Assembly (NCBI GenBank): GCA_963708045.1
Contig: OY970181.1
Location: 323,740 to 387,739 of the forward strand
Origin: an uncultured bacterium
GTDB taxonomy: Bacteria; Patescibacteriota; Patescibacteriia; CAIQCM01
Direction of reading: 5' to 3'
DNA length: 64,000 nucleotides
Shown here: in pieces, positions 1-64,000 of the stretch
Layout of the letters: each line of letters opens with the position of its first letter
How positions within the stretch are numbered: position 1 is the stretch's first letter
Program-made: the position numbers and the translations under genes
The notes under the pieces: model-generated
Database searches by the model: none
What the model was told of the DNA's origin: nothing
Seen by the model: the letters and a program-made list of their open reading frames with translations, nothing else

Positions 1-398
1 TGCACTAGCAGCTCCGTGAGGTGATAGCAACGACTTTCCGCGCGCGCGATTCGTTCCATGACTACATATTGAAGGTCTATACTACCTGGACGAGGACCGT
101 CGCTTGGCGTTTTTGGACGATCACCGAGCGGGTGGCCGCCGAGTAGTTGATTGTCCAGCGGGTTGCCTGGGCATTTGCCGTCGGGATCTAGACCAATGGG
201 GCCGCCTGATCTGCTTGGCCCCATCCAGCAACCGCACTCGTGTTGGCAGTTCAACGTCCCGTCGTGGCCGGCATATTTGTGCGGACCATATTCCTTACGT
301 TCAAATCCGGTCGGGGTGGTGTTGGCTGTTTTTTCCTCCAGGTAGTTTATTATCCTAAGACGAGCCCGAGCTTCTTTTGATCGTTTTTCTTTGGGCAT
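1..398 (-). CDS. hypothetical Gly/Pro-rich protein, N-terminal part only (ORF runs off the window start)
   Basis: ATG at 396-398 (minus strand) preceded by an AGGAGG RBS; manual translation shows an open frame to position 1 (MPKEKRSKEARARLRIINYLEEK...); GC-rich relative to neighbours; absent from the ORF track because it is truncated by the window edge. Confidence 0.45.
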   Translation of the reverse strand, partial: MPKEKRSKEARARLRIINYLEEKTANTTPTGFERKEYGPHKYAGHDGTLNCQHECGCWMGPSRSGGPIGLDPDGKCPGNPLDNQLLGGHPLGDRPKTPSDGPRPGSIDLQYVVMERIARAESRCYHLTELLV

Positions 399-493
399 GA
401 CTCCTCCTCTAATGAACCGTTGTTGGCCACACCTTAATTTAACGATAAATAATTGTCAAAACAAAAACCACGACTAGTGTCGTAGTTTTTGTT

Positions 494-576
494 TGCCCAG
501 GGAGGGAATTGAACCCTCAAGGAGTTGCCTCCAGAAGATTTTAAGTCTTCAGCGTATGCCGTTCCGCCACCTGGGC
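494..576 (-). tRNA. tRNA-Leu(TAA)
   Basis: Reverse complement GCCCAGGTGGCGGAACGGCATACGCTGAAGACTTAAAATCTTCTGGAGGCAACTCCTTGAGGGTTCAATTCCCTCCCTGGGCA: 7-bp acceptor, anticodon stem GAAGA/TCTTC with loop CTTAAAA (anticodon TAA), long variable arm, T-arm GGGTTCAATTCCC. Confidence 0.85.
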
Positions 577-609
577 GTGTTTTGAGAATATTGTATCTTG
601 GTGTTTTTT

Positions 610-2379
610 TCAAGAGCGCAACCCCTTGGGCGTCTTTAGCCACTTCATAACCTCATCCACTGACCGTGTGTTTAAAATGTTTTTCTTTTCTGCCCAGCCG
701 CGACGCGCGGTTGCAAGGCCGTATTCTAAAAATCCAAAGTGAGCCGGAGCGTGCGCGTCCGAGTCAATCGCGAGCATTACGCCAGCGGCGACAGCTTTCC
801 TAATATACTTATCGCAAATATCCAGCCGGTCGGGGCTCGCGTTTACTTCTAAAATCGTCCCCGTCTTGGCGGCGGCTTTAATTATCGCGTCAATGTCCAA
901 ATCAATCGGCGGCCGTGATTTTATTTTGCGGCCGGTTAGGTGAAAGATTGCGTCCACGTGCGGGTTTTCCATCACGCGAATGATTCGTTTGGTCTGTTCT
1001 TGTTTTGATAGTCCAAAAAATGAATGTACGGACGCGCCGACAAAATCCAACTCCGCCAAAGTCTCGTTTTTAATATCCAACGCACCGTCTTTCATTATGT
1101 TAACTTCCGATCCGGCAAGAACGCGGAAGCCGCTAAGTTTGGAATTTATTTTTTTAATCGCGGCTTTTTGTTGCAATAATTTTTTATCGTTTAGTCCGCC
1201 GGTCATCGCGAGCGAAACCGTGTGATCGGTGATGGTGATATATTTTAGTCCGGCTTTTTTCGCCGCCGCTGCCATTTCTTCTATAGACGAGTCGCCGTCC
1301 GTCCAATCAGTTTGTACCTGAAAGTCGCCACAGAGATCGTTATAGCTAATGAGATGGGGGAGTTTGTGGGCGCGCGCCGCTTCTATTTCGCCCTCGTCGG
1401 TACGAATTTCTGGCGGTGGCGTGTCCATGCCTAGCGCTTTGTAAATTTCTTCCTCGGTTTTGCTTGCGATCAATTTCTTTCCTTTAAAAAGTCCGTATTC
1501 GGAAAGTTTAAAACCTTTTTTAATTGCGAGCGTGCGCAGTTTTACGTTATGGTTTTTGTCGCCGGTAAAATATTGCAATCCAGCACCATACTCGTCTTCT
1601 TTTAAAATTCTGATGTCGGCGCGAATGCCGCCTTCTAAAATCACCGAAGTTATTCCTTCGCCCTCGCCCCCTCGGACGACCTCGGCCACCTCTGGCATTT
1701 TTATAAAAGCCTCGTGAGCTTTTTTTGGATTTTTTGCCGTCACCAAAATATCAATGTCGCCGATTGTTTCTTGCCTTCGGCGCACCGATCCGGCGGTCGT
1801 GGCACGACGGACGCCAGGAATTTGTTTTATTCGTTCTTCAAGTTGCCGTGAAAGGGGGAGCGCGACACCAAGGAGGTGCCGCCCGGTTGAAGTTTTTAAG
1901 TGTTCAATGGATTTTAAAATTTTTTGCTCCGACGTTTCGCCAAAATGAGCGAGCTTGTCAATTTTATGCGCGCGCGCCGTCGCTTCTAGCGTTTTAAGGT
2001 CTTTAACTTTTAATTCTGTCCAAAGTGTTTTTATTGACCGCGGCCCAACGCCGTCAACTTGCAGTAGTTCAAAAATATTAACCGGCGTTTTTCGCCGTTC
2101 GCGTTCTAGTTCAGAAAAAGTTCCGGTTTTAACGATTGACGCAATGTGGCGCGCAATACCGGGGCCGATGCCGGACACGTCTTTTATAATTTGTTTTTCC
2201 CCGCCGTGGCGGAAAATTTCTTCAAGCGGTTCGGAATAGTTTTCAATAACTTCGGCCGCGCGTTCATACGCGCGGGGTTTAAAACGAATCGGGTCACTGG
2301 CCTTGGTTTTTGGCCCGATTTTCATTTCGTAATACGCCGCCATTTCTTTTAATTTTTGCGCGATCACCGAGTTGGTCAT
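610..2379 (-). CDS. polX: DNA polymerase/3'-5' exonuclease PolX (family X polymerase with C-terminal PHP domain)
   Basis: 589 aa; helix-hairpin-helix motifs (GIGPGIARHI, DGVGPRSIKTLW), Pol beta-like nucleotidyltransferase motif GDIDILV, C-terminal PHP histidine-rich region (ITDHT..., HSFF..., DSDAHAPAH). Confidence 0.85.
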   Translation of the reverse strand: MTNSVIAQKLKEMAAYYEMKIGPKTKASDPIRFKPRAYERAAEVIENYSEPLEEIFRHGGEKQIIKDVSGIGPGIARHIASIVKTGTFSELERERRKTPVNIFELLQVDGVGPRSIKTLWTELKVKDLKTLEATARAHKIDKLAHFGETSEQKILKSIEHLKTSTGRHLLGVALPLSRQLEERIKQIPGVRRATTAGSVRRRQETIGDIDILVTAKNPKKAHEAFIKMPEVAEVVRGGEGEGITSVILEGGIRADIRILKEDEYGAGLQYFTGDKNHNVKLRTLAIKKGFKLSEYGLFKGKKLIASKTEEEIYKALGMDTPPPEIRTDEGEIEAARAHKLPHLISYNDLCGDFQVQTDWTDGDSSIEEMAAAAKKAGLKYITITDHTVSLAMTGGLNDKKLLQQKAAIKKINSKLSGFRVLAGSEVNIMKDGALDIKNETLAELDFVGASVHSFFGLSKQEQTKRIIRVMENPHVDAIFHLTGRKIKSRPPIDLDIDAIIKAAAKTGTILEVNASPDRLDICDKYIRKAVAAGVMLAIDSDAHAPAHFGFLEYGLATARRGWAEKKNILNTRSVDEVMKWLKTPKGLRS

Positions 2380-2473
2380 ATTTATATTATTGTATCTCTA
2401 ATTTGTTTTTAAATACAAAACAAGAGGGTCGGTGTGCCGATCCCTCTTGCGCGGGTTGTCTCCTTTTGTTGGT

Positions 2474-3004
2474 CTAAGGTTCTTCTTCGGGGACGCCTTC
2501 GTCGGCGCCATTGTTGTCGTCGGCTACTTCCAGAAAGTCGCTGAGAAGAGCGAGCGAACATATTACGGAAGCGCGGAATGTTCCCGCTTCAATGGATAGC
2601 CGAACCTCTTCGTCGCCAACTTCTTCGTCGGATTGAATTTCAATCGCGACAGATCCGAGTTTGCAGATCGTCCTTGCGAAGACGTGGCGAATGATTTCTT
2701 CACAGGTAAAGCCTGTGCCGTATTCCATAGCCTCGGCCATGTCTGCGGTTGAAATTTGCATCTCTGGCAGATGGGTGAACCGGACGTTTTCGGCGACAAC
2801 GATTGTTTCCTCGCAGTCGCTTCCGTCGGCTCTCTCGCCGATGAACCAAAGGCCAACAGTCTCCGAATCGCCATTTTCTCTAATGACAACACTTACGGTT
2901 ATCTCAGCGCGCAGGCGTAGACCCAGAAGGGTCAGTGACTCTATTTTCTGGGGGTAGTCTTCTACCAGTGGACAGGATCTTGTGGGTTCGGGCGTTTTGG
3001 CCAT
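2474..3004 (-). CDS. hypothetical acidic protein
   Basis: 176-aa ORF, strongly acidic C-terminus, no recognisable motif. Confidence 0.4.
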   Translation of the reverse strand: MAKTPEPTRSCPLVEDYPQKIESLTLLGLRLRAEITVSVVIRENGDSETVGLWFIGERADGSDCEETIVVAENVRFTHLPEMQISTADMAEAMEYGTGFTCEEIIRHVFARTICKLGSVAIEIQSDEEVGDEEVRLSIEAGTFRASVICSLALLSDFLEVADDNNGADEGVPEEEP

Positions 3005-3212
3005 GGTCGCTCCTTTGCGTTTTCGTTACAGATTGTTGGTTTTCAAGGAATAAATACTTTTACGACAAAACGAATGTTTTGTCAATGAACACAAGCAAAC
3101 GACCATTTAAATCTTGCGTAAAATAAAAGTATTTGTTATATTTTGTTTCGTTAGGCGTCCGAGTTGCGATTGTCCGAGCTTGGCTCGGTCATTGCGCGAT
3201 GTGCCTCACTTT

Positions 3213-3287
3213 GCGGGTATCGTATAGCGGCTATTATGTGTCCTTGCCAAGGACAAGATGAGAGTTCGACTCTCTCTACCCGCACCA
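3213..3287 (+). tRNA. tRNA-Gly(GCC), CCA encoded
   Basis: GCGGGTA acceptor pairing with TACCCGC, anticodon stem TGTCC/GGACA with loop TTGCCAA (anticodon GCC), T-arm GAGAG-TTCGACT-CTCTC, 3' ACCA. Confidence 0.75.
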
Positions 3288-3451
3288 AAAACAATTTGTA
3301 TCGAGGGACTGAACAGGTCAACGCATTAGCGCGACCGACCTGCGTCAAACCCTCGAACGGAAAACAGTAACCTCACGGTTGCTGTTTTTGGTATCTATTT
3401 AATCCGTCATTGCGAGGAGGCCGAAGCCGACGCGGCAATCTCTTCTTTCCC

Positions 3452-3530
3452 CTCGCCCCACGCAGCGATAGCGGAGTGGGGAGAGGGTAGGCCTGCCCAG
3501 CGTAGCTTTAGCGGAGTTGGGGTGAGGGGC
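3452..3530. repeat. GC-rich imperfect tandem/hairpin repeat (units ...agcgatagcggagtgggg... / ...agctttagcggagttgggg...) between tRNA-Gly and the recombinase
   Basis: Seen directly; two about 40-nt related units with CCCC/GGGG hairpin ends. Confidence 0.6.
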
Positions 3531-3584
3531 CGTCGTTCGGCGATGACCAAAGAATAATATTATTCGAGCGAAGCGGTAGCGCAG

Positions 3585-4961
3585 TCAGAGAATTACCGAA
3601 ATCGTCAGTACTTTGTTTTTTAGCGTCAACCGGCTTTTCAAGTTCGTAAGCAACTCTCGTTTTTCGGTAATCGTCCCCTCGGTCAGCAAATAAGTTGCAT
3701 AAGCTCTAAGGTCAAAATTTTCTTTGGTCTTTTTATCCTCGCATTTCCCCAACGCAATCTTTCTAAACTTTTCGTACCTCGAAATCTCGGCAGCAAATTT
3801 ATGTTTTACCCCAATCTCATTCAAATCAAGTGTGTCGACGAGCTTCGTTAGCTGGTCAATTATTTCCTCCTCGCGCACATATCCGCATTGGCAATTTTTA
3901 TCTTTTGCTTTGGTACAACCGTAGTAAACATAGCGATGTGTTCCACCAGCTTTTTGCTCTTTGAATTTCTCGCAGGCGGTTACGCCCGACCCGCACAATC
4001 CGCAAGTAATGAGCTTCGTAAACGCGAACTCGCGATTGTTTTTGTTAATCTCGCTTCGGACAAGTTGCGCTTTAACCTTTTCAAAAAGCTCCGGCGTAAT
4101 AAGCGGCGTATGTTTGCCGGCATACCATTTTCCACTTCCGCGCGGATGTTCAAACACGCCGTAGTAAAAGGGATTCTTTAAAATAAGGTAAATATTTCCC
4201 AGCGCCAACGGCTTTCCATACTTGGTTTTAAAGTTAATATCGTATCGCAACCATTGATACAGTTTCCGCCCCGACCATCCATCGTTTCCGACTTTCTCAA
4301 ACATCTGCCGAACAATTGGCGCACGCACTGGATCAATTATCGCCTCGCACGGTTTATCTTTTATCTTCTCGTTCAAATATCCAGTCGGCGAAACCGCCGG
4401 ACGCAACCCCTGCTCGCATCGCGCCCTCATACCCCGCTTAACATTTTCGCTCTTGTTGTCATTTTCAAGCTTCGCTTGTGAGCAAAGGATCATCAGCATG
4501 AATTTCTCGCTCGGCGAGTTGGCGAATTTCTGGTTGAAAGTTCGTATCTCGATCAAGAGTTTTTGATCCATCAAATCGACCAGCGCCCCAAGGTCACCAG
4601 CATTCCGCGAAAGCCTGTCTGGTGCCCAAGTGATTATCCCACCAAACTTGCCCGCTCTGATGTCCTTGAGGAGCTCATTAAAGACCGGACGCTGGCCAAC
4701 CGCCTTGGCTGAATGGTTTTCTTTTCGAATCTCGGTTACTAGTAACCCCTCGCGCTCGGCAATCGCCAACATTTCTTTAATTTGGCTATCAATGGAAAGC
4801 ACCTGCATTTCCTCACTTTCGGTCGACTTCCGAGCGTATAGGCAATATCGGGTTTTAGGCATTATGGCGGCGTTTCCTTGGTTTTTGTCGTTCATACGAC
4901 CAAGTAATGCCGCAACCCTGTTGTGGCGTCTAGGCGGGGCTGTAGGTAAGTCCACTTTCAA
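3585..4961 (-). CDS. large serine recombinase (resolvase/integrase family with recombinase domain and zinc ribbon)
   Basis: N-terminal resolvase catalytic domain (YARKSTESE with catalytic Ser, DRLSRN), central recombinase domain, Cys-rich zinc ribbon (CGLCGSG...YYGCTKAKDKNCQCGY), C-terminal coiled region; probable true start at the internal Met (MPKTRYCLYARKS, about 4862). Confidence 0.85.
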   Translation of the reverse strand: MKVDLPTAPPRRHNRVAALLGRMNDKNQGNAAIMPKTRYCLYARKSTESEEMQVLSIDSQIKEMLAIAEREGLLVTEIRKENHSAKAVGQRPVFNELLKDIRAGKFGGIITWAPDRLSRNAGDLGALVDLMDQKLLIEIRTFNQKFANSPSEKFMLMILCSQAKLENDNKSENVKRGMRARCEQGLRPAVSPTGYLNEKIKDKPCEAIIDPVRAPIVRQMFEKVGNDGWSGRKLYQWLRYDINFKTKYGKPLALGNIYLILKNPFYYGVFEHPRGSGKWYAGKHTPLITPELFEKVKAQLVRSEINKNNREFAFTKLITCGLCGSGVTACEKFKEQKAGGTHRYVYYGCTKAKDKNCQCGYVREEEIIDQLTKLVDTLDLNEIGVKHKFAAEISRYEKFRKIALGKCEDKKTKENFDLRAYATYLLTEGTITEKRELLTNLKSRLTLKNKVLTISVIL

Positions 4962-5039
4962 AAATTAGCCCATTGAGCTATTCTTTAAGCACAACTTAAT
5001 ATTGCCTAAACCGCGCCGATGGCGAGGCATGGCAGAAAT

Positions 5040-5083
5040 CCCATGACAGATACTGAACCCCGCGTTTAGCGTCCTGTCATGGG
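5040..5083. repeat. inverted repeat/hairpin cccatgacag...ctgtcatggg upstream of the recombinase gene
   Basis: Perfect 10-bp arms seen in sequence; candidate recombination site or promoter element. Confidence 0.4.
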
Positions 5084-5133
5084 TAATATTCCGAAAGGAA
5101 TATTTGGCCGCAAGGCCTAGCTAGCGCGGGGCT

Positions 5134-5919
5134 TTGTGTATAATATTGACTCTTAAATTTATAAACACTATGAAAAAATATTTATCGGTTTTGCCCGCTA
5201 TTATTTTTTCTGTCTTTTTAATTCCGTCAACTATTGCAGTTTACGCATATAGTTTATCTGACACGGGTCAAACCGCATCCTTTACAGATACATATGGAGA
5301 GGACTCCGATTATCTTATTAATCCTCCTTCATACACTAAATTAAATTCGGCAGGTGAAACCGTGACTAGCGGCGAATGGGATATGGTGAAAGATAATCTG
5401 ACAGGATTAATTTGGGAAATGAAAACGGACGATGGAACAATTCATGACCAAAACAAACAGTTTAATAAGAGCGACACTCAAGCCGTTACGTCCGAATTAA
5501 ATTCAACAAAATTTGGTGGCTTTTCTGATTGGCGACTCCCGACAATTAAAGAACTTATAACAATAATTGATCATGATAAGTTATATCCATCCGCTGCAGT
5601 TAATACTGATTATTTCCCTAAATTGGTGGCAGCACCATATTGGTCTTCTACGAATCTTGCTGGTGGTGTAAATGTTGGATGGGCCGTTAATTTTAATCAT
5701 GGTAATCCTGAATTTGAGTATAGCAAAAACGTTTATCGCGTCATGGCCGTTAGGGGTACATCAGTTGGGTTGTCAGATCAGTTTGTAAATAATGGCGATG
5801 GGACCGTAGTAGATACTGATACTGGCTTAGTTTGGTCTTACGCTCCGTCAAGTAATGGCATGACATGGGACGATGCAATTTCATATAGTGAAAATTTATC
5901 ATTGTCCGGATTTGAATGA
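5134..5919 (+). CDS. secreted DUF1566 (WRLP-motif) domain protein, N-terminal fragment of a frameshifted gene
   Basis: Signal peptide/TM (MKKYLSVLPAIIFSVFLIPSTIAVYA); DUF1566 signature SDWRLPTIKEL; ORF ends at TGA 5917-5919 inside a second DUF1566 repeat. Confidence 0.6.
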   Translation: MCIILTLKFINTMKKYLSVLPAIIFSVFLIPSTIAVYAYSLSDTGQTASFTDTYGEDSDYLINPPSYTKLNSAGETVTSGEWDMVKDNLTGLIWEMKTDDGTIHDQNKQFNKSDTQAVTSELNSTKFGGFSDWRLPTIKELITIIDHDKLYPSAAVNTDYFPKLVAAPYWSSTNLAGGVNVGWAVNFNHGNPEFEYSKNVYRVMAVRGTSVGLSDQFVNNGDGTVVDTDTGLVWSYAPSSNGMTWDDAISYSENLSLSGFE

Positions 5920-7573
5920 TTGGCGTTTGCCCAGCCAGAAAGAGCTTTTTTCTATAGTTAATTACAATATTTTTGCACCAGTATTTGATAGAAATTATTT
6001 TTCGGTTCCATTAACATCGGCTTCTTACTGGACTTCAACAATATGCGGTGTTGAGGGTGATAAAAAATATGCCTACCGCATTGACGGTTACCAAGGAATT
6101 GGGGGTTGTATAAATACTCTGTTTGATAGTTCATCCATTTATGTGCGTGTTGTTCGTGGGGGGATTAATCAATTGACGCCAATTTGTACGTCTTGGACCT
6201 ATGGTGATTGGGGAACATGTGTAAACAACCAACGCTCGAGATCAATTGTTTCCTCAATGCCGTCGAATTGTATTGGCGGAATGCCCGTTTTAACCCAAAG
6301 TTGTCAACCTTCGCCCGTGGTATGTTCTTCGTGGACATATTCCGATTGGGGTATGTGCACAGAAGGACGACAGGCGAGATCTATAGCCTCAGCAACACCA
6401 ACGAATTGTTCTGGCGGAAATTCTGTATTAAGCCGTGAATGTAGTTCAGTGCCTGCGTGCACGGAAAATAATTGGACATCATCTCTATCGCCATCGTCGT
6501 GTCCTGCCATTGGACAGCAGACAAAACAATGGTCAAAAATAGGTCAATGTGATGGCGGTGTTTTCCACCAAACGCAAGAAACGATTTCATGCAATTATCA
6601 GATATCATCCTGCACGGATTTTATATATAGTGACTGGGGTGATTGCAGTTCAAGCGGCGTTCAATCAAGATTGATTTTGAACAGTTCGCCATCGAATTGC
6701 ACTGGCGGAAGTTCTGTCACAAGCCGGAGCTGTAATTATGTTCCTGCGTGTTCATCAGATATTTGGTCCTGCGGGAATTGGGGAGCTTGCAGTGCTGGGA
6801 ACATTCAATCAAGAATCTGCATAAAGACTTTTGACTGTCCTAGTGTACAGACGCCATCACCTGCAACAGAACAGAGTTGCACAACACAGCAAAATGTAGA
6901 ATCACAACCTCAAGCAACTAACAGCATTGACACGAATGTTAATACCAGCAATGCCGCTAATTTAAAAAGTGTAATCGAAGAAGAAACGGGCTTGGTTTCA
7001 TCGGTCGATAGAAATTTATCAAAGAAATTGGCTGGAAATATTTTGCTTCAAGTCGAAAATCATGGCCAAGCATGGTACGTTAATCCAACCAACCTAAATA
7101 AATATTATCTGCCTGACGGCCAAGCCGCTTATCAGGCGTTAAGAATTTTTGGTCTGGGAATAACCAATGCCGACTTAAGCAAGATACCAGTAGGGGTTGA
7201 AAGCCGTTTTTCCGACGCCGATAGCGATAATGACGGCTTGGCAGATAAGCTCGAGGAGGGATTAGGAACCGATCCCAACAATCCTGATACGGATGGGGAT
7301 GGTGTTTTGGACGGCGATGAGTTATTGAGTCGAGGTAGCAATCCATTGGGTACTGGCAAAATATCGACCGACAGTAACCTTGTTAGTAAATTGAGTGGTA
7401 AAATACTATTGCAAGTCCAATCAAGGGGTGAGGCATGGTATATCAATCCAAAAGATTCAAAGAGATATTATTTAAAAGATGGGAATGCAGCTTATCAGAT
7501 TATGCGCTTTCTCAGCTTGGGTATTACCAACGATAATATTCGAAAAATATCGGTCGGAATGTTGTCTAATTAA
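5873..7573 (+). CDS. continuation of the frameshifted DUF1566 protein: second DUF1566 domain, four thrombospondin type 1-like Cys repeats, thrombospondin type 3-like Ca-binding Asp repeats, two C-terminal about 60-aa repeats
   Basis: NDWRLPSQKEL continues the domain interrupted at 5919; four W-x-x-W-G-x-C...C..GG...R.C repeats (e.g. CSSWTYSDWGMCTEGRQARSIASATPTNCSGG); DADSDNDGLAD...DPNNPDTDGDGVLDGDE; duplicated LAGNILLQVENHGQAWYVNP.../LSGKILLQVQSRGEAWYINP... Confidence 0.6.
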   Translation: MQFHIVKIYHCPDLNDWRLPSQKELFSIVNYNIFAPVFDRNYFSVPLTSASYWTSTICGVEGDKKYAYRIDGYQGIGGCINTLFDSSSIYVRVVRGGINQLTPICTSWTYGDWGTCVNNQRSRSIVSSMPSNCIGGMPVLTQSCQPSPVVCSSWTYSDWGMCTEGRQARSIASATPTNCSGGNSVLSRECSSVPACTENNWTSSLSPSSCPAIGQQTKQWSKIGQCDGGVFHQTQETISCNYQISSCTDFIYSDWGDCSSSGVQSRLILNSSPSNCTGGSSVTSRSCNYVPACSSDIWSCGNWGACSAGNIQSRICIKTFDCPSVQTPSPATEQSCTTQQNVESQPQATNSIDTNVNTSNAANLKSVIEEETGLVSSVDRNLSKKLAGNILLQVENHGQAWYVNPTNLNKYYLPDGQAAYQALRIFGLGITNADLSKIPVGVESRFSDADSDNDGLADKLEEGLGTDPNNPDTDGDGVLDGDELLSRGSNPLGTGKISTDSNLVSKLSGKILLQVQSRGEAWYINPKDSKRYYLKDGNAAYQIMRFLSLGITNDNIRKISVGMLSN

Positions 7574-7582
7574 AAAAGATAT

Positions 7583-7873
7583 ATGAAGATAAATTATAAA
7601 ACAGAGCGTGGAAATTTTGATATAGAAATTACCGAGGGAAAGAGCGAGATTCTAGATGTGTATAATGATATTCGAATAGTTTATTCAATAAAAGTAAAGA
7701 ACACAGATAATCCATCTTGGGTTATAAATTTTTCCGACTTGATTGGGCGAATTGCAAAGGGGCAGAATAAGGAAAAATTGAACGATAAGATCGTCGATGA
7801 AGTTAAACGGCGAATTAATATGGACGAGACAGGAGATTTTTATATTGGTGATCCAACATTGGATTTAACTTGA
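7583..7873 (+). CDS. hypothetical small protein
   Basis: 96-aa ORF directly after the DUF1566 gene; no motif recognised. Confidence 0.4.
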   Translation: MKINYKTERGNFDIEITEGKSEILDVYNDIRIVYSIKVKNTDNPSWVINFSDLIGRIAKGQNKEKLNDKIVDEVKRRINMDETGDFYIGDPTLDLT

Positions 7874-7954
7874 AAGACAGCTGCCTCGTCATTGGCGTGT
7901 TGTATGCTTGTTAACGGTGGGCTGTTGGTGTATGGAGTAACATAGTCGCTTGTT

Positions 7955-8587
7955 TTGTTCAGAATTGTCGTTCTGAGTAGAAACAAGCGACGGAAACGGG
8001 TGCGAGCCCCGTACAGTCCATATATTAAAAATATGCACGAATCCGAAAAAATTGAAGAAGCAAAATATCATCTTTTGCGAATGAAAGATTCTTTAAACGA
8101 AGATGATATTTTTCGCTACGAATTAAATGCTTTTTTAGCATCTACACGTTCCGTTTTTCAATATGCGCTTGAAGAAATTCAACACCCTCCAACAGTCCCT
8201 AAAACATGGTATGACCAAGTTGTTAATCTGAGTAAATATGTTAAATTCTTTAAAGATAAACGCGATACGGTAATTCATCATAAACCAATAGAAACAGATA
8301 AAAATGTCGCTCTAGAAAATTTTGACACCGTACTCATAGAAGACGATGCAATCGCGATAGAAATACATGATTCAAATGAGGGTATTGTAGGGAGTTTTTC
8401 TACGATTAATACACCCCAAAATAGCGAAATAGGAGAAAGCGGTTCAAAAATTTCTTCAAGATGGTTTTTTGTCGATAGTCCGGTGGGTGATCCAAAAGAC
8501 AAGGAGGTCGTTTCGCTTTGTGAAAAATATTTGAAAGAGGCGGAATCTTTTGTTAGCGATGGTAAAACGAATGGATATTTAACCTAG
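7955..8587 (+). CDS. hypothetical protein (true start probably the internal Met near 8033)
   Basis: 210-aa ORF; N-terminal 26 codons are GC-rich and Arg/Lys-rich and likely spurious extension. Confidence 0.4.
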   Translation: MFRIVVLSRNKRRKRVRAPYSPYIKNMHESEKIEEAKYHLLRMKDSLNEDDIFRYELNAFLASTRSVFQYALEEIQHPPTVPKTWYDQVVNLSKYVKFFKDKRDTVIHHKPIETDKNVALENFDTVLIEDDAIAIEIHDSNEGIVGSFSTINTPQNSEIGESGSKISSRWFFVDSPVGDPKDKEVVSLCEKYLKEAESFVSDGKTNGYLT

Positions 8588-9146
8588 AATTATTCATAAA
8601 TATTTTTTTTGATCACCACTGATAGTTCAATAGCAATCACCAGACCAAAATAGTTGTTTATTGATCTGGTTAACCCGCTGTTAGAAGAACTGTGTCTGGT
8701 ATACGGGGTCCACTCAATAATTTGATGAGATAAGGTTTTTTGGGAATTACTGCTTAAGAAAGCCTAAAAGACAGTAAAATGAGACACCCTAAAATATTGA
8801 TTAATAGTGTCTCATTTGTCTCGTTTCTCAAAACAACTGTCGCATTTGTCGCATTTTGCCAAATCAACACCGACCTACTTGGGTCGGAAAGGTGGCCAAT
8901 CGAACCTCCTAAAACGCTTGTGGTGCTGGATAAGCGAAGTTCAAGACTGTGTCGGGGCACCAAAAATGATCTCAGTTCCCTGAGGTCATTTTTGTTTTGG
9001 CTCAGCGGGAAATAGTCATCATACGATAGCTGCGAGCGGGTTCGGCAAGAGCTTAATCTAGTTAGCCCGCCGATTATCTATTTCACGGGGGAATGTTTGT
9101 GTTTACACAAAAACTGCGCCAATCAAGATAGATCAGTAGTAAATAT

Positions 9147-9188
9147 AATTCTTCCCATAATGTCCGATCGGACATTATGGGAAGAATT
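9147..9188. promoter_or_regulatory. 42-bp perfect palindrome aattcttcccataatgtCCGATCGGacattatgggaagaatt at the 3' end of the regulator gene
   Basis: Seen directly; CGATCG core shared with palindromes at 9731 and 34037. Confidence 0.5.
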
Positions 9189-9720
9189 ATGTTGATGTTG
9201 TTATAAATAATAAAACCCACCTTTCAATTTTTAATAATTTAATGTATTGATTCATTTCTTTTGTGACATTAAAAGGCGTTGACCAAATACTTTTTTGAAT
9301 TTGTTTAAACCCCATCCTCTTAAGCGACCGTCTAAACATTGTTCTGGATTCTTTGGCCAACTCCGGTACATCAAAAGCGACGACAAGGTTTTTTCCTTTT
9401 GGCAGATATTTTCTCTTTTTAAAAATACAAATTTGCAGAGCGGCAATTTTGCCATGATCAGTTATTTTGACCAAGATATCATTATTTAATTTTTGTATTT
9501 CAATCCAGCCATTTTTATATATTTTACTAATTGGTTTAGGCAGGCCACCCGACTTATATTCAAGATATTGTCGCGCCGCACGCACGCTCATATTCCGCAT
9601 AAGAGAAGGGTAATTAAGAAAAAAGAATAGATCGTCAGTTTTTTGAAATATTTTAAGCAAAATCTCGGCTGTTACCGTTAGAGATTTTTTTGTTAAAAAT
9701 TTGATTCGTTTTTGCTCCAT
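9187..9720 (-). CDS. putative transcriptional regulator: N-terminal winged helix plus C-terminal Cas2-like/PaaX-middle-domain-like module
   Basis: C-terminal segment LVVAFDVPELAKESRTMFRRSLKRMGFKQIQKSIWSTP follows the Cas2/PaaX pattern (hydrophobic strand-D-hhhhh..R.R..L...GF...Q.SVW); N-terminal segment helix-turn-helix-like; start set at MEQKRIK (9720) since the longer ORF would run through the upstream palindrome. Confidence 0.45.
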   Translation of the reverse strand: MEQKRIKFLTKKSLTVTAEILLKIFQKTDDLFFFLNYPSLMRNMSVRAARQYLEYKSGGLPKPISKIYKNGWIEIQKLNNDILVKITDHGKIAALQICIFKKRKYLPKGKNLVVAFDVPELAKESRTMFRRSLKRMGFKQIQKSIWSTPFNVTKEMNQYIKLLKIERWVLLFITTST

Positions 9721-9730
9721 ATTATTTCTT

Positions 9731-9758
9731 CCTCTAATGCCCGATCGGGCTTTAGAGG
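9731..9758. promoter_or_regulatory. palindrome cctctaatgcCCGATCGGgctttagagg immediately upstream of the regulator start (candidate operator)
   Basis: Seen directly; 1 mismatch in 14-bp arms. Confidence 0.45.
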
Positions 9759-10241
9759 ATTTTGGTGTTGATAGCAAAATGTTTTTGCGATCCTTGATAT
9801 TTTTTAAATTAATTATTTTTTTATTTCGCGATTAACGACAATTTTTTTGATTACCATGATGACTGGTCGGCCGCTATGCAGCGTCAACCTCCATACTGGT
9901 AGATAGCAAAGAAAACGAATGATACAAATTACGCGTTGTTCACTGGTGCCATCCTTACTGATTCGTATATTTTGTGTTGCGTCGTTGTCTTAAGGCAATA
10001 AGAGTCGCATAAACGGCGGGGGCTTTCGCCCCCGCCGTAATGGCACTAATTTGTCGCGCTCCCGTTCTGGCCGTTTTGCGAGTGTTTAAAACCGCTGTCG
10101 TGTCCGTTTCGCCAGGAGCGGATGGATGTTTCAACAACGAATTTTCGGAGAGCTTCGGTGTGTTCGCCGGAAAGGTGAAAACGCGCGGCGAGCTCGCGGC
10201 ATTGGCCAGAAAGGAAGTCTAAATAGGTACTGGTTCTTTCT

Positions 10242-12176
10242 TCAGGCATTAGCATCACCCCCCTTCTTTTTAAATCGTTTGCCAATAATCACCGCGCCGA
10301 GGAGTAATAGCGGCGGCCCCACGGCAATCGCAACGAGCGACGCGCGTCGCGCAAGCGTCGGCGTCTTGCTTTCCTCGGGTGATTTGATAATCGCAAGATC
10401 GCTCGTCGTCGCGGGAATTAAAACGTTGTCACTGCCTTGTTTAACGAGCAATCCTTTAGCGCTCAGGCGCTCGCCTTTTGCGGCTTCAAAAATTGTTTTT
10501 ATGAGAATTGAATTGTCACTGTCGGCAATTCGTAATTTGCTCGCTGTTTTTTCCGCGATCACGCCTGTGACCGCGACAACTAAATTTAAATTATTTTCCG
10601 CGTCTTTAATTTCAATTTTTTTAATCGCCGGCGCTGTTCCTGATTTTATGGTCATTGCCGAGTCGGTCTTTACCAAAAGTTTTGGCATTGGCAAACTTTT
10701 TGCTGTTGACCAAGAACCATAAGCAGTAACCACGTCGCCAACCGCGGGCGATAGTTTTGAATTAAGCGCCAGCCGCACTTCAACCGAACGATTGGTTTCT
10801 TTAACCACGAACACGTCTTTGGCAATGACGTTTGGCGGAAAAATAACAGTGCCGCTCACACTTGTTGCGGACTTTGTGGTTGTTGTTTTGGGCGTTGACG
10901 GCGAAGATGTTGCTACTGTTTTTGCCGTTGCTGTTTGCGAAGTTTTTATTGTCGCGCTTTTTGTGGTAGATGATGTTGTCGCGGTAATTGTTTTTGCTGT
11001 CGCGTCCGCTCCTATATATAAGTTGTTAATAATAATGACATTATCGGCTTTGAGTAATTTAGAAATTTCATCGCTTTGCGTTTTAAAAAGATCAACCAAC
11101 CACTTAGTATCAATTTTTGTTGTCGGTTTAGTTGCGGTTGCTGCTACTTTGCTATTTGCCATTTGCGACTGGCCGTCCATCGGCGCGATGATATTTGCGA
11201 GCGCGGGCGTGGGCGTCTGTGTAACGGCAAAGTCATTAAAGTCAGAATTAGTATCAAGTCCGTCGGCGCGGCGAGCCAGCGAATAATTTTCATCTGGCGC
11301 CGGTGGATTATTTTCGTTGCTTTCCCAATCGCCGTAAGCAACAGAATCGGCTTCACGATTTTTATCGTCGCGAAGAATAACTAAGTCGCCAATATTATTT
11401 AATCGCGCGACACTGAGTTCAACTCTCATAAAGCCGCGCGGGAAAATTAATCCGGAAAGCGTTGCAATATTTTTTCCGGTTCCGTCGGCCAAGTGCCAGC
11501 CCGCAAGGTCAACGGCGTAATCGTCGGCGTCGTAAAGTTCCACCCACTCCGCCGTGTCGGACGGATTTGGCATTACTTCGTTTATCTTTATCGGCAAAAC
11601 AGAAACTGGTACGGTATTTTTTGCGACGGGCGGCGATGTTGTGTTGGTGTTTTCCGTCTCACCCGCGTTAACATTAGTATTTGAATTGGTGTTTGTATTT
11701 TGATTGGTGTTTGCTGGCGGCGCGTCTGTGGCGCTGTAAGTTTTTTGCGCGACAATGTCCGAGTCGGTATCGTTTTCAATTGTTATTTGATTGGCGACGA
11801 CGTAAACCGTGCCGCCGCCTGCGGCGAGCGAAATCGTGGACTGTTTCAGATCATAAGCGCCGGCATAGCCGCTACCTGCAATAATGTAATGTCCGTTTGC
11901 GGGGATTATCGCGCCGCTCGCAAAATTTTTTTTGTAATATTTTGTCCCGCTTGCACTTTTGTATTGAATAGACCATTCGCCGATTGCGATGTCTGTGCCG
12001 CCGGTATTCAAGATCTCAATAAATTCGTCGTCAGCCGTGACGCCACTCGCCTGAATTTGCCCGATGGATATTGGTGGTATCTCGGCCTGAGCGTAAAAGA
12101 GGAATAAGACAACGACAAGAAAAATATAAAAGTGCTTCATATATTTATATTTTCCCGCGTTCATTTTTTTATCCAA
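10242..12176 (-). CDS. secreted cell-surface protein with two lamin-tail domains, Thr/Ser-rich linker and C-terminal membrane anchor
   Basis: Signal peptide (MKHFYIFLVVVLFLFYAQA); lamin-tail-domain-like segments (DEFIEILNTGGTDIAIGEWSI... and INEVMPNPSDTAEWVELYDADDYAVDLAGWHL...); long T/S/K-rich low-complexity region; C-terminal hydrophobic segment plus KRFKKKGG tail. Confidence 0.6.
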   Translation of the reverse strand: MDKKMNAGKYKYMKHFYIFLVVVLFLFYAQAEIPPISIGQIQASGVTADDEFIEILNTGGTDIAIGEWSIQYKSASGTKYYKKNFASGAIIPANGHYIIAGSGYAGAYDLKQSTISLAAGGGTVYVVANQITIENDTDSDIVAQKTYSATDAPPANTNQNTNTNSNTNVNAGETENTNTTSPPVAKNTVPVSVLPIKINEVMPNPSDTAEWVELYDADDYAVDLAGWHLADGTGKNIATLSGLIFPRGFMRVELSVARLNNIGDLVILRDDKNREADSVAYGDWESNENNPPAPDENYSLARRADGLDTNSDFNDFAVTQTPTPALANIIAPMDGQSQMANSKVAATATKPTTKIDTKWLVDLFKTQSDEISKLLKADNVIIINNLYIGADATAKTITATTSSTTKSATIKTSQTATAKTVATSSPSTPKTTTTKSATSVSGTVIFPPNVIAKDVFVVKETNRSVEVRLALNSKLSPAVGDVVTAYGSWSTAKSLPMPKLLVKTDSAMTIKSGTAPAIKKIEIKDAENNLNLVVAVTGVIAEKTASKLRIADSDNSILIKTIFEAAKGERLSAKGLLVKQGSDNVLIPATTSDLAIIKSPEESKTPTLARRASLVAIAVGPPLLLLGAVIIGKRFKKKGGDANA

Positions 12177-12318
12177 GCAAAGCGTTAGCTGTTAATAACA
12201 CCGTGTAAAAAATTTTTTAGATAATACAAAAAATTGTGTTAGAACGGCCTGACACATACCCCTTGAAAATTTGTCACATTTATCATAATCTCCACTTATG
12301 CCCGGGTGGCGTGCGCCC

Positions 12319-12344
12319 AAGGCGCATCCGCCTCAGGCGGAAAA
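12319..12344. repeat. hairpin motif aaGGCGCATCcgcctcaggcggAAAa (copy 1) upstream of tRNA-Leu
   Basis: Paired with the copy at 12494-12519 carrying compensatory substitutions. Confidence 0.5.
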
Positions 12345-12371
12345 TGGCAAACACATCCCGCTCATTCATAT

Positions 12372-12454
12372 GCCCAGGTGGCGGAACGGCATACGCACCA
12401 GCTTTAGGAGCTGGCACTCGCAAGAGTTTGAGGGTTCAAATCCCTCCCTGGGCA
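12372..12454 (+). tRNA. tRNA-Leu(TAG)
   Basis: GCCCAGGTGGCGGAACGGCATACGC ACCAGC-TTTAGGA-GCTGG (anticodon TAG), long variable arm, T-arm GGGTTCAAATCCC, acceptor closing CTGGGCA; 5' half nearly identical to the tRNA-Leu(TAA) at 494-576. Confidence 0.85.
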
Positions 12455-12493
12455 TATGAATGAAGGCGGGACGCCCGAAAGGGCTTGCGGGTT

Positions 12494-12519
12494 CTGCACC
12501 TGAGGCGCATCAGCCTCTG
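12494..12519. repeat. hairpin motif gaGGCGCATCagcctctggctgAAAg (copy 2) downstream of tRNA-Leu
   Basis: ccgcc/ggcgg in copy 1 becomes cagcc/ggctg here: C-to-A compensated by G-to-T, so the stem is preserved. Confidence 0.5.
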
Positions 12520-12528
12520 GCTGAAAGT

Positions 12529-12574
12529 CTCGCCTCGGGCATTTTAAAAACTCTGACCTGTGTCGGAGTTTTTA
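12529..12574 (+). terminator. 17-bp perfect-stem hairpin gggcattttaaaaactc...gagtttttaaaatgccc
   Basis: Seen directly; followed 18 nt later by a T-run; could be the tRNA terminator or a structured element. Confidence 0.45.
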
Positions 12575-12696
12575 AAATGCCCTACCGTCATCTTGTTTTT
12601 TAAATTAATAAATGTTAAAGCTAATTTGCTTAACGCCTACCTCACACCCCTATAAAAACGTAGGAAGGGGACGGGCGCGAAAGCGAGGAGCGAATC

Positions 12697-13035
12697 ATGA
12701 ACAAGTTATTTGATCGCACGCCGATTGTCTGTGTCTGTGAAGTAAACTGTCGGATTGCCGTGGTTTTGGCCGACGACTTTTGGGCAGCCACAGTAAATTT
12801 TTGGAACAAGGTGAGAGCAGGTGATGAGGCATACGACGCCGCCGAGTTTAGGGCGTATTCAGGTCGCCTAATCCCGATCCCTGAAGGGCAAGTGGTTGTC
12901 TTTCAATGTGATGATCCGGAATATGGCGAACTTGCCAAGTGTTGTTTTGTGCAGCGGGCGACATTTGAGGTTCCGCTAATTACGCAAGAGAACAGGCAGG
13001 AGATCATTCGGCACATTTTCGGCCTTGATAAATAG
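12697..13035 (+). CDS. hypothetical protein (GC-rich)
   Basis: 112-aa ORF with upstream GGAAGGGGA RBS-like purine run; no motif recognised. Confidence 0.45.
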   Translation: MNKLFDRTPIVCVCEVNCRIAVVLADDFWAATVNFWNKVRAGDEAYDAAEFRAYSGRLIPIPEGQVVVFQCDDPEYGELAKCCFVQRATFEVPLITQENRQEIIRHIFGLDK

Positions 13036-13117
13036 GCAAGCAACGAACGCACGTTATAGCCCTGGAGAGAAGTTTCTTACGCTTCTCACCAGGGCTTTTC
13101 TGTATTCTGTTCAAAAA

Positions 13118-13168
13118 CCCTCACCCGGCCTTCGGCCGCCCTCCCCCATTTTTGGGGGAGGGTAAAAT
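13118..13168. repeat. GC-rich double-hairpin element ccctcacccggccttcggccgccctcccccatttttgggggagggt
   Basis: Near-identical copy lies inside a coding region at 60948-61000; related hairpins of the form ccctccc-loop-gggaggg recur across the window. Confidence 0.7.
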
Positions 13169-14320
13169 GAATCCCTAATTTCAGCCATATTTTGATTATT
13201 ACCTTGGCTCTTGACGGATATTTTTGAATAGAGTATTATATCCACATTATCCACAGAGCCCGACATACTATGAGCAGTAACTTAACTCCTAATATGAAAG
13301 CCAGCGGCTAGCCGGATATTTTGTGTCCCAATGCCCGCTGGTTTGCCAGCGGTTTTCTTTTTAGAAAAATCAGTTCGGAAACTTTTTAGAGGGTGGCCCC
13401 TTACAAAAGATTCCGAAAACCTACTTCCGCGGAGGGCGGAAAGAGCAAGTCCGAATTTAGGAACGTTGACAACCAAGCAAAGAGTAATAAATGTAAGTAC
13501 GAATTTTGGTTTCCAAAAGAAATCAAAATTTCAGTTTTGTTAACGTACAAAACTGGAGCATCTAAAAATAACGTCAACGAATTTTTGTGGTTCTCGTCGC
13601 AATGGAGCAATCCAAAGCGACTACCGTCCTAGTATCAGACTGGGACGGATCCAGAATTCTCTGGAAGACATTAAGGGCGTACGGTGGATGCCTCGGCATG
13701 GAATGCCTATGAAGGACGTAGCAGCCTGCGATAAGTCACGGCGAGGTGGCAAGCAACCTTTGACCCGTGAATCTCCGAATGAGGAAACTCAATCCGATGG
13801 AAGATCGGATTATCTTGTGCTGAATATATAGGTACAAGAAGGGAACTCGGCGAAGTGAAACATCTCAGTAGCCGAAGGAAAAGAAAGAAAGGTGCAATTT
13901 TTATATCGCCTTTCGCGATTCACATGTCTTCGGATGTGTGTTCCGCGATCTGCGGTAAAAAGTTGTGCTCATTCCCCTAGTAGCGGCGAGCGAACGGGGA
14001 AGAGCTTAAACTCCAAAGTGTTAAGCATGAAAACGGGTGATATGTCGAAAGATGTGTTATCGCGTATCGTGTGGCGGTTGTAGGGCCTCATATACTATGG
14101 AGTGTTCAGACGTAAGCGTTGTTCGCCTGCATCGAACAAGCAAGGGTTACAAACGATATCTTCCCAAGCAGAACGGCCTGGAACGGCCGGCCATAGACGG
14201 TGACAGCCCGGTACGCGAATGGGGTTATCCCTTTGCAGTTTATGTTCTAGAGTAACACGGGACTCGTGAAATCCTGTGTGAAGTCGGGAGGACTTTCTCC
14301 CAAAGCTAAATACATTCCAC

Positions 14321-14360
<40 letters not shown>

Positions 14361-14980
14361 CAGCCCGGAAGGGCGATGAAAAGTATCTGAAACCGTATGC
14401 TTACAAGGAGTGAGAGTGGATAGCAATATCCATGATCGCGTTCCTATTGAAGAATGAGCCAACGAGTTTGCTGTATGTGGCAAAGTTTAAGCCCGAGAGG
14501 GCGTAGACGTAGTGAAAGCGAGCGTGAAAGCGCGTTCTCACTTATCAACTTTTGCGGTTTACCGCAGAAGTTGTTGAGTGAGTGAGTCGCATACACAAGA
14601 CCCGAAACCGGGTGATCTAGCCATGGCCAGGATGAAGTTTTACGAAAGTAAAATGGAAGTCCGAACACATAAGCTGTGCAACACTTTGTGATGAGCTGTG
14701 GCTGGCGGTGAAATTCCAATCGAACTCGGTAATAGCTGGTTCTCCCCGAAATAGCTTGAGGGCTAGCGTCGGTTAATAACTAATTGGTGGTAGAGCACTG
14801 AATGGGGAACGGTGGAGTGATCCTACGTTTCCCAACCAACCTCCGAATGCCAGTTAGTGTTCCCGACAGTCAGCACGTGGGGGCTAAGCTCCACGGTGCG
14901 CAACGGAAACAGCCGTTGATCTCCAACTAAGGACCTTAAATCTATGCTAAGTGGAAAAGGATGTGGAACGACTCAAACAA

Positions 14981-15011
<31 letters not shown>

Positions 15012-15818
15012 TAAAGAAAGCGTAACAGCTCACTGGTCGAGTTATTCTGCGCCGAAAATATACCGGGGCTAAGCATAGTTCCGAAGTTGAGGGTTCTATA
15101 ATTAACTTTATAGAGCGGTAGGGGAGTGTTTGAAACGCATTGAAGGCGAAGACGTGAGTCCCGCTGGAGTGTTTCGAAGTACGAATGTTGGCATGAGTAG
15201 CAAAAATTGATGTGAGAACCATCAACGCCGTAAGAGGAAGGTTTCCTGGGCAACGCAAATCGGCTCAGGGTGAGGCGATCCTAAGACGAGGCCGAAAGGC
15301 GTAGTCGATGGAAAAGCAGGTTAATATTCCTGCCCCTCAATGGGTCACTACCCAGACTGACGCATCAAAAATACACGGGCGCTCTTTGGTTATGCGCGTG
15401 TCTTAATTGGGCAACTGATTAGGACGCAGTCTGAACCGAAAGGGGAAGACAATCCGTGAATGTATGGTGCCCAGAAAACGTCTGGAGACTATCCTATTGA
15501 GTCCGTACCGTAAACCGACACAGGTCCTCGGGCACAAGTGTGCCAAGGCGGACGAGAGAAACATCGTTCAGGAACTAGGCAAAAAAGTGGCCGTAACTTC
15601 GGGATAAGGCCTGCCCTATCGCAAGATAGGGTCGCAGCGAGCGTCTATGAACCGACTGTTTATCAAAAACACAGGTCCCTGCTAAGTCGCAAGACGATGT
15701 ATAGGGGCTGATGCCTGGCCAGTGTCAGAACGTTAAGGGGAGATGTTGACTCCGCAAGGAGAAGGCATTGAACCGAAGCGCTGATGAACGCCGGCGGTAA
15801 CTATAACCGTCCTAAGGT

Positions 15819-16086
15819 GGACAACACTGCCTTAGTGAGGTAACAGACCTCCTTCGAACTTTGACTAGCCATTGTCAAAGAGGTAGAAGAAAATTTGGCT
15901 ATTTCGGTGAACCTCCTTGTTTAAAAACAAGGACAATACCGAGGCAACCTGCAATGTGCAGAGAGTCCGTAGAGACTACACGCCAAAGTTTAACAATTGG
16001 TTAAATAAGATATAGTCCGAACTGCTTAGTAATAAGCAGAGCGTGATTGAACACCACGCCATTACAAAGTGTAATGTAACAACAAG
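15819..16086 (+). ncRNA. group I intron in 23S rRNA (insertion after CCTAAGGT, E. coli position about 1917)
   Basis: Exon sequence CCTAAGGT | intron | AGCGTAATCCCTTGTCGGGTGAGTTCCGACC matches the uninterrupted 23S; 5' exon ends in T and intron ends in G; conserved group I core elements R (cagagagtccgtagagactacacgcc) and S (aagatatagtccgaac) are present; 268 nt, no ORF. Confidence 0.75.
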
Positions 16087-16369
16087 AGCGTAATCCCTTG
16101 TCGGGTGAGTTCCGACCCGCACGAATGGCATAACGAGTTCATAACTGTCTTGACGATGTACTCGGCGAAATTGCAAGTGGCGTGAAGATGCGCTGTACTC
16201 GCAGCTGGACGAAAAGACCCCGTGAAGCTTTACTACTCCTTGCCATTGGATCATGTTTACTTATGTTCAGCGTAGGTGGGAGCCGCAAGGCGCCAATGAG
16301 ACACCACCCTTATGTTGATATGATTCTTACTGCAAACCGTGAATCCGGTTAGCGGAACAGTGGCTGGAA

Positions 16370-16400
<31 letters not shown>

Positions 16401-16621
16401 CAGTAACGGAGGCGTTTACAAAGGTAGGCTTGGCTCGGATGGAAATCGAGCTCAAAGTGCAAACGCAGAAGCCTGCTTGACTGCGAGGGTGATGGCCCGA
16501 GCAGAGACGAAAGTCGAAGTTAGTGATCCGACGGTCCCTCAGAGGAGGGCCGAAGCTCAACAGACAAAAGCTACTCCGGGGATAACAGGCTGATCTTGCC
16601 CAAGAGTCCATATCGACGGCA

Positions 16622-16681
<60 letters not shown>

Positions 16682-16738
16682 TGGCTGTTCGCCAATTAAA
16701 GCGGTACGTGAGCTGGGTTCAGAACGTCGTGAGACAGT

Positions 16739-17114
16739 GAGAATACCCGCGCTGTCTAAAAATCAGATCCAAGTCGCAATTCACAAGATGCGAAAGGATT
16801 CCGGTGTTGTCGCAAGATAACACTGGAGCTAAATGCTGGAAAATCTGGTCCGATCTTCTTTGGAGAGAAGATCAAAGAACTCGCACTAGTCGCGCAAGCG
16901 ACTGACAACGTGACGAGCGCAGACAATCAGCAGGAAAGGTTCTTCCATTACACGTAGAACAATCAACAATGGAAAGAAAATCCTCAGAGACTACACGCCT
17001 GATAGCTAGAAACCCCTAGTGAAAGATATAGTCCGAACTCTATGGCGACATAGAGAGTGCATCAGAAATGATGCGCCGGTTCAAAATTTATTTTTTGAAT
17101 TCGCAACATAATTG
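16739..17114 (+). ncRNA. group I intron in 23S rRNA (insertion after GAGACAGT, E. coli position about 2593, the I-CreI-type site)
   Basis: Exon GTCGTGAGACAGT | intron | TCGGTCTCCTATCC; intron ends in G; R (cagagactacacgcc) and S (aagatatagtccgaac) elements shared with the first intron; 376 nt, no ORF. Confidence 0.75.
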
Positions 17115-17550
17115 TCGGTCTCCTATCCACTGCGAGCGTTGAAACTTGAAGGGATGCTTCCCTAGTACGAGAGGACCGGGAAGCACGAACCTCCCGTGTA
17201 CGTGTTGTCCTACCAAGGGCATGGCACGGTAGCGGAGTTCGGAGGCGATAAGCGCTGAAAGCATCTAAGCACGAAGCGCCCCCTAAGATTAGGTTTCGTT
17301 ATAGACTCCTCGGAGACGACGAGGTTGATAGGCAGTAGGTGTAAGGCCCGCAAGGGTTTGAGCCGAGCTGTACTAATCGGTCGAGTTCTCCAGGGAACTC
17401 TGGTAAAAAATCAGAGAACCACAAAAACGCGCTGAAGTTATTTCAGTTGCCGTACTTTACATTTAGTGAATATCGCGTCTTTTTTGATACGGTATTTGCG
17501 AACCAACGAGCGTAGCAGCGTCTTCGTTCTGTTATAAAATAAGTTCAGAG

Positions 17551-17670
17551 TCTTGGTGACCCAACCGCACTGGTCACACCCGTTCCCATCTCGAACACGG
17601 CAGTTAAGCAGTGCAGGGCTGATGATACTTGGGGCCAACCCGTCCCTGGGAAAGTAGGCCGTTGCCAAGA
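17551..17670 (+). rRNA. rrf: 5S rRNA
   Basis: TTGGTGACC...GGTCACACCCGTTCCCATCTCGAACACGGCAGTTAAGC...GGGAAAGTAGG...GCCAAGA; flanking processing stem aagttcagagtc/gaccctgaactt. Confidence 0.85.
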
Positions 17671-17784
17671 CCCTGAACTTATTAAAAAAATAACAGAAAA
17701 GAGACGCTGAAACGCTCTGCAAAATACCACCTGAAAGGGTGTTTTTTTGTTTCTTAAAACCCCCTTTGGTAAAAAGTCGCGAAA

Positions 17785-17950
17785 AATCTTAGCCCTCCCT
17801 TTGGTAAAAGGGAGGGTGGGGAGAGTTCTGTTTTATTACGTTAAAAATATTTACGGCGAAACGAACTCCCCCTACCCCCTCTTTTGCAAAGAGTGGGCTA
17901 AGACTGGTTACAGATTTCATGTCTACCAATGTGCAAAGAGAGGGCGAGGA
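17785..17950. repeat. composite hairpin repeat element, A-B unit, empty copy (A: cttagccctccctttggtaaaagggagggtggggagagttctgttttattacgtta; B: cgaacgaactccccctaccccctc...gactggtta...tgtgcaaagag)
   Basis: Copies at 17992-18058 (A), 18470-18658 (B then A) and, inverted, 53745-53890 (A-B). Confidence 0.7.
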
Positions 17951-17991
17951 TAAAATTCTCAAATACAATCTTTTTTACAAAGATAGTGACA

Positions 17992-18658
17992 AAGCCGTGA
18001 AAAATCTTAGCCCTCCCTTTGGTAAAAGGGAGGGTAGGGAGAGTTCTGTAATTAACGTTACTTTTTATTAGAATTATTTAAAATCCAATTATGTACTTCG
18101 CTTAAAACTCCGTCTAGATTTTTCATTATATCGTTGTTCCAAAATCTTAAAACCGTAATATTATTCAGTTTTAAATAATTCGTTCTTTCTTGATCATAAT
18201 CAACGCGCTCGGCGTGTCCTCCGCCATCCGCTTCAATAGCAAGAGAGAGCGCCGGACAATAAAAATCAAGAATATATTTTCCGACGCTATATTGCCGAAA
18301 AAATTTATAACCAAAAAATCGTTTTGCTCTTAGCTGTTGCCATAGTTCCTTTTCTGCCACCGTTTGGCTTTCGCGCAATGACTGTCTTAATGACTTTAGG
18401 GCAAGATTATTTTTAAACATAACTACAAATTAATTTTATCAAAAAGTAGGGCTGAAATATACTTAACAGCGAACGAACTCCCCCTACCCCCTCCCCGATG
18501 GCCATCGGGGAGGGGGCAAAGACTGGTTGCATCTTACAAGACTATCATTGTGCAAAGAGTAGCTAATGCGAAACAAAAAATCTTAGCCCTCCCTTTGGTA
18601 AAAGGGAGGGTAGGGAGAGTTCTGTTTTATTACGTTAATTTAAGCCATTATTTAGCGT
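17992..18658. mobile_element. A-B repeat element copy carrying a DUF559 ORF as an internal insert (candidate small selfish element, of which the other copies look like MITE derivatives)
   Basis: A unit ends ...gagagttctgtaattaacgtta at 18058; the DUF559 gene occupies 18058-18420; the B unit resumes at cgaacgaactccccctacc (about 18470). In the empty copy the same two points are only about 20 nt apart. Confidence 0.5.
18058..18420 (-). CDS. DUF559 domain protein (Vsr-like restriction-endonuclease fold)
   Basis: 120 aa; characteristic DUF559 C-terminal region (CPALSLAIEADGGGHAE...ERTNYLKLNNITVLRFWNNDIMKNLDGVLSEV). Confidence 0.7.
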   Translation of the reverse strand: MFKNNLALKSLRQSLRESQTVAEKELWQQLRAKRFFGYKFFRQYSVGKYILDFYCPALSLAIEADGGGHAERVDYDQERTNYLKLNNITVLRFWNNDIMKNLDGVLSEVHNWILNNSNKK

Positions 18659-19005
18659 TAATTTTTAGCTAAAAATAAACAATTTATTTACCGTGCCCTC
18701 TTGACAAATTCGTTAAAGCGTGTTATAGTTGTTTGTTAATGAATGAAATAGGCGCGCCCTTTAAACGACAACTAGGGAGAGAGACTAGCACGAAATCACT
18801 AGACCTTGATTTCAGGATCCGCAAGGATCCCAAAGACGCGATTGTATTTGGTTTCTCAACTCCCAAATTCAGTCGCGTCTTTTTTATAGGGTCAGAAATC
18901 TGTTCGGTGCGGGTGGGGTGTTTATATGCCCCCTTGCCACGAACAGGTTCCTGCCCCCTCCGACTCAGTCGGTTGATTCCGGGCACGGTTACGAAAAGGA
19001 GTCTA

Positions 19006-19373
19006 CGATGAACCCACGTTCTTTTTTCGCTATGATCGCTTTCGCCCTTTCTCTTTCTTTTGCCACGGCCACTTCGGCTGATACGAGTAACTGCTCGACG
19101 GCCACTGCGGCCAAGGCAAAGAAGCCAACCAAGAAAGCGCCGAAGGCACCGATCACTGCTGGCGAAGTGACGTTCTACTTCGCAAGCCCCTCCGACCCTG
19201 TCACCATCACGGCGACGCGGGTGGAGTATCGCCCTGAGATGCTTCCCATTAAGGAAGCGACGGTTCTTCCGGAAACGGGCAATGACGCTCCAGTCGCCAG
19301 CGTCAAAAACAAGAAGCTGATTGACGACCTTCGTCCATCGCGCATCACGGTTGCAACAACGGTCGGCGAGTAG
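19006..19373 (+). CDS. small secreted protein
   Basis: Start at MNPRSFFAMIAFALSLSFATATSA (signal peptide); the longer 18918 start and the Arg-rich minus-strand ORF 18723-19379 are judged spurious. Confidence 0.5.
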
Positions 19374-19533
19374 CGCCACACAAGAGACGACTCAACGGAG
19401 TTGGTCTCGGGCGAGTTCGCAAGAACTCGCCTTATCATCCGAGAATATTTTCTCACATCTGCTAAAATATTTTCAGACGATAATCGGTCTTTTGGCAATT
19501 AGAAAACAGCGCAAAGCGCAGAACGGAGATTCG

Positions 19534-19737
19534 ATGGGAATTACAAGACGGATCGTGGATTTCTTGTTGCGGCCATTTATGGCCGACGAAGCAACGTCCA
19601 ACAAGTTGGACGTTCTGGATTCGATCGCTAGGGCGATCAAGGGTGGTCGCAACGGTGAGGCTGAAACCCTCATCAGAGAAAATATGGAAATCGCGACTGA
19701 TTTCCAAAAACAATGGCTCGCGAAAAGGGGAGGGTAA
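19534..19737 (+). CDS. hypothetical small protein
   Basis: MGITRRIVDF...; GGAG RBS 7 nt upstream; stop overlaps the next start (gggTAAccaATG). Confidence 0.4.
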   Translation: MGITRRIVDFLLRPFMADEATSNKLDVLDSIARAIKGGRNGEAETLIRENMEIATDFQKQWLAKRGG

Positions 19738-19740
19738 CCA

Positions 19741-19956
19741 ATGTTTCATCACGTAGTTTCGTCTGATCTAACGGCTCGGGTTCGCCAGGCGCACGGCGAT
19801 GTCCAAGAACGCATCGCTCGCGATGTAAACCGCGTTCTCCGCGGCGTGTCGTATATGACACGGTTTCTTATCTGGCAGATGATCCCGCGTCCGCTCTCGG
19901 CCAGTTCGGCTAGTCAAGCCTTTGCGCTTACTCGCCAGTTCGGCGGAGAAGCGTAG
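19741..19956 (+). CDS. hypothetical small protein
   Basis: 71 aa; GGGAGGG RBS; followed by a terminator hairpin. Confidence 0.4.
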   Translation: MFHHVVSSDLTARVRQAHGDVQERIARDVNRVLRGVSYMTRFLIWQMIPRPLSASSASQAFALTRQFGGEA

Positions 19957-19966
19957 ACCAGCACAA

Positions 19967-20030
19967 TCGGAGAACGGAACATAGCTCGCTAAAGCTAAGT
20001 TCCGTTCTCCGTCGCAATTTTTAATCTTTC
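19967..20030 (+). terminator. intrinsic terminator hairpin ggagaacggaac...gttccgttctcc followed by a T-run
   Basis: 12-bp perfect stem, then gcaattttt. Confidence 0.6.
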
Positions 20031-20093
20031 TTTAAGCTTGGAAGTTCCAAGCCGCGAAGGAAGGTTGGATTCTTGTGAAAAAAGGAGTGCACC

Positions 20094-20321
20094 ATGTTGC
20101 ACATCGCTCTTTGGACTGCTGTTGGTATCTTTGTTGTTTCGTTGATCGCCGGTCTCATTCTCTCGGAATTTTTCAGACGTTTGTGGAATGCGACGATAGG
20201 CGCGAGCGGAAAATACTACATCTCGTCACCGCGTGAACGTTTGAGCGATTGGTGGTTTGAACTTGATATCAAACGGCGGTTTCGGACTATCTTTCGTCGT
20301 TTAATGCGTGAGCGCGCATAA
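20094..20321 (+). CDS. small membrane protein
   Basis: 75 aa, one TM (LWTAVGIFVVSLIAGLIL), AGGAG RBS. Confidence 0.45.
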   Translation: MLHIALWTAVGIFVVSLIAGLILSEFFRRLWNATIGASGKYYISSPRERLSDWWFELDIKRRFRTIFRRLMRERA

Positions 20322-20466
20322 CGACCACCACGCCCAACCCCACGGCGAATACAAAATAGTGGGGCGCATTCTCAAGCAGTTGATTATCTCTCTCTTCAAC
20401 CGCTTGATCGATGCGAGTTAAATCACATCATTGGAAAAGACGAGTTTTGACGCAAGTCACCATTCG

Positions 20467-20553
20467 TCTTCCCAATAAAGTTCGTGAATACCTTTTTTCC
20501 CTCCCCCAAGAATGGGGGAGGGCGAGGGCTGTCACGCACTTCATTGGGAAGAA
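20467..20553 (+). promoter_or_regulatory. conserved upstream element copy 1 (cttcccaataaagttcgtgaata...ccctcccccaagaatgggggaggg...cacttcattgggaag)
   Basis: Outer inverted repeat ttcccaat/attgggaa enclosing a CCCTCCCCC/GGGGGAGGG hairpin; copy 2 at 22047-22151; a degenerate third copy at about 23695. Confidence 0.55.
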
Positions 20554-20601
20554 ACAGAAAGTTCGTTGACTTGAAAACGTTAGAAAGAAAGGTAAAGGAA
20601 G

Positions 20602-21984
20602 ATGAAGAACGCAATCGTTTCGTTGTTTGCTTTGTTCGTGTTGGTCGGATGCGAAACCAACAACTACTTCAATCTGCAACTGCCCGCAGCGTCAGCACCC
20701 AAAACAGAAGTGTCTGACGCTGGAGTATCTACTGCACCCGACGCGACTAGCGTCAGTGTTCTAGACACAATGGCACCGAACATCACGCCCGATGCCATCG
20801 TTGACACAGCAAGACCTGAGGTTGGCATCGATGTGTTGGTCGTCTCGGCCGATGCTGTTTCTGCTGAAACGGAAATCAGATCGCAAGATGCACTTCCAAC
20901 GGATACGACACCCGTCGTTTCCACTGATACGCAGCTTGCCGATACCGCACCAATGGCAATCTTCAAGATCGAATCGGTTTCCGTAAAGCGAGAAGATTCA
21001 TTTGGTGTTCTTGCAGAGGACGTTCGCAGTTTTGCAATCAAGTTTTCCAGTCCCGCCAAGAACATCTGGTTAACCATAAACGAGAAAACAACGGGAGCCA
21101 TCTTCCGTTGGGATCCAATCATGTGGGACGCCTCGTCAGTGCTTTCGGCCAATGTCGCTCCGGGTAACTGGACAGAGAAGCTGAAGACAAGCACTACCTA
21201 CATTTGGAGTGTAAAGGCTGATGCGGCAACGCCAGTTGCTGGCCCGCAGTCTGCGGTCGTGGTCGGCGAGTTTGTAACCGCCATTTGCTTTGCCGGACAA
21301 ACACGGTCTTGCTACGGAGGTTTGCCGCAGACAAGAAACATTGGTCAATGTCGTGATGGAACCAATGCCTGCGTCGTAACAAGCCAGGGAACGTATTGGA
21401 ACAACAATTGCATTGGCGAAACAACTCCGTATCCATTCGGTGACAGGTGCGGTGATGGTATTGACAATGACTGTGATGGTCTGATTGATAACTCAATTCA
21501 GATGGACGTTCCGTCGGGTCAAGATTCTATCTGGGCCAGAGCGTTGGTTAACGGGGAAGTCCTTCGGTTCAGCGTCAATTCCAAGAATGCATCGGCGACC
21601 CACTTCAGCTGGTTGAACGTTCAGGTTACAAGAAATGGACTCAATGTCGGTTACTACCGCCTTTGGGTAATGAATGCCAGTGGATCGTGGAATGACATCT
21701 CTTCTCAGGTAGACTTCTTTGATGCTTCAAGCGGGGGGTACAAGATAGGGATGTTTGATCTGGGTAGCAATCTTTTCACTGGGCCGAATGATTGGTTCAA
21801 TCTCGGCATTCATTGGAAAGATCTCGTTGGCCCGACTCTGCGCGGAGGAGAAGTAATCAACTATATGTTGGTTGCTAATGTAAATCCCGAGTTTGCAAAC
21901 AAGGGAGGTACAGTACGTCATTACGCCCCACACTCCGATAGTTCGTGTAGCACCGAGGGGGGCAAGACCATCTCGGTTGATTAG
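20602..21984 (+). CDS. secreted lipoprotein with Cys-rich Asp-rich putative metal-binding module
   Basis: Lipobox LFVLVGC; Cys cluster ...CRDGTNACV...CGDGIDNDCDGLIDN resembling the C-x-D-x-D-N-D-C-D-G motif of secreted bacterial proteins; remainder unknown. Confidence 0.5.
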   Translation: MKNAIVSLFALFVLVGCETNNYFNLQLPAASAPKTEVSDAGVSTAPDATSVSVLDTMAPNITPDAIVDTARPEVGIDVLVVSADAVSAETEIRSQDALPTDTTPVVSTDTQLADTAPMAIFKIESVSVKREDSFGVLAEDVRSFAIKFSSPAKNIWLTINEKTTGAIFRWDPIMWDASSVLSANVAPGNWTEKLKTSTTYIWSVKADAATPVAGPQSAVVVGEFVTAICFAGQTRSCYGGLPQTRNIGQCRDGTNACVVTSQGTYWNNNCIGETTPYPFGDRCGDGIDNDCDGLIDNSIQMDVPSGQDSIWARALVNGEVLRFSVNSKNASATHFSWLNVQVTRNGLNVGYYRLWVMNASGSWNDISSQVDFFDASSGGYKIGMFDLGSNLFTGPNDWFNLGIHWKDLVGPTLRGGEVINYMLVANVNPEFANKGGTVRHYAPHSDSSCSTEGGKTISVD

Positions 21985-22008
21985 TACTTTCGCAAAACAA
22001 AATAACAG

Positions 22009-22047
22009 GCGAGCGCTCTGATGGATCAAACCATCTCGCGCTCGCCT
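22009..22047 (+). terminator. terminator hairpin ggcgagcgc...gcgctcgcc after the lipoprotein gene
   Basis: 9-bp GC stem seen directly. Confidence 0.5.
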
Positions 22048-22151
22048 TCCCAATAAAGTTCATGAAACACCTTTTTTCCCTCCCCCAAGAATGGGGGAGG
22101 GTGCCCGAAAGGGTGGGAGAGGGTTGTCATGTACTTCATTGGGAAGAAAAG
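22047..22151 (+). promoter_or_regulatory. conserved upstream element copy 2
   Basis: About 85% identical to copy 1 with an extra internal hairpin (cccgaaagggtggg); ends 8 nt before the RBS of the next gene. Confidence 0.55.
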
Positions 22152-22159
22152 GAGAGTTC

Positions 22160-22403
22160 TATGAAAATTAAAAAACAAAAAACAAAGTGTCCGCGCAAAG
22201 TTTCGGATCCTGACTATTCGTGGAAACGCGATACAACGCTTTCGTTAAAACAGCGAATCAGCGAAGCGCGCCACGATGTTCATGATGCGATGGTCGCGAG
22301 CAATGAAGTTTTGCCCGACTCACTTGTATCCGCGTGGGCAACATTGAATCTTTTGCTCGGTCCGCTTTCACCAAGAAAGCGGCGTCAAGTCACAATTCAA
22401 TAA
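22160..22403 (+). CDS. hypothetical small basic protein
   Basis: MKIKKQKTKCPRK...; AAGGAGAG RBS; the longer 22062 start would translate the repeat element. Confidence 0.4.
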
Positions 22404-22435
22404 ATTCAGAACACCAAAAAAAGAAAGGCATTACG

Positions 22436-22834
22436 ATGAATATCCTCGGATTGATTCTTGTACTGGCTCTGCTTGCTGGGCTTGTTGACGTTTTCTTCAC
22501 CATTCAAAGTAACACGATCAAGGTGATGATTAACGGAACCGCGCCATTTGCAATCGTCTCGTTTTTGCGCGCGAAAAGTTTTAGCACCTATTTTTTCCGC
22601 TTACTCATGTCAGTGGAAAGCGATAGTCACCGACTGGAACTTGTAGGTCACAATCTGGCAAGTATTGTGATGAATAGATTGCCAACAGGGGATGGCCTGG
22701 TTGATACTCGTTGGCCGCTTGCCAAGATCACGATTACTGCGTCAAATCCCACACGTCTGCACGAGGCATGGGAGGCTGTTCAAGGAAATAGACGAATCTG
22801 GTCGCAGAACTGTCCGCTTTTCGTGGGGTTCTAG
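22436..22834 (+). CDS. hypothetical membrane protein
   Basis: MNILGLILVLALLAGLVDVFFT TM helix; ORF-track start at 22334 is probably an upstream extension. Confidence 0.4.
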   Translation: MNILGLILVLALLAGLVDVFFTIQSNTIKVMINGTAPFAIVSFLRAKSFSTYFFRLLMSVESDSHRLELVGHNLASIVMNRLPTGDGLVDTRWPLAKITITASNPTRLHEAWEAVQGNRRIWSQNCPLFVGF

Positions 22835-22864
22835 AAGTGGTCGCAAACTGAAGGAGGAAGACAA

Positions 22865-23554
22865 ATGAGTAACAAAAATCACGGATCAAATGTTTTTGCA
22901 AAGGTACTTGTCGTAATCGCGCTTGCCGTGGTGGGTGGTGCACTGAACATTATTGGTCTCAATTTTGAATTGATACAACATCAAGGATTAGAAGCGCTAA
23001 TTGAATACAAGACCATCATTTCGTCGCTCGGTGTACTTGTTAGTGTTGGCACACTCATCTACGCCGTATTCTGGATGGTCGTCTCGTATCGCAAGTGTGG
23101 TCGCGGGAATCGTCGGCTTGAGGAAGAGGCCAAAGCCGTTACTCACGACGTTGCCAAGGCTTTGGTTGATTCAGCTACCTTCGCGCCACTTCAGCGATTG
23201 GATGGAATAGCGGGTGCGCTTGATAGTTCGGTTAATGCACTGAGCCACATGGCTGAGGTGACCAGCTTGCTCGGGAACACGCTCTCGGCAGTGATGGTTT
23301 GTTGGGCAAAGGTCATCGCGTTTATGGGTGAAGGTTGCTTCTACCAAGCGGCGCTCGCGATCGCTGGCGATGAACGCGTGGCTTCACTGACTTCTCACCA
23401 AAATCTGATCCGAGCGATATACCAAGTCGCCTTGGCAGATAAGCGAGAGATGAGTGGTGGTGAAGTATATCTTATTAAAAACAGATTCCCATTCGTGCTC
23501 GGAGAATTACCACCAATGCCAATGCCGTCCGAATCGTCTGAAAAAAGGGCGTGA
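22865..23554 (+). CDS. hypothetical membrane protein
   Basis: 229 aa, two N-terminal TM helices, strong GGAGGAAG RBS. Confidence 0.45.
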   Translation: MSNKNHGSNVFAKVLVVIALAVVGGALNIIGLNFELIQHQGLEALIEYKTIISSLGVLVSVGTLIYAVFWMVVSYRKCGRGNRRLEEEAKAVTHDVAKALVDSATFAPLQRLDGIAGALDSSVNALSHMAEVTSLLGNTLSAVMVCWAKVIAFMGEGCFYQAALAIAGDERVASLTSHQNLIRAIYQVALADKREMSGGEVYLIKNRFPFVLGELPPMPMPSESSEKRA

Positions 23555-23834
23555 AGACGCAAGGTGGCAAGGTGGTCGCAAACAGGCAGAAGGGTTCGCC
23601 CTTCTGCCTGTTTTTCATATCGCGTCGCCCGTGGGGTTGACAAAATCTTCAATTTAGTGTAAGTTCTAATGTTCTTTAAAATCGCCATAAATGGCATATT
23701 TTTCCAATGAAGTTTATGAAACACCTGCCCCCTTATCGCTACCGCGATAAGCGGGTATAAGCGAGAAACCAGCGTGGTTTCGTAAATTTTTAGGGAAAGT
23801 ATCCCTATAGTCACCACAACCAAGGGGGAAAGTC

Positions 23835-24296
23835 ATGCGAAAGATATATGTCGTCCTAGCGGCGGCAGCAGTTGCGCTTGTGCTCGGTTTTTTTGCTTTC
23901 GTTTGCGTCTTCGTCTACCATCAGAACCAAAGTATGAAGGCGGAAATGTCGCAGATGAAAATAGAATTTCAGAAAAAGAAAGATACTCCGCTTCCAGAAC
24001 CGCAACCTGTTGTCGTTCAGCTTCCAAGCCAGCCAGTTCCCGCCCCAATGGTTGAGGTTTCGCCTCGACAAGAAAAGGTAGAACCAGAAGCAAGACCAGA
24101 ATTGGCAAAATCAACGGCAGCACACGTTAATGGTCGAGGTTTCGCCTCGACAAAAGAGCCGCGCGAGAATGGCGAAAAAGTCATTCTCATAGACACGCTC
24201 TTCTCTGCTTCGCAAGAAGCGACTGAGAAGATTGAAAACCGCCGCCGCGCTCCGAAAATGCGGCGACAAAAACCAAAAGCTTTTCCTTGTCATTAA
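23835..24296 (+). CDS. hypothetical membrane-anchored protein with internal short duplication
   Basis: N-terminal TM; repeated DNA gg(t/c)tgaggtttcgcctcgacaa(g/a)a; AAGGGGGAAAG RBS. Confidence 0.4.
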   Translation: MRKIYVVLAAAAVALVLGFFAFVCVFVYHQNQSMKAEMSQMKIEFQKKKDTPLPEPQPVVVQLPSQPVPAPMVEVSPRQEKVEPEARPELAKSTAAHVNGRGFASTKEPRENGEKVILIDTLFSASQEATEKIENRRRAPKMRRQKPKAFPCH

Positions 24297-24348
24297 GAAA
24301 GCGAAGAGCTCCGAGCTAAGGCCAATCTTGGTCGTTGGCGTTCCGGCA

Positions 24349-24507
24349 ATGAACGAAGACAATGTGTTTAAGTACGCGTCCTGCCTTCAGGCTCGTTTGC
24401 CAAAGCGCGGGAAAAAGCCGAGTCAAGTTGAAGTGCATTCGCTTGCACAGTTTGAACGGGGATACATTACCGTTTCAAGCGCAATGAACTTGGCTTTTCA
24501 GAACTAA
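24349..24507 (+). CDS. possible small ORF (uncertain)
   Basis: ORF 24232-24507 overlaps the previous gene; internal Met (MNEDNVFKY) chosen; weak. Confidence 0.2.
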   Translation: MNEDNVFKYASCLQARLPKRGKKPSQVEVHSLAQFERGYITVSSAMNLAFQN

Positions 24508-24517
24508 GCGGTCGCGC

Positions 24518-25240
24518 TTGGTTCATCGGGGGATGGAGTCGCTCCATCCCCGCAGTATTTGTCCGCTCTCGTGTCGGATGTCCGATATGAGGGCGCGCGA
24601 AAAATTGCGGAAAATTCTAGAAGAGACAGTCAACGACAAGGAGCATGCGATGCAAATAGTAAATCAGAGGCCAATGGATCTTCGTGGAAGGTGTTATCCT
24701 CAACTCGTTCACCCAAGCACGCGACCGGGAACAATAACGGAAAACGTTGTTGCCAATGAGGCAAGAGAACTGTTCACCAGTATTGTTTCGGGACAGGAAA
24801 TTCTGTACCTTGGCACCAAGAGTAGCGCACCAGAAGGTATTGTGATGGACAAGCATCCGCTTGGCGAGGATGCGTCGGTCGTGGTGGTTCGCGGTAAGAT
24901 TACCGGAATTCAAAAGATTTGGTTTTTCGCTGCGAGCGACTATTTTCTATTCTGTGCCCTTGTGGACTACTGCGCCGCAAACGGCTTTGGTGAGCCGGTT
25001 CCTCGTACTGTGCAATCCCGGTTGGAGGCTTTTCACCGATTGGGCAATTGTGCACATCCAATCGCAGGTCTTGAACCGAGTGATGGGTCGGTGGCGATTT
25101 ATCTATCTGATCTGCCAAAGGTAATGGCAATGGTTGCCATCGGCGAAAGAAACATCAATGTTCTACAGATCGTTGAAATGAGCGCTGCTGCGTTGAAGGT
25201 CAAGGTTGACGAAGCTCTTAAACGGGCAAAGTCCAAGTAG
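24518..25240 (+). CDS. hypothetical protein
   Basis: 240-aa ORF (alternative start MSDMRAREKL at 24578); no motif recognised. Confidence 0.4.
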   Translation: MVHRGMESLHPRSICPLSCRMSDMRAREKLRKILEETVNDKEHAMQIVNQRPMDLRGRCYPQLVHPSTRPGTITENVVANEARELFTSIVSGQEILYLGTKSSAPEGIVMDKHPLGEDASVVVVRGKITGIQKIWFFAASDYFLFCALVDYCAANGFGEPVPRTVQSRLEAFHRLGNCAHPIAGLEPSDGSVAIYLSDLPKVMAMVAIGERNINVLQIVEMSAAALKVKVDEALKRAKSK

Positions 25241-25394
25241 AGCATCTCACTCACGTTTTAAAAAGGGGAGTCGTCCGATGGCGGCTCCCTTTTCTCTTTG
25301 ACTAAACTAGTTTTCGGAGTTAAAGTGGCGAACCGATAAAAATCGGAAAATCGCCATCGTGGTACTTTCACATTGAAGAAAGAAGGAGGGCAGG

Positions 25395-25931
25395 ATGTAT
25401 ATGAATTTTTCTTCACAGGTTGTTTTGCGAGTTGCAACAAGGGAACAGCTTCGCCGACAAAAAACAATCAGTATGGACTTTGTTCTTCAGAGTCTCCTGG
25501 TTTCACTTGCGTCCGGATATCGGCTGGTTAGTTTTAATTGGCGCTCGGTCGTCATCAGTAACATCACGGAAACATACGAGTACCTCTTCACTTCCGGAAA
25601 CCAGTATCGCATCGTTGCCGCACTTTTTCTGGCAATGAAAGGCGCTGAGTTTGTTGAAGTTTTTCCTCTTGCTGGTACTGGTATCAACAAAACGATTGGC
25701 GAAACAGGGTGGAGCGAAAGGGTGCCGGTTGAGATTGGTGAACCGTCGCCAATGTATGTTTCTTGGCAGGATTTCGTTTGCTTCACGGCGCTTGTTGCTT
25801 CATGCTCTGTCAAAGCTTCGGCAGTGGCAAGTTTGAAAGAAAGCGTCGTCGGCATAACCGCCGCGCGAATTTCCGAATTACTGTGTCAAGCAATAGCGCA
25901 GAATCGCCGCGCAGTTTTGGTTTGTATGTAG
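25395..25931 (+). CDS. hypothetical protein
   Basis: 178 aa; GAAGGAGGG RBS. Confidence 0.4.
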   Translation: MYMNFSSQVVLRVATREQLRRQKTISMDFVLQSLLVSLASGYRLVSFNWRSVVISNITETYEYLFTSGNQYRIVAALFLAMKGAEFVEVFPLAGTGINKTIGETGWSERVPVEIGEPSPMYVSWQDFVCFTALVASCSVKASAVASLKESVVGITAARISELLCQAIAQNRRAVLVCM

Positions 25932-26016
25932 AAAAACGTCGCGCTTCAAATAAAGGCTGTTGTCCAAAAGACAATAGCCTTTTTCAATATGACAAATAAT
26001 GTTTTTTGATATATAA

Positions 26017-27280
26017 ATGGTGAATATGGAAACAATTATTGACCTGCACATCCACTCAAAATATTCGCGCGCCTGCTCTAAACTTTTGGAGCCGGCCAAT
26101 TTGGCGCTTTGGGCCGACAAAAAAGGCATTAATGTTTTAGGAACCGGCGACTTTACACATCCGTCGTGGCTAAAAGAACTTAAAGAAAATTTGACCGAAG
26201 ACCAGTCTGGACTGTTTAAATTAAAAAACGGAAATGCCAAAGCGCGTTTTATGCTTACGACCGAGATTTCGTGCATTTATAAACGCGGCGGCAAAACGCG
26301 GCGCGTGCATAATTGCATTTTTGCACCGTCGTTTGCGGCTGTTGATTTAATTATTGCCGAACTTACAAAACGTAATTGCAATTTAAAGTCGGACGGACGT
26401 CCGATTGTTGGTTTGGACTCAGAAGAGCTCTTAAAGATTGTTCTTGAAGCCTCGCCAAATTGTATGCTCGTGCCGGCGCACGCCTGGACGCCGTGGTTTG
26501 CGATTTTTGGTTCTATGTCCGGTTTTGATTCGCTTGAAGAATGTTTTGGTGAAAATAAAAAACATATTTATGCCATTGAAACTGGTCTTTCGTCTGACCC
26601 GCTAATGAATTGGCGGCTTTCAAAACTGGACGACGTCCTGCTTGTCTCAAATTCCGACGCTCACTCGCTTGGCAACCTTGGCCGCGAGGCAAATGTTTTT
26701 GATATCGCGCCGGAAAAATTATCTTATGCGGAAATAATTAGAATTCTTCGCGAAAAAGATCGCAAGAAATTTTTGTACACGATAGAATTTTATCCCGAAG
26801 AGGGGATGTATCATTTTGATGGCCATCGCGTGTGCAAAAAAAGAATGCATCCTGAAGAAACGGCAAAAAATAACGGCCTTTGTCCGGTTTGCAAAAAACC
26901 GGTGACGGTCGGCGTGTATTCGCGTGTCGCCAAGCTCGCCGATCGCGTTCGAGGGGACGCGGCCGCCCGGAATGGTGCCGTTTAAAAGCATTGTGCCGCT
27001 AGACGAAATTATCGCCGAAGCGCTAGACCGCGGCGCGGCGACCAAAGGCGTGCAAACAATTTACGAACAAATGGTTGGCAGGATGCCAGAATTTAAAATT
27101 TTACTTCACGCTCCCTATGACGAGATTATGTCGTTTGCACCGCCTGATGTTGTTAGCGGAATAAAACGCGTGCGCGAAGGAAAGTTGCAAATAGAACCCG
27201 GCTATGACGGCGAATACGGAACCGTAAAAATTTTTTCCGATTCCGAAAGAAAGAAAATGGAACAAGCGAAGTTGGTGTAA
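26017..27280 (+). pseudogene. EndoQ-like PHP-domain endonuclease (TIGR00375-like), interrupted by a +1 frameshift near 26940-26985
   Basis: N-terminal ORF (26017-26985): DLHIHSKYS PHP motif, LVPAHAWTPW, CPVCKK...GVYSRVAKLADR zinc finger. C-terminal ORF (26924-27280, other frame): ...FEGTRPPGMVPFKSIVPLDEII...PGYDGEYGTVKIF. The two overlap by 62 nt. Confidence 0.6.
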
Positions 27281-27452
27281 TAACTAATATCTAATGTCTA
27301 ATACCTAATCCGTTGGCGTCATCCCGAGGAGTGAAGCGACGAGGGAGCTCAACGTCTCTAAGCAAGCTCCGTGATTCCTCGTCAAGACAAAGCGACTAGA
27401 CGGACTCAAAATGACGGCGGATTAGACATTAGACATTAGATATTAGGTATTA
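27281..27452. repeat. low-complexity palindromic intergenic element with ctaat-repeat arms (aatatctaatgtctaatacctaatccg ... cggattagacattagacattagatattaggtatt)
   Basis: Family members at 39785-39895, 54541-54678 (3' arm missing), 37836-37912 (tagagat-type), 61543-61600 and 62668-62732 (aactttt-type). Confidence 0.65.
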
Positions 27453-27484
27453 AAAAATCCCCCGCGGGAGCGGAGGATTTTTAG

Positions 27485-27742
27485 CTATTCTTTGATATTC
27501 AACAACTTGGCTATCTTTGGTTTGTCAAAACCGATGACGATTTCTTTTTTTCCGTTAGTAAAAAATATTTCCGTAACTGGCACGCCCATCTGGCGGCTTT
27601 CTTTAATCATTTGCTCGGCGGCTTTTTCGTCTTTATCAACAAAAATATTTTTATATTTCACGTCCTTCTTTTCCAGCCAGTCTTTAAGCAGTTGGCAATA
27701 AGGACAAGTCACGGTGGAATAAATTGTGATGGATTTAATTTC
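27485..27742 (-). CDS. glutaredoxin/NrdH-like redoxin
   Basis: CPYC active site (ITIYSTVTCPYCQLLKDWL), about 85 aa from MEIKS; the longer ORF start overlaps the neighbouring gene. Confidence 0.7.
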   Translation of the reverse strand, partial: EIKSITIYSTVTCPYCQLLKDWLEKKDVKYKNIFVDKDEKAAEQMIKESRQMGVPVTEIFFTNGKKEIVIGFDKPKIAKLLNIKE

Positions 27743-27749
27743 CATAAAA

Positions 27750-28115
27750 TTATTTATCGCAACCGCATTCACAGACGGCAGTACCGTGTGTGTGATTGCA
27801 TTCCGGGCATTTAGCGACAACGCAACCGCAATCGCAAACACCGTCGTGCGCGTGTCCGCACTTTTGACATTCGTTCATAGAAACACCTCCTTTTGTTTCC
27901 TTGCTGTCCTTAGTATATAACAATCCTTGGTTTTTGATAATTGAACTAAATTTAAAAAACAATAGGATTGAAGCGGAAATAATACCAATGAATATTCCTG
28001 AAAGAATGCCAATCGGCGCGGAATGGAATGAACTGTCAATAAATTTTCCAGCCAGCATGCCGCCGATTGTTAGAACAACGATAATGATTCCAACTTGGGT
28101 TGCTTCGTTTTTCAT
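27750..28115 (-). CDS. small 2-TM membrane protein with C-terminal Cys/His-rich metal-binding tail (or two genes: membrane protein plus 42-aa Cys/His-rich peptide)
   Basis: Single frame MKNEATQVGIIIVVLTIGG...KGGVS-MNECQKCGHAHDGVCDCGCVVAKCPECNHTHGTAVCECGCDK; a perfect AGGAGGTG RBS lies 5 nt before the internal ATG (27878); the tail is an internal duplication of a C-x2-C-x-H-x-H-...-C-[DE]-C-G-C unit. Confidence 0.5.
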   Translation of the reverse strand: MKNEATQVGIIIVVLTIGGMLAGKFIDSSFHSAPIGILSGIFIGIISASILLFFKFSSIIKNQGLLYTKDSKETKGGVSMNECQKCGHAHDGVCDCGCVVAKCPECNHTHGTAVCECGCDK

Positions 28116-28116
28116 A

Positions 28117-29013
28117 CTAGGAGGAATAAACCGTGACTGGTGTGCCAAGGTATGACCAGTCATAGATAAATTTGGCGTCGCCGATGCGCATATTAACGCA
28201 ACCGTGGCTCATTTCTTTTCCAAAATTGTTGTGCCAATAAGCCTCGTGCATATATTCGCCGCGTAGAGAAAAAAGAGTATTCCAATGCGTATTTTTATAA
28301 TCGTAGTTTGCGCCGATGTATTCCTTAATCGCCACCTTACGAAGGACGGAATAGTTTCCGGGTCTGGTTGGCATGGCTTTGGTGCCGGTTGAAACAAGAT
28401 AAGTGGCAACCAGCAAGCCGTTTTCAAAAGCATAAAGTCGCTGTTTTTTAAGATCAATTTCTATCGCCTTAAAAACCTCGGGTTTGTTGTTGGTGAATTT
28501 CGGCGCGGGGACGGAGAATTTGGTTTCGGTTGTGTCTATGGTTGCCGCTGTAAGCATTGACTTGACGCTCACTGGTCGTGGATACCAATCATTAAGAAGT
28601 TTTCCTTCGCCGTTAAAAACGCGGATGTAGTTGCCAAACTTGGGTCCGGTTGCCGCGGTAATTTCGTTAATACCGTCGCCGTTAACGTCGCCGATATTTA
28701 CGATTACGCCTTTGGCGATTGTTTTGTCAAAAGCGTTAAATTTATTAATAAGCGATCCGTTTTGCCGAAGAACGCGGATTTCTGGAAGTGAGCCTGGGCC
28801 CGCGCCAACAATAATCTCGGGAACGCCATCGGTGCCAAGGTCGCCGATGGCCAAAGTTGCGCCGTCGGTCCATTTATCAAAAATCGGCACAGTGATCGTC
28901 TTTGCGCCGGTTTTGGTGATGGTTAGGTTTGGTGCCGCGGTTGTGCCAGCGTTTGCTGGTTGGACAAAAGTCAAAAAACCAAGGCAAAAAACAATCGGGA
29001 GTACGTATTTCAT
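28117..29013 (-). CDS. L,D-transpeptidase (YkuD domain) with N-terminal FG-GAP/VCBS-like repeats
   Basis: Signal peptide; GDLGTDGVPEI and GDVNGDGINEI repeats; catalytic SHGCVNM motif near the C-terminus. Confidence 0.75.
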   Translation of the reverse strand: MKYVLPIVFCLGFLTFVQPANAGTTAAPNLTITKTGAKTITVPIFDKWTDGATLAIGDLGTDGVPEIIVGAGPGSLPEIRVLRQNGSLINKFNAFDKTIAKGVIVNIGDVNGDGINEITAATGPKFGNYIRVFNGEGKLLNDWYPRPVSVKSMLTAATIDTTETKFSVPAPKFTNNKPEVFKAIEIDLKKQRLYAFENGLLVATYLVSTGTKAMPTRPGNYSVLRKVAIKEYIGANYDYKNTHWNTLFSLRGEYMHEAYWHNNFGKEMSHGCVNMRIGDAKFIYDWSYLGTPVTVYSS

Positions 29014-29084
29014 ACAATATATTATACCGCCTTTTGCTCTTGAAATAAACTAATAAATATAGTAAATTTCTATTTACGTGGGCC

Positions 29085-29105
29085 TGTAGCTCAGTTGGTA
29101 TCCGC
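29085..29105 (+). other. 21-nt 5' fragment of tRNA-Ala (GGGCCTGTAGCTCAGTTGGTA) 23 nt upstream of the intact gene
   Basis: Exact copy of the first 21 nt of the tRNA at 29129. Confidence 0.7.
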
Positions 29106-29128
29106 CCAAAACATTTTGTACAATTTTC

Positions 29129-29201
29129 GGGCCTGTAGCTCAGTTGGTAGAGCACTGCCTTTGCAAGGCAGGGGTCAGCGGTTCGAGCCCGCTCAGGTCC
29201 A
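29129..29201 (+). tRNA. tRNA-Ala(TGC), no encoded CCA
   Basis: GGGCCTGTAGCTCAGTTGGTAGAGCA CTGCC-TTTGCAA-GGCAG (anticodon TGC) GGGTC AGCGG-TTCGAGC-CCGCT CAGGTCC A. Confidence 0.85.
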
Positions 29202-29247
29202 AAAATTGTACATAATTACTTAGACGAGCAGTCCGATGTCCATCGGA

Positions 29248-29280
29248 CGGGTCAGCGGTTCGAGCCCGCTCAGGTCCACC
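29248..29280 (+). other. 33-nt 3' fragment of tRNA-Ala (GGGTCAGCGGTTCGAGCCCGCTCAGGTCCACCA, with CCA) 46 nt downstream of the intact gene
   Basis: Exact copy of the variable-arm-to-3'-end of the tRNA plus CCA; preceded by hairpin agtccgatgtccatcggac. Confidence 0.7.
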
Positions 29281-29462
29281 AAAAAACAATCTCTTTTGAG
29301 GTTGTTTTTTTGTATATATTTCCTCCCCTTAAGTCCGATGTTTAATCGGACTCCGACCCCCTACATTATTGAAGAGATCAAAATGTCGGAGGTAAGGGGG
29401 GGCGAGGAGGGGTTATGTTATGCGCTATCCGAAATTATATATTTTTGCTAAGGTTTAACAAT

Positions 29463-29786
29463 ATGATTCGCAAATTGTTGCATTATCTCCCGCGAGTGTT
29501 AACCGTGCTTGCTGTCGCCTTTCTCTATATATTTGTGCTGGAAGCATTTTCGCCGGAATTTGGGTGGCAGTCGGGGTTAATGCATTTTGTTTTGGCCACA
29601 GTCGTTCTTCTCTTTGGAATTCTAGCCTGGAAAAAACCGCTTATCGGCGGTTGGTTTTTCTTGTTGCCGCTTATCGCCTCACTCTTTTTGGGAAGAGGCG
29701 GAATCAATTTTGTTTTCGTCGGATTTTTTGCTATTGGTTCTCTATATCTCTTTGAGGGGTATATGAAAAAAATTGGCAAAATTTAA
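29463..29786 (+). CDS. hypothetical membrane protein
   Basis: Three to four TM helices; start at MIRKLL. Confidence 0.4.
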   Translation: MIRKLLHYLPRVLTVLAVAFLYIFVLEAFSPEFGWQSGLMHFVLATVVLLFGILAWKKPLIGGWFFLLPLIASLFLGRGGINFVFVGFFAIGSLYLFEGYMKKIGKI

Positions 29787-29800
29787 TATTTACAATTTTT

Positions 29801-30460
29801 ATGATCACCCAAATTTACGAAATAGGAAATCCCGAAGAAGCTCGCGAGGCGGTTGCCGCTCACGTTGATAATATCGGCGTTTTGGTTGGCGACGGGGAAT
29901 TTCCAAATGAATTAAGTATTGAAAAAGCAAAAGCTGTTTTTAATGTTATACCGGCACATGTTAAAAAAGTCGCGCTGTCGCTTTCTGGTGATTTAGAAAA
30001 AATCGCGCAGATTTTAGACGGTCTTCGTCCGGACATTATTCATCTTGGAACTTTGCCAGAAAAATTCACACCCGATGATCTAAAAAAATTAAAACAGCGT
30101 TTTCCGGAAATAGAATTTATGAGGACGATCCCGGTTGTTGGTGAAGAAAGTGTTGCTTTGGCAAAACAATACGACGGCGTGGCTGATTATCTTTTACTTG
30201 ATAGTCATAGAAAAGATGATAACCAAGTTGGGGCAACTGGTTTAACTCACGACTGGGGTATAAGTAAGAAAATAGTTGAGTCCGTAAAGATACCTGTGAT
30301 TCTCGCCGGCGGTTTGGGACCAGAAAATATCGCCGAAGCAATTAGGCAGGTTCGTCCGTATGGTGTTGACTCCAAAACCAAAACCGACAAAATTGGCAGC
30401 AACGAAAAAGACATGGATAAAGTCAGCGAGTTTGTAAGAATCGCGAAAACAACAAAATAA
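29801..30460 (+). CDS. phosphoribosylanthranilate isomerase-like (TrpF family) TIM-barrel protein
   Basis: DYLLLDSH...GATGLTHDW and ILAGGLGPENIAEAIRQVRPYGVDS follow the TrpF C-terminal pattern (LLD...GG.G..FDW...ILAGGL.P.N...A....P.GVD.SSG); call is tentative. Confidence 0.5.
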   Translation: MITQIYEIGNPEEAREAVAAHVDNIGVLVGDGEFPNELSIEKAKAVFNVIPAHVKKVALSLSGDLEKIAQILDGLRPDIIHLGTLPEKFTPDDLKKLKQRFPEIEFMRTIPVVGEESVALAKQYDGVADYLLLDSHRKDDNQVGATGLTHDWGISKKIVESVKIPVILAGGLGPENIAEAIRQVRPYGVDSKTKTDKIGSNEKDMDKVSEFVRIAKTTK

Positions 30461-30577
30461 TATATTATTAGCTAATATGCCCCAATTTCAGATCAGGTTA
30501 CAAATAGCTAAAAATATATAGCGGCGGGGGAGTGTCGCCAGAGCTCATAAAATAATTCTCGCCGTTCGTCTACATCT

Positions 30578-31033
30578 ATGCGAAAAATAAAAAGAGAAAT
30601 TGTATCCGCGATAATTTTTTCAAAAGATGGAAAAATATTTCAAGGGATGAAGGATGTAAACAAAGGTGGCGTGTATACTGATTGCTGGCATATTCCAGGC
30701 GGCGGCATTGAAGAAGGGGAAGACAAAAATAGCGCATTAATGCGGGAGGTTAAAGAGGAGACCGGCATTGATATTTCTCGATACAAGATTGAACATATTG
30801 ACAGCTCTGGCAGGGGTGAATCCAAAAAAATTCTGAAAACTGGAGAAACGGTTTGGTGCGAAATGAAATTCTATGTCTATAAAATAATAATAGATGATAA
30901 GAATGCCAATGAGATTGAAGTAAAACTTAACGATGATTTAGTTAATTTCCAATGGACAGAAATTAATAACTTGAAAAAGATAAGATTGACGCCACCACTG
31001 GAAGATTTATTTAAAAAACTCAACTATATATAA
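30578..31033 (+). CDS. NUDIX hydrolase
   Basis: Nudix box GGGIEEGEDKNSALMREVKEETGI. Confidence 0.8.
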   Translation: MRKIKREIVSAIIFSKDGKIFQGMKDVNKGGVYTDCWHIPGGGIEEGEDKNSALMREVKEETGIDISRYKIEHIDSSGRGESKKILKTGETVWCEMKFYVYKIIIDDKNANEIEVKLNDDLVNFQWTEINNLKKIRLTPPLEDLFKKLNYI

Positions 31034-31052
31034 AATATTTAATAATCTCACT

Positions 31053-31541
31053 ATGCCTCAAGAACAACAAATAAAACCAACGGGCTGCTGCGAAATTTTT
31101 AACCCGACGTTATGGGAAGACAAAACAATTGTTTGGCAGGATAAATTGTTTGCGACCGATCACATCACGAGCTTCCTGCATATGCCGCTTAATTTTGGCG
31201 GCAAAATGATAAAGAATATGAAGCTTATTACCAATGCCGGCGCCGCCGCTTCTGGACAGATTGCACTTTGCGACGAAGGCTCGCTTTGGGGAAGCGAATT
31301 ATTTATTGAAACGACAAAAGATGTCCCTGGTGCAAAGATGGTAAAATTGTCCGGTACGTTTATAACCAAAGTTTTTGAGGGGCCATACCAAAATGTTGGC
31401 AAATGGGTGGGTGAAATGATGACGTTTGTGAAAGGGAAGGGTAAAGAAGTTAAGAAATTATATTTTTTCTACACCACTTGCCCAAAATGCGCCAAAGCCT
31501 ACGGCAAAAACTATGTCGTCTTGTTTGCCAAAGTAGACTAA
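31053..31541 (+). CDS. hypothetical protein
   Basis: 162-aa ORF, no motif recognised. Confidence 0.4.
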   Translation: MPQEQQIKPTGCCEIFNPTLWEDKTIVWQDKLFATDHITSFLHMPLNFGGKMIKNMKLITNAGAAASGQIALCDEGSLWGSELFIETTKDVPGAKMVKLSGTFITKVFEGPYQNVGKWVGEMMTFVKGKGKEVKKLYFFYTTCPKCAKAYGKNYVVLFAKVD

Positions 31542-31557
31542 TAAATATTTCATAAAT

Positions 31558-31791
31558 ATGAAAAATATTATCGTCGCCCAATTTGTTATTTTACTCGCCG
31601 GCACGTTGTTTGCTTGGACAAATTTTACCATTGAACTTATTGACTGGCTTAACAAACGCGCCTGTAGTACTGGTTGTGCCGTTGGTTTGGTTAATCCGTT
31701 TATAACACCGTGCTTTTATGGCGCGCTTGTCTTTGCACTCGCCTTTGTTTTAAGTGTGATCTTGTTAAAAAAGTCTAAAGACCTTAAATAG
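31558..31791 (+). CDS. small membrane protein
   Basis: 77 aa, two TM helices. Confidence 0.4.
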   Translation: MKNIIVAQFVILLAGTLFAWTNFTIELIDWLNKRACSTGCAVGLVNPFITPCFYGALVFALAFVLSVILLKKSKDLK

Positions 31792-31792
31792 T

Positions 31793-32020
31793 ATGTACAT
31801 TGGTTTCGGCATTGTTGGGTTGCTTATTATCTCGTATTCTATTTGGATAAAAAACGACCGCCAAAAAAATTTTATACTAATCATCGGCGGCTTGTCGCTT
31901 CTCGCCTACAGTATTAGCATTCACGACCTTGTCTTCATAATTTTACAGATCATTTTTATCATCTCCGCCCTTGTCGCCGAAATTATTCTCTTGTCAAAAA
32001 AGAATAAGCGTCGTCACTAG
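31793..32020 (+). CDS. small membrane protein
   Basis: 75 aa, two TM helices; start overlaps the previous stop. Confidence 0.4.
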   Translation: MYIGFGIVGLLIISYSIWIKNDRQKNFILIIGGLSLLAYSISIHDLVFIILQIIFIISALVAEIILLSKKNKRRH

Positions 32021-32140
32021 CCGCAGTTTAGACAATTAAGCACCCCCTCCCATCTTTACGCGACCGCGGAAAGATGGGAGGGGGTGAAAAAAGATTGAAT
32101 GTAGAGAGTGTCGCTAAATAAAAAGAAAAAGTGTTGTCTT

Positions 32141-32842
32141 ATGAGGAAAAATATATTAATTACTGGAGCTCCCAAAAGTGGCAAATCAACTTTGTTAGGA
32201 AAGGTAATATCTGATATTCCAAACAAAACCGGTTTTGTGACCAATGAAATTAGACAGGGCGAAGGCAGGGTTGGGTTTGAAATTGAAACGAGCAGTGGCG
32301 ATAAAACAGTTTTGTCGCACATTGATTTTAAAACGCCGTTCAAGGTTTCAAAATATTTTGTTGACGTTTTAAATTTAGATAAGATAATTCCAAAAGTTTC
32401 AAAATTTAAAGAAAACGATATTTTGTATTTGGACGAGATCGGTGAAATGCAGCTTTTCTCAAAAAATTTTGAAGGGCTAGTACTGAATTATTTGGATTCA
32501 AAAAATATTGTTTTGGCGTCGTTATCGCAAATCTATCAAAATTTTTTCACTGATGTTATAAGAAAAAGAAAAGATATCATCATTATTGAGTTAACAGAAA
32601 ACAATAGGTTGGAAAAAGAAAAATTCGTGCGTTTATTAATTAAAAAAATTGAAAAAGCGCAACGATACGCAAATGAACCAGAACGATTTTTTAAAAACGA
32701 TGATATTATTGAAGTAAAATCCGAACACGGATTGCGAAAATTGATATTGAAAGACGGGGTGATTTTCTGCAATTGCGATTTTTATAATGAGCACAAAATT
32801 TGTAGCCACACGCTCGCCGCGGAAGAAATATATAAAATGTAA
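32141..32842 (+). CDS. P-loop NTPase (THEP1/NTPase-like) fused to a C-terminal SWIM-type zinc finger
   Basis: Walker A ILITGAPKSGKSTL, Walker B ILYLDEIG; C-terminal CNCDFYNEHKICSHT fits the SWIM C-x-C-x(n)-C-x-H signature; start at MRKNIL. Confidence 0.6.
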   Translation: MRKNILITGAPKSGKSTLLGKVISDIPNKTGFVTNEIRQGEGRVGFEIETSSGDKTVLSHIDFKTPFKVSKYFVDVLNLDKIIPKVSKFKENDILYLDEIGEMQLFSKNFEGLVLNYLDSKNIVLASLSQIYQNFFTDVIRKRKDIIIIELTENNRLEKEKFVRLLIKKIEKAQRYANEPERFFKNDDIIEVKSEHGLRKLILKDGVIFCNCDFYNEHKICSHTLAAEEIYKM

Positions 32843-32843
32843 T

Positions 32844-33284
32844 ATGAGTGATGCCCTTAAACATAAATTATTAACCGCCGGCGCAAAAACCACCTGCCCG
32901 GCGATTGCGATTATTAGGGATGGTAAAATGCTCATTGGTTTGCGGCACTATACGCCGGAGAAGTTTAAGAAAATATCGCTTTGGACAACGCCGGGCGGAC
33001 GGTGCGACGACGGCGAAACGATTGAACAGACGCTAAGACGGGAAACAGCGGAAGAGACGGGAATTACAAATTTAAACATTCTTGAATATTTAAACGACGT
33101 GCCAGGCGCGAAAGAGGGGGATATTGTGCCTGTGTTTATTGGTTCAACCGACGAAGAGCCAAAGCTTATGGAGCCAGAAAAGTTTTCCGAATGGAAATGG
33201 TGCAATCTTGATGATATACCCGAAAATTTTATCAATCCCGCCGCGCTGGCTATAATTAAAACACATATAAAAAACGATTTTTAA
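32844..33284 (+). CDS. NUDIX hydrolase
   Basis: Nudix box GGRCDDGETIEQTLRRETAEETGI; start at MSDALKHK. Confidence 0.75.
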   Translation: MSDALKHKLLTAGAKTTCPAIAIIRDGKMLIGLRHYTPEKFKKISLWTTPGGRCDDGETIEQTLRRETAEETGITNLNILEYLNDVPGAKEGDIVPVFIGSTDEEPKLMEPEKFSEWKWCNLDDIPENFINPAALAIIKTHIKNDF

Positions 33285-33334
33285 TATATCCACCTTTTGA
33301 CCCGGCCGGGTCAAAAGGTGGATAGTAGTTTTAT

Positions 33335-33649
33335 ATGAAAACAAAGAAGCAAGTAATTTATTTAGTGGCGATCTGCTGTGTAATTATAAGCGGGTTTTTT
33401 CTACTGAGGCTTTATAAACCGTCGGTAGATAATGTTCAGCCAAAAAATGTTATTGCTGAAGATAGGAATGCGAATTTACCAATTGGTTACACAATGAAAA
33501 ATTATACGGTTGAAAAAGATTTAGGCGTAGCGTGTAAAAAAGACGAAGAATGCGAAACCCCGCCAGAATATATGATGATCTCGCGCTGTCCAATGCAGAC
33601 GATTTGTTTATATAATACTTGTACAGTTATTTGTCCTAGTCATAAATAA
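33335..33649 (+). CDS. hypothetical membrane-anchored small protein
   Basis: N-terminal TM, Cys-containing C-terminus. Confidence 0.4.
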   Translation: MKTKKQVIYLVAICCVIISGFFLLRLYKPSVDNVQPKNVIAEDRNANLPIGYTMKNYTVEKDLGVACKKDEECETPPEYMMISRCPMQTICLYNTCTVICPSHK

Positions 33650-33667
33650 GTAGCTTAAATAAAACTT

Positions 33668-34033
33668 ATGCCATCTTTTAACAAACTCACACCCGAAGAA
33701 GAAAGAGTTATTGTTGGAAAGGGGACGGAGAAGCCGTTTAGCGGGGAGTATGATAATTTTTTTCAGAATGGGACTTATGTTTGCCGTCGGTGTAACGCGC
33801 TGCTATATAAATCTAAAGACAAATTTGACGCGCATTGTGGTTGGCCGAGTTTTGATGATGAAATAGAGGGCGCGGTTAAACGATTGACGGACGCGGACGG
33901 ACGGCGCACGGAAATTGAATGCGCTAACTGCGGCGCGCATCTAGGTCATATTTTTTTTGGCGAGCAAATGACGCCCAAGGACACGCGCCATTGCGTTAAT
34001 TCGCTTTCCATAAAATTTATTCCAGAAAAATAA
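33668..34033 (+). CDS. msrB: peptide-methionine (R)-S-oxide reductase MsrB
   Basis: CRRCNALLY...HCGWPSF...CANCGAHLGHIF; both zinc CxxC pairs and the catalytic RxCxN context are present. Confidence 0.85.
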   Translation: MPSFNKLTPEEERVIVGKGTEKPFSGEYDNFFQNGTYVCRRCNALLYKSKDKFDAHCGWPSFDDEIEGAVKRLTDADGRRTEIECANCGAHLGHIFFGEQMTPKDTRHCVNSLSIKFIPEK

Positions 34034-34036
34034 TTT

Positions 34037-34070
34037 CTTCCGACCTTTACCGATCGGTAAAGGTCGGAAG
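34037..34070 (+). terminator. palindromic hairpin cttccgacctttaCCGATCGGtaaaggtcggaag
   Basis: Perfect 15-bp arms; CGATCG core as in the 9147 and 9731 palindromes. Confidence 0.5.
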
Positions 34071-34197
34071 AATGTGGTGATTTTAGATTTTTTAGTTTGG
34101 TTTGGGCGGGGGTATAGACCCTTGATTTTTTGGGTAAGATCGGCTAAGGTGTTTTCGGCACCAGAACAAAAACGTATCAAAAGAAAGCGAGACGAAC

Positions 34198-35088
34198 ATG
34201 GTAAAACGGAACTTTATGGAATTGCTTACGGCACAATGGGCTTGCGGACGTTTTGTTTGCGTTGGGCTGGACAGCGAATGGGCGAAGATCCCCGATCAAT
34301 ATAAGACCAATGTGGTGCCAGGAGAAGGCAGGTATGGGGCGCTTGTTCGATTCAATCAGGCTATCATTCAGGCTACCTACGGCAAAGTCTGTGCCTACAA
34401 GCCGAACATGGCCTTCTATGAGGAATTGGGCGAAGAAGGAATAGCGGCGTTGATAAGAACAGTTAAGTTGATCAACGAGATCGCGCCGTGTGTCCCTGTG
34501 ATTCTTGACGCGAAGCGCGCCGACATCGGCAACACCAACCGCGGTTATGTCGCCGCGGCTTTTAGTGAGATTGGAGCCGACGCGATCACCGTTCATCCAT
34601 ATCTCGGCGCTGAAGCACTCGCTCCATTCCTGGAGTGTGAAGATAAGGGTGTCATTGTTCTTTGTCGCACTTCAAACAAAGGCGCGGGCGAATTTCAGGA
34701 TTTGATGGTGACAACCGAAGTCGGGTATGCGCCAGCCGAACCACTCTACCTGCGTGTTGCGCGAAATGTTTCTCAGCGTTGGAACAAGAAAAGAAATTGC
34801 GGGCTTGTGGTTGGGGCGACTTACCCAGAAGAACTTGGTTTGGTGCGAGAACTTGTTGGCGATATTCCGATTCTCATTCCCGGCGTCGGCACACAAGGAG
34901 GGGATGTAGAGAAGGTGGTCACAAAAGGACAAGACAGTACTGGTCAGGGAATGATCATCAATGCTTCGGGTAGTATCATCTTTGCGAAGCGGCAGAGTGA
35001 AAGCGAGCGCTTTGACCAAGCGTCCAGGCGAGCCCTGCTTGACCTCCACGACCAAGTGGAGAAATTCAGAAGGCCTGGTCTCGTCTAG
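34198..35088 (+). CDS. pyrF: orotidine 5'-phosphate decarboxylase (type 2, long form)
   Basis: ILDAKRADIGNT motif; GC-rich relative to neighbours. Confidence 0.7.
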   Translation: MVKRNFMELLTAQWACGRFVCVGLDSEWAKIPDQYKTNVVPGEGRYGALVRFNQAIIQATYGKVCAYKPNMAFYEELGEEGIAALIRTVKLINEIAPCVPVILDAKRADIGNTNRGYVAAAFSEIGADAITVHPYLGAEALAPFLECEDKGVIVLCRTSNKGAGEFQDLMVTTEVGYAPAEPLYLRVARNVSQRWNKKRNCGLVVGATYPEELGLVRELVGDIPILIPGVGTQGGDVEKVVTKGQDSTGQGMIINASGSIIFAKRQSESERFDQASRRALLDLHDQVEKFRRPGLV

Positions 35089-35296
35089 GAGAAAACACGC
35101 GAATAAAAAGGGGTCTATGCCAAACGGCATGGACCCCTTATACTATATAAAATTTTTTTCGCATTACAATCTTATACGCGACCGCGTATAAGATTGTAAT
35201 GCGAATGTTGAGTAAAAAATCGCTTTTTGTCAATAATAAAACCAACCTCCAATTATTTTGGAGGTTGGTTTTTAAATTCAGGAAAGAGGTTGTAAT

Positions 35297-35854
35297 TTAT
35301 GGCAACTTTAGGTGAAAGCCAAAGCGTCCGTCTTTGCAGCCCGTGTCGGCAAAGCAGGCGACATAGTAAACGTAAAAGTCGCCGCCCGTGACAGTTTGGT
35401 TTAAATTAACGGAAATCGTTTTGCGGTCGCTACCGATATAACTTTGTCCGCGTGTAACCATAGTAGTGTCGTCTTTTTTAACAGTCATTAACACTTGGGT
35501 AGAAGCGCTGATGGAGGTGTCAAAAGAAACTGTAATTGTTTCGGGCATTTGCGTCAGGGTGGCGTTATTCGCGACGCTTGAAGAAACAAAGTGCGCGGTT
35601 TTCTTTTCGGTAAAGCTAATTACTTTTGGCGTGGGTTTTTTAACAACGGCTTTTGGTTTGTTGGTGTTTGTCGTAACGGGAACGTTAGCGTTCGCGTTAA
35701 TTGCTGTGTTCGCATTTGAATTAACGTTCGCCGCAGGCGCGGCTGGTTTCATCGTCGGCTTGGGCGCGGTTAATAACATAAAAATAACACCAAAAACGAC
35801 AACGGCGGCGGAGATAACCAGTTTTGCGTACTTATGTTTTAATAAATTTTGCAT
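35297..35854 (-). CDS. secreted/membrane-anchored hypothetical protein (possible CopC-like Ig fold)
   Basis: N-terminal TM, Asn/Ala/Thr-rich linker, C-terminal beta-rich domain ending YYVACFADTGCKDGRFGFHLKL. Confidence 0.35.
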   Translation of the reverse strand: MQNLLKHKYAKLVISAAVVVFGVIFMLLTAPKPTMKPAAPAANVNSNANTAINANANVPVTTNTNKPKAVVKKPTPKVISFTEKKTAHFVSSSVANNATLTQMPETITVSFDTSISASTQVLMTVKKDDTTMVTRGQSYIGSDRKTISVNLNQTVTGGDFYVYYVACFADTGCKDGRFGFHLKLP

Positions 35855-35857
35855 AAT

Positions 35858-36838
35858 TTATTTGATCAAATTGGGTGGCGTTTTCCCGTCCAGAGCAGCG
35901 ATAATATTTAGGGCGGCCATACAGCTCATATCAGCGCGCGCTTCTTCGGTGGCGGAAGCGATATGCGGCGTCATAATCACGTTGGGCATGGTTTTAAGTT
36001 CTAGGTGATCGCTCGGGTCGCAGTCAATAGATGGTTCGCACTCAAAGACGTCGGTGGCAAAGCCGCCAAGTTTTTTGTCGTTAAGGGCGGTCAGAATGGC
36101 TTTTTCGTCCACGACCGGTCCGCGCGCGGTATTGATAACGAGCGCCGTTGGTTTCATCATTGCAAATTCCTTTGTTGAAAGCAGGTGGCGCGTTGCGGGC
36201 ATTAGCGGAACGTGGAGCGAAATAACGTCAGCGGTTTTAAGGAGCTCGTCTTGTGATAAAAATTTAGCGTTAGCTTCTTTTTCAAAATCAAGGTTTTGTT
36301 TTATATCGTGATAACAAACCTTCATTCCGATTCCTTGCGAATGTTTGGCGACGTCGGCGCCGATGCGACCAAGACCGATGATGCCGAGAGTTTTACCTTT
36401 AAGCAAAGTGCCAAGGAAAAGGAAGGGGTCCCAGCCAATGTAGCGCCCGGCGCGAGTGAAAGAATCGGCTTCAACCACGCGATGAGCAAGCGCGAGCATT
36501 AGAGCAAAGGTGTGTTCGGCGACGGAATCGGAAAGCAGTTCGGACGGCGTATTGGAAATCGGCAAATTGCGGCGCTTGGCGGCGTCGCGGTCAATATTGT
36601 CAAAACCAACGGCGTAATTGGCGACGATTTTTAATTGCGGCGCGGCATCCAAAACCTCGTTGTCAATTTTATCAGTAAGAAGCGAAAGCAGTGCGTCCGG
36701 TCGTTCGGCAAGCAGGGTGGCAATGAGTTCGGATTTAGTGTGAACGCGGTTGTCGGGATTGACTACAACCTCGTGCCCTTTGTCGCGGAGTAGTTGAAGA
36801 CCTTTTTCGTGGATACGTCGCGTAACGTAAACTTTCAT
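35858..36838 (-). CDS. D-isomer-specific 2-hydroxyacid dehydrogenase (glyoxylate/hydroxypyruvate reductase-like)
   Basis: NAD-binding GKTLGIIGLGRIGADVAKH; catalytic R/E/H positions (ARG..E.....H) present. Confidence 0.8.
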   Translation of the reverse strand: MKVYVTRRIHEKGLQLLRDKGHEVVVNPDNRVHTKSELIATLLAERPDALLSLLTDKIDNEVLDAAPQLKIVANYAVGFDNIDRDAAKRRNLPISNTPSELLSDSVAEHTFALMLALAHRVVEADSFTRAGRYIGWDPFLFLGTLLKGKTLGIIGLGRIGADVAKHSQGIGMKVCYHDIKQNLDFEKEANAKFLSQDELLKTADVISLHVPLMPATRHLLSTKEFAMMKPTALVINTARGPVVDEKAILTALNDKKLGGFATDVFECEPSIDCDPSDHLELKTMPNVIMTPHIASATEEARADMSCMAALNIIAALDGKTPPNLIK

Positions 36839-36858
36839 ATAATTGAAAATTATAATTA

Positions 36859-37833
36859 TTAAAAATTTATTTTTTTAATTTTGACGCTATTGATTTCGCG
36901 AACCGAAGGCCAACTTTTGAGAATTCCGACTTTGGCGCCCATTTGTTGAACAACGGCCGTGGCGTTTATTGTACCCAAGGCAAGGGCGGTGCGAAGATCG
37001 CCGTTTTTAATAAAACTGGCGGCAAAGGCCGAGCCAAAGGCGTCGCCCGCGCCAGTAAGATTGCTTCGTTTTACGGGAATGATCGCCGCGTGGGTAACTT
37101 CGTTTGGCGTAATCGCGTAGGCGCCAGCACGGCCATCGGTTAAAACGGAAAGCGGGCAGATTTTTCTCAGGCCGTTTACTAGTCCTTTTAAATTTTTTAC
37201 GGGAAGGCCGGTCAGTGCGGCAGTTTCTTCACGATTCAGGATAATCATATCCAGTTCAGAAAAAAGTTTTGCCGTTTTTTTAAGGCCAAGGCGCAGTTCG
37301 CCGCCGCCTGGATTCATAAAAACTTTGGCCTTGGTGTTTTTGGCGCGAGAAATAATTTGGCGAAGCAAATTAAGATTGCCGGACAGGCCGGAAACGTAAA
37401 AAAGTTGCGCATTTATTTTGCTCCAGGGGATTTTATTTTCCGAAAGCATTGAAGAAGCACCGCGGTGGGTAAGGATCGTCCGTTCGGCGACACCCGAAAG
37501 GATAATGACCGAGAATCCGGTTTTGTCGCGATCGGTTCTTTGAATAAACTCGGTGCTAATTCCGTCGCGTTTCATTGCGCGAATAATATCGTCGGCCGGC
37601 GCGTCCGTCCCGACCGAAGTCACGACCGCTGTTTTCATCCGCGCCATTCGCGAAAAAGTCGCCGCGTTGTTTGTTCCGCCGCCGCCCGTTTCAATCAGCA
37701 TCTCCTCAACGTCAATTTTTGCGCCAAAAGGAAAACAGGCCTCCATAATGCCATGCTCGCGATGGAGTTCCATTTGTTTAGAACGAAGAAAAACGTCCTG
37801 CGTCGCCGCGCCAAAAGTGATGATGTCAAACAT
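36859..37833 (-). CDS. PfkB-family carbohydrate kinase
   Basis: C-terminal TGAGDAFGSAFAASF anion-hole motif; N-terminal GGGGTNNA. Confidence 0.75.
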   Translation of the reverse strand: MFDIITFGAATQDVFLRSKQMELHREHGIMEACFPFGAKIDVEEMLIETGGGGTNNAATFSRMARMKTAVVTSVGTDAPADDIIRAMKRDGISTEFIQRTDRDKTGFSVIILSGVAERTILTHRGASSMLSENKIPWSKINAQLFYVSGLSGNLNLLRQIISRAKNTKAKVFMNPGGGELRLGLKKTAKLFSELDMIILNREETAALTGLPVKNLKGLVNGLRKICPLSVLTDGRAGAYAITPNEVTHAAIIPVKRSNLTGAGDAFGSAFAASFIKNGDLRTALALGTINATAVVQQMGAKVGILKSWPSVREINSVKIKKINF

Positions 37834-37917
37834 ATTAGAGATTGGAGATTAGAGATTGGAGATTAGAAGACGGTGGATGGCTTCAACATTCTAATTTCAA
37901 ATCTCTAATTTCTTTTT

Positions 37918-38787
37918 TTAGGCTTTCCCTTTGGCGCCGAAAAGTTTTATGAGTTCAATGGCTTTTATTTTGACGGCGTCGGCCGAGGGGGTCATTAATT
38001 TTAGCGGCGCGACTTCGTCGGGATTTGCTTTTAATGTTTCGCGGAGAGTTTTTGAAAAAGCCAAACGCAATTCGGTAGAAACGTGAATATTGGCGATGCC
38101 GGCGCGAATGGCTTTTTTAAACGCCTCGTCGCCGCTTCCCGAGCCGCCATGGAGAACCAAAGCGACGTTGTTTCTAAGTTTGGCGCGAAGTTCGGCAATC
38201 AGTTTAAAATCCAAAGCTTTTTTAGTCGCTGACATTCCGTGATAATTGCCAACCGCTGGCGCCAAGCGATTAATGCCGGTTTTGTGGGCGAATTCCAGCG
38301 CTTCTTCGGGTTTGGTAAACGACGCGCGGTCAACTTTAATTTTTGTTTTGTAAATTGTTGACGAGTCGGTCGCAAGCGCGCCGAGTTCGGCTTCAATGTT
38401 TATTTCGCGGTTCATTTTTCGCGCGTAACGAACGACGTCGGCCGAGCCGCTAATGTTTTCCGCGAACGGCAACTTGGAAAGATCAATATGCACCGAAGAA
38501 TAACCGGCATCAATCGCCGCTTTGGCGCCAGAAACGGAATGCGTGTGATCGGCGTTTAAAAAAATTGGTACGCCAAATTTTTTTGCGTAAGCGCGCGCGA
38601 TCGCCACAGCTGCTTCGGGGACGAGCGCGGCGCGCTCGGACTCCGAAGTACCGACCATAACCGGCGCGTTCATTGCCGCCGCCGCTTCAGCGACAGCGCG
38701 GAACATTTCAAGATTGGCAACGTTAAAATGGGGGATCGCCCACTTTCCCGCGGTGGCTTTGCTTAAGTATTTGGAAAGTTCGGGCAT
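37918..38787 (-). CDS. fba: class II fructose/tagatose-bisphosphate aldolase
   Basis: LHGGSGSGDE and HFNVANLEM...ADHTHS motifs. Confidence 0.8.
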   Translation of the reverse strand: MPELSKYLSKATAGKWAIPHFNVANLEMFRAVAEAAAAMNAPVMVGTSESERAALVPEAAVAIARAYAKKFGVPIFLNADHTHSVSGAKAAIDAGYSSVHIDLSKLPFAENISGSADVVRYARKMNREINIEAELGALATDSSTIYKTKIKVDRASFTKPEEALEFAHKTGINRLAPAVGNYHGMSATKKALDFKLIAELRAKLRNNVALVLHGGSGSGDEAFKKAIRAGIANIHVSTELRLAFSKTLRETLKANPDEVAPLKLMTPSADAVKIKAIELIKLFGAKGKA

Positions 38788-38789
38788 AA

Positions 38790-39776
38790 TTATTTTTTAA
38801 CGTTGTTAATGACGATCTTGGGTTTAATATGCTTGTATTTTTTGATCATCATTTTGATTTGTGTAAGCGTGAGCAAACCGTCCTGCGGCCCGATTTTCGT
38901 TACAACCGAAGCAGAGTTGGCCGCGCCCCAGCGCATTGCTTCGGGAACGGTGTAATCGTAAAAAAGCGCGGCTAAAAATCCAGTGGCAAAGGCATCGCCA
39001 GCGCCAGTGGTTTCTATGGCCTTGATTGGGAAAATTGGTAGATAGTATGTATTAATTGAATCTGATGCGTAAGCGCCGTTTTTGCCGTCGGTAATTACAG
39101 CAAGGTGCGGTCCGAGTTCGTGTAAGCGATAAAGCAGTCCAGGAATGTCGGTACTGTCGCCGACAAGTATTTCCGCCTCCTCGCGGTTTACAAAAACCAC
39201 TTCGGTGCGGCGCAATATTTCGCGCATTTTTTTAACACCTTCGCGCAAATGGCCGGTGCCGGGGTTGAAGGCAATTTTAGCGCGACACTTTTTGGAGTAA
39301 TTGATGATTTCTTTTTCAAGTTCGGCGTGCTGTTTTCCAATCGCCGTATAGTAAATCCAACGCGTCGGTTCAATTTCTTTGGGAAGCGAGTATTCGCGCG
39401 GATGAGAAAAAGTTAAAATTGTCCGATCGTCTTTAAAATTAATAACAACGGAATGGTTGGTTGCCGAGCGTTTTTGAACCTGCAAATATTTTAAGCTGAT
39501 TTTTTCGCGGCGCATTTTTTTTACGATTTGTGCGCCGGTATCGTCGTCGCCGATGACCGAATAAAATCCCGCCTTAAGCCCAAGCCGTGCCGAACCAACG
39601 GCGTTGTTTAGAGCATTTCCCGCGACTTTTTCGTGCAACGCCTGAATCGGAAGCTTGTCGCCAAAATTTAGGCAAAGCTGTTTGGATTTAATGCCGGCAA
39701 TGTCGTTTAACGAAGCATCGCGCAAGCGAACAAAAGTGTCCAAAGCCGCGTCGCCGATTGAAAGAATGTCTAGCAT
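38790..39776 (-). CDS. PfkB-family carbohydrate kinase (second copy)
   Basis: TTGAGDAFATGFLAAL motif. Confidence 0.75.
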   Translation of the reverse strand: MLDILSIGDAALDTFVRLRDASLNDIAGIKSKQLCLNFGDKLPIQALHEKVAGNALNNAVGSARLGLKAGFYSVIGDDDTGAQIVKKMRREKISLKYLQVQKRSATNHSVVINFKDDRTILTFSHPREYSLPKEIEPTRWIYYTAIGKQHAELEKEIINYSKKCRAKIAFNPGTGHLREGVKKMREILRRTEVVFVNREEAEILVGDSTDIPGLLYRLHELGPHLAVITDGKNGAYASDSINTYYLPIFPIKAIETTGAGDAFATGFLAALFYDYTVPEAMRWGAANSASVVTKIGPQDGLLTLTQIKMMIKKYKHIKPKIVINNVKK

Positions 39777-39931
39777 ATATTTGAATATCTAATGTCTAAT
39801 ATCTAATTTCTAATCCGACCAGCCGGAAACCCCGCGTCTCGGGGTGACGGCAACGGATTAGATATTAGGTATTAGTTATTAGATATTAAGTAATTATTAT
39901 ATCACAAAACCCCGACGCTGCGGGGTTTTGG

Positions 39932-40897
39932 CTATTTTCGTTTGATTACTTTTTTAACTGCTTTGACGACGTCTTTAGTTCCCATTTCGTAAAATTCTAA
40001 GAGTTCGTTTGGTTCGCCAGATTGACCGAACTTATCGTGAACGCCGACAAACTCCATTGGCACAGGGTTGTTTTGGACCAAAATTTCTGCGACCGCCGAA
40101 CCCATGCCGCCTTTTATTTGGTGCTCTTCAACGGTCACAACGGCGCCGCAATCGCGTGCCGCGGCAAGAATAGTTTTTTCGTCCATTGGCTTGATTGTGT
40201 GATTGTTAACAACGCGGCATTCAATGCCTTCTTTTGCCATTTCTTCGGCCGCTTGAAGCGCTTGATAAAGCAGTGGGCCGCAAGCAATAATCGCGACATC
40301 TTTTCCTTCGCGCACAACCATTGCCTCGCCGATTGTAAACGGCGTGGCGTCGTTTGTCATGACCGGTGTTTTTTCGCGGGCAAGCCGAAGATAAGCAGGG
40401 CCGATAATTTTGGCGATTTCAATCGTTGCTTTGCGCGCTTCAATCGCATCGCAGGGATAAATTATGGTTAACTCGGGAATACAACGAGTAATGGCCATGT
40501 CTTCAATCGCTTGGTGTGTGCCGCCGTCCGGACCTACCGAAACGCCAGCGTGTGAACCGATTATTTTGATGTTTGCCTCGCTAAGGCAGGCAGTGCGGAC
40601 TTGTTCCCAACTGCGGCCAGGGGAGAACATGGCGTACGAAGTGCAAAAGGGGACTTTCCCTGCAAGCGCGAGTCCGGCCGAGATGGTAACCAAGGCTTGT
40701 TCGTAAATGCCCATCTGAATAAAGCGGTCGGGAAATTCTTTTTTAAAGCCGTCCATCTTTGTTGACGCCGTGAGGTCGGCGCAGAGGGCGACAATGTTCG
40801 GGTCGGTTCGTCCAGCGATTACTAATCCTTCGCCAAACCCAACGCGAGTTGGATTTTGCACTTTGCCGCTAATGTCTAATTTAATTCTATCATTCAT
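39932..40897 (-). CDS. transketolase, C-terminal subunit (pyrimidine-binding and C-terminal domains)
   Basis: Split-transketolase architecture; 321 aa. Confidence 0.8.
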   Translation of the reverse strand: MNDRIKLDISGKVQNPTRVGFGEGLVIAGRTDPNIVALCADLTASTKMDGFKKEFPDRFIQMGIYEQALVTISAGLALAGKVPFCTSYAMFSPGRSWEQVRTACLSEANIKIIGSHAGVSVGPDGGTHQAIEDMAITRCIPELTIIYPCDAIEARKATIEIAKIIGPAYLRLAREKTPVMTNDATPFTIGEAMVVREGKDVAIIACGPLLYQALQAAEEMAKEGIECRVVNNHTIKPMDEKTILAAARDCGAVVTVEEHQIKGGMGSAVAEILVQNNPVPMEFVGVHDKFGQSGEPNELLEFYEMGTKDVVKAVKKVIKRK

Positions 40898-40955
40898 AAT
40901 TTTATTTTTTAAACTAAACCCTAAACCATAAATCCTAGACCCTAACCTCTAACCC

Positions 40956-41816
40956 CTATTGATTTTCTGAAATAATTTTTCCGCCAAGCGTTCGGAGTTC
41001 GTTAAGCGCTTTTTCGGCTTGTTCGGCGTTAGGAATAATGCCGTGCCATTCAAATTTGTATTCCATAAAGTCCACGCCCTTGCCCGCGATGGTATGCGCG
41101 ATAATGCAGGTGGGACGATCTTCGGTTGCTTTGGCTTCTTCAATCGCTTCAACAAATTGTCGAATGTTGTGACCGCCAACTTCTATAACGCGCCAATTAA
41201 ACGCTTCGTATTTGGCTTTTAACGATTCAAGCGGCATTACTTTTTCGGTCGGCCCGTCAATTTGAATATTATTGCGGTCAATAATAACGGTTAAATTGGA
41301 AAGTTTGTAAGCGCCGGCAAAAAGCAAGGTTTCCCAAACAATGCCGCAGTCTTGTTCGCCGTCGCCCATCACGCAATAAGTGCGCCAGCTTTTGCCGTCC
41401 ATCCGCGCCGCATAAGCCATACCGGCGGCTTGGGCAATACCTTCGCCAAGGGGTCCTGAGGTTGTTTCAAGGCCGGGGAGGTGTAGGCGTTCCGGATGTC
41501 CCTGAAGCCGAGAACCAAATTTTCGGAGCGTGAGCAGTTCTTTAACGGGAAAATATCCAGCTTCGGCCATTGCTGCGTAACGAACCGGACAAATATGGCC
41601 AGCCGAAAGAATAAGGCGGTCACGTTCCGACCACTCTGGATTTTTTGGGTCGTGATTTAAAACGTGAAAATAAAAAGCCGCAAAAACGTCGGCCATGTCC
41701 AAAGGTCCCGCCGAGTGTCCGCTTCCGGCCGCAACCAGCATTTTAATAATGTCCTCGCGAATCGTGTTGGCCTTGGCTTCTATCGCAAGGACTTTTTTAT
41801 CGGTCAGATCAAACAT
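40956..41816 (-). CDS. transketolase, N-terminal subunit (TPP-binding)
   Basis: GDGEQDCGIVWE and HTIAGKG motifs; 286 aa. Confidence 0.8.
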   Translation of the reverse strand: MFDLTDKKVLAIEAKANTIREDIIKMLVAAGSGHSAGPLDMADVFAAFYFHVLNHDPKNPEWSERDRLILSAGHICPVRYAAMAEAGYFPVKELLTLRKFGSRLQGHPERLHLPGLETTSGPLGEGIAQAAGMAYAARMDGKSWRTYCVMGDGEQDCGIVWETLLFAGAYKLSNLTVIIDRNNIQIDGPTEKVMPLESLKAKYEAFNWRVIEVGGHNIRQFVEAIEEAKATEDRPTCIIAHTIAGKGVDFMEYKFEWHGIIPNAEQAEKALNELRTLGGKIISENQ

Positions 41817-41930
41817 AAATTTATTTTTGGTTATGTTTTTTCAAAATGTTGTAATTTTATTATTATATCACGATTGTAAACAACAAAAAACTTCGCCATA
41901 AGGCGAAGTTTTTATGTCTTGTTTGAGAAA

Positions 41931-42344
41931 TTATTTTGTAACTTCCACGACGCCGCCAAAAGCCGGATTTAGGTGGTCGTGATAAAGCCAGCGGCCGGCT
42001 TTGTCAAAAGTATAACTGTAACTCGCGCCCGGAGAAATGTTGGTTTTGGCATCAAAGCCGGGGAGGGCGGTATGTGTTGGGTGTGGATCGGATGCTATCC
42101 AATGGATATGTGTTGAGTTGTTTTTAAAAGTCACAACCGTGCCGACTTTTACGTAAGCGGTTGTTGGTTCAAACGAGCCGTCTTCCATCATGAGCACAGT
42201 CATCGTGCCGCTCGCCGGATTATTTGGCGTGGTGCCGATTGCGGGGCCGTTCGTGTTTGTATTTGCGACCGGCGGATTTGTTTTTGCACAACCGGCGCCC
42301 ATAAGGGCGATCACGACAACGGCGAATAAGAGTTTTTTTCTCAT
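41931..42344 (-). CDS. cupredoxin-like (plastocyanin/azurin-type) copper-binding lipoprotein
   Basis: Lipobox LMGAGCAK; His/Met ligand context (HIHWIASDPHPTH...YHDHLNPAFGGVVEV). Confidence 0.55.
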   Translation of the reverse strand: MRKKLLFAVVVIALMGAGCAKTNPPVANTNTNGPAIGTTPNNPASGTMTVLMMEDGSFEPTTAYVKVGTVVTFKNNSTHIHWIASDPHPTHTALPGFDAKTNISPGASYSYTFDKAGRWLYHDHLNPAFGGVVEVTK

Positions 42345-42369
42345 ATTTTTTAAAAATTAATTTTAAAAT

Positions 42370-43014
42370 TTAAATTTTTGCGTCAGCGACGATTGAATTA
42401 TACGCGGCGGCAGGGTCTTTGGCTTTCCATAGTGCTGAGCCGACGATGAGTTCGTCGGCGCCCGCGGCAATGAGCTCGTGCGCCAAATGCGCCGTGTCAG
42501 TAATGCCACCGTCAACGCCGATTTTTATGTCGGGGTGGGCAGTGCGCAGTCCGTGAATGCGTCCGATGGTGTCGGGGTGAAAGGCTCGGCCTTGCGCCCC
42601 CGGGTCAACGCCAAGTAAAAGCACATAATCAACAAAGGCGATAAATTCTTCAAGCTCGGCCAAGTCGGTTTCGGGATTAAAAGCCAGGCCAAATTCGCGA
42701 TTAAATTTGCGGGCTCGTTCCAGCGCTTTTCCAATGTTGCCGCTGGCTTCGCGGTGAACGATAATTCTTTTGGCGCCGGCAACAATCCAATCGTCAACAA
42801 TGGCGTCGGGGCGCGCGACCATTAAATGTGCGTCAAAACGAAACGGATAGTGACTCGCGGCGATGATTTTGGGGTCAGCCCAACATGATTTTCCAAAAAG
42901 CGTGCCGTCTAAAACGTCAATTTGCACCGCTTTGGCAAAAGCGGCGGCTTGATTAGCTTTTCCGCTAAAATCTTTTTCGTTTTCCGCAAGAATTGCGGGG
43001 ATGACCGTGCTCAT
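42370..43014 (-). CDS. rpe: ribulose-phosphate 3-epimerase
   Basis: IDVLDGTLFG..., HLMVARPD, GVDGGI motifs; start taken at MSTVIPAIL (the ORF-track start at 43095 overlaps rpiB). Confidence 0.8.
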   Translation of the reverse strand: MSTVIPAILAENEKDFSGKANQAAAFAKAVQIDVLDGTLFGKSCWADPKIIAASHYPFRFDAHLMVARPDAIVDDWIVAGAKRIIVHREASGNIGKALERARKFNREFGLAFNPETDLAELEEFIAFVDYVLLLGVDPGAQGRAFHPDTIGRIHGLRTAHPDIKIGVDGGITDTAHLAHELIAAGADELIVGSALWKAKDPAAAYNSIVADAKI

Positions 43015-43466
43015 AGCAAACCTTGTTCGGTTTTTGAGATTTTTTGAAGACGTCGTTTGTGTCTTTCGGCGCCGGAAAATTTTGTCGTTAACCAAAGGCG
43101 AAAGATTTTTTTAGCGAGAATGGAATTTTTTGTGACGGTTCGTCCGCCGAGACAGAGAACGTTCGCGTTATTGTCCAAGCGCGACATTTTTGCGGTATAT
43201 GCGTCATAGCACGCCGCGGCGCGCGCGCCTTTTATTTTGTTTGCGGCAATACATTCACCAAGCCCCGAGCCGCCAAAGACTACCGCCCGCTCGCCCGTTT
43301 TCACAGCCGCCTTGACCGCCGGAAAAATAAAATCCGGATAATCATCTTCGGTGTCAAACGAAAACGCGCCAGCGTCAATTACCTTACAGCCGAGTTTTTC
43401 GGCGTATGTTTTTAGCGTTTCTTTAAGGCGGAAGCCGGCGTGGTCGGCGGCAAAATATAGGGTCAT
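43011..43466 (-). CDS. rpiB: ribose-5-phosphate isomerase B
   Basis: RpiB/LacAB family: DHAGF, GGSGLGECIAANK, LCLGGR. Confidence 0.85.
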   Translation of the reverse strand: MTLYFAADHAGFRLKETLKTYAEKLGCKVIDAGAFSFDTEDDYPDFIFPAVKAAVKTGERAVVFGGSGLGECIAANKIKGARAAACYDAYTAKMSRLDNNANVLCLGGRTVTKNSILAKKIFRLWLTTKFSGAERHKRRLQKISKTEQGLL

Positions 43467-43469
43467 AAA

Positions 43470-44108
43470 TTATCCTTTGGATTTGATGCGTTTGGCTTGT
43501 CGCAATTTAAAATATCCGGCCTTGGTATATTCGTCGTGAATGCAGGCAATAACTTTTTCCACCAAAATTTTCGGCTCGGAACTAAAAAATAGTTTGTTTC
43601 GTAATTCTTTTTTTGCCGTGTGCAAAAGGTGGGGGATTTCGTCGGCAATGCCGCCCGAACCAGCGAGCACACCAAGAATTTTTTCGTCTTCAAAAGCAAT
43701 TGTAAATTCGTTAAGCGAACCCATCCGTCCGCCGATCGTGATGACCGCATCGGCGGCGCGTGTCAGCAGAAGGTTGCGGCCGGAATAATTAAAGCCGGTA
43801 TAAACGATCACGTCGTGGTATTCAACCGGTAGGCGATAAGCGTTGACGTGCTCTTTTACCGTTGCAGCCGGAGAAAAACCAATCGCAATCCCGCCGCATT
43901 CGTAATTGCCCTTGGCGGCAAAAAGCGGCAGGCCAGTCGTGGCGCCAGTCAAAAGGATAGCGCCCTGAAGCGCGATTTGGCGGCCAACTTCGTAGGCAAG
44001 GTCGGCCGCGCCAGTGACGGTTTCGCCAGCGGCCGCGCCGGAAACGCAGATTTTGTATTGGTGCTGAAGATGTGCCGGGAGTAAGGATTGCTTTGGTTTC
44101 TTTGTCAT
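43470..44108 (-). CDS. TIGR00725/LOG-like Rossmann-fold protein
   Basis: ICVSGAAAG...GGRMGSLNE pattern typical of the LOG/TIGR00725 nucleotide-binding family. Confidence 0.5.
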   Translation of the reverse strand: MTKKPKQSLLPAHLQHQYKICVSGAAAGETVTGAADLAYEVGRQIALQGAILLTGATTGLPLFAAKGNYECGGIAIGFSPAATVKEHVNAYRLPVEYHDVIVYTGFNYSGRNLLLTRAADAVITIGGRMGSLNEFTIAFEDEKILGVLAGSGGIADEIPHLLHTAKKELRNKLFFSSEPKILVEKVIACIHDEYTKAGYFKLRQAKRIKSKG

Positions 44109-44160
44109 AAGCGATGGTTAGTTTTATGTTAGTAGCCATTTTACTTCATTCTGGACATTT

Positions 44161-47100
44161 TTGCCAAAAAACGGTAATTTAACCTCTTCCCATCGGTATA
44201 AAAAATTATATATGGCCATCCCAAAATTTCCCGAACTTGAAGAGCAGATTCTTAAAGATTGGGATAAAAACGATATTTTTAACAAAACTTTGGCAAAACC
44301 CTCGCCAAAGGGGAATTTTATTTTTTTTGAAGGTCCGCCGACCGCGAACGGCAAGCCTGGCATTCACCACCTAATTGCCCGCCACTTTAAAGATGTCATC
44401 TTGCGTTATAAGACGATGAGTGGTTTTCACGTTGAACGAAAAGCCGGTTGGGACACGCATGGTCTTCCGGTTGAAATTGAAGTTGAAAAAAAACTTGGCT
44501 TTAAAAGCAAGCGCGACATTGAGGAATACGGCATCGCCGCTTTTAACAAACAGTGTCGCGAATCCGTTTGGCAGTTTAAACAGGCTTTTACCGAATTTAC
44601 CCACCGCTCCGGCTATTGGTTGGATTTAGAGCATCCGTATATCACCTACGATCCTAATTATATGGAAACGCTTTGGTGGATCGTTAAAAAAATAAATGAT
44701 CGCGGTTTTCTTTATGAAGCCAATCGCGTCGTGCCGCATTGTCCGCGTTGTGGAACAACGCTTTCGTCGCACGAACTGGCACAAGGGTATGCCGAAACCG
44801 AAGACACTTCTGTTTTTGTGCGCTTTAAAATTTTGGATGAGCGGTTTCCAAACACGAGTTTTCTTGTTTGGACGACGACGCCGTGGACGCTGCCCTCAAA
44901 CGTCGCTTTGGCTTTGGGTGAGAAAATTTCGTATTCGCTCATTGAACTTGCAGCGGGCGAGCGGCTTTTGCTCGCGACTGATCGGCTCGGCGTAATAGAC
45001 GGCGAATTTAAAAAAATATCAGAACATACCGGCAGTGAACTTGCGAATATTTCTTACGAACCGCTTTATAATTTTATTTCCTACGACGAAAAGAGTCATT
45101 ATACGGCTTTGGCTGATTTTGTTTCCACAACCGACGGCTCAGGCATTGTTCATATCGCGCCAATGTATGGCGCCGATGACTTTGCTTTGGGCGCGAAATT
45201 AAAATTGCCGGAAAAACATTTAATTAGCGAGCGCGGCGAATTTATGGAGGCGGTTAAGCCGTGGGCTGGAATGTTTGTTAAAAAAGCCGACCCGCTGATT
45301 ATTGAAGACCTTGCGAGCAGCGGCAAACTTTATAAAACAGAAAAAATAAAACACGAATATCCATTCTGCTGGCGCTGTAAAACGCCGCTCATTTATTATG
45401 CCAAGCCGTGTTGGTACTTTAAGACAACAGCGGTTGCGAGCGAAATGATCAAGGCCAACGAAACAATAAATTGGGTGCCGGAGCATATTAAGGAAGGGCG
45501 CTTTGGCGAGTGGCTTAAAGGTGTAAAAGATTGGGCGCTCACCCGCGAGCGTTATTGGGCAACGCCGCTTCCGGTTTGGAAATGTGCGGACGGTCACGTG
45601 ACCGTAGTTGGGTCGTATGATGATTTGGAAGAAAAACGTTTTACCGCCCCAGCACGACTTTTGCTAATGCGCCACGGCGAAGCGGAAAGCAATGTTTTGG
45701 ATATGATTGCAAGCGGCGAAGCTGGGCGCAAGGCGGATTTAACGGAACAAGGCGTTAAGATGGCCAAGTCAGCGGCAAAAAAATTAAGCAAAGAAAAAGT
45801 TGTGGCGATTTATGCTTCACCTTTTATGCGCACCAAAGAAACGGCTGAGCTGGTGGCAGAGACGCTTGGTCTGCCGGTTATATTTGACGACCGGCTTCGT
45901 GAAATAAATTCTGGGGCAATGGATGGAAAAACGGTTAAAGAATTTTACATCGCTTTTCCCGAGCCGTCCGACCGTTGGACGCACGCCCCTGAAGGCGGGG
46001 AAAATTTTTCCGAAACTAGAAAACGGATGATGGCTTTTGTTCGTGAAATAAACCTGAAACACGCAGGCGAAACCGTGCTTGTTGTCAGTCACGGTGACCC
46101 GCTCTACATTTTAGACTGTGTTTTTAACCGCGTGCCAGACGATAAGCTTAAAGAATGGCGCTATCCGGAATTTGCCCACCCAACCGAAGTAATCTTGCCA
46201 AACTGGCCAATAAACGACGATGGCGAGCTTGATCCGCATCGCCCTTATATTGATGAAATAAAAATTAAATGCGACAAATGCGGCAAAGAAGCGGCGCGCG
46301 TAAAAGACGTGATGGACGTGTGGTTTGATTCGGGAGCAATGCCGCTTGCTTCGTGGCATTATCCGTTTCAAAACAAAGAGCGCATAGACAAAGGCGTGTC
46401 GTTTCCCGCTGATTATATTTCTGAAGGCATTGACCAAACACGCGGTTGGTTTTATACGATGCTCGCGGTGTCAACATTGCTCGGCTACGACGCGCCGTAT
46501 AAAAATGTCATCACCCTAAATATGGTTTTGGACAAAAAGGGTTTTAAAATGTCCAAGTCCAAAGGCAACATCGTTGAACCGCAAAAGATTTTTTCCACTT
46601 TCGGTTCCGACGCCTTGCGTTTTTATTTCTTTTCCATAAATCAGCCGGGCGACTATAAAAAATACGACGACAAAGACGTGGACGCGGTCGTAAAAAAAGT
46701 TTTTCTTATCCTTTGGAATACGATGGAGTTTTGGAAAATGTCTAAAGACATGGACCATGAATCACGCACCATGGACCATGAACATATTATGGACGCTTGG
46801 CTTAGGTCGCGCACTGGAATACTCGTGAAGACGGTGACAGAAGAATTGGAAAAATATCATCCAACCGAGGCGAGCCGTGCCATTGCCGAATTTGTTAACG
46901 AACTTTCCACGTGGTATGTACGCCGTTCGCGCGATCGTCTGCGCACTGGCGCTTCCACCGAACCGCTCAAGGACGCGCTTATGACCGTCGCCAAACTGCT
47001 TGCGCCGTTTACGCCGTTTGTTGCCGAAGGACTTTACCGTGAACTTGGTGGAGAGCTGGAATCGGTCCACCTTTGCGATTGGCCGGAATATAAGGAAAAA

Positions 47101-47646
47101 GAAATTGACGCGGAACTTTTGCATGATATGGAAAGTATCCGCAAGATTGTTGAACTTGGTCATTCACTTAGGGACGACGCGCAAGTTAAATTGCGCCAGC
47201 CGCTTGCTGAATTTGAAATAGAAAAATTATCGCTCAAAAATAACGATGAATTGCTTCCGATTATTGCCGAAGAACTTAATGTCAAAGCTGTTCGCATTGC
47301 CGACAAAATTGAAGAGCGACAAAATTGGTTAAGCAAAACAATGTCTGGCTTTACTGCCGCCTTGCGCACCGAAATAACCACCGAGCTTAAACGCGAAGGA
47401 ATGCTTCGCGAGATTATGCGTCAGATAAATGATTTGCGCAAAGAAGCCGGGCTCACTGTTTCTGATCGCATTAAATTATATTTTGACGTTGATGATGTCA
47501 CGCTTAAGTCAGTGCTTACGACGGAAAAAGAACATTTGGCAACCGGTGCCCGCGCCGACGAAGTCGTCTTTGAGCCAACGGATGCCGCGCTTGCTCGCGA
47601 ATTGGAATTTGAAGGAGTGAAGGTTAAGATCGCGATTAAAAAGTAG
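44161..47646 (+). CDS. ileS: isoleucyl-tRNA synthetase (type 2) with an embedded histidine-phosphatase (phosphoglycerate-mutase-like) domain
   Basis: HIGH-type motif PGIHHLIARHF, KMSKSKGN, editing-domain and anticodon-binding regions. Between WKCADGHVTVVGSYDDLEE and LDPHRPYIDEIKIKCDKCG lies about 190 aa with LLLMRHGEAESN...LTEQG...IYASPFMRTKETAE...VLVVSHG (RHG phosphohistidine motif). Probable start at MAIPKF (about 44212). The ORF is continuous in one frame. Confidence 0.8.
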   Translation: MPKNGNLTSSHRYKKLYMAIPKFPELEEQILKDWDKNDIFNKTLAKPSPKGNFIFFEGPPTANGKPGIHHLIARHFKDVILRYKTMSGFHVERKAGWDTHGLPVEIEVEKKLGFKSKRDIEEYGIAAFNKQCRESVWQFKQAFTEFTHRSGYWLDLEHPYITYDPNYMETLWWIVKKINDRGFLYEANRVVPHCPRCGTTLSSHELAQGYAETEDTSVFVRFKILDERFPNTSFLVWTTTPWTLPSNVALALGEKISYSLIELAAGERLLLATDRLGVIDGEFKKISEHTGSELANISYEPLYNFISYDEKSHYTALADFVSTTDGSGIVHIAPMYGADDFALGAKLKLPEKHLISERGEFMEAVKPWAGMFVKKADPLIIEDLASSGKLYKTEKIKHEYPFCWRCKTPLIYYAKPCWYFKTTAVASEMIKANETINWVPEHIKEGRFGEWLKGVKDWALTRERYWATPLPVWKCADGHVTVVGSYDDLEEKRFTAPARLLLMRHGEAESNVLDMIASGEAGRKADLTEQGVKMAKSAAKKLSKEKVVAIYASPFMRTKETAELVAETLGLPVIFDDRLREINSGAMDGKTVKEFYIAFPEPSDRWTHAPEGGENFSETRKRMMAFVREINLKHAGETVLVVSHGDPLYILDCVFNRVPDDKLKEWRYPEFAHPTEVILPNWPINDDGELDPHRPYIDEIKIKCDKCGKEAARVKDVMDVWFDSGAMPLASWHYPFQNKERIDKGVSFPADYISEGIDQTRGWFYTMLAVSTLLGYDAPYKNVITLNMVLDKKGFKMSKSKGNIVEPQKIFSTFGSDALRFYFFSINQPGDYKKYDDKDVDAVVKKVFLILWNTMEFWKMSKDMDHESRTMDHEHIMDAWLRSRTGILVKTVTEELEKYHPTEASRAIAEFVNELSTWYVRRSRDRLRTGASTEPLKDALMTVAKLLAPFTPFVAEGLYRELGGELESVHLCDWPEYKEKEIDAELLHDMESIRKIVELGHSLRDDAQVKLRQPLAEFEIEKLSLKNNDELLPIIAEELNVKAVRIADKIEERQNWLSKTMSGFTAALRTEITTELKREGMLREIMRQINDLRKEAGLTVSDRIKLYFDVDDVTLKSVLTTEKEHLATGARADEVVFEPTDAALARELEFEGVKVKIAIKK

Positions 47647-47656
47647 TATAATCTAG

Positions 47657-47690
47657 CAAAAATAAAATGGCTCAAATGAGCCATTTTATA
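47657..47690 (+). terminator. terminator hairpin aaatggctcaaatgagccatttt after ileS
   Basis: Seen directly. Confidence 0.55.
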
Positions 47691-48161
47691 ATCGCTAAGC
47701 CCTTGACAAAACTGTGGATAAGTGTTATACTACTTCTTGTAAGGATGAACGACCGCCAATAAATTGAAAATTTAGGGAGAGAGACCCAAGGCCAATGGGA
47801 AAAAATGGCCACCTGATTCAGGCATAAGCCTAATCAAAGGACGCATTTGTTGTTGTCTCTAAAGACGAATACAAATGCGTCCTTTTTATTTTCCACGGGC
47901 GACGTGCAACGTGCCACGTGCCAACTCGCGACGACAGATGAGGAGAGGGAACGCTTGAGCAAACTCGCCTTCGGCGATCAGGCTCGGTGCGGCGTAAGGT
48001 ATGATTTGAATCGGTCTAACTGATTCGCTTCAACCCCAAGCCATTAACGGTGCTCGCTCCGGCGAAACACCTTCATTCCCTTTCTAATCCGTCTTCGTGA
48101 AACATTGAAGTGATTTTCTACCGGCGACTTAGTCGTCGGGAACAGTTTTCGGGAGGGTCAA

Positions 48162-48542
48162 ATGAATCTGAAGCAGATGCTTGATTACTGTGGTTACCAC
48201 GTGAATCCGCTTGAATGGATTGGCAAAAAATTCACCTTTGATCTGCTCGGGGTTGATGCGAGAGATAACTACGTCTTCACCGGTGAACCAATCGGGATGA
48301 ATGTACTTCCTCAGACTGTGGTTGGACTCATCACCGGGATCGCTCAAAGTGGCGGCGTTCGTTTGTTTGTCACCGTTCCCATTGTTCAGGCTTTCGGTGG
48401 CGCGGGTTCGCTCTCGCCCTACGAACTTCGGCTCAGGTATATTTTTCTTGAGCATACCGAAACTGGGCAATCAGTGGTTGTTTTCGACGAACAGCGCGGC
48501 CGGGAGTTTCTTTTGGGAGGCAGGTTGACAATTTCACCATAG
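48162..48542 (+). CDS. hypothetical protein
   Basis: 126-aa ORF in a GC-rich segment; overlapped by an antisense ORF (48129-48470) of similar length; orientation uncertain. Confidence 0.3.
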   Translation: MNLKQMLDYCGYHVNPLEWIGKKFTFDLLGVDARDNYVFTGEPIGMNVLPQTVVGLITGIAQSGGVRLFVTVPIVQAFGGAGSLSPYELRLRYIFLEHTETGQSVVVFDEQRGREFLLGGRLTISP

Positions 48543-49380
48543 ATCGCACCAGACGTCGTTGTCTAGATGCGAAAATATGAAGGAGGCAGGAGTGAGATAA
48601 AACAGCGCGGAGTGCGCACCCCAAGAAGTTAAGAGCTAGGCGTAAAAGCTGTATGCTTCAGACGGACTGGGGAAAAAATTCGGCCTGATGAGGGCTAGGG
48701 CTGCCAATCCCGACAAAAACTTGACGCCAGACCCAAGGTAAGGCACGAATCCGGGGGTGCTTACACAAAGTTTGCCATTGAAATGGCGAGCTATGTGTAA
48801 GCATATGTTTTTAGAACGTAATCTTGATTGCGTTCTGAAAACTTACTAGAATAAATAAATCCTCGCAGATATAGGATAAGAAATGAAAATATTTTTTGTC
48901 CCGTCTCCGCGAAGAAAATAGCGACGTTTGAAAATGCGAGATTTCGCATACGTTCGCTAATGCGGAACGAGTGAGAGGTGGGAAGATGATAAGCCCAGTG
49001 ACAGATCCGTTTGATGCTTTGAATTTTTTCAACGCCGAGCTTGGTCCGGATGGAGAAGGGGGGCACGACCTTGGCTTGGCCGCCGACTCCGATGGTATCC
49101 ATCGGGATACTGATTACGAGCAAGAAGTGCTGACCGCTATGCGTCGGGACGAATCGGAAATTCTTCTGAATCAGCCACGTGCTACGTTTGTCGGGCGAAA
49201 AAAAGGCTCGCCGCGGTTTACTCGCGCCGACCGAAAACTGCTTGAGTGCAGGTAAGACTCAACCCTTTACGCCCCACACCAACCAGCCGATTCGCGGCCG
49301 TTGGTGTGGGGAAAAGTTTTTAGAACGGAATTATTATTTTTTCCGGTCTGAAAACTTTTTGGACATTGTTTCCTCTGTAT

Positions 49381-49465
49381 GGCACCGCCTGCGAAAGTCA
49401 GGCAAGACACCCTGGACCACCAGGAGCAGGGTAATCGTGTGGGTTCAAATCCCAACGGTGTCACC
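49381..49465 (+). other. tRNA-like cloverleaf without a canonical anticodon loop (possible tRNA pseudogene or tRNA-like element)
   Basis: Acceptor GGCACCG/CGGTGTC, hairpin gcctgcgaaagtcaggc, arm ACCCTG...CAGGGT, T-arm-like TGGGTTCAAATCCCA, then A-CC; no 7-nt anticodon loop could be drawn. Confidence 0.3.
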
Positions 49466-49762
49466 TCGAGCTAACTTCTTAGGAAGTTAGTTTTTTGTTT
49501 GACGTTTTGTTTTGCGATTGCTAGTCTAAATCAGATTCATGCCGCACTAGATTTGCATCTAAAAGGAGAAAGCCGATGGTTGACTCAAAGGAAGATAACG
49601 AAGTTCGTGGACTTTTGGCGCAACGGCAAGCTGGTCGCGAGCGCGCGGAAACGGAAGAGCGCGAACGTGTCCAATGCCCGGTTCTTTCAAGAATACCGAA
49701 CGAACTTATTACTGAGGATGAAAATGATTAGTCCTCAGGTATCATTAATCTCCAAGCTACGC

Positions 49763-51988
49763 TTACGCCCGCGTTGCTTGGAGATTTTTAATTTTGAGGA
49801 GCAAGGAATTACTTAGCACGGTGACACTGCTTAGTGCCATGGCCGCGCCGGCAAAAGCCGGATTTAAGGTTATTCCCCAAATCGGAAACAGTGCGCCCGT
49901 TGCGACAAAAATACCAACGGTGTTAAAGGCAAAGGCCCAAAAAAGATTTTGCTTAATCGTGCGCATTGTAGCGCGGGCAAGGTTAAGAGAAACGGCGACC
50001 TTACCGATATTTCCGCCCAAAAGAACGATACCAGCTGATTCTATGGCAATGTCCGTGCCGGTTGCCATTGCAATCCCCACGTCGGCGGCAAGGAGGGCGG
50101 GGGCGTCATTAACACCATCGCCAATCATCGCGACGCGGCCTCCTGATTTTTTAAGGGCAAAGATTTTTTCGGCTTTAAGGGCGGGGAGGACGTCGGCGAT
50201 GACGTCGTCAATTCCTGCGGCGGCCGCGATATATTCCGCTGAAGCGCGATGATCGCCAGTAATCATCACGGTCTTAATTTTATTTTTGTGGAGAACGCGA
50301 ACGGTCGGCGCCGCCTCGTCTTTAATCGTGTCGGAAAAACCCAAAACGCCGATAATTTTTTCGTTTTTACTAACGGTCGCGGTTGTTTTTCCTTCGGTTT
50401 TAAGTTTATTGGCTTCGGCGGAAATTTTGTCGTCGGATAATTTGGAAACAGTTATTGTCGCGCCGCCGACCTCTGCTTGTACACCGAGCCCGCTCAAGTT
50501 CGTAAAATTTTTCGCTTCGGGAATATTCACAGATTCATTTTTGGCCGCGTTTCTTAAGGCGAGCGCGAGCGGGTGGGCAGAAAATTGCTCGGCCGCCGCC
50601 GCGAGAGCGATTATTTCATTCCGTCTTTCTTGTCCAAGAATAATAACGTCGGAGAGGATCGGGATTCCTTTGGTGATCGTGCCGGTTTTATCAAAAACAA
50701 CCGTCTTAATTTTGCTTAAATTTTGTAGTGCCTCGGCGTTTTTTATCAGAATGCCGTTTTGGGCACCGCGACCAACCGCGACAATGATCGCGGTTGGCGT
50801 GGCAAGACCAAGCGCGCACGGGCAGGCAATGACGAGTACGGCAACAAACGACGAAATAGCGTGAGCGAGGGCGGCGCTAAAACCGATAAACGATGTGCCG
50901 ACACTAAGCCAAAGGACAAAACTTAAAATAGCGATGGCGACCACCGAAGGGACGAAAATTTCCGAAACGCGATCGGCAAAATGTTGAACCGGCGCCCGCG
51001 ACATTTGCGCTTCATTAGCGATTTTAATAATGCCGGCCAAAATCGTTTCACTGCCCACTTTGGACACCTTAACCGTCAGTCCGCCCGAGCCATTAATGGT
51101 CGCGCCGATTACGTTGTCACCACTGTTTTTTTCCATCGGGATCGGTTCGCCGGTCATGGTGGATTCGTCAACAAATGAATTTCCAGAAACAACGACGCCG
51201 TCTGTTGGAATTTTTTCGCCAGCGCGAATAACCATAATGTCATTGACTTCAAGTTTATCTATCGGGATTTCTGTTTCTTTGCCGTTAGCGACAATGATGG
51301 CTGTTTTTGCTTGTAACCCAGCGAGTTTTCGCAAAGCAGCGCCGGTTTTGGCTTTGGAATTTTTTTCCATAAATTTTCCAAAAGACACAAAGCCGATAAT
51401 GACGATCGCGGCGTCAAAATATTTTTGTTCGGTAAGTCCGGCACCTGTGACGACTCCAGGGAAGAACAAAACAAACGCGCTCCAGAGAAAGGCGGCGAGC
51501 GTGCCGATACCGATAAGCGAATCCATGTTCGCGCGTCCGGTTTTTGCAAAGCGGAAAGCGCCGGCAATAAATGGGCGCCCAAGCAAAGCAAAAATAGTTG
51601 CGCTAATGACAAAAAATACAGCATCTTCTATTGGTGTCGGCATTGTTAATTTTGGCAGAAATTTTAAAAAGTCGGCGAGCAGTGAATAGACAATGTAAAT
51701 AAAGACAGTCAAAGAAACAGCCGAGGCCGAATACAAAATAAAATTATTTTCTTTTTTTTCGGCGTTATCGGGGTTTTCTTTTTCGGAAAGCGAATAGCCG
51801 AGCGATGAGAGTTGTTTGTTCATCGCCACGACGTCAGTTTTTTTGTCGTCAAAATCAATGATTGCTTTTTCGGCGGCAAAATTTACGTCCGCCGCAAGAA
51901 CGCCGGGTGTTTTTTGTAATTCTTTTTTTATAATCACGGCACAGCTCGCGCAGTGAATGCCTTTTACGGAATATTGTTTTTTGGCCAT
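49763..51988 (-). CDS. copA: copper-translocating P1B-type ATPase
   Basis: N-terminal HMA ([11 protein letters not shown]), CPC motif ([12 protein letters not shown]), [17 protein letters not shown]; 741 aa. Confidence 0.9.
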
Positions 51989-51999
51989 AAATTTTTATT

Positions 52000-53421
52000 C
52001 TATTTCTTATCGGTGTTCCACGCGGGAACGAGATTTTTTACGGCATTTTCGTTATTGGTTTGGGTGTCATCGCTAACAACGACAAATTGTCCGCGGTACA
52101 TTCCCATTGAACAAGAAAAGGGGATTGTTCCAATTTTAGTCGGGGTAAACGAGATAATATTATCGCCCGCCGCAAGCGTTTTATTAATGCCATAAGCCGG
52201 CATTAAAATAGAAGACGAGCAGGTGTAGGGTGAAGTTGAATTAACAATCCATTTAACCGGTTTCCCAAGCGTTATGGTAAAGCTATTTGGCGAATAGCCG
52301 TTGCTGCCTTGTGTCATTCTAATGGTTTGCTCGGTCGCGGTTTCGTTGTTGCTATAATAATTTCCGTCTTTGCTGTCGTGACTTATGGCAATGGGAACTT
52401 TTATTGAACCAAAGATGGTTCGCGCGCCATTTGTAAGGTTTGTCCATCCGACGATAATCACCGCGATCCCAGCCACAGCAAAAAATATTCGTCCGGCGCG
52501 GCCTTTAAAAATTGAACTTAACCCACCAATGCTGATAAGTCCGGGCGCCGTACCTAAGGCGAAAAGTCCCATTATTGCGGCGCCACGATACAGACTGCCG
52601 GTACTTACCGCATAAAGCTGCATTGCTTGCGTAAAGCCGCAGGGAAGAAAAAAAGTCAACGCGCCGGAAATAATCGCCGCTCGCGAATTATATTTGCGGG
52701 TGTCATTTGTTTGTCCGAAAATTTTGACGATTTTTGCGGGCAGAGAAATAGTTTTATTTTTTAGTGCTGGGAAAATTTCAATTAGTTTAAGACCGAGGAA
52801 AATCATTACCCCGCCCACAAGCGCGGTCATGAGCCCGAGCCACCCCGAAGATAATTGGACGACGTGGCCGATTGCGCCGATTGCGCCGCCAAAAATCGCG
52901 TAGCCGACAATGCGCCCCGCGTTAAAGTAAAGATGCGGACGAAATTTTTGGAACGGCGTTGCTTCGGGGTGGAGTTCGCTGTGTCGCGCGGCGAGCGAGA
53001 GAACGAGACCGCCCACGAGCGCCATACAAGTAGAAACGCCGGCGATTAGCCCGACCATAAGCGCCACGAGAAGGCCACTTGGTTTTAGATCAGTGTTAAA
53101 ATTGATTAAGCCGGTGGTTTTGGCAATAAGCCAGAGGGCGAAAAGAATAACGGCAGCAATGAGTAGATTTTTATAGTCGGATAAGTTGTGTGAAATCCAC
53201 GGCGTTGCGCTGTTCTCACCAACATCGTAGCCGAGATCGCGAATAGCGTTGTTTATTGCCTGTTGGTCAGGTGTAGTTTTTTCAAAATATATTTTTGCCA
53301 TTCCGGTTTTTCGGTCAACAGTGACATTGTTAACCCCGGGAATGTTTTTTATTTTGTCGCTAATCATTATTTCGCACGAGGCGCAGTGCATTCCGCGAAT
53401 TGGTATGGTTATGTGCTGCAT
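52000..53421 (-). CDS. HMA-domain membrane protein with C-terminal cupredoxin-like domain (putative copper-handling permease/chaperone)
   Basis: HMA (GMHCASCEIMI); about eight TM helices of the TauE/UreH-like kind; C-terminal beta domain with FSCSMGMYRGQF (Cys/Met copper-site-like). Confidence 0.55.
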   Translation of the reverse strand: MQHITIPIRGMHCASCEIMISDKIKNIPGVNNVTVDRKTGMAKIYFEKTTPDQQAINNAIRDLGYDVGENSATPWISHNLSDYKNLLIAAVILFALWLIAKTTGLINFNTDLKPSGLLVALMVGLIAGVSTCMALVGGLVLSLAARHSELHPEATPFQKFRPHLYFNAGRIVGYAIFGGAIGAIGHVVQLSSGWLGLMTALVGGVMIFLGLKLIEIFPALKNKTISLPAKIVKIFGQTNDTRKYNSRAAIISGALTFFLPCGFTQAMQLYAVSTGSLYRGAAIMGLFALGTAPGLISIGGLSSIFKGRAGRIFFAVAGIAVIIVGWTNLTNGARTIFGSIKVPIAISHDSKDGNYYSNNETATEQTIRMTQGSNGYSPNSFTITLGKPVKWIVNSTSPYTCSSSILMPAYGINKTLAAGDNIISFTPTKIGTIPFSCSMGMYRGQFVVVSDDTQTNNENAVKNLVPAWNTDKK

Positions 53422-53425
53422 AAAA

Positions 53426-53692
53426 TTATTTTTTGGAAAGTTTATAAACCTTCATTATTTCTGCCACGGCTTGTTTTTGTTTTCCGGAAGTCATTTGTTC
53501 GGTAACGTGGGTTGCTAAATGATTTTCCATTATTTCGTCCACTACACCGGAAACGGCTTTTTTGACGGCCTCGGCTTGGGTGATCACGTCAATGCAGTAC
53601 GATCCGTGCTCAACCATTTTCTGCAGGCCTCTAACCTGTCCCTCAATAATTTTTAAACGGCGAATAAGTCGCATTGGTGGTCGGTGTTGCAT
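53426..53692 (-). CDS. csoR: CsoR-family copper-sensing transcriptional repressor
   Basis: DUF156/CsoR pattern: RLKIIEGQVRGLQKMVE, YCIDVITQ (Cys), HLATHV (His); first gene of a csoR-HMA-copA operon. Confidence 0.8.
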   Translation of the reverse strand: MQHRPPMRLIRRLKIIEGQVRGLQKMVEHGSYCIDVITQAEAVKKAVSGVVDEIMENHLATHVTEQMTSGKQKQAVAEIMKVYKLSKK

Positions 53693-53703
53693 AGTTACGA
53701 ACT

Positions 53704-53720
53704 ATACCCCCGGGGGGTAT
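53704..53720. promoter_or_regulatory. candidate CsoR operator ATACCCCCGGGGGGTAT
   Basis: GC-rich TACCC...GGGTA pseudo-palindrome of the type bound by CsoR, 12 nt upstream of csoR. Confidence 0.55.
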
Positions 53721-53744
53721 TAGGTGTCAAACTGAATAGTGTTA

Positions 53745-53890
53745 ATAATTCTGTGTCTGGAAAAATCTTTGCCCCCTCCCCGATGGCCATCGGGGAGGGG
53801 GTAGGGGGAGTTCGTTCCGTCCTAACGTAATAAAACAGAACCCTCCCGGCCTTCGGCCACCCTCCCTTTTACCAAAGGGAGGGGCTAGAT
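53745..53890. repeat. inverted copy of the A-B composite hairpin repeat element
   Basis: ccccctccccgatggccatcggggaggggg...gttcgttcc...aataaaacagaaccctcc...ccctcccttttaccaaagggaggg is the reverse complement of the 17785-17950 unit. Confidence 0.7.
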
Positions 53891-53995
53891 TTAGATTTTT
53901 AAAAAATTTGTGATCGTCTCCCATGCACAGGATGTTGTAAAATACCTAAAATGGGTCGTTGATGAACGGCAACAAACGCGTTAAGATGCCATAAT

Positions 53996-54538
53996 ATGAT
54001 TTCATACCTCAAGGGCAAAATAATTAGAAAAGGCGGGAATTGGGTGATTTTGGAAAATCAGAATATCGGTTACAAAATATACCTTGGCGAAAGCGGGGCC
54101 TTTGCCGCAAAAGCCGGCGAGGTGGCCGAGTATTGGACGCACGAACAAGTGCGTGATGATGGACGCGAAATTTTCGGCTTTAACGCGCCAGAAGATTTGG
54201 AATTGTTTTGGAAAATCATCACCGTTTCTGGCGTTGGTCCAAAAACAGGGCTCACGATTGTTGGCGCGGCTAAGTCGGGTTTAGTTAAAAAATGGATTGA
54301 CGCGGGCGACGTTGCTGCACTTTCGTCGGTTCACGGTGTTGGCAAAAAAACTGCGCAAAAAATTATTTTGGAACTTAAAGGGAAATTAATTGACGCGGAT
54401 GGCGGCGGCGATGAAGCGGCTGATGCTTTGGTCGGACTTGGCTATTCGCGCGACGAAGCGCGTTCCGCGGTCGCGGGGATAGAAGGAAGTGTGGAAGACA
54501 GGGTTAAGGCTGCGCTTAAGAGGTTGGGACGAAGGTAG
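53996..54538 (+). CDS. ruvA: Holliday junction branch-migration protein RuvA
   Basis: N-terminal OB fold (ISYLKGKII...), two HhH motifs (VSGVGPKTG, VHGVGKKTAQKII), C-terminal domain. Confidence 0.8.
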   Translation: MISYLKGKIIRKGGNWVILENQNIGYKIYLGESGAFAAKAGEVAEYWTHEQVRDDGREIFGFNAPEDLELFWKIITVSGVGPKTGLTIVGAAKSGLVKKWIDAGDVAALSSVHGVGKKTAQKIILELKGKLIDADGGGDEAADALVGLGYSRDEARSAVAGIEGSVEDRVKAALKRLGRR

Positions 54539-54681
54539 TATCCGAATACCTAATATCTAATTTCTAATACCTAATCCGTTGGCGTCATCCCGAAGAGCCG
54601 AAGCGATGAGGGAACTCAAAGTCTCTTAATATGCTCCGCGGTTCCTCGCCGAGCTGAGCTCGTCGGAATGACGGCTTAAAT

Positions 54682-55659
54682 ATGTTTCGTGAAATAATTG
54701 ATCAAAAAGAATGGAACGAATTGTATTCCCAGGCCATTTCGGCTTCGGGAAAATTTTTACAATCTTGGGAATGGGGCGAATTTCAAAAATCCTGCGACCG
54801 AAAAGTTTACCGACTCTCAAACGACGGCGCAATCGCTCAGATTATTGAATTGCCGTTGCCGTTTAATAAAAAATATTGGTTTTGTCCGAAAGGCCCTCTC
54901 ATGAACCATGAACCACGTACCATGAACAATACGTTTATTGATGAATTAAAAATATGCGCAAAAAAGGCGGGAGCGGTTTTTTTGTGTATTGAGCCAGCAG
55001 ACGTTATTGCTAGTGGAGGAAGTCAATCCCATGACAGAAGTCCAAGGGCGACAAGTATCGTTGATCTTACAAAATCCGAAGACGAGCTGCTTTCCGCAAT
55101 GCACCAAAAGACACGTTATAATATTAAAGTCGCCGCCAAGCACGGCGTCGTAGTTGGTTCATGGTCTCAGCCAAAGGCTGATCCGCCTCGGGCGGACATG
55201 GTTCATGGTTCATTTGATCACGTGTGGAATTTATTTTCAGAAACGGCGGCGCGCGATGGTTTTCACTTGCACCCGCGCGAATATTATGAAAGGCAGATTA
55301 AAATGCCGAACATTGAAGTGTTTATTGCCGAGTGTGAGGGAAAAATTCTAGCTGCGGCTGTTGTTATATTTTCTAACGGCGTTGCGACATATTTGCACGG
55401 TGCGTCGGCAGGCGAAATGCGTAATGTAATGGCGCCATACGCGCTGCATTGGGAAATTATAAAAAATGCCAAAGCGCGAGGTTCTATAAAATATGATCTT
55501 TGGGGAATTTCCGACGACCCCAAGTCTGGCTGGGCGGGGATCACTCGCTTTAAGCGCGGTTGGGGCGGGGTAGATTTTAGTGCACCCGGCACCTATGACT
55601 TGCCCGTAAGTCGTTTCTGGTATAGCGTTTACACGTTAGCACGCCGGTTGCGTTTTTAA
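54682..55659 (+). CDS. FemAB-family peptidoglycan-bridge peptidyltransferase carrying in-frame repeat insertions
   Basis: FemAB fold pattern (W..GWGGVDF..., KYDLWGI); ccatgaacc-type repeat at 54901-54930 and its inverse with an inner hairpin at 55156-55214. Confidence 0.65.
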   Translation: MFREIIDQKEWNELYSQAISASGKFLQSWEWGEFQKSCDRKVYRLSNDGAIAQIIELPLPFNKKYWFCPKGPLMNHEPRTMNNTFIDELKICAKKAGAVFLCIEPADVIASGGSQSHDRSPRATSIVDLTKSEDELLSAMHQKTRYNIKVAAKHGVVVGSWSQPKADPPRADMVHGSFDHVWNLFSETAARDGFHLHPREYYERQIKMPNIEVFIAECEGKILAAAVVIFSNGVATYLHGASAGEMRNVMAPYALHWEIIKNAKARGSIKYDLWGISDDPKSGWAGITRFKRGWGGVDFSAPGTYDLPVSRFWYSVYTLARRLRF

Positions 55660-55671
55660 ATATCGTTTTTT

Positions 55672-55744
55672 GCACCCATAGTCCAATGGATAGGGCGCGG
55701 GCCTCCGAAGCCTGAAATCCAAGTTCAATTCTTGGTGGGTGCAT
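55672..55744 (+). tRNA. tRNA-Arg(CCG)
   Basis: GCACCCA...TGGGTGC acceptor, anticodon stem CGGGC/GCCTG with loop CTCCGAA (anticodon CCG), T-arm CCAAG-TTCAATT-CTTGG; followed by terminator hairpin aaaatcctcc...ggaggatttt (55748-55780). Confidence 0.8.
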
Positions 55745-55799
55745 ACAAAAAATCCTCCATTGACCGGAGGATTTTTTATAACTATTTGCCACGTGCAAA

Positions 55800-57665
55800 C
55801 TACGGCATCACAACGCCGGCATTGTCAGTGTCGGACTGTATGTCGGTGTCAATTGCGGCGGTGGTGCGCGTTATAGCTGTGCCGGTGTTTTTATCGGTGG
55901 CCCCGAACGTGGTCGTTGAGAGGAGTGGTAAAATTTTGCCAATATCCAAAACACCGGGCGTGATGCTCACGTAAAATTCTAAAGAAACTGATTTTATTGA
56001 CGTTGGCAAACGGTTAAGCGTCCAAATAACCTTGCGGCTTCCCGTGTCATAGCGCAAATCGCCAGCTGAAACATTGCTTCTGTTTTCCCAGTTTACGCCT
56101 GGGGCGAGGATGGCATTAACGTTGATTCCAGAAATTTCGTGAAGTGAATTCGTGAGCGTCCAAACAATTTTATAAGTTGTTTGATTGGTAGATTTTGGCG
56201 GAAGAGCACCTTCGGCCCAGGCGGCGGCCGCAAAAAATTTGGCGTCACTATTTAAGATAGTTTTTACGGTCGGAGTTAAAACAGTTTTGCCGCTAATTTT
56301 TCCGCCGAGGGCGCCGATGGTACCAGTCGCCGAAAGATCTATTTCCGAGTCAGATTTTACTTCGGCTGGCGGCGTGGCAACAGTTTTTATGGAAAGATCG
56401 ATCGTCCCTTTTTCGCCGGCGGCGATCGTGGCCAGTTCGGGAATCTGTCCTTTTCCCCAAGAAATTACGCCGTTCCGATTATTGCCGCCGCGCGCGTCGC
56501 TTAGGCTTGTCCAATCAAGAACCGAGGTCTTTTCGCTGGTCGCGTTTTCGGTGATAGAAAGATTAATTTTGGCGTCGCTTATCGGTTTTGTACTTTTATT
56601 TTCGTAGTCAACGGAAATATGCAGCACATCGCCAAAGTCAATGGTGCCGTCCGCCGCCGATCCGTTTCTGATAATAGAAAGAACTAAGTTGCCCGGCGTA
56701 ACTTTTACCGTTGCGGAAAGGGGAATGAGAATAATAAAATTTCCATTGGCATCGGTCGTGCCGATATCGGCCTTAACGATAACATCGCCGACAAGTCCGG
56801 AAGTAAAATTTCCTGAGCAATTTAATTTCGTTTCTGCACTGGCGACGGGAATTTTTACGCTCCAAGTTTTATTTTCCGGAGTGGCCATTGCGGGATCGGA
56901 TTTTTTTACAATAACGGCATTGCCCGTGTCAAAGCGTATCGCAAGATCGGGAAGCGTTGCTTCGGCACTCGCGTCTTCGCGAAGTTTTAAAGAAATTGAA
57001 AAATCAGCCAGATCGGTCGGCACGGCTTCGTCGGGAGCATTTAAGCTCGCGTCAATAATTGAGTCGGCAACGTTACCTTGCCAGCTTGTGACTTTTTGAA
57101 AATCAGCGTTAAAATTTGCCGGACGATAAGAAAGAACGGCCTGAGTAGAAATATCCGTGCCAATAGATTCAACCACCCTTCCGCGAAGAATAATTTTGCC
57201 TTCGTTTCCGGGGGCGATGGTTCCGATTTTCCATTCCAAATTTTTGTCCACGGTTGCGGGATCGGTCGTGAGTACTGAGATTGACGGCGGTAATCGTAAC
57301 AAAATATCGGCGCTGGCAATCGGCAGGCGGTCGTTGTTTTTATAGCTAATCGTCCACTCGGATACTTCGCCGCTTCTTACAGTTGCGGGCCCGTTAACGG
57401 TTAGGGTAATGTTGTTTCCGTATTTTGAATTTCCGCCAAAACGCATTATGCCCGCGGCCGCGACACCGGCCAAGACAAAAAAGAAAACGGCCGTTAAGAT
57501 AAATTTTGGCCAACGGCGTCGTCGGACGCGCTCAATTTTAGAAAAATCGCCGGGGCGCTCGTCCTCGTAGATCGTTTTAAGCTGCTGTTCTATTTGGCTT
57601 TTTGTTGTAGGACGTTTGCGTTTTGGCAAAGCCGCGTCTTTTGGCGCGTTTTCATTCATATCCAT
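55800..57665 (-). CDS. large membrane-anchored surface protein (hypothetical)
   Basis: 621 aa, N-terminal TM (FILTAVFFFVLAGVAAAG), Thr/Ser/Ala-rich beta-repeat body. Confidence 0.45.
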   Translation of the reverse strand: MDMNENAPKDAALPKRKRPTTKSQIEQQLKTIYEDERPGDFSKIERVRRRRWPKFILTAVFFFVLAGVAAAGIMRFGGNSKYGNNITLTVNGPATVRSGEVSEWTISYKNNDRLPIASADILLRLPPSISVLTTDPATVDKNLEWKIGTIAPGNEGKIILRGRVVESIGTDISTQAVLSYRPANFNADFQKVTSWQGNVADSIIDASLNAPDEAVPTDLADFSISLKLREDASAEATLPDLAIRFDTGNAVIVKKSDPAMATPENKTWSVKIPVASAETKLNCSGNFTSGLVGDVIVKADIGTTDANGNFIILIPLSATVKVTPGNLVLSIIRNGSAADGTIDFGDVLHISVDYENKSTKPISDAKINLSITENATSEKTSVLDWTSLSDARGGNNRNGVISWGKGQIPELATIAAGEKGTIDLSIKTVATPPAEVKSDSEIDLSATGTIGALGGKISGKTVLTPTVKTILNSDAKFFAAAAWAEGALPPKSTNQTTYKIVWTLTNSLHEISGINVNAILAPGVNWENRSNVSAGDLRYDTGSRKVIWTLNRLPTSIKSVSLEFYVSITPGVLDIGKILPLLSTTTFGATDKNTGTAITRTTAAIDTDIQSDTDNAGVVMP

Positions 57666-57683
57666 TTTTTTACGGTCTTTGGT

Positions 57684-60371
57684 TTATTGTTTATCGGCTG
57701 GCGCGACCGCGGAAAGAGAAAGTTTTTTATCGCCGTTTAATTCAAACGTGGTTTGGTATCCGTTGGACGTTGCCATACCTTCGGGGCTAGCAAAAAGTGG
57801 ATACCATGAAAGCGGTAGCGAAAGCGAGGCCGTGACCTTGGTTTCGTTAGCGCCGGATTGGCGAGCAAAAATTATATTATGGGTAAACGATCCAACCGGT
57901 TCGGAAGCAAAGATAAGTTTTTTGGAAAGTGAGGCAACGGCGCGCGCGGGGACGGCTTTCCATGGCAGATTATAAACAAAAGTGATGGTGGATGATTCGC
58001 CAGGATCAGTTTGTGTCCAAGCGCCGAAAACCGTGCGCCTAAATTCGTTGTTAATGGCAACGCCGGTCGTTTGGTCATGGAAAACAGCGCCAGTAACGTC
58101 GGCCAATGTTTGGTCGGGAATACAGCCGGCGGGCGGCGTATCAAATAGTTTATAGCTTGGAGCGTTAATATCGCCCGAGTCAGAGACAAGCTCGCTCCCT
58201 TCGGGAACGTAAACACGCAGATATTCTACGTTACGCACGCCAGTCATTGGTTCGTTCTTTTTTCCATTATGGTTAAGAGTAATCGTGACCGTGTCGGTAA
58301 TTGTTCCGTCGTCGGCAATATTTGAACGGTGTGAAATAGTGGTCGCGATTACGGCATCGGTTTTTTGTCCGGCAATATTTGAACGAACCAGTTCAAAAAA
58401 ATCGGTCTTCGCTGGCAGGGGAGCGAGTTCACCAGACCAGTTCATTTCCGAAATTTTTTTCTGAATATCGCCGTCGCGCATATAAATTTGAATGTCTTTT
58501 AGGGCAAGCGAATCGCCAAAAATAGAAACAGCGCTGAGTAAGGTGTCGCGATCGCTTGTCATAACTTTATCAAGAACTTTTGGTAAAAGGTCGGCGATAA
58601 ATTGTTTTGGTTTTCCGCTGGCGCGCGCAGTATTGCTTTCAACGATTTCCTGCGTGATTTTTAGAACCGTGTCGCTCGTGACGGTTTGTCCGTAGGCCGG
58701 CATATCAATCGGACCAACTGCGTCAACAAGTTTGGCAAGAACCGGCGCGTTCAACGCGATGACGCCGTCAACCGAGGGTCCGCCGGCTTTGTTGTAAAAC
58801 CAGATTATTTTTTGGGCGCTGGTTGGAAAATCAGGGAACCAATTGGCGTCTTGAAATTGCCAGCGGGCATTAACTAACCGCAAAGGGTCGGGCGCGAGCA
58901 CCGATGCTTTTAGCGAGCCTTGGAGATCGTATGGTCCGCCGGCTGGAACTTCTATTTTGGTTATGCGTCCGCGGTCAACATCCAGAAGCGCGAACGATCC
59001 CATAAACCCGCCGGTCGGACGAAGCTCAGCGTTATTTTGGAAAATTACCAAATAGCGTTTGGTGGAATCTTTTCCAAGGATTTGGTAAAGCGAGGGGGCG
59101 AGATTGAGAAATGATTTTAGCGAATTATCGGCCGCGATAAGCAAAGAAAGATTATGATTGAAATTTTCTTTGGAAATTTGCGACGGTATTGCTTTAATTT
59201 TTAGAAGATCATTAACTGCGCCGCCAAGATTGGGTTCGGCCGCCGCGGCGATTTTTTCTAATTCAGAAATTTTTTGGGTTACGTCTTCTGATTTTAACGA
59301 CAAGGCGGCCGCAAGATCGTTTAATGACGCGGCGGCCTTAAGCAACTTTTCACCCGCTGAAATTAGTTCTTTGCCAGAGCGGAATTTTTCGCCGATCACG
59401 GGAATGGCGTCAATTATTGTATTTTCCCAAAAACCGACTTTGGCAACGGCAAGACCGGCGTCAGCAAAAGCAATTCGCGCCGCTTCAATCGTTGTCGGGT
59501 CGGGAAGGATGCCGTTTTTTGCGACGTCGGCAATAACCAGTCCGCTTATGCCGGCGCTTTCGGCTTTATTTTTTACGTCGCTAAGCGAACGGTAAAGGTT
59601 CATTCCTTCCATCGGCAAAACTACGGCCATAGAAACGGTGGCGAACGAGAGAATCGCGCGGCGTAGATTAAACGGTCGCGCGGAAACGATTATGGGTTCG
59701 GTTTCTTTGGAAATTTTTTCTGGTGCCGCGGTTTCCTTTTTTGCAACAAGCGATGTAACAAGAATGTCTTTTTTGCGGTCAAGATCAATGTTTTCAACCA
59801 AACGCAGGCCAATTGTGACTGGCGCGACCAAAGCTTTGCCTAATCCGACAACGGTTTTTTTAGAAAGCGCCGCAATAAATTTTGCAAAAGCGACGGGTAA
59901 AGAATTTTGCCAAGAAAAACGAACCCGGCGATGCGAAATTATTCGCGGTTCGGCATAAGCAAACGGTTGGCGTTTGGTTGGCTTGGCTTTTTTTGAAATC
60001 GTTGTAATGGCGCGCAGGTCAACAATATGTTCGGAAAGTGGTTTTGGCGAAAGAGCGATGGCCGCCGTTTTGAGCGGGGCATTTTTTTTAATTGGCAGGA
60101 GATATTTGGGAATAAAGGGCGTGGTCGGAGCAACAAAATTACTGCTAAAGGTTTTTAGGGGAGAGGGTTCAATTAAAACAGCCGGCGTTTTTTCGGCTTT
60201 TTCGGTCAAGGTTTTTATATAAGAAAAAATTTCGGCCAGCGACTTTTTTGCAACGCTAATTTTAGCCGGTTTTAAATTTTTTCCGGGGCGCGCCCGGCTT
60301 TTTAAAACCGATTTTTCCGGGGCGATTTCGTTTGTTTTGTTTTTAAACTTCGCGCTCGGCATATTACGCAT
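57684..60371 (-). CDS. large membrane-anchored hypothetical protein
   Basis: 895 aa, one TM (ILSFATVSMAVVLPMEG), no motif recognised; co-oriented with the downstream glycosyltransferases. Confidence 0.45.
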   Translation of the reverse strand: MRNMPSAKFKNKTNEIAPEKSVLKSRARPGKNLKPAKISVAKKSLAEIFSYIKTLTEKAEKTPAVLIEPSPLKTFSSNFVAPTTPFIPKYLLPIKKNAPLKTAAIALSPKPLSEHIVDLRAITTISKKAKPTKRQPFAYAEPRIISHRRVRFSWQNSLPVAFAKFIAALSKKTVVGLGKALVAPVTIGLRLVENIDLDRKKDILVTSLVAKKETAAPEKISKETEPIIVSARPFNLRRAILSFATVSMAVVLPMEGMNLYRSLSDVKNKAESAGISGLVIADVAKNGILPDPTTIEAARIAFADAGLAVAKVGFWENTIIDAIPVIGEKFRSGKELISAGEKLLKAAASLNDLAAALSLKSEDVTQKISELEKIAAAAEPNLGGAVNDLLKIKAIPSQISKENFNHNLSLLIAADNSLKSFLNLAPSLYQILGKDSTKRYLVIFQNNAELRPTGGFMGSFALLDVDRGRITKIEVPAGGPYDLQGSLKASVLAPDPLRLVNARWQFQDANWFPDFPTSAQKIIWFYNKAGGPSVDGVIALNAPVLAKLVDAVGPIDMPAYGQTVTSDTVLKITQEIVESNTARASGKPKQFIADLLPKVLDKVMTSDRDTLLSAVSIFGDSLALKDIQIYMRDGDIQKKISEMNWSGELAPLPAKTDFFELVRSNIAGQKTDAVIATTISHRSNIADDGTITDTVTITLNHNGKKNEPMTGVRNVEYLRVYVPEGSELVSDSGDINAPSYKLFDTPPAGCIPDQTLADVTGAVFHDQTTGVAINNEFRRTVFGAWTQTDPGESSTITFVYNLPWKAVPARAVASLSKKLIFASEPVGSFTHNIIFARQSGANETKVTASLSLPLSWYPLFASPEGMATSNGYQTTFELNGDKKLSLSAVAPADKQ

Positions 60372-60393
60372 ATTCTAGCACGAATTTTAAACG

Positions 60394-61533
60394 CTAACGA
60401 GTGGAAAAAGCCCGTTTATACCCAGTTTGGGTAAGCTGGGCGGTTTTTGACCAAGAAAAGGTTTGCGCGCGGGCTTTTGCTGCCGATAAAATTGTCGTTT
60501 TATAGTCCGTTTCGGTCATTATTTTATGGTAGGCGTTTACAAAACCGCTAACGTCAGACGGATTTATGAGCGGAATGGTATTTCCCAACATTTCTCGCGA
60601 AGTATCAATTGCCGAAGCAATAACTGGAGTCTCGGCAAGGGCGGCCTCAAGCGGCGGCAAGCCAAAACCTTCAACTTGCGAAGTAAAAATAAGCGCGTTC
60701 GCGTTTTTGTATAAATTTCCAAGCTCGGCGTCGGAAACTAAGCCGACAAAATTAACGCGATTAAGATTATCGCCAATTATTTCTGCGGCTTGTTTTTTTA
60801 GTTGTTCGGCAAAAGCGGGGTCAGTGCCGGCGATGACAGTTGTTAGCTTTTGGTCGCTAGTCATTAGTTCTTTGGCAACCCTAAAGAATGTTTCCATATT
60901 CTTGTGCGGATAACCGGAACCAACGGACAAAATGTAGGGAGTGAGCGGATACCCCTCACCCGGCCTTCGGCCACCCTCCCCCATTTTTGGGGGAGGGTTA
61001 TAAGGAAATTGATCAACACCGTTTGGGGTGACGAATATTTTCTCTGGGGAGACTTTAATGTTCCGCAAGATGGAGTTTTTGGCGCTCTCGGAAACAGTGA
61101 ACACAATTTTTGCCCGCTTGGCATTTTCCGAAACAACAAAACGGTAGAAAAAATATTTAAACCAATATGCAATCGGGTTAAGGGTTGTAGAAGCAAGCGC
61201 TGGATGCTCCCAAAGAATCATATCGTGAATGGTAATGGCGAGTGGGGTTTTTAACCAAAGCGGCGCGTTCCAATGCGGTACGTGGATGAGGTCAAGTTTT
61301 TCTGCGTCAAAAATTTTTCCAAGTTTTGTTTGTTCGGCAAGCGTATACCAACGAATGTCGGTAATAATGGTTTTCATTTTTGGGGGCACCAAAACCGCGG
61401 CTTCTTTTCGCGTAAAGACCGTATATTCATTTTCGTTGTCTGATTCGGCAAGATGGGCGAGCAGTCGTTCCGCGTAGCGTCCGATACCGCGACTATTTGG
61501 CCCCATCAGGCGGGCGTCAATCCCTATTTTCAT
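60394..61533 (-). CDS. GT4-family glycosyltransferase containing an in-frame GC-rich hairpin repeat
   Basis: EGFGLPPLEAALAETPVIAS motif; residues FPYNPPPKMGEGGRRPGEGYPLTPYI are encoded by the 60948-61000 repeat. Confidence 0.75.
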   Translation of the reverse strand: MKIGIDARLMGPNSRGIGRYAERLLAHLAESDNENEYTVFTRKEAAVLVPPKMKTIITDIRWYTLAEQTKLGKIFDAEKLDLIHVPHWNAPLWLKTPLAITIHDMILWEHPALASTTLNPIAYWFKYFFYRFVVSENAKRAKIVFTVSESAKNSILRNIKVSPEKIFVTPNGVDQFPYNPPPKMGEGGRRPGEGYPLTPYILSVGSGYPHKNMETFFRVAKELMTSDQKLTTVIAGTDPAFAEQLKKQAAEIIGDNLNRVNFVGLVSDAELGNLYKNANALIFTSQVEGFGLPPLEAALAETPVIASAIDTSREMLGNTIPLINPSDVSGFVNAYHKIMTETDYKTTILSAAKARAQTFSWSKTAQLTQTGYKRAFSTR

Positions 61534-61591
61534 AACTTTTAACTTTTAACTTTTAACTTTTGATTGCTTCCTAAAAGTTAACAGTTAACAG

Positions 61592-62665
61592 TTAAAAGTT
61601 TTTTATTGTCTTCACCGTCTCTGCGGCGCATTTTTCCCATGAAAAATTTTTGACGCGCTCGTAACCACGGCTTATTAAAGTTTGTCGTAGATTGTTATCG
61701 CTCAAAACTTGATCAAGTGCTTCGGCAAAAGCGCCAGTGTCTCTTGGGTTTAAAAGAATTCCAGCGTCGTGAATAGTTTCTGGGAGAGCGCCGACCGACG
61801 AAGCAACGACGGGTACGCCAGCAGTCATTGCTTCTAGCGCGGGAAAGCCAAATCCTTCGTAAAATGAGGGAAAAAATAAGGCTCGCGCGTTTCGTAATAG
61901 TGCGCCTTTTTCTTCTTGAGTGACTTGACCGAGAAAGTGGATTCTGTCCGGGTGGTTCATGGTATATGGTACATGGTTCATTTGTCGTGGGCCGGCAAGG
62001 ACAAAATGGATGTCTTTGTTTTTTTGCGCGAGCAGGTTAAAGGCGGCTAAGGCCGTTTGAATATTTTTTCGCGGTTCAATAACGCCGAGGAAGAGGATGT
62101 AGGGGAAAGAGGGCGACATTCCGTGGGGATTGTGCAACGAAGATACAACCGGCGGCACGCCTGGCGGGATTACGGCGATTTTTTCCGTAGGGACTTTTAG
62201 TAGCTCGGTTAATTCGCGCGCCGTGTGACTAGAAAGGGTGATGATTTTGTCGGCGCGGGCAATTAATTTTTTTGTGTTAATTGCGCGGTGCCAAAGTCGC
62301 TCCTTTGCCGAATACCACGATGGATTAACTAAAAAAGAAAGATCGTGAACCGTTAAAATAACTCGTGCCGTTTTTTTAAACGACCAAAAATTAAGGTTGG
62401 GCAGCCAGACAGTTGGTGTTTCTAAATATTCATCAATTTTTGGATAATTTAAAAATGCGAGCGCGGCGTTTGCTAATTTACTGGGGAGAAATAATTTTTT
62501 GGTCGCGATTTTAAAATTTGGCGCGTGAGCGCGGAGCGAAACAAGGCCGCAAAATTGATTGGCGTCGTTTTGTTTTGTTAACTCAGAAATAAGCGGCGCG
62601 GCATACGCCGAAACGCCGCGGCTGGTTTTGTCTTGGAGCGAACGGAGGTCTATCCCTATACGCAT
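61592..62665 (-). CDS. GT4-family glycosyltransferase containing an in-frame ggttcatgg-type repeat
   Basis: EGFGFPALEAMTAGVPVVAS motif; QMNHVPYTMNHPDR encoded by 61953-61980. Confidence 0.75.
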   Translation of the reverse strand: MRIGIDLRSLQDKTSRGVSAYAAPLISELTKQNDANQFCGLVSLRAHAPNFKIATKKLFLPSKLANAALAFLNYPKIDEYLETPTVWLPNLNFWSFKKTARVILTVHDLSFLVNPSWYSAKERLWHRAINTKKLIARADKIITLSSHTARELTELLKVPTEKIAVIPPGVPPVVSSLHNPHGMSPSFPYILFLGVIEPRKNIQTALAAFNLLAQKNKDIHFVLAGPRQMNHVPYTMNHPDRIHFLGQVTQEEKGALLRNARALFFPSFYEGFGFPALEAMTAGVPVVASSVGALPETIHDAGILLNPRDTGAFAEALDQVLSDNNLRQTLISRGYERVKNFSWEKCAAETVKTIKNF

Positions 62666-62722
62666 AACTTTTAACTTTTAACTTTTAACTTTTGTTGCTT
62701 CCTAAAAGTTAACAGCTAACAG

Positions 62723-63826
62723 TTAAAAGTTGCCGTTAAATTTGGTATATTCCCTCTCCACAAACTCGGAAATATTTTTGTGAAAATTTTGCGTTGAAAA
62801 TTGTTCGGCGTGGTTTCTGATTGTCATCGCGTCGTACTTGCTCGCGTCAAAATTGAGCAAGCGGTCGGCCAGCGTTTCCCAATCTTGTTCATCAATTAAT
62901 TCGCCAGAAAGGCCGGGGATGACGGTTTCCAGAGCGCCGCCCGCGGCATACGCCAAAACCGGTCGTCCGGCCGCCATTGCTTCAACAACCGTGATGCCAA
63001 AGTCTTCTTCTTGCGGATTTATAAAGGCGAGGCAATTATTATAGAGTTCAATTTTTTCTTTGTCGGAAACCGCACCCAAAAATTCTACCGTGCCCTTGGC
63101 GCGATTTTTTAAATCATTAAGCGCTGGGCCATCGCCGAAAACTTTTAGCGGCAAGCCGAGCCGCGAGCAGGCGTCAACGGCAATGTCAAAACGTTTGTAA
63201 TTGACAACCCGTCCGCCGATTAAAAAATATTCGCCCGGTTTGCCCGTAATGGAAAATTTTTTAACATCAACCGGCGGATAAATTAGCGTGGAATCGCGAC
63301 GATAGTATTTGGAAATACGCCTGGCGACGGTTTTGGAATTGGCGATAAAACTGTCCACGCGATCGGCGGCAGCTTTGTCCCAAAGGCGCAGGTTGGGGAG
63401 GAGTGAGCGGACAACGGCTTTAACCAATGGGCCGTGGCGCAAGTCGGCGAGGTACGAGTGTGTGTCTGACCAAAGGTAGCGCGTCGGCGTATGGCAATAA
63501 CAAACGTGCAAAGTGTGGTCGCCTGTGATAACGCCTTTGGAAAAAGCCGAGGTTGAAGAAATAACCACGTCAAAAGCGGAGAGGTCAAAACTCTCCGTGG
63601 CTTTGGGCATGAGCGGCAAGAGCCATTGATAGTGAGCTACGCCGCCGGGAATTTTCTGGAGCCAGCTTGTGCGAATGTCTTTTCCTTTGAACATCGCGTT
63701 TGCTTTGTCCTTGTCGTTGAAAAGGACAAAGGTTGGCGCTTTGGGATAAAGATTTTGCAACTCAAAAAGAGTTCGTTCCGCCCCGCCGTCTTGTGCCAGA
63801 TAGTCGTGAATCAACGCTATTTTCAT
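62723..63826 (-). CDS. GT4-family glycosyltransferase
   Basis: EDFGITVVEAMAAGRPVLA motif. Confidence 0.75.
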   Translation of the reverse strand: MKIALIHDYLAQDGGAERTLFELQNLYPKAPTFVLFNDKDKANAMFKGKDIRTSWLQKIPGGVAHYQWLLPLMPKATESFDLSAFDVVISSTSAFSKGVITGDHTLHVCYCHTPTRYLWSDTHSYLADLRHGPLVKAVVRSLLPNLRLWDKAAADRVDSFIANSKTVARRISKYYRRDSTLIYPPVDVKKFSITGKPGEYFLIGGRVVNYKRFDIAVDACSRLGLPLKVFGDGPALNDLKNRAKGTVEFLGAVSDKEKIELYNNCLAFINPQEEDFGITVVEAMAAGRPVLAYAAGGALETVIPGLSGELIDEQDWETLADRLLNFDASKYDAMTIRNHAEQFSTQNFHKNISEFVEREYTKFNGNF

Positions 63827-63947
63827 GGCACTACCTTACTATTTTTCAGAAGAACGGGCAACCCCGCCGACTATTGACTTTTTTACAAAAAATCGTTACA
63901 TTACTGTTTTCGCAGAACCCTGACAAAAAACGAAAAGGAGAGTCGCA

Positions 63948-64000
63948 ATGTCAAAACTCGAAGCCTTGAAGCCTGTTGTAAAAATTCTGATCACTGGTAT
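63948..64000 (+). CDS. start of an ORF (MSKLEALKPVVKILITG...), possibly an NAD-dependent epimerase/dehydratase; truncated by the window end
   Basis: AAAGGAGAG RBS 6 nt upstream; KILITG resembles a Rossmann N-terminus; only 17 codons visible. Confidence 0.3.
   Translation, partial: MSKLEALKPVVKILITG

Follow-up and report, generated by a model that had tools for sequence, protein, structure and literature searches.

The large serine recombinase gene beside tRNA-Gly(GCC) in the window (the whole stretch of 64,000 nucleotides analyzed here) very probably belongs to an integrative element of 5.7 kb, at approximately 3288-8966, which the recombinase inserted at the 3′ CCA end of the tRNA, between the tRNA and its own terminator. 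A sister element at another tRNA (locus L081) served to map both ends of the element, relatives carry the unoccupied site, and the recombinase belongs to a family that occurs widely in candidate-phyla-radiation (CPR) bacteria and in their phages and is tied to tRNA ends throughout. These three lines of evidence support the integrated element at tRNA-Gly that the initial annotation had placed at 3213-7573; the start at the tRNA holds, but the right end lies at 8966 rather than 7573. The cargo consists of a LOOT RNA, a frameshifted gene for an Lcl_C/TSP3 secreted protein, and two ORFs without a database match. For the source genome, this delimits a small island and makes its apparent adhesin foreign, damaged cargo.

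The target, tRNA-Gly(GCC) (3213-3287, plus strand), was found by ARAGORN and matches the Rfam tRNA model with 59.5 bits. It is intact, shares 94-95% identity with its counterparts in syntenic relatives, and bounds one side of the insert, with the integrase gene adjoining. Its last six nucleotides (GCACCA) belong to the recombination core, such that the attL core GCACCAAAAA (3282-3291, plus strand) consists of the tRNA 3′ end and AAAA. Homology to L081, which lies at tRNA-Lys, starts at this core, and homology to the empty sites of relatives stops at 3291-3294. The left-end block (3291-3356, plus strand) features the motif ACAATTTGTATCG, within which TATCG is invariant, followed by a long imperfect hairpin (3301-3356) containing GCGACC. 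At more than 20 loci, this motif lies directly 3′ of the CCA of Ser, Arg, Lys, Leu, and Gly tRNAs. The fold z-score of the hairpin is -6.8 in the window and ranges from -3.9 to -6.4 in nine other left ends. Downstream, an intrinsic terminator borne by the element (3357-3392, plus strand; 3360-3389 in the terminator scan, and also seen in the fold) replaces that of the tRNA, and such a terminator is present in every left end examined. With 14 left ends aligned in MAFFT, RNAalifold returned no consensus structure, as divergence between the arms prevents their alignment, and single-sequence folds were used in place of a consensus.

The right end is marked by a conserved non-coding block (8766-8966) that is 81% identical to positions 6879-7096 of L081. 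It contains GAGACA-type inverted and direct repeats at 8777-8787, 8807-8827, and 8838-8857, as well as an arm resembling a tRNA 3′ end (8936-8962) that ends in GGGGCACCA. Indels relative to L081 break the reading frames, and the ORFs that cross the block are broken or spurious-looking. The block has no match in Rfam, and its fold z-scores are modest (-2.2 and -3.4). Homology to L081 stops at 8966, after which the two elements run into different terminators. In the window, this is the displaced native terminator of tRNA-Gly (8961-8994, plus strand, from the terminator scan), host DNA just outside the element, which has the same form (AAAA, a hairpin, and a T-run) as the terminator directly 3′ of tRNA-Gly in loci L134, L135, L136, L144, L140, and L211.

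The point at which L081 homology ends coincides with the attR core (8957-8966, plus strand), which is a second copy of GCACCAAAAA; this 10-nt sequence takes in the final 6 nt of the tRNA, and the window contains exactly two copies of it. The other boundary was therefore found despite the earlier statement that it was not evident and that no direct repeat of the tRNA 3′ end could be seen. As a sequence match the repeat is short, and it would not be significant alone, given that two or more matches occur in 12 of 100 shuffles; it becomes convincing only in combination with the comparisons to other loci. When 22 loci were searched for direct repeats of the tRNA junction, nothing rose above chance, and the true 10-mer of the window scored below an 11-mer that matched by chance. 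The identity core measures 10 nt here and 6 nt (CCGCCA) in Ser-type elements. By inspection only, joining the element ends brings GTTCA and TGAAC to a spacing of 51 nt.

Comparison with relatives provides the occupied and unoccupied states of such sites. The recombinase of L081 is 93% identical in amino acid sequence and adjoins tRNA-Lys(TTT), and the two loci have in common only 3282-4949 and approximately 8770-8966 of the window. Each of the shared blocks terminates in the GCACCA(AAAA) core; the element end blocks are 81-83% conserved. A third locus, L214, encodes a recombinase that is 85% identical. Empty sites were found at the six loci named above, where tRNA-Gly is followed directly by AAAA(A), a hairpin, and a T-run; L134 and L135 gave identical results, and at least five relatives are represented. 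All six keep the same backbone synteny as the window, and the recombinase, LOOT, and the cargo are absent from each of them. Their PolX proteins are only 69-81% identical to that of the window, and thus the empty sites come from other species rather than from other strains. The unoccupied site that the initial annotation had suggested looking for in related genomes is accordingly present as a tRNA-Gly with its terminator, while an exact search of metagenome contigs for the reconstructed empty site (attB) gave no match.

The recombinase gene (3585-4895, minus strand) is intact and encodes 436 amino acids. The open reading frame extends over 3585-4961, and alignment with homologs places the start at the ATG at 4895. 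Pfam identifies an N-terminal resolvase catalytic domain (Resolvase, PF00239, 4e-22), followed by Recombinase (PF07508, 3.5e-12) and zinc-ribbon (Zn_ribbon_recom, PF13408, 8.4e-09) domains, which is the architecture of a large serine recombinase (LSR), and the protein matches the integrase family PHROG 95 (4e-69). The motifs YARKSTESEE and APDRLSRN are invariant in six homologs. The catalytic domain and zinc ribbon were thus recognized correctly at first sight, in a gene previously given as 3585-4961, but the gene is on the minus strand and starts at 4895. Its 3′ end faces tRNA-Gly across a spacer of 297 nt, in agreement with the distance of about 300 nt first reported. Upstream of the start, a conserved leader with a small hairpin (4896-4949, minus strand, delimited by homology) marks the end of the conserved recombinase module: homology to L081 and L214 ends at 4938-4949, with the L214 limit at 4938. 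The leader motif is kept across the family, with a covarying hairpin. An IS607-type serine transposon was also considered and rejected, as the catalytic domain is N-terminal, as in LSRs, and no TnpB is present; the match to the 'transposon' class PHROG 6620 is weak (0.003).

Across the family, the association with tRNA ends is consistent. In all 53 genome loci that have a downstream tRNA, the nearest one is convergent with the recombinase, and in 21 it lies within 400 nt. The left-end motif abuts the CCA even where the tRNA is 0.8-4.5 kb from the recombinase. Family recombinases with the same end motifs adjoin at least nine tRNA specificities. The distance from the recombinase is constant, at 417-419 nt, for nine right ends; four of these abut host terminators, and five abut another left end, forming tandem, attP-like junctions. 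The GAGACA-type motif also occurs in the right ends of compact elements, and in the window it is confined to the right-end block. The family takes the form of compact elements of 2.9-3.5 kb (the recombinase and one or two small ORFs), restriction-modification islands, temperate phages, and tandem arrays. In the phage members, the recombinase gene follows the terminase genes: a methylase-TerS-TerL-recombinase module and LexA-like repressors are found in approximately 17 genome loci, and TerL is present on 20 of 33 recombinase-bearing IMG/VR contigs.

The largest cargo gene (5170-7573, plus strand) encodes a secreted protein with a signal peptide, Lcl_C (DUF1566), Cys-repeats, and TSP3 repeats, as identified with Pfam, and fills the variable position that follows LOOT. 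Near 5915, a 1-nt frameshift cuts through an Lcl_C domain and splits the gene into ORFs 5134-5919 and 5873-7573. Its earlier description as a low-GC secreted multi-repeat gene fits the composition (GC 0.38-0.45), the signal peptide, and the repeats, but not the split by the frameshift. Two further plus-strand ORFs of 96 amino acids (7583-7873) and 210 amino acids (7955-8587) are absent from relatives and have no match in Pfam, PHROGs, or PADLOC. The L081 cargo likewise has no match in Pfam, PHROGs, or PADLOC except for one HTH-domain protein (213 amino acids).

The state of this cargo bears on whether the copy in the window may still move. An alternative that we consider rather unlikely, although it is the strongest of those weighed here, is that the element integrated as proposed but descends from a CPR prophage or satellite that has since decayed and lost its mobility, leaving a recombinase that has been kept but cannot move it. 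No terminase, portal, capsid, or tail genes were detected within 3288-8966 with Pfam and PHROGs, so that the element does not count as a prophage, even though many relatives have structural or terminase genes. The main cargo gene is frameshifted, and an exact search of IMG/VR viral contigs for the circular or tandem attP junction of the tRNA-Gly element, the circular form whose junction the initial annotation had suggested looking for in reads, gave no match. Additionally, no candidate recombination directionality factor was recognized among the cargo ORFs with Pfam, PHROGs, or PADLOC; we know of no sequence signature common to these factors. The lack of a recognized directionality factor, together with the frameshift, suggests that this copy may be immobile. 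However, the recombinase ORF is intact with its invariant motifs, both end blocks have stayed 81-83% conserved with those of a sister element at a different tRNA, and elements of similarly small size (2.9-3.5 kb) are found repeatedly, at many tRNAs and in tandem arrays, suggesting that small forms are mobile.

It is improbable that the island is larger or composite and continues beyond 8966 to approximately 10200, taking in a low-GC PaaX/Cas2-like gene. The GC content does stay at 0.35-0.36 up to 10000, the PaaX/Cas2-like gene (9187-9777) is without a counterpart in syntenic relatives, and tandem insertions are common in the recombinase family. Nevertheless, the sister element is homologous up to 8966 and no farther, and the sequence past this point has the native terminator form of the empty sites. 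Furthermore, 8967-10240 contains no left- or right-end motifs, and the interval from tRNA-Gly to the LTD gene also differs among relatives that carry no insert. Least of all can the recombinase be taken for a resident invertase/resolvase-type regulator or a domesticated gene near a tRNA that mobilizes nothing: some sources call its homologs 'DNA invertase Pin-like' and PHROG 125 ('DNA invertase') matches its catalytic domain more weakly, but the protein has the full LSR architecture, no inverted repeats flank an invertible segment, and the gene lies beside at least nine tRNA specificities with the same end motifs, is polymorphic for presence among relatives, exists in tandem copies, and is found on viral contigs beside terminase genes.

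Integration of a 5.7-kb element by its own recombinase is therefore the preferred reading, and established LSR biochemistry allows us to infer how it might have proceeded. Recombinase dimers would bind attP, formed by the two joined element ends, in which the P arm (8936-8962) resembles the T-loop-to-CCA segment of a tRNA and the P′ arm reads ACAATTTGTATCG.... Dimers would also bind attB, made up of the tRNA 3′ half, AAAA, and the terminator. The predicted attB junction reads ...CTCTCTACCCGCACCAAAAATGATCTCAGTTCC..., and the predicted attP junction reads ...GACTGTGTCGGGGCACCAAAAACAATTTGTATCGAGGG.... Strand exchange at a 2-bp crossover somewhere within GCACCAAAAA would then yield attL at 3282-3291 and attR at 8957-8966. 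The tRNA sequence would be left unaltered, and from then on its structured 3′ trailer and its terminator would come from the element (3301-3392).

Genome engineers prize serine integrases as tools. The natural targets of these enzymes are mostly idiosyncratic genes, and for characterized members they are usually protein-coding genes or intergenic sites. The recombinase described here shares the Resolvase-Recombinase-zinc-ribbon architecture with phage LSRs such as those of phiC31, Bxb1, TP901-1, A118, and SPbeta (SprA/YokA), and the closest solved chains are SPbeta YokA/SprA, the nearest, with similarity over residues 52-405, and the TP901-1 catalytic domain. As in phage LSRs, the identity core is very short (6-10 nt) and the gene lies at the prophage edge. 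Points of difference from these systems are the target (the CCA end of many different tRNAs), the small size of the protein (436 amino acids), and compact elements that leave no evident space for a directionality factor. Other small, LSR-mobilized elements include the serine-recombinase transposons and islands Tn4451 (TnpX), Tn5397 (TndX), and SCCmec (CcrAB). Like the present family, SCCmec targets a 3′ gene end, in its case that of a conserved housekeeping gene, and builds tandem arrays, although it uses two recombinases rather than one; the tRNA CCA end as a target, and a family that also serves as the integrase of bona fide phages, set the present elements apart from all three.

The arrangement is reminiscent of the tRNA islands of tyrosine integrases (P4-like, L5-like), which also insert at the tRNA 3′ end while preserving the tRNA, have the integrase gene beside attL reading toward the tRNA, and use a tRNA that, like tRNA-Gly in relatives, is a hotspot for other elements. 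Here, in contrast, the recombinase is of the serine class, and insertion occurs at or after the CCA with a new trailer and terminator in place of a copied tRNA 3′ half. tRNA attB sites are a hallmark of tyrosine integrases, as in mycobacteriophages, and their cores span 25-76 bp (PMC8092301). A core of approximately 10 nt is in keeping with serine integrases, not tyrosine integrases, and thus the initial description as the classic layout of a tRNA-associated integrative element is only partly apt: the placement of tRNA and integrase fits, while the core length and recombinase class do not.

A full-length LOOT RNA (RF03000; 5003-5118, plus strand) lies between the recombinase and the secreted-protein gene, with an Rfam score of 77.1 bits that is well over the gathering score of 46.4. 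The match covers model positions 1-121 and all six helices, and the hairpin first noted at 5040-5083 is real but represents helix P2 of this RNA. LOOT is transcribed away from the recombinase, toward which its 5′ end points. Of 80 genome loci, 12 have LOOT at a distance of no more than approximately 1 kb from the recombinase, and among 33 viral contigs in IMG/VR that bear the recombinase, 9 carry LOOT; a strict LOOT sequence pattern gave mostly chance matches in IMG/VR (2-3 of 19 being real). In elements and prophages, a hypervariable ORF starts 20-90 nt 3′ of LOOT. Weinberg et al. reportedly introduced LOOT in 2017 as a candidate structured RNA from CPR metagenomes, with no function assigned. 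The literature searched, which comprised sources other than the Weinberg 2017 supplement, yielded no description of its genomic context. Its position at the head of a variable cargo slot within LSR elements and prophages would give this orphan RNA a first genomic context and make its function testable.

Taken further, the family may recognize a generic tRNA 3′ end, from the T-loop to the CCA, and LOOT would then be a functional part of the element; we regard this as possible rather than probable. If true, the position behind almost any tRNA would be open both to entire CPR phages and to 3-kb elements that seem to lack a directionality factor. LOOT could then act as a platform for expression or stability, serving a hypervariable slot of lysogenic-conversion or defense genes, or, alternatively, as a factor in the life cycle of the recombinase or phage. 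A widespread serine integrase family acting on the CCA ends of many tRNAs, with the tRNA left intact, would amount to a new targeting logic, and through it, lysogeny and the horizontal movement of genes could be approached in uncultured CPR bacteria.

Two sequence features near the recombinase were considered for other roles. Three matches of 8-9 nt at one position had prompted the idea that a variable leader segment matches the neighboring tRNA in the manner of a guide; this was ruled out, as the segment is the small covarying hairpin, which is the same in the window and L081 despite their different tRNAs. The spacer between tRNA and recombinase contains REP-like repeats (3406-3530), namely one at 3406-3440 and tandem hairpins at 3449-3487 and 3495-3521. 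The GC-rich imperfect repeat reported there (3452-3530) is real and consists of two 27-nt copies with 78% identity, each forming a hairpin. It was rejected as an attachment site because the copy number varies and copies are present elsewhere in contigs of relatives, which marks it as a REP-like repeat instead. The closest relative has one copy only, L081 features 30-nt and 15-nt deletions in this region, and within the 64-kb window each of the spacer repeats is single copy.

The tRNA-Gly(GCC) gene lies on the plus strand at positions 3213-3287, as agreed by ARAGORN and Rfam, and is followed by a large serine recombinase (LSR) ORF (3585-4961, minus strand) with Resolvase, Recombinase, and zinc-ribbon domains; both features named in the initial annotation are present. 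Because the LSR is encoded on the minus strand, it converges on tRNA-Gly across a spacer of 297 nt. Alignment with five homologs places its start at the ATG at 4895, yielding a product of 436 aa; its catalytic motifs, YARKSTESEE and APDRLSRN, do not vary among the six proteins. PHROGs classifies the protein as an integrase (4e-69), and among solved structures the SPbeta prophage integrase is the closest. The LSR leader (4896-4949) contains the conserved motif GGATGACGCAA, a short covarying hairpin, and then GTCCAG ... GTTGRTAAC, with homologous leaders in loci L002-L075, and conservation between elements ends just past this motif. The leader motif may be a promoter or a translational control element.

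The limits of the element emerge from comparison with its closest relative, locus L081, whose LSR is 93% identical and adjoins tRNA-Lys(TTT) rather than tRNA-Gly. Only two blocks of DNA are common to both. The first (3282-4949) starts precisely with GCACCA, the final six bases of both tRNAs, continues with AAAACAATTTGTATCG..., and has its inner limit ~55 nt upstream of the LSR start, as it also does in locus L214 (LSR 85% identical). The second (~8770-8966) ends in ...GTGTCGGGGCACCAAAAA in the window and in L081, beyond which the two enter different terminator hairpins. Across all 64 kb of the window, the sequence GCACCAAAAA has only two copies, both plus-strand (3282-3291 and 8957-8966); this count is not significant alone, and the boundary argument lies in the coincidence of the copies with both homology breakpoints. 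To the right of 8966 come AAAA, the hairpin TGATCTCAG/CTGAGGTCA, and a T-run, a terminator that has the form expected of the original terminator of tRNA-Gly.

Exact matches to the reconstructed empty site (attB) were not found in metagenome contigs, nor exact matches to the joined element ends (attP) in IMG/VR viral contigs. Syntenic loci were fetched from metagenomes through the flanking PolX gene (69-81% identical), and these relatives keep the backbone of tRNA-Leu(TAA), PolX, (hypothetical), tRNA-Gly(GCC) ... LTD protein, tRNA-Leu(TAG). In six of them (L134/135/136/144, L140, and L211), AAAA(A) comes immediately after a tRNA-Gly that is 94-95% identical and leads into a terminator hairpin with a T-run; homology at the DNA level ends at window position 3291-3294, and the LSR, the LOOT RNA (Rfam RF03000), the Lcl_C protein, and the two small ORFs are all missing. 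The insert, its limits, and its presence/absence polymorphism among relatives, for which the initial annotation had proposed a search, are therefore established, and the initial proposal of an integrative element at tRNA-Gly is both supported and sharpened. In other relatives, unrelated elements make this tRNA-Gly 3′ end a hotspot. Locus L138 has a 3.8 kb insert there (4304-8175), flanked by a 31-nt tRNA repeat and encoding an 875-aa AAA_21/SMC-like protein; L141 (161-400) and L143 have a 105-nt insert or scar with a 17-nt direct repeat; and L137 (1050-2646) carries an unrelated LSR (32% identity) 347 nt from the tRNA-Gly end.

The ends of these LSR elements have a recurrent anatomy. All ten left ends that were folded form an imperfect hairpin of 55-70 nt, 0-13 nt after CCA, followed by an intrinsic terminator, with z-scores of -3.9 to -6.8 despite differing arm sequences. 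This indicates that the element supplies its own 3′ trailer and terminator in place of those of the tRNA. The right-end block is non-coding, since no reading frame survives the indels that separate it from L081. It features GAGACA-type repeats in both inverted and direct orientation, which the rest of the window lacks and which are found again at the right ends of other elements. Over its final 27 nt it looks like the T-loop-to-CCA segment of a tRNA; compared by eye and in register, 16 of these 27 positions agree with tRNA-Gly, and in the L081 copy 17 of 26 agree with the tRNA-Lys of that locus. In relatives of the tRNA-Ser type, the right end is fixed at 417-419 nt from the LSR and ends in ...ACACCGCCA; four such ends abut unrelated host terminators, and five abut another left end, creating tandem copies with natural attP-like junctions. 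Such elements span 2.9-3.5 kb where both ends are visible. The cores measure 6-10 nt, with no longer repeats found, in keeping with a serine integrase and not a tyrosine one; for tyrosine integrases at tRNAs, cores of 25-76 bp are reported (PMC8092301).

The GC-rich repeat in the variable spacer between the element terminator and the LSR stop codon is real, consisting of two 27-nt hairpin units that are 78% identical, although a role as attachment site is rejected. One unit is missing from L081, and near-identical copies lie at unrelated positions in the contigs of relatives (L134 17879-17915; L140 9774-9866; L138 13101-13148 and 18322-18362). The repeat is a REP-like dispersed repeat, and the copies at 3406-3440 and 3449-3530 each occur once within the window.

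Relatives of the LSR number in the thousands (65-93% identity) across lineages of the candidate phyla radiation (CPR), and the source genome itself looks like a CPR member: its close protein relatives are all from Patescibacteria MAGs, and its 23S rRNA (13661-17670) carries two group I introns by Rfam (15809-16039 and 16729-17055). A 5S gene follows the 23S, tRNA-Leu(TAG) lies ahead of it, and an upstream 16S is absent; such an unlinked, intron-bearing layout is typical for CPR bacteria.

A survey of 80 genome loci and 33 IMG/VR viral contigs establishes that the family exploits tRNA 3′ ends systematically and occurs in phages. A tRNA lies downstream of the LSR in 53 of the genome loci; in all of them the nearest one is on the opposite strand, and in 21 it is within 400 nt. 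The tRNAs vary, comprising those for Arg, Lys, Val, Leu, Ser, and Gly, joined on viral contigs by Asp, Glu, and Gln. The DNA directly after the tRNA is conserved across different tRNAs and falls into two classes, (N2-4)ACAATTTnnTATCG...G(C/T)GACC and AGTGAnAGGTGTTTnnnGACCGTG. The first abuts CCA even when the tRNA is 0.8-4.5 kb past the LSR, in which case cargo occupies that side. Directly upstream of the LSR in ~17 genome loci are two ParB-/N6_N4-type DNA methylases and then the small and large terminase, with LexA-like repressors nearby; in other loci the neighbors are type I restriction-modification genes, and 20 of the 33 viral contigs have a detected large terminase. These neighbors identify the family as the integrase of a group of CPR temperate phages and of smaller islands. 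Several genomes or contigs contain at least two LSR copies, some tandem or opposed (L016/L019, L009/L018, L043, L063, L007, and L096). Additionally, a conserved ~100-aa ORF is found on the same strand upstream of the LSR in L033 (9640-9942, directly upstream), L061 (9640-9942, likewise directly upstream), and L058 (9274-9612, ~390 nt away), and is a possible directionality-factor candidate. Locus L216 features a reverse-transcriptase (RVT_1) gene (127-1059) ~1 kb upstream of an LSR copy that is 76% identical and integrated at tRNA-Leu(TAG).

The hairpin initially annotated at 5040-5083 is also real, not as a standalone structure but as helix P2 of a LOOT RNA that is complete (5003-5118) and scores 77.1 bits in Rfam, where the threshold is 46.4. 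With a covariance model built from the window and L009 copies on the Rfam structure, LOOT is detected at 16 of the genome loci surveyed (80), in 12 of them within ~1 kb of the LSR, and on nine of the 33 viral contigs. A sequence-pattern search adds two viral contigs, one with its copy upstream of a portal-like gene. In every case the 5′ end of LOOT faces the LSR, and the RNA and the element lie on the same side of the tRNA. A same-strand ORF begins 20-90 nt downstream in 26 of 28 copies and is hypervariable: at least 15 of these ORFs begin with a membrane or signal segment at the N-terminus, whereas others are methylase- or nuclease-like. No published account of LOOT genomic context was found, the supplement of the original description being outside the search.

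In the window, this variable slot is filled by a gene in low-GC DNA with a signal peptide, Lcl_C (DUF1566) domains, Cys-rich repeats, and bacterial TSP3 repeats. The secreted multi-repeat gene of the initial annotation is therefore present but not intact, as one extra base near 5915 breaks it into two ORFs and splits an Lcl_C domain. Based on known LSR chemistry, LSR dimers would bind attP and attB, the latter comprising the tRNA 3′ half and the downstream A-run, with strand exchange at a 2-bp crossover inside the common core. Integration would be directional, and excision would require a partner protein. No such partner was found in the element, phage structural genes are absent, and the cargo is frameshifted; it is thus possible, though less likely than not, that this copy is a remnant no longer able to move. 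A larger composite island, extending past 8966 to a low-GC PaaX/Cas2-like gene with no counterpart in the syntenic relatives, is unlikely.

Taken singly, the tRNA-Gly integrative element is unremarkable as small genomic islands go. Its family is less ordinary, with a serine integrase that targets the CCA end of many tRNAs, forms compact elements and tandem arrays, and is linked to the orphan structured RNA LOOT. Outside the element, the C-terminus of the PaaX/Cas2-like ORF (9187-9777) matches the PaaX middle / Cas2-like domain, and just beyond this ORF is a perfect palindrome with a 20-bp stem (9146-9189). On the minus strand at ~440-460, the left-end-like GACAATTATTTATCG follows the terminator of tRNA-Leu(TAA) (494-576), ~36 nt from the tRNA end, and could be either chance or an old scar.

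Follow-up and report, generated by a model that had tools for sequence, protein, structure and literature searches.

The Legionella pneumophila adhesin Lcl carries a single C-terminal domain of the Lcl_C/DUF1566 family (PF07603) on a collagen-like triple helix at the cell surface and binds host glycosaminoglycans. The C-terminal domain of Lcl binds sulphated glycosaminoglycans (PMC11162425), and a C-type lectin fold has been reported for DUF1566 (PMC11661182). Calcium-binding TSP3 loops, with their Asp-rich DxDxDxDG pattern, occur in the B domain of staphylococcal Bap (7c7r/7c7u) and also in long arrays. Thrombospondin type 1 repeats (TSRs), which occur in tandem in extracellular proteins, are small and elongated, with three strands stapled by disulfides; to our knowledge, their fold is regarded as having arisen in animals and apicomplexans. 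Attachment to other cells is the way of life of Patescibacteria, and as far as we know the proteins involved are almost wholly uncharacterised.

The locus described here lies in a window of 64,000 nucleotides from a Patescibacteria (Falkowbacteria-like) contig, and all features located below are on the plus strand. With a probability of about 0.75, it is a single gene for a Sec-exported modular surface protein that is split by one extra nucleotide. Two ORFs are involved, which are separate gene calls on the 1,188,223-bp source contig and which jointly encode one secreted modular protein. ORF1 (5170-5919, 249 aa) encodes a signal peptide, a first Lcl_C domain and the first third of a second one before it ends at a premature TGA (5917-5919). 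ORF2 as called (5873-7573, 566 aa) is in the +1 frame, has no signal peptide of its own and shares 47 nt with ORF1, where the 0 frame contains a stop. Removal of one nucleotide gives a single 800-codon gene (5170-7573). The initial annotation placed the start at a TTG (5134), but the ATG at 5170 is likelier. It opens a Sec-type signal peptide, MKKYLSVLPAIIFSVFLIPSTIAVYA (5170-5247), whose basic n-region, hydrophobic core and small residues at -3 and -1 can be read directly from the sequence, with predicted cleavage before YS. Then follow two Lcl_C/DUF1566 domains, five Cys-rich units, a linker and a C-terminal cassette made of a 60-aa module, a bacterial TSP3 calcium loop region and a second 60-aa module. 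The domain order proposed initially is thus correct overall, except that the Asp-rich TSP3 loops sit between the 60-aa modules and not ahead of both. As written, only a secreted 249-aa fragment could be exported, the 566-aa remainder lacking a signal peptide. For annotation, the two called ORFs need to be merged or flagged; the frameshift is otherwise routine.

The two DUF1566 modules recognised initially are both found by Pfam, membership of a family being a profile match above its gathering score: in the 800-aa protein repaired by one base, Lcl_C (PF07603) matches twice (E 7.6e-51, 171.8 bits for a cut-off of 34.9). The first domain, which has a C-type-lectin-like fold, is complete (5383-5754, E 2.2e-28, profile positions 2-117 of 117). 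The second is shared between the frames, its N-terminal third being in that of ORF1 (5800-5904, profile positions 1-36) and its C-terminal two thirds in that of ORF2 (5909-6157, E 5.9e-12, profile positions 41-117), so that the frame change does fall inside this domain, as had been claimed. A phmmer comparison of the N-terminal domains with PDB sequences gave no match at E 0.01 or better. The Lcl_C-coding DNA was also considered as a target of a diversity-generating retroelement; this was rejected, as no second copy of any part of it that could be a template repeat exists in the 64-kb window. Like Lcl, the protein would carry a binding domain of this family on a repetitive stalk at the cell surface. 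Unlike Lcl, it has two such domains, which are N-terminal and precede a Cys-rich stalk.

Five Cys-rich units follow the head, and not four as counted initially. Three of them are canonical with four Cys, namely R1 (6185-6304, TSR-like fold predicted), R2 (6323-6442) and R4 (6611-6733). R3v (6458-6592) is a divergent four-Cys unit that has Lys in place of the invariant Arg and forms the most conserved column block across relatives. R5v (6749-6880) is a six-Cys variant that can be aligned column by column to canonical units of relatives and is itself repeated in one related protein (P0123). The motif W-x-x-W-G-x-C...C..GG...R-x-C given in the initial annotation has to be replaced by C-x2-W-x-Y-x2-W-x2-C...Q-x-R...P-x2-C-x-G-G...C. 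It includes four invariant Cys (C3, C14, C31 and C42), conserved W/F6, Y8 and W11, one invariant Arg (R21) and a near-invariant Gln (Q19), and hence at best a reduced Trp-Arg ladder. Only five homologous proteins were retrieved when the Cys-rich region alone served as query. The family of such units comprises 1,913 clusters at 50% identity, with up to 14 copies per protein, and the five-unit block recurs with 49-61% identity below heads as different as beta-helix/NosD and DUF1566, among others. These units form an unannotated family found beneath varied heads and probably serve as a stalk.

A linker rich in Ser, Thr, Asn and Gln, identified by direct reading (6881-7015), separates these units from the cassette. 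The latter consists of a 60-aa alpha/beta module M1 (7016-7195), which has no family in Pfam, two bacterial TSP3 calcium-binding loops (7211-7351) and a second 60-aa alpha/beta module, M2 (7379-7558). The Asp-rich repeats had been described as TSP3-like, which is confirmed by the TSP3_bac profile (PF18884) matching the repaired protein twice (E 8.1e-9, 35.6 bits for a cut-off of 25). In the predicted structure, they superpose on the loops of the Bap B domain (7c7r/7c7u) with 0.6-1.6 Å rmsd and 45-48% identity; the DxDxDxDG loops thus match by sequence and by predicted structure. Unlike in long TSP3 arrays, the loops here form a short clamp between the two modules, and the whole cassette is predicted as one compact unit (pLDDT 89.6, pTM 0.81). 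The searches found no structural or sequence neighbour of known function for the 60-aa modules. At least 1,566 Patescibacteria proteins carry the cassette, combined with varying partner domains. Behind the stalk, relatives have either an SH3_3 domain (E 5e-12) or a coiled coil that ends in a hydrophobic tail. These replacements, the abundance of the cassette and its predicted compactness suggest a putative anchoring role.

The relatives indicate that the parts are exchanged. A 724-aa protein from an ENA metagenome scaffold (P0001, ZHAN22-2_20044) shares the signal peptide, two Lcl_C domains and the Cys-rich stalk with the window protein (53% identity over 73% of the protein) but has a different C-terminal domain. 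Five Patescibacteria proteins headed by beta-helix/NosD domains (P0016, P0022, P0023, P0031 and P0054) have the same five-unit stalk block under these different heads. Two of these, P0016 and P0023, as well as P0033, end with two copies of the 60-aa module, as does the protein described here. None of the listed relatives combines all three parts. The initial description of the architecture as unusual for bacteria goes too far: Patescibacteria commonly have each of the three modules, and only their combination is rare.

The following organisation can be proposed, from the cell exterior inwards. The two tandem Lcl_C/DUF1566 domains would form the outermost tip and, by analogy with Lcl, may bind a ligand. 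Below it, the five Cys-rich units, each of about 45 aa with three strands, disulfide staples and a TSR-like fold, would make up an extended stalk, connected by the flexible polar linker to the C-terminal cassette. The latter, with its Ca2+-binding TSP3 loops held between two alpha/beta modules, would keep the protein on the cell envelope.

The break in the reading frame maps to 5905-5914. DNA alignment with the closest intact relative reveals exactly one surplus nucleotide, GGATTT[G]AATGATTGG, the likeliest extra base being the G at 5914 or one T of TTT 5911-5913. Intact reading across the break, between profile positions 36 and 41 of Lcl_C, is ...SLSGF/L-NDWRLP; P0001, which is intact, has SLSLAGYTDWRLP there. 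The window allele with the extra base is GGATTTGAATGATTGG, and the versions without it are GGATTTAATGATTGG or GGATTGAATGATTGG. No further lesion is present in the remainder of the 2.4-kb gene, every conserved position is kept in all modules and there are no signs of decay. It had been stated that no homopolymer lies nearby; this is right for long runs, but short ones are present (AAAA 5891-5894, TTT 5895-5897 and TTT 5911-5913). A search of JGI metagenomes with a variable-gap DNA pattern spanning the junction gave no match. The intact orthologue that the initial annotation suggested looking for was found in an independent Logan assembly: a contig from run ERR15459707 carries an uninterrupted 2403-nt gene for an 800-aa protein with Lcl_C and TSP3_bac domains. 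This gene ends 9 nt before a gene for a 96-aa protein identical to that downstream of ORF2, and the corresponding interval of the window has exactly one nucleotide more. The split thus belongs to this assembly or strain alone, and the gene cannot be regarded as dead in general. Of nine plausible single-base repairs, none equals the 800-aa Logan protein or has an exact match in the sequence collection searched, and thus the Logan contig is probably another haplotype and not direct evidence on this strain.

Three origins of the extra nucleotide were weighed. We lean slightly towards an error of consensus or assembly, the organism itself having an intact 800-aa gene. The lesion is single in an otherwise intact set of domains, the uninterrupted and one nucleotide shorter ORF comes from a read-based assembly and stands in a matching context, and the source is a single 1.19-Mb contig. 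Large single-contig assemblies often derive from long reads, in which residual errors are mostly indels. Indel errors of long reads do not, however, typically fall in a run of only three T, and the assembly must have a low indel error rate since no other split gene was seen in the 64-kb window, where the four other overlapping same-strand ORF pairs are complete, independent genes. Moreover, the intact copy, identical to none of the nine repairs, may come from another strain. The alternative is that a surface protein gene which is dispensable and lies on an island was inactivated in this strain by a real and recent mutation, for which the sequence context, atypical of a sequencing error, also speaks; such a null allele is a serious contender that we rate at somewhat less than an even chance. 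The gene lies in a stretch of low G+C content (0.36-0.43 vs 0.47-0.49 elsewhere) that adjoins a large serine recombinase gene and a tRNA-Gly gene, a setting typical of variable islands; the locus also appears to vary within the population, as the intact copy is apparently from a different haplotype. The lack of any second lesion in 2.4 kb and the conservation of key positions in all modules argue against a null allele. By contrast, a programmed +1 ribosomal frameshift, transcriptional slippage or a phase-variation switch is highly improbable. The 47-nt overlap with its 0-frame stop and an A_AAT_TTA heptamer in the ORF1 frame (5894-5900) would be expected features of such a site, but the heptamer would give a -1 shift into a frame closed by stop codons whereas +1 is needed, and neither GAA-TGA nor TTT-GAA allows tRNA re-pairing in +1. 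Furthermore, neither the Logan copy nor the intact relatives depend on a shift. As the junction contains no slippery site compatible with +1 shifting, no homopolymer of at least 6 nt and no short tandem repeat, programmed frameshifting was rejected, as was the phase-variation point entertained initially, which would have no repeat tract to act on. Recoding of UGA (genetic code 25) was also discarded: under code 11 the long ORFs remain unbroken, and the domain resumes in another frame anyway.

A LOOT RNA (Rfam RF03000; 5003-5118, 77.1 bits for a gathering score of 46.4) is located 51 nt upstream of the ATG at 5170 and is divergent from the serine recombinase gene. LOOT also precedes related genes at two other loci (L001 and L027). 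It could represent a 5' leader or mark a mobile element. A search for att-like direct repeats around the recombinase island found none.

The relationship of the stalk units to TSRs was assessed by structure and by profile. AlphaFold2 predicts three strands per unit (pLDDT 75-92 for units 1-3) in a TSR-like model of moderate confidence (mean pLDDT 72.9, pTM 0.29), which is elongated as TSRs are. Foldseek searches of the PDB with this model gave properdin as the best match (E 6.7e-5, probability 0.98), the sole one with E below 1e-3, and also retrieved thrombospondin-1 TSR2-3 (probability 0.99). When 140 diverse repeats were aligned with TSRs by hhalign, 39 columns were collinear (probability 45.7%, P 2.1e-4) with a score of 20.9, which exceeds all 31 nulls (one reversed and 30 column-shuffled controls; maximum 15.7); with 57 close repeats, the probability was 7.8% (E 0.0044). 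The shared pattern is W..C..G.Q.R..P..C.G..C, with an aromatic strand A and conserved Arg/Gln in strand B. Sequence searches did not reach significance: the whole repaired protein has no TSP_1 match in Pfam at E 1 or better, single repeats remain below threshold (best E 0.15 for TSP_1 and 0.043 for TSP1_ADAMTS), proteins with 11-14 copies match none of TSP_1, TSP1_ADAMTS and TSP1_spondin at threshold, and the 57-repeat profile finds no PDB sequence at E 10 or better. The resemblance to TSP1 noted initially thus holds at the fold level and weakly at the profile level, but the absence of a TSP_1 match, set beforehand as grounds for refutation, means that the label of the eukaryotic TSP1 family fails.

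TSRs have six conserved Cys forming three disulfides, whereas the units have four invariant Cys, the second Cys of the TSR 'CSxTCG' being missing, and the six of R5v are spaced differently. The units also have a single conserved Arg instead of an R-x-R-x-R ladder and W-x-Y-x2-W instead of W-x2-W-x2-W, and they are bacterial, so far confined to Patescibacteria-type proteins. Judged by the predicted models, the Cys-rich stalk resembles a bacterial counterpart of the thrombospondin type 1 fold of animals. That it is a genuine, ancient bacterial homologue of the TSR is nevertheless doubtful. Horizontal acquisition of true TSP1 family members from a eukaryote, to which the fold search and the profile comparison could both be taken to point, is very unlikely: TSP_1-clan profiles stay below threshold even for the proteins richest in copies, the Cys, Arg and Trp patterns all differ, and the family is large and diversified inside Patescibacteria, unlike a recent import.

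The gene thus provides a clear head-stalk-anchor layout, with proposed roles, built from three exchangeable parts. Neither the stalk unit nor the module-TSP3-module cassette belongs to any Pfam or NCBIfam family, although they have about 1,900 and at least 1,566 relatives, respectively. Defining both families would improve the annotation of thousands of 'hypothetical' CPR proteins. The recurrence of LOOT upstream of such genes gives this orphan RNA a first concrete, testable genomic association. With the stalk family, it also becomes possible to test whether the thrombospondin type 1 fold has a prokaryotic relative. If this relationship is true, Patescibacteria would constitute a large unannotated reservoir of the TSR fold (about 1,900 clusters), which would sit in surface proteins beside a second unannotated, envelope-binding cassette and would in some genes be preceded by the LOOT RNA.

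The disrupted gene is covered by two ORFs on the forward strand (5134/5170-5919 and 5873-7573), which overlap by 47 nt, the second lying in the +1 frame. Its start codon is likely the ATG at 5170, from which direct reading of the sequence gives a typical Sec signal peptide (MKKYLSVLPAIIFSVFLIPSTIAVYA). Once one base is taken out near the junction, the two ORFs encode an 800-aa protein in which Pfam detects the Lcl_C/DUF1566 domain twice (E 7.6e-51; 171.8 bits, cut-off 34.9) and the bacterial TSP3 repeat twice (E 8.1e-9), with no TSP_1 match at E ≤ 1; an NCBIfam scan found nothing beyond these assignments. The break was located by scanning each frame separately with the Lcl_C profile: the end of ORF1 (nt 5800-5904) matches profile positions 1-36 and the start of ORF2 (nt 5909-6157) matches positions 41-117. 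DNA alignment with L001, the locus of the closest intact relative (65% DNA identity), reveals exactly one surplus nucleotide in GGATTT[G]AATGATTGG, and this relative has SLSLAGYTDWRLP where the window has SLSGF/NDWRLP. Therefore, the split proposed by the initial annotation is confirmed, with corrections, and the frame change lies inside the second Lcl_C domain, as it had stated.

Joining the two frames needs a +1 shift. The sole slippery-looking heptamer, A_AAT_TTA (5894-5900), would give a -1 shift, whose frame is blocked by stop codons, no +1 re-pairing is allowed by GAA-TGA or TTT-GAA, the longest runs near the junction are A4 and T3, and no tandem repeat was found there. Programmed recoding, for which no site fits a +1 shift, and the phase-variation point envisaged by the initial annotation are therefore both rejected. 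The gene is the only split one detected in the window, whose gene map is otherwise compact; in each of the four other same-strand ORF overlaps, the two genes are complete and unrelated (NTPase/NUDIX, Rpe/RpiB, YkuD/AtpI-like and DUF7670). The split is an ordinary single-base break of a real gene.

Exact look-ups in a public collection place the proteins neighbouring the gene on a 1,188,223-bp contig, where ORF1 (249 aa) and ORF2 (566 aa) are separate gene calls. The 96-aa protein of the next gene downstream (7583-7873) is also encoded on a 3,473-bp Logan contig (run ERR15459707). There, the preceding gene is 2403 nt long; its 800-residue protein has Lcl_C and TSP3_bac matches, and it stops 9 nt short of the 96-aa gene, the same spacing as in the window. 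In the window, the interval 5170-7573 measures 2404 nt, exactly one nucleotide more; an uninterrupted version therefore exists in an independent read-based assembly. Exact look-ups of nine candidate proteins, each from a plausible one-base repair of the window gene, did not yield the Logan protein, and this copy therefore probably differs from the window elsewhere too and belongs to another haplotype. A consensus error is slightly the more probable source of the surplus base (about 0.55), and a real strain-specific null allele is nearly as probable.

A low-G+C stretch (about 4000-10000; 0.36-0.43 vs 0.47-0.49 elsewhere) holds the gene together with small orphan ORFs and adjoins a tRNA-Gly(gcc) gene (3213-3287). 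A large serine recombinase with Resolvase, Recombinase and Zn_ribbon_recom domains is encoded divergently at 3585-4961, and the gap between the recombinase gene and the split gene is filled by a LOOT RNA (RF03000, 77 bits; 5003-5118, + strand). The whole is probably an integrated island, and no att-like repeats were found around the recombinase stretch. Two related genes with the Cys-rich stalk also have a LOOT RNA upstream in the same orientation, at 1473-1598 in L001 (gene of P0001) and 2277-2402 in L027 (gene of P0054); in each case, a single small, unrelated gene separates the RNA from the stalk gene. Gene calling took the RNA itself for coding sequence in these two loci, giving the N-terminus 'MWSLPERALGDPKGSPPTGDLFCK'. 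LOOT is absent from 13 other Patescibacteria loci (six with stalk-bearing genes and seven with the C-terminal cassette, about 118 kb in all).

Several other features of the window were recorded. A 26+26-nt near-perfect palindrome (9142-9193; 96% complementary, without spacer) sits at the 3' end of a PaaX/Cas2-like gene (9187-9777, - strand). Just past the low-G+C stretch, 10242-12176 (-) encodes a 644-aa protein with two lamin-tail domains (LTD, E 5.9e-22), likely another surface protein. Two group I introns (15809-16039 and 16729-17055) interrupt the 23S rRNA gene (13661-17395), and a 5S gene (17552-17670) comes next; Rfam detects no 16S gene in the window. A 1161-aa aminoacyl-tRNA-synthetase-like ORF (44161-47646, +) reads like IleRS and, judged by eye in translation, appears to include an inserted histidine-phosphatase-like segment (…LLMRHGEAESN…VSHGDPLYIL…). 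Between it and a P-type ATPase gene, about 2.1 kb (47650-49760) contain no convincing ORF and no Rfam match.

The Cys-rich stalk (6185-6880) comprises five units: three canonical ones (40-41 aa, four invariant Cys), a divergent four-Cys one and a six-Cys variant that aligns column for column with canonical units of relatives. The consensus is PxCTSWTYSDWxxCxxNGxQxRTIxSSxPSxCxGGNPxLxQSC, with C3, W11, C14, R21, P28, C31 and C42 invariant. Proteins bearing other heads (beta-helix/NosD, DUF7748-like region) have the whole block as well, at 49-61% identity, and differ in their tails (SH3_3, two 60-aa modules, or a coiled coil with a hydrophobic tail at its end). When 1.84 billion representatives were searched with a profile of the repeat, 1,913 clusters matched at E ≤ 1e-3, with up to 14 copies per protein; no Pfam family covers it, even in proteins with 11-14 copies. 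One metagenomic protein (P0246, 3821 aa) combines an N-terminal T4SS pilin/TrbC domain, LVIVD repeats and 14 copies; the repeat thus occurs in pilin-fused proteins too.

The proposed likeness to thrombospondin type 1 repeats (TSRs) holds at the level of the predicted fold and not as a TSP_1 profile match. Sequence profiles fail (lowest single-repeat E values: ELAPOR1_C 0.0039, TSP1_ADAMTS 0.043, PTN_MK_C 0.059, TSP_1 0.15), and no PDB sequence matches the repeat. The AlphaFold2 model (18-sequence alignment; mean pLDDT 72.9, 75-92 in units 1-3) has three strands per unit. Its top Foldseek match in the PDB, the sole one below E 1e-3, is properdin (1w0r; E 6.7e-5, probability 0.98), followed by other properdin chains, TSP-1 TSR2-3 (3r6b, probability 0.99; 7yyk) and TSR-containing complement proteins. 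With hhalign against eight TSRs, two of which were checked against PDB entries, 57 close repeats gave a probability of 7.8% and 140 diverse repeats 45.7% (P 2.1e-4, 39 collinear columns), the latter scoring 20.9 vs 10.3 for a reversed control and at most 15.7 in 30 column-shuffled controls. This alignment places C14, R21, P28, C31 and C42 on C1, the central Arg, the Pro, C4 and C5 of the TSR; if C14 pairs with C42, the bond would mimic C1-C5. The unit is not a Pfam TSP_1 member; in our reading, it has a TSR-like fold and may share remote ancestry with TSRs. In the literature searched, TSP1 figures as a domain of animals that apicomplexans acquired from them (PMC3417536), and no account of bacterial repeats of this kind was found.

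The C-terminal cassette consists of the 60-aa module M1 (7016-7195), TSP3 loops (7211-7351) and the 60-aa module M2 (7379-7558). Its model is confident and compact (AlphaFold2; pLDDT 89.6, pTM 0.81), each module being predicted as helix, three-stranded sheet, helix, strand and short helix. The PDB neighbour, Bap (7c7r/7c7u), covers the TSP3 segment only, and the modules have no Pfam family. At least 1,566 proteins are related to the cassette, essentially all of them from Patescibacteria and labelled 'hypothetical'; the closest relatives of the C-terminal part come from Falkowbacteria, Komeilibacteria, Buchananbacteria and other Patescibacteria. Many are proteins of about 330 aa with the cassette directly after the signal peptide and then a variable domain; P0183, P0192, P0208 and P0158 include PsbP_2-like and PHA_gran_rgn-like ones. 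The cassette thus behaves as a portable unit at either protein end. The position after the stalk is occupied in relatives by SH3_3 or a hydrophobic tail, and neither a membrane anchor nor a sorting motif or lipobox is present in this protein, from which we infer that the cassette would retain it on the envelope.

As to the heads, a C-type-lectin fold has been reported for DUF1566, a frequent target of diversity-generating retroelements (PMC11661182); no template repeat of such an element was found within the 64-kb window. Sulphated glycosaminoglycans are ligands of the Lcl domain after which the family is named (PMC11162425). By analogy, the most likely target of the heads would be a host-cell glycan or polyanion. 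The gene encodes a surface protein with a proposed head-stalk-anchor layout, built of three Patescibacteria modules; two of these are unannotated, and one resembles the thrombospondin type 1 fold.

Follow-up and report, generated by a model that had tools for sequence, protein, structure and literature searches.

A small DUF559 nuclease gene lies between the facing arms of inverted BoxC/PIT-type triplex-motif repeats: a possible nuclease-repeat partnership

The window (the whole stretch of 64,000 nt analysed here) carries, just after the terminator-like site of the 5S rRNA (17728-17741), a cluster of short hairpin repeats of two kinds, A and B. One A-B pair is empty, one encloses a gene for a small nuclease of the DUF559 family, and another empty pair lies far downstream in the inverted orientation. 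The features are as follows.

~17761-17777, + strand: degenerate half-A remnant, CCCCCTTTGGTAAAAAG, read from the sequence, directly 3' of the 5S rRNA terminator
17782-17844, + strand: A1, a triplex-motif repeat (repeat comparison, alignment, and the strict TM finder at 17793-17825)
17793-17816, + strand: hairpin of A1, CCCTCCCTTT/AAAGGGAGGG
17818-17828, + strand: mirror G-arm of A1, GGGGAGAGTTC, followed by the tail TGTTTTATTACGTTA
17845-17857, no strand: 13-nt spacer of the first empty doublet (copy 1), from alignment
17858-17940, + strand: B1, a triplex-motif repeat in the orientation opposite to A (repeat comparison, alignment, folding)
17863-17872: C-arm of B1, GAACTCCCCC, with a slightly degenerate hairpin at 17875-17897
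18000-18060, + strand: A2, left half of the filled doublet, with its hairpin at 18011-18034 and its arm at 18037-18046
18058-18420, - strand: DUF559 (Vsr/EDxHD-type PD-(D/E)XK) nuclease gene, 120 aa plus stop
18421-18469, - strand: 5' leader of the gene within the insert, read from the sequence
18470-18559, + strand: B2, right half of the filled doublet, with its C-arm at 18475-18484, a perfect 15-bp hairpin at 18487-18516 and a 3' extension
18576-18638, + strand: A3, a solo A unit without a B partner (repeat comparison, alignment, strict TM finder)
53766-53892, - strand: copy 4, an empty, inverted A-B doublet between divergent ORFs (B at 53766-53818, A at 53823-53892)

The repeats and the DUF559 ORF had been placed here by an earlier, sequence-only reading, and motif search, ORF detection and Pfam (E=1.1e-34) recovered them. 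The A-unit 30-mer CTTAGCCCTCCCTTTGGTAAAAGGGAGGGT occurs on the + strand at 17788, 18006 and 18582 with 0 mismatches each and on the - strand at 53859-53888 with 3 mismatches (0 matches across 100 shuffles). The B core CGAACGAACTCCCCCTACCCCCTC lies at 17858 (+), 18470 (+) and 53795-53818 (-), with 0 matches in shuffled sequence. The window holds four A units and three B units; the A-B copies described earlier are real, but the tally of three copies missed the solo A at 18576, a unit within the span then described. Similarly, the three-copy alignment bore out a split exactly at the A/B junction and corrected the size of the insert to 409 nt (18061-18469) from about 415 nt; in the empty copies, the gap between A and B is 13 nt (17845-17857) and ~3 nt (53.8 kb).

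The 5' part of B, GAACTCCCCCTACCC, repeats the 3' part of A, GGGTAGGGAGAGTTC, in reverse complement with one base different, and because of this complementarity the A-B doublet folds as a three-way junction. ViennaRNA, which models Watson-Crick pairing only, put the folding energy of copy 1 at -32.2 kcal/mol (z=-7.3) and that of the doublet at 53.8 kb at -38.8 kcal/mol (z=-5.2). The closing GGGCTAAGA of B1 pairs with the 5' end of A1, the 3' extension of B1 is shared by B2 only, and the A unit of copy 4 (53823-53892) has an extra hairpin, written GGCCGAAGGCC or GGCCTTCGGCC, between the main hairpin and the arm. Furthermore, B at 18471-18522 and B at 53766-53817, 35 kb apart, are complementary at 52/52 positions, that is, they are identical inverted copies, and this identity between B2 and the distant B unit points to a recent exchange. 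A MITE or transposon, for which the pairing of the doublet ends (TCTTAGCCC/GGGCTAAGA) might speak, was rejected, since no direct duplication (target-site duplication) was seen around any copy in the window sequence and no transposase among the window ORFs or the annotated neighbours of homolog loci. Several further hairpin repeat families occur within the window.

To judge from their layout, A and B belong to a class of repeat already described: each is a copy of the BoxC/PIT/intrastrand triplex motif (TM), the two being in opposite orientations. Both consist of a hairpin with a pyrimidine and a purine strand and, after it, a mirror arm rich in G, and the order of parts is that of a class II TM: pyrimidine stem, loop, complementary purine stem, short second loop and mirror-symmetric purine arm, predicted to form a triplex. 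The TM of unit A reads on the + strand and that of unit B on the - strand, which makes the A-B pair an inverted TM doublet. The idea that A and B are parts of one element thus gives way to that of two independent copies of a known class. The region is a cluster of BoxC/PIT-type TM repeats, and the doublet, whose facing arms pair, is REPIN-like. Across 20 shuffles the strict TM finder had 0 hits, and in the window it picks out A1, A2, A3, B2 and the 53.8-kb B unit; B1 (degenerate stem) and the A unit at 53.8 kb (inserted small hairpin) fail the strict rule. Like other TMs, the units are intergenic and multicopy and occur on either strand and also as inverted pairs.

BoxC was first reported in the sequence paper of fabI (envM), and the class is known under the names BoxC, PIT, TM and TMECO (Bergler 1992; Hoyne & Maher 2000, 2002; Holder et al. 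2015, PMC4666352). Holder et al. described the class II purine motif layout, noted inverted TM pairs, counted 3610 TMECO copies across 262 genomes of proteobacteria, and described other G/C-rich TMs from cyanobacteria and Neisseria (PMC4666352). According to the same paper, TMs hinder polymerases in vitro, genomic instability has been linked to them, the work it cites saw neither promoter nor terminator activity of PIT/TM elements, a mobility activity was never found near TMs, and no associated nuclease gene was reported. Rfam gave nothing at gathering thresholds for the repeat cluster; at E<=10, the window cluster and the array of such units at homolog locus L041 gave generic hairpin matches only, far below threshold, and no curated RNA family.

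DUF559 is a very large domain family. The protein matches PF04480 (DUF559) over residues 9-111 with E=1.1e-34 and 119.1 bits against a cut-off of 20.6, and DUF559 and MTES_1575 REase are its only significant Pfam families; tblastn found no second DUF559 gene in the window. The conserved core (ILDF..., AIExDGxxH, RFWN) is intact. In an alignment of 45 homologs, five positions do not vary (E63, H69, R92, F93, W94) and two (D52, D65) hardly do, and the window protein has all seven residues. Searched with Foldseek, the AF2 model (pLDDT 90.4) matched 3HRL (E=1.3e-7, TM-score 0.90), the homing endonuclease I-Bth0305I (3R3P; E=5e-4, TM 0.77) and 1VSR (E=0.18); by sequence, the match to 3HRL has E=4e-32 and that to I-Bth0305I, by hmmsearch, E=4e-4. 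By the sequence and model matches, 3HRL and I-Bth0305I are the closest solved structures, and the predicted fold is the Vsr-like alpha/beta fold, in agreement with the Vsr-like endonuclease fold proposed earlier and with the PF04480 match. The NCBIfam YcjD equivalog scores 96 bits against a cut-off of 218, which indicates that the window gene is a paralogous member rather than a YcjD ortholog.

In the filled doublet, the gene lies exactly between the facing arms, with its own short leader and with its stop codon within the repeat: the TAA (18058-18060) is the TTA of the terminal ACGTTA of A2, and ACGTTA is present in the empty copies too. An extended -10-like TGATAAAAT (complement of 18433-18441), seen by eye 12 nt 5' of the ATG, may be a promoter; a consensus scan found no full sigma-70 site upstream of the gene. 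No cytosine methyltransferase is visible among the adjoining window ORFs, which were read by eye rather than scanned with Pfam, or among the annotated neighbours in the examined homolog loci. The three closest homologs (71-74% identity) lie among different neighbour genes; the window copy follows a 5S rRNA, L001 is beside AAA_14/DUF4143 and L002 is beside aminoacyl-tRNA synthetase genes. Such a sporadic distribution, with close homologs in unrelated contexts, is one expected of homing endonuclease genes. L002 has the 19-mer of the B core unchanged at a protein identity of 71%, and by this sequence comparison the flanking DNA is more strongly conserved across phyla than the protein itself.

The association of gene and repeat was evaluated with the strict TM finder in 80 metagenome loci, the upstream comparison covering 75 DUF559 genes and 98 control ORFs. 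A TM lay <=100 nt upstream of 53/75 DUF559 genes and of 0/98 control ORFs of the same loci (p=4e-27), and downstream of 22/68 DUF559 genes and 0/109 controls (p=6e-11). Among 61 non-redundant small DUF559 genes, 57 have a GGGGGAGTT-like arm <=100 nt upstream; the arm ends exactly at the ATG in 26/61 loci, the complementary arm begins inside the stop codon in 17/61, and the arm-ATG and stop-arm junctions are exact in dozens of diverged loci. Where GGGGGAGTT is directly followed by an ATG and a long ORF, that ORF is almost always DUF559. In loci picked for their TMs alone, the neighbour genes are diverse and DUF559 alone starts directly after the arm (2 nt), while convincing other genes start >=9 nt from it. 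The same flanks are found in N. gonorrhoeae, Azospirillum, Deinococcus, Sphingomonas, the cyanobacteria Synechocystis and PCC 7002 (pAQ6), IMG/VR contigs and E. coli ycjD; a TM-like hairpin lies ~90 nt upstream of the Neisseria gene NGO0050, and the association extends to at least seven phyla. Covariation of the arms across the ORF, locus by locus and beyond the family consensus, was not significant (9 loci, p=0.09); variation was too low, and an arm in an array can find its complement in its own unit and also on the other side of the ORF. Across phyla, genes of this DUF559 clade normally lie in the order TM(+)-ORF-TM(-). We found no paper making this link, and it is absent from PMC4666352; the new point is thus the gene-repeat link, the repeat class itself being already known.

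Could the adjacency of A and B be a matter of chance? In part, the units do behave independently: they occur alone (A at 18576; 28/30 B-core hits without a DUF559 gene) and in both orders, TM(+)..TM(-) and TM(-)..TM(+), and most are solitary in ordinary intergenic regions. The 30 genomic B-core hits come from the GTDB representative set, and the count of 28 refers to fetched stretches of <=8 kb, two hits having a DUF559 gene nearby. Coincidence is nevertheless contradicted by the composite doublet, which a Caldisericales genome has on four or more contigs, in the order hairpin, small GC hairpin and GGAGGGTTC, short spacer, then GAACTCCCCC-TA and hairpin, and by the more than 60 unrelated loci that have a DUF559 gene in the same position, between two arms facing the gene. 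The B core is absent from viral contigs; some of the more divergent viral-contig homologs (L121, L123, L134; 33-43% identity) have no TM flanks, and other viral-contig loci (L119, L125-L130, L133) have them. Some ORF-less copies resemble deletion derivatives that have kept the start and stop codons (GGGGAGTTATGATGTAGTAACTCC in L041, an MNYYNLK* stub in L040). Such stubs favour the earlier proposal that the empty copies are MITE-like derivatives of the gene-carrying form, for some lineages only, since ATG/TAA is retained in just 3/12 strict ORF-less doublets.

In E. coli, where ycjD adjoins fabI (envM), TM repeats are present at the ycjD stop codon and 3' of it. The gene is present in 3377/5426 E. 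coli genomes and absent from 38%, and genomes that have it hold about three times more TM copies, with medians of 21 TM places against 6.5 (p=4e-9; sample of 59 E. coli genomes, confounded by phylogroup). One ycjD stands against 15-32 TM places (~20). Strains lacking ycjD still have TMs (14 places in O157:H7, 2-9 in B2-type strains) and carry an RND-efflux island at the ycjD locus, for which reason they were rejected as a clean empty doublet. Named YcjD homologs are found in Escherichia, Shigella, Enterobacter, Klebsiella and Kluyvera, with no Salmonella in the top 120; TMECO is abundant in Escherichia, Shigella and Enterobacter and absent in Salmonella (PMC4666352).

Could the gene and the repeats, with the anatomy, the specific association across phyla and the enterobacterial co-distribution described above, form one system? 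Our analysis leads us to favour, at slightly less than an even chance, a nuclease-repeat partnership with a RAYT-REPIN-like layout and a Vsr-like PD-(D/E)XK nuclease, in which the gene may be the missing enzyme partner of the widespread BoxC/PIT/TM repeats. The nuclease would recognise the arm/arm' pseudo-palindrome or an extruded hairpin junction and nick or cut there. Recombinational repair among the many short, near-identical TMs would then copy and homogenise them, and the same repair would now and then transfer or delete the ORF, leaving ORF-less doublets and solo TMs as non-autonomous progeny. We infer both the cleavage and the mobility, that is, an action of the nuclease on TMs that would spread or maintain them; as a PD-(D/E)XK nuclease alone cannot rejoin DNA, mobility must rely on host repair. 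Speaking against the partnership are the small share of B-core hits near a DUF559 gene (2/30), the persistence of TMs in ycjD-less E. coli, the phylogroup confounding of the E. coli comparison, the non-significant covariation of the arms (p=0.09), the failure to find an orthologous filled/empty pair, the lack of visible target-site duplications and the proposal that one DUF559 protein, Caulobacter VsrA, is a conventional T:G repair enzyme (PMC12907096).

The homing-endonuclease-like role suggested by the sequence-only reading takes a different view of the same anatomy. Here, the TMs would be pre-existing and of other origin, and the DUF559 gene a classical free-standing homing endonuclease, a parasite that cleaves at the empty arm/arm' junction, enters it through double-strand-break repair and has no role in TM spread. 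The fold related to the EDxHD homing endonuclease I-Bth0305I fits this, as do the position of the gene at the exact centre of a pseudo-palindromic doublet, with half-sites left as inverted repeats abutting the ORF, the different genomic contexts of the close homologs, and the identity of B2 with the B of the empty doublet 35 kb off. On the other hand, efficient multicopy homing should yield several genes, and there is one gene for several empty sites in the window and one ycjD for ~20 TMs; these copy numbers fit a RAYT/REPIN-like relation better. Moreover, start and stop codons are built into the arms in many lineages, some empties are ATG...TAA stubs that suggest loss of an ORF instead of targets never occupied, and homing leaves the tracking of TM numbers with ycjD presence unexplained. 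No orthologous filled/empty pair was found, the empty doublets at 17782-17940 and 53766-53892 being paralogous and the nearest homolog of the neighbouring 460-aa protein being 56% identical, with no close relatives, and no target-site duplication can be seen. We consider homing unlikely.

To a similar extent, we doubt that DUF559 is a host housekeeping nuclease, acting in repair as a VSP-like nickase of T:G mismatches or clearing hairpin or triplex obstacles as a structure-specific enzyme, with the TMs serving as operators, terminators or mRNA-stabilising hairpins of its own gene and with no mobility. The Caulobacter DUF559 protein VsrA was proposed as a Vsr-like T:G repair enzyme (PMC12907096), a processing nuclease is plausible because TMs impede polymerases in vitro and are linked to instability (PMC4666352), and hairpins abutting the start and stop codons could throttle the expression of a toxic nuclease. 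However, promoter or terminator activity of PIT/TM elements was not seen in work that PMC4666352 cites, the neighbourhood shows no cytosine methyltransferase (window by eye; annotated homolog loci), and the gene is dispensable and patchy, being absent from 38% of E. coli genomes. Close homologs in unrelated neighbourhoods, flanks more conserved than the protein (the B-core 19-mer of L002) and ORF-less doublets elsewhere in the genome, which regulation alone leaves unexplained, argue in the same direction.

An integron-like cassette, with the TAAC-...-GTTA unit as an attC-like site and the DUF559 ORF as a promoterless cassette between two sites, would account for the tight packing of the ORF between structured imperfect palindromes, the AAC and GTT at the arm ends, the inverted repeat that runs into the ORF ends in L087, L101 and L107 (GTTATGAAT...ATTCATAAC) and the unit array in L041. 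We rejected it as highly improbable, since the core sites do not fit RYYYAAC/GTTRRRY, no integrase is found among the annotated neighbours, the ORF between units is almost always DUF559 instead of varied cassettes, and most units are solitary in ordinary intergenic regions. Even less credible is coincidence, a small ORF caught by chance among TMs piling up in permissive intergenic DNA 3' of an rRNA operon: the other hairpin repeat families of the window and the position just after the 5S rRNA terminator would suit it, but not the upstream TMs at 53/75 DUF559 genes against 0/98 control ORFs of the same loci, the exact junctions in dozens of diverged loci or the spread over at least seven phyla.

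Returning to the nuclease-repeat partnership, the link merges the question of TM function, origin and spread with that of the role of small DUF559 proteins into one testable hypothesis, with E. coli ycjD as a tractable model. In its widest form, which we put forward with somewhat less confidence than the partnership at this locus, small DUF559 nucleases would be the long-missing protein partner of BoxC/PIT/TM repeats throughout bacteria and would generate, spread or homogenise them by cutting TM doublets or hairpins and provoking repair; in a variant, their task would be a motif-specific T:G 'proof-reading' that preserves the C/G runs. If true, this would be a second, mechanistically independent symbiosis of the RAYT-REPIN type, and it would account for the conservation of TMs across phyla and their link to genomic instability. 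A nuclease acting on TMs would be a second domesticated or selfish nuclease with its own hairpin-repeat population, with a catalytic fold unlike that of RAYTs, and it might find practical use as a structure- or sequence-specific nuclease.

How does the locus compare with known systems? With BoxC/PIT/TM elements it shares the layout of the units, the high similarity between copies and the occurrence in many phyla, and the E. coli TMECO copy beside ycjD/fabI has the same gene-repeat adjacency. The exact TMECO consensus, CCCTCNCCC-N3-6-GGGNGAGGG-N3-GGGNGAGGG, is unmatched by the window units, which have CCCTCCCTTT..AAAGGGAGGG..GGGAGAG and CCCCCTCCCC..GGGGAGGGGG..GGGGGAG in place of CCCTCNCCC..GGGNGAGGG..GGGNGAGGG; as the stems differ, the units belong to the TM class and not to the TMECO family. 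I-Bth0305I (PDB 3R3P; PMC3239194) has a related catalytic fold and is likewise encoded by a small, selfish-looking nuclease gene at a defined sequence, but it resides in a group I intron of phage recA and has a separate DNA-binding domain, whereas the window gene is free-standing in a non-coding repeat and its product 18% identical. Closer in length and sequence are the stand-alone DUF559 proteins NGO0050 of N. gonorrhoeae (3HRL; 43% identical in the Foldseek alignment) and E. coli YcjD (PRK09767; 46-47% identical by tblastn). E. coli Vsr and Caulobacter VsrA belong to the same superfamily and clan, and some homologs are annotated as very-short-patch-repair endonucleases; however, the 1VSR match is only distant (E=0.18), and the consistent embedding in TMs is not a Vsr feature.

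The closest parallel in layout is the REP/REPIN-RAYT system. RAYTs are HUH/Y1 single-strand transposases, able to cut and rejoin DNA. In contrast, the DUF559 protein, as a hydrolase of the Vsr-like PD-(D/E)XK type, cannot rejoin it, and the TM repeats have a third, mirror arm; Pfam found no HUH/Y1 (IS200/IS605-like) transposase domain in the gene product, and the locus is therefore no RAYT member but analogous in layout. As in REP/REPIN-RAYT systems, the inverted doublets fold into long hairpins without target-site duplications, fewer repeats are found in E. coli genomes lacking the gene, and a single nuclease gene is flanked by inverted short hairpin repeats that are far more numerous elsewhere in the genome, the window itself having one gene and several units.

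The hairpin-repeat cluster of the window starts directly 3' of an rRNA operon, and its parts are laid out as follows.

13661-17395: 23S rRNA gene, just before the cluster
17552-17670: 5S rRNA gene, just before the cluster
17728-17741: terminator-like hairpin after the 5S rRNA gene
17788, 18006 and 18582, plus strand: 30-nt core of unit A, 0 mismatches
17858 and 18470, plus strand: 24-nt core of unit B
18061-18469: insert with a minus-strand ORF of 120 codons
53795-53818, minus strand: 24-nt core of unit B
53859-53888, inverted: 30-nt core of unit A

Neither core was matched in 100 shuffles. The cluster reads as a half-A remnant, A1 and B1 with a 13-nt spacer, A2 and B2 with a 409-nt insert, and finally A3, an A unit without a B partner, while the inverted A-B pair lies 35 kb off between two divergent ORFs. 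The empty A1-B1 and the filled A2-B2 are tandem paralogues, with a B 3' extension common to both. B2 is identical to the distant B unit over 52/52 positions, suggesting from the sequence that one was recently copied or converted. No target-site duplications are visible at the window copies. The sequence-only reading had seen a repeat and a DUF559 ORF, and both were confirmed by the core matches, the alignment of the copies and the PF04480 match. Its split A-B pair also held; the number of A units, the ORF strand and the insert length (about 415 nt in that reading) needed correction; aligning the copies for the insertion boundaries, as it had proposed, placed the split at 18061-18469. The 23S rRNA gene is itself long (3735 nt vs 2925 nt in the model) and is interrupted by two group I introns (15809-16039 and 16729-17055) that seem to lack large ORFs; there is no 16S gene upstream of it in the window. 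Together with the best homologs, the intron-bearing 23S and the missing 16S neighbour point to a probable CPR/Patescibacteria genome.

Unit A is made up of a 10-bp hairpin (CCCTCCCTTT/AAAGGGAGGG), 1-2 bases and a G-rich arm, GGGAGAGTTC. In unit B, a C-rich arm, GAACTCCCCC, is followed by TA and then by a hairpin (CCCCCTCCCC.../...GGGGAGGGGG). Each arm is roughly the mirror image of its own hairpin's purine half and, at the same time, the Watson-Crick complement of the partner unit's arm, the C-rich arm of B being complementary to the G-rich arm of A. In the gene orientation, all copies run hairpin, G-arm, spacer or ORF, C-arm, hairpin. Folded as single-stranded DNA, the two empty doublets (A-B pairs without the gene) gave a three-way junction with the closing pair TCTTAGCCC/GGGCTAAGA, at -32.2 kcal/mol (z=-7.3) and -38.8 kcal/mol (z=-5.2).

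To which class do these units belong? The BoxC/PIT/intrastrand triplex motif (TM) class is defined by a hairpin with a mirror purine arm after it, and by this definition the window units are members of a known repeat class. A purpose-written strict TM finder called A1, A2, A3, B2 and the distant B, with 0 matches in the control of 20 window shuffles. The E. coli version, TMECO (CCCTCNCCC-N3-6-GGGNGAGGG-N3-GGGNGAGGG), was counted 3610 times across 262 proteobacterial genomes, and G/C-rich TMs are numerous in cyanobacteria and Neisseria (Holder et al. 2015, PMC4666352). The same study noted TMs in inverted pairs, demonstrated triplex formation in vitro, tied TM loci to instability and stated that transposase or integrase remnants were never found near TMs. 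The units of the window depart from the TMECO consensus and thus form a separate sequence family within the TM class, one without an entry in Rfam.

Among species-representative genomes, 30 stretches contain an exact match to the B-core 19-mer GAACTCCCCCTACCCCCTC (Planctomycetota, Caldisericota, Omnitrophota, Chlorobi, Saccharibacteria, Doudnabacteria, Proteobacteria and others), against a G+C-dependent chance expectation of 0.2 to 16 matches. Nearly all are intergenic, the same hairpin follows in ~25 of the 30, and a DUF559 gene accompanies only 2 of them within the sequence fetched (<=8 kb). Single units are indeed common, as they would be if A and B were independent and adjacent by coincidence, but the whole composite doublet, with the architecture of the 53.8-kb copy, stands on four or more contigs of a single Caldisericales genome, so the pairing of A with B is a recurring arrangement, not chance.

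Other repeats and structured elements lie in the window. Nested G/C hairpin repeats at 13118-13163 and 60953-60998, and at 20464-20570, 22042-22164 and 23701-23726, are built from related modules (GGCCTTCGGCC plus CCCTCCCCC..GGGGGAGGG) without a clear mirror arm or a TM call by the strict finder; members of the second set, ~1.6 kb apart, each precede apparent tandem paralogous genes, inside a longer inverted repeat (CTTCCCAATAAAGTTC.../...CTTCATTGGGAAGA). A CTAATAN 7-nt periodic family ending in CCGTTGGCGTCATCCCGAGGAG (27279-27331, 27418-27452, 39784-39888 and 54545-54597) occurs in both orientations, one copy being 650 nt from the 53.8-kb empty doublet. A TTTTAAC/GTTAACA heptamer palindrome has two copies 1.13 kb apart (61511-61600 and 62643-62731). 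LOOT RNA, a structured RNA (Rfam RF03000), lies at 5003-5118 on the plus strand (77 bits vs a gathering score of 46.4). Near-identical inverted tRNA genes at 494-576 (minus) and 12372-12454 (plus), 11.8 kb apart with arms 96-100% complementary, could invert the intervening segment.

The ORF in the insert is the single DUF559 gene of the window (PF04480, E=1.1e-34). The A-unit end ACGTTA supplies its stop codon (the TTA), and the same end is present in the empty copies. The protein keeps all family-invariant residues of the DUF559 core in an alignment of 45 homologs, and its score is under the cut-off of the NCBIfam YcjD equivalog. Its AlphaFold model is confident (pLDDT 90.4), the closest solved structure being 3HRL from N. 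gonorrhoeae (E=1.3e-7, TM-score 0.90). The model also matches I-Bth0305I, a homing endonuclease, in its catalytic domain (E=5e-4), as well as the nuclease domains of PvuRts1I/AbaSI and, more distantly, Vsr.

Do such genes stand between such repeats elsewhere? Units of the same kind flank the three closest homologs (71-74% identity), although their gene neighbourhoods are unrelated. We fetched 80 metagenome loci with the 45-homolog alignment as query. Among 61 non-redundant small DUF559 genes, a GGGGGAGTT-like arm lies <=100 nt upstream in 57, its end forms an exact ATG junction in 26, and the complementary arm begins within the stop codon (TAA/CTCCCC) in 17. With the strict finder, a TM in the (+) orientation was found <=100 nt upstream of 53/75 DUF559 genes vs 0/98 control ORFs (>=150 aa, same loci; p=4e-27), and one in the (-) orientation <=100 nt downstream of 22/68 vs 0/109 (p=6e-11). 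Long ORFs opened by GGGGGAGTT-ATG are almost always DUF559. In loci picked by the repeat alone, the TM-adjoining genes are diverse; only the DUF559 gene begins right after the arm (2 nt), and convincing other genes begin at least 9 nt from the TM. Many homologs have C-terminal tails, e.g., TPPNLPL, that are the flanking hairpin translated. The same flanks occur in N. gonorrhoeae, Azospirillum, Deinococcus, Sphingomonas, Synechocystis and Picosynechococcus pAQ6. In G+C-rich viral-contig (IMG/VR) loci, a small GGCC-type hairpin sits between the main hairpin and the arm of the upstream unit, and the 53.8-kb A unit has the same insertion. The association of DUF559 genes with TMs is solid; what it means we infer. 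Two loci of candidate division FCPU426 (L011 and L028) have, alongside TMs, interspersed hairpin repeats (CATTGCGAGG...CGAAGCAATC) of a different widespread family.

Some copies without the ORF look, from their sequence, like units that have lost it. The interruptions in an array of 101-nt units (L041) are either the ORF or 8-10 nt (GGGGAGTTATGATGTAGTAACTCC, seen twice), and another locus (L040) has a stub encoding MNYYNLK*, similar to the family's N-terminus. Only 3/12 strict doublets retain the ATG, so such an origin is not general.

In E. coli K-12, the DUF559 gene is ycjD, which lies between sapF and fabI (the latter also known as envM) and whose reading frame ends within CCCTCTCCCTGAAAGAGCGAGGGGG. 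Downstream of it (NC_000913; locus L114, 6195-6420, minus) lie a ~70-nt duplicate of its 3' end (ETVLENI...), a degenerate TM and then a full canonical TMECO, which suggests that the repeat was once a site of rearrangement or conversion. The first report of BoxC is in the envM sequencing paper (Bergler 1992, as cited in PMC4666352). Across complete E. coli genomes, ycjD is present in 3377/5426. A spread sample of 59 gives a median of 21 further TM-like places (range 15-32) for genomes with ycjD and of 6.5 (range 2-20) for those without (Mann-Whitney p=4e-9), a comparison confounded by phylogeny. The independent events may be few, because the ycjD-less strains examined (TCM3e1, L115; APEC E19019, L116, B2-type; O157 AR-0429, L117) all have a TetR and RND-efflux island upstream of fabI; their homology to K-12 starts just beyond the K-12 TMECO position. 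Named close YcjD homologs belong to Escherichia, Shigella, Enterobacter, Klebsiella, Kluyvera and relatives, with no Salmonella among the best 120 matches, which agrees with the published finding that TMECO abounds in E. coli, Shigella and Enterobacter but is missing in Salmonella (PMC4666352).

We tentatively favor a partnership of nuclease and repeat. A pure homing endonuclease, parasitizing independent repeats, is unlikely, as the empty targets are many and the gene copy is single, and as the arms themselves supply the start and stop codons. It is similarly doubtful that the protein is a host repair nuclease whose gene the TMs merely regulate, given its patchy distribution, changing neighbourhoods and the ORF-less doublets elsewhere. 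An integron-like cassette is very improbable, and coincidence is scarcely credible. In the partnership, the nuclease would cut the arm/arm' junction or its extruded structure, host recombination among many near-identical TMs would copy and homogenise the units, and the same recombination would now and then give rise to units and the ORF or remove them.

Both parts, DUF559 and the TM repeats, are already known; the new element is their link, for which a full-text search of freely accessible literature found no paper. The finding is a nuclease gene living alongside a hairpin-repeat population. Its layout is like that of RAYT-REPIN, but the enzyme there is an HUH transposase, whereas the proposed partnership would use a Vsr-like hydrolase.
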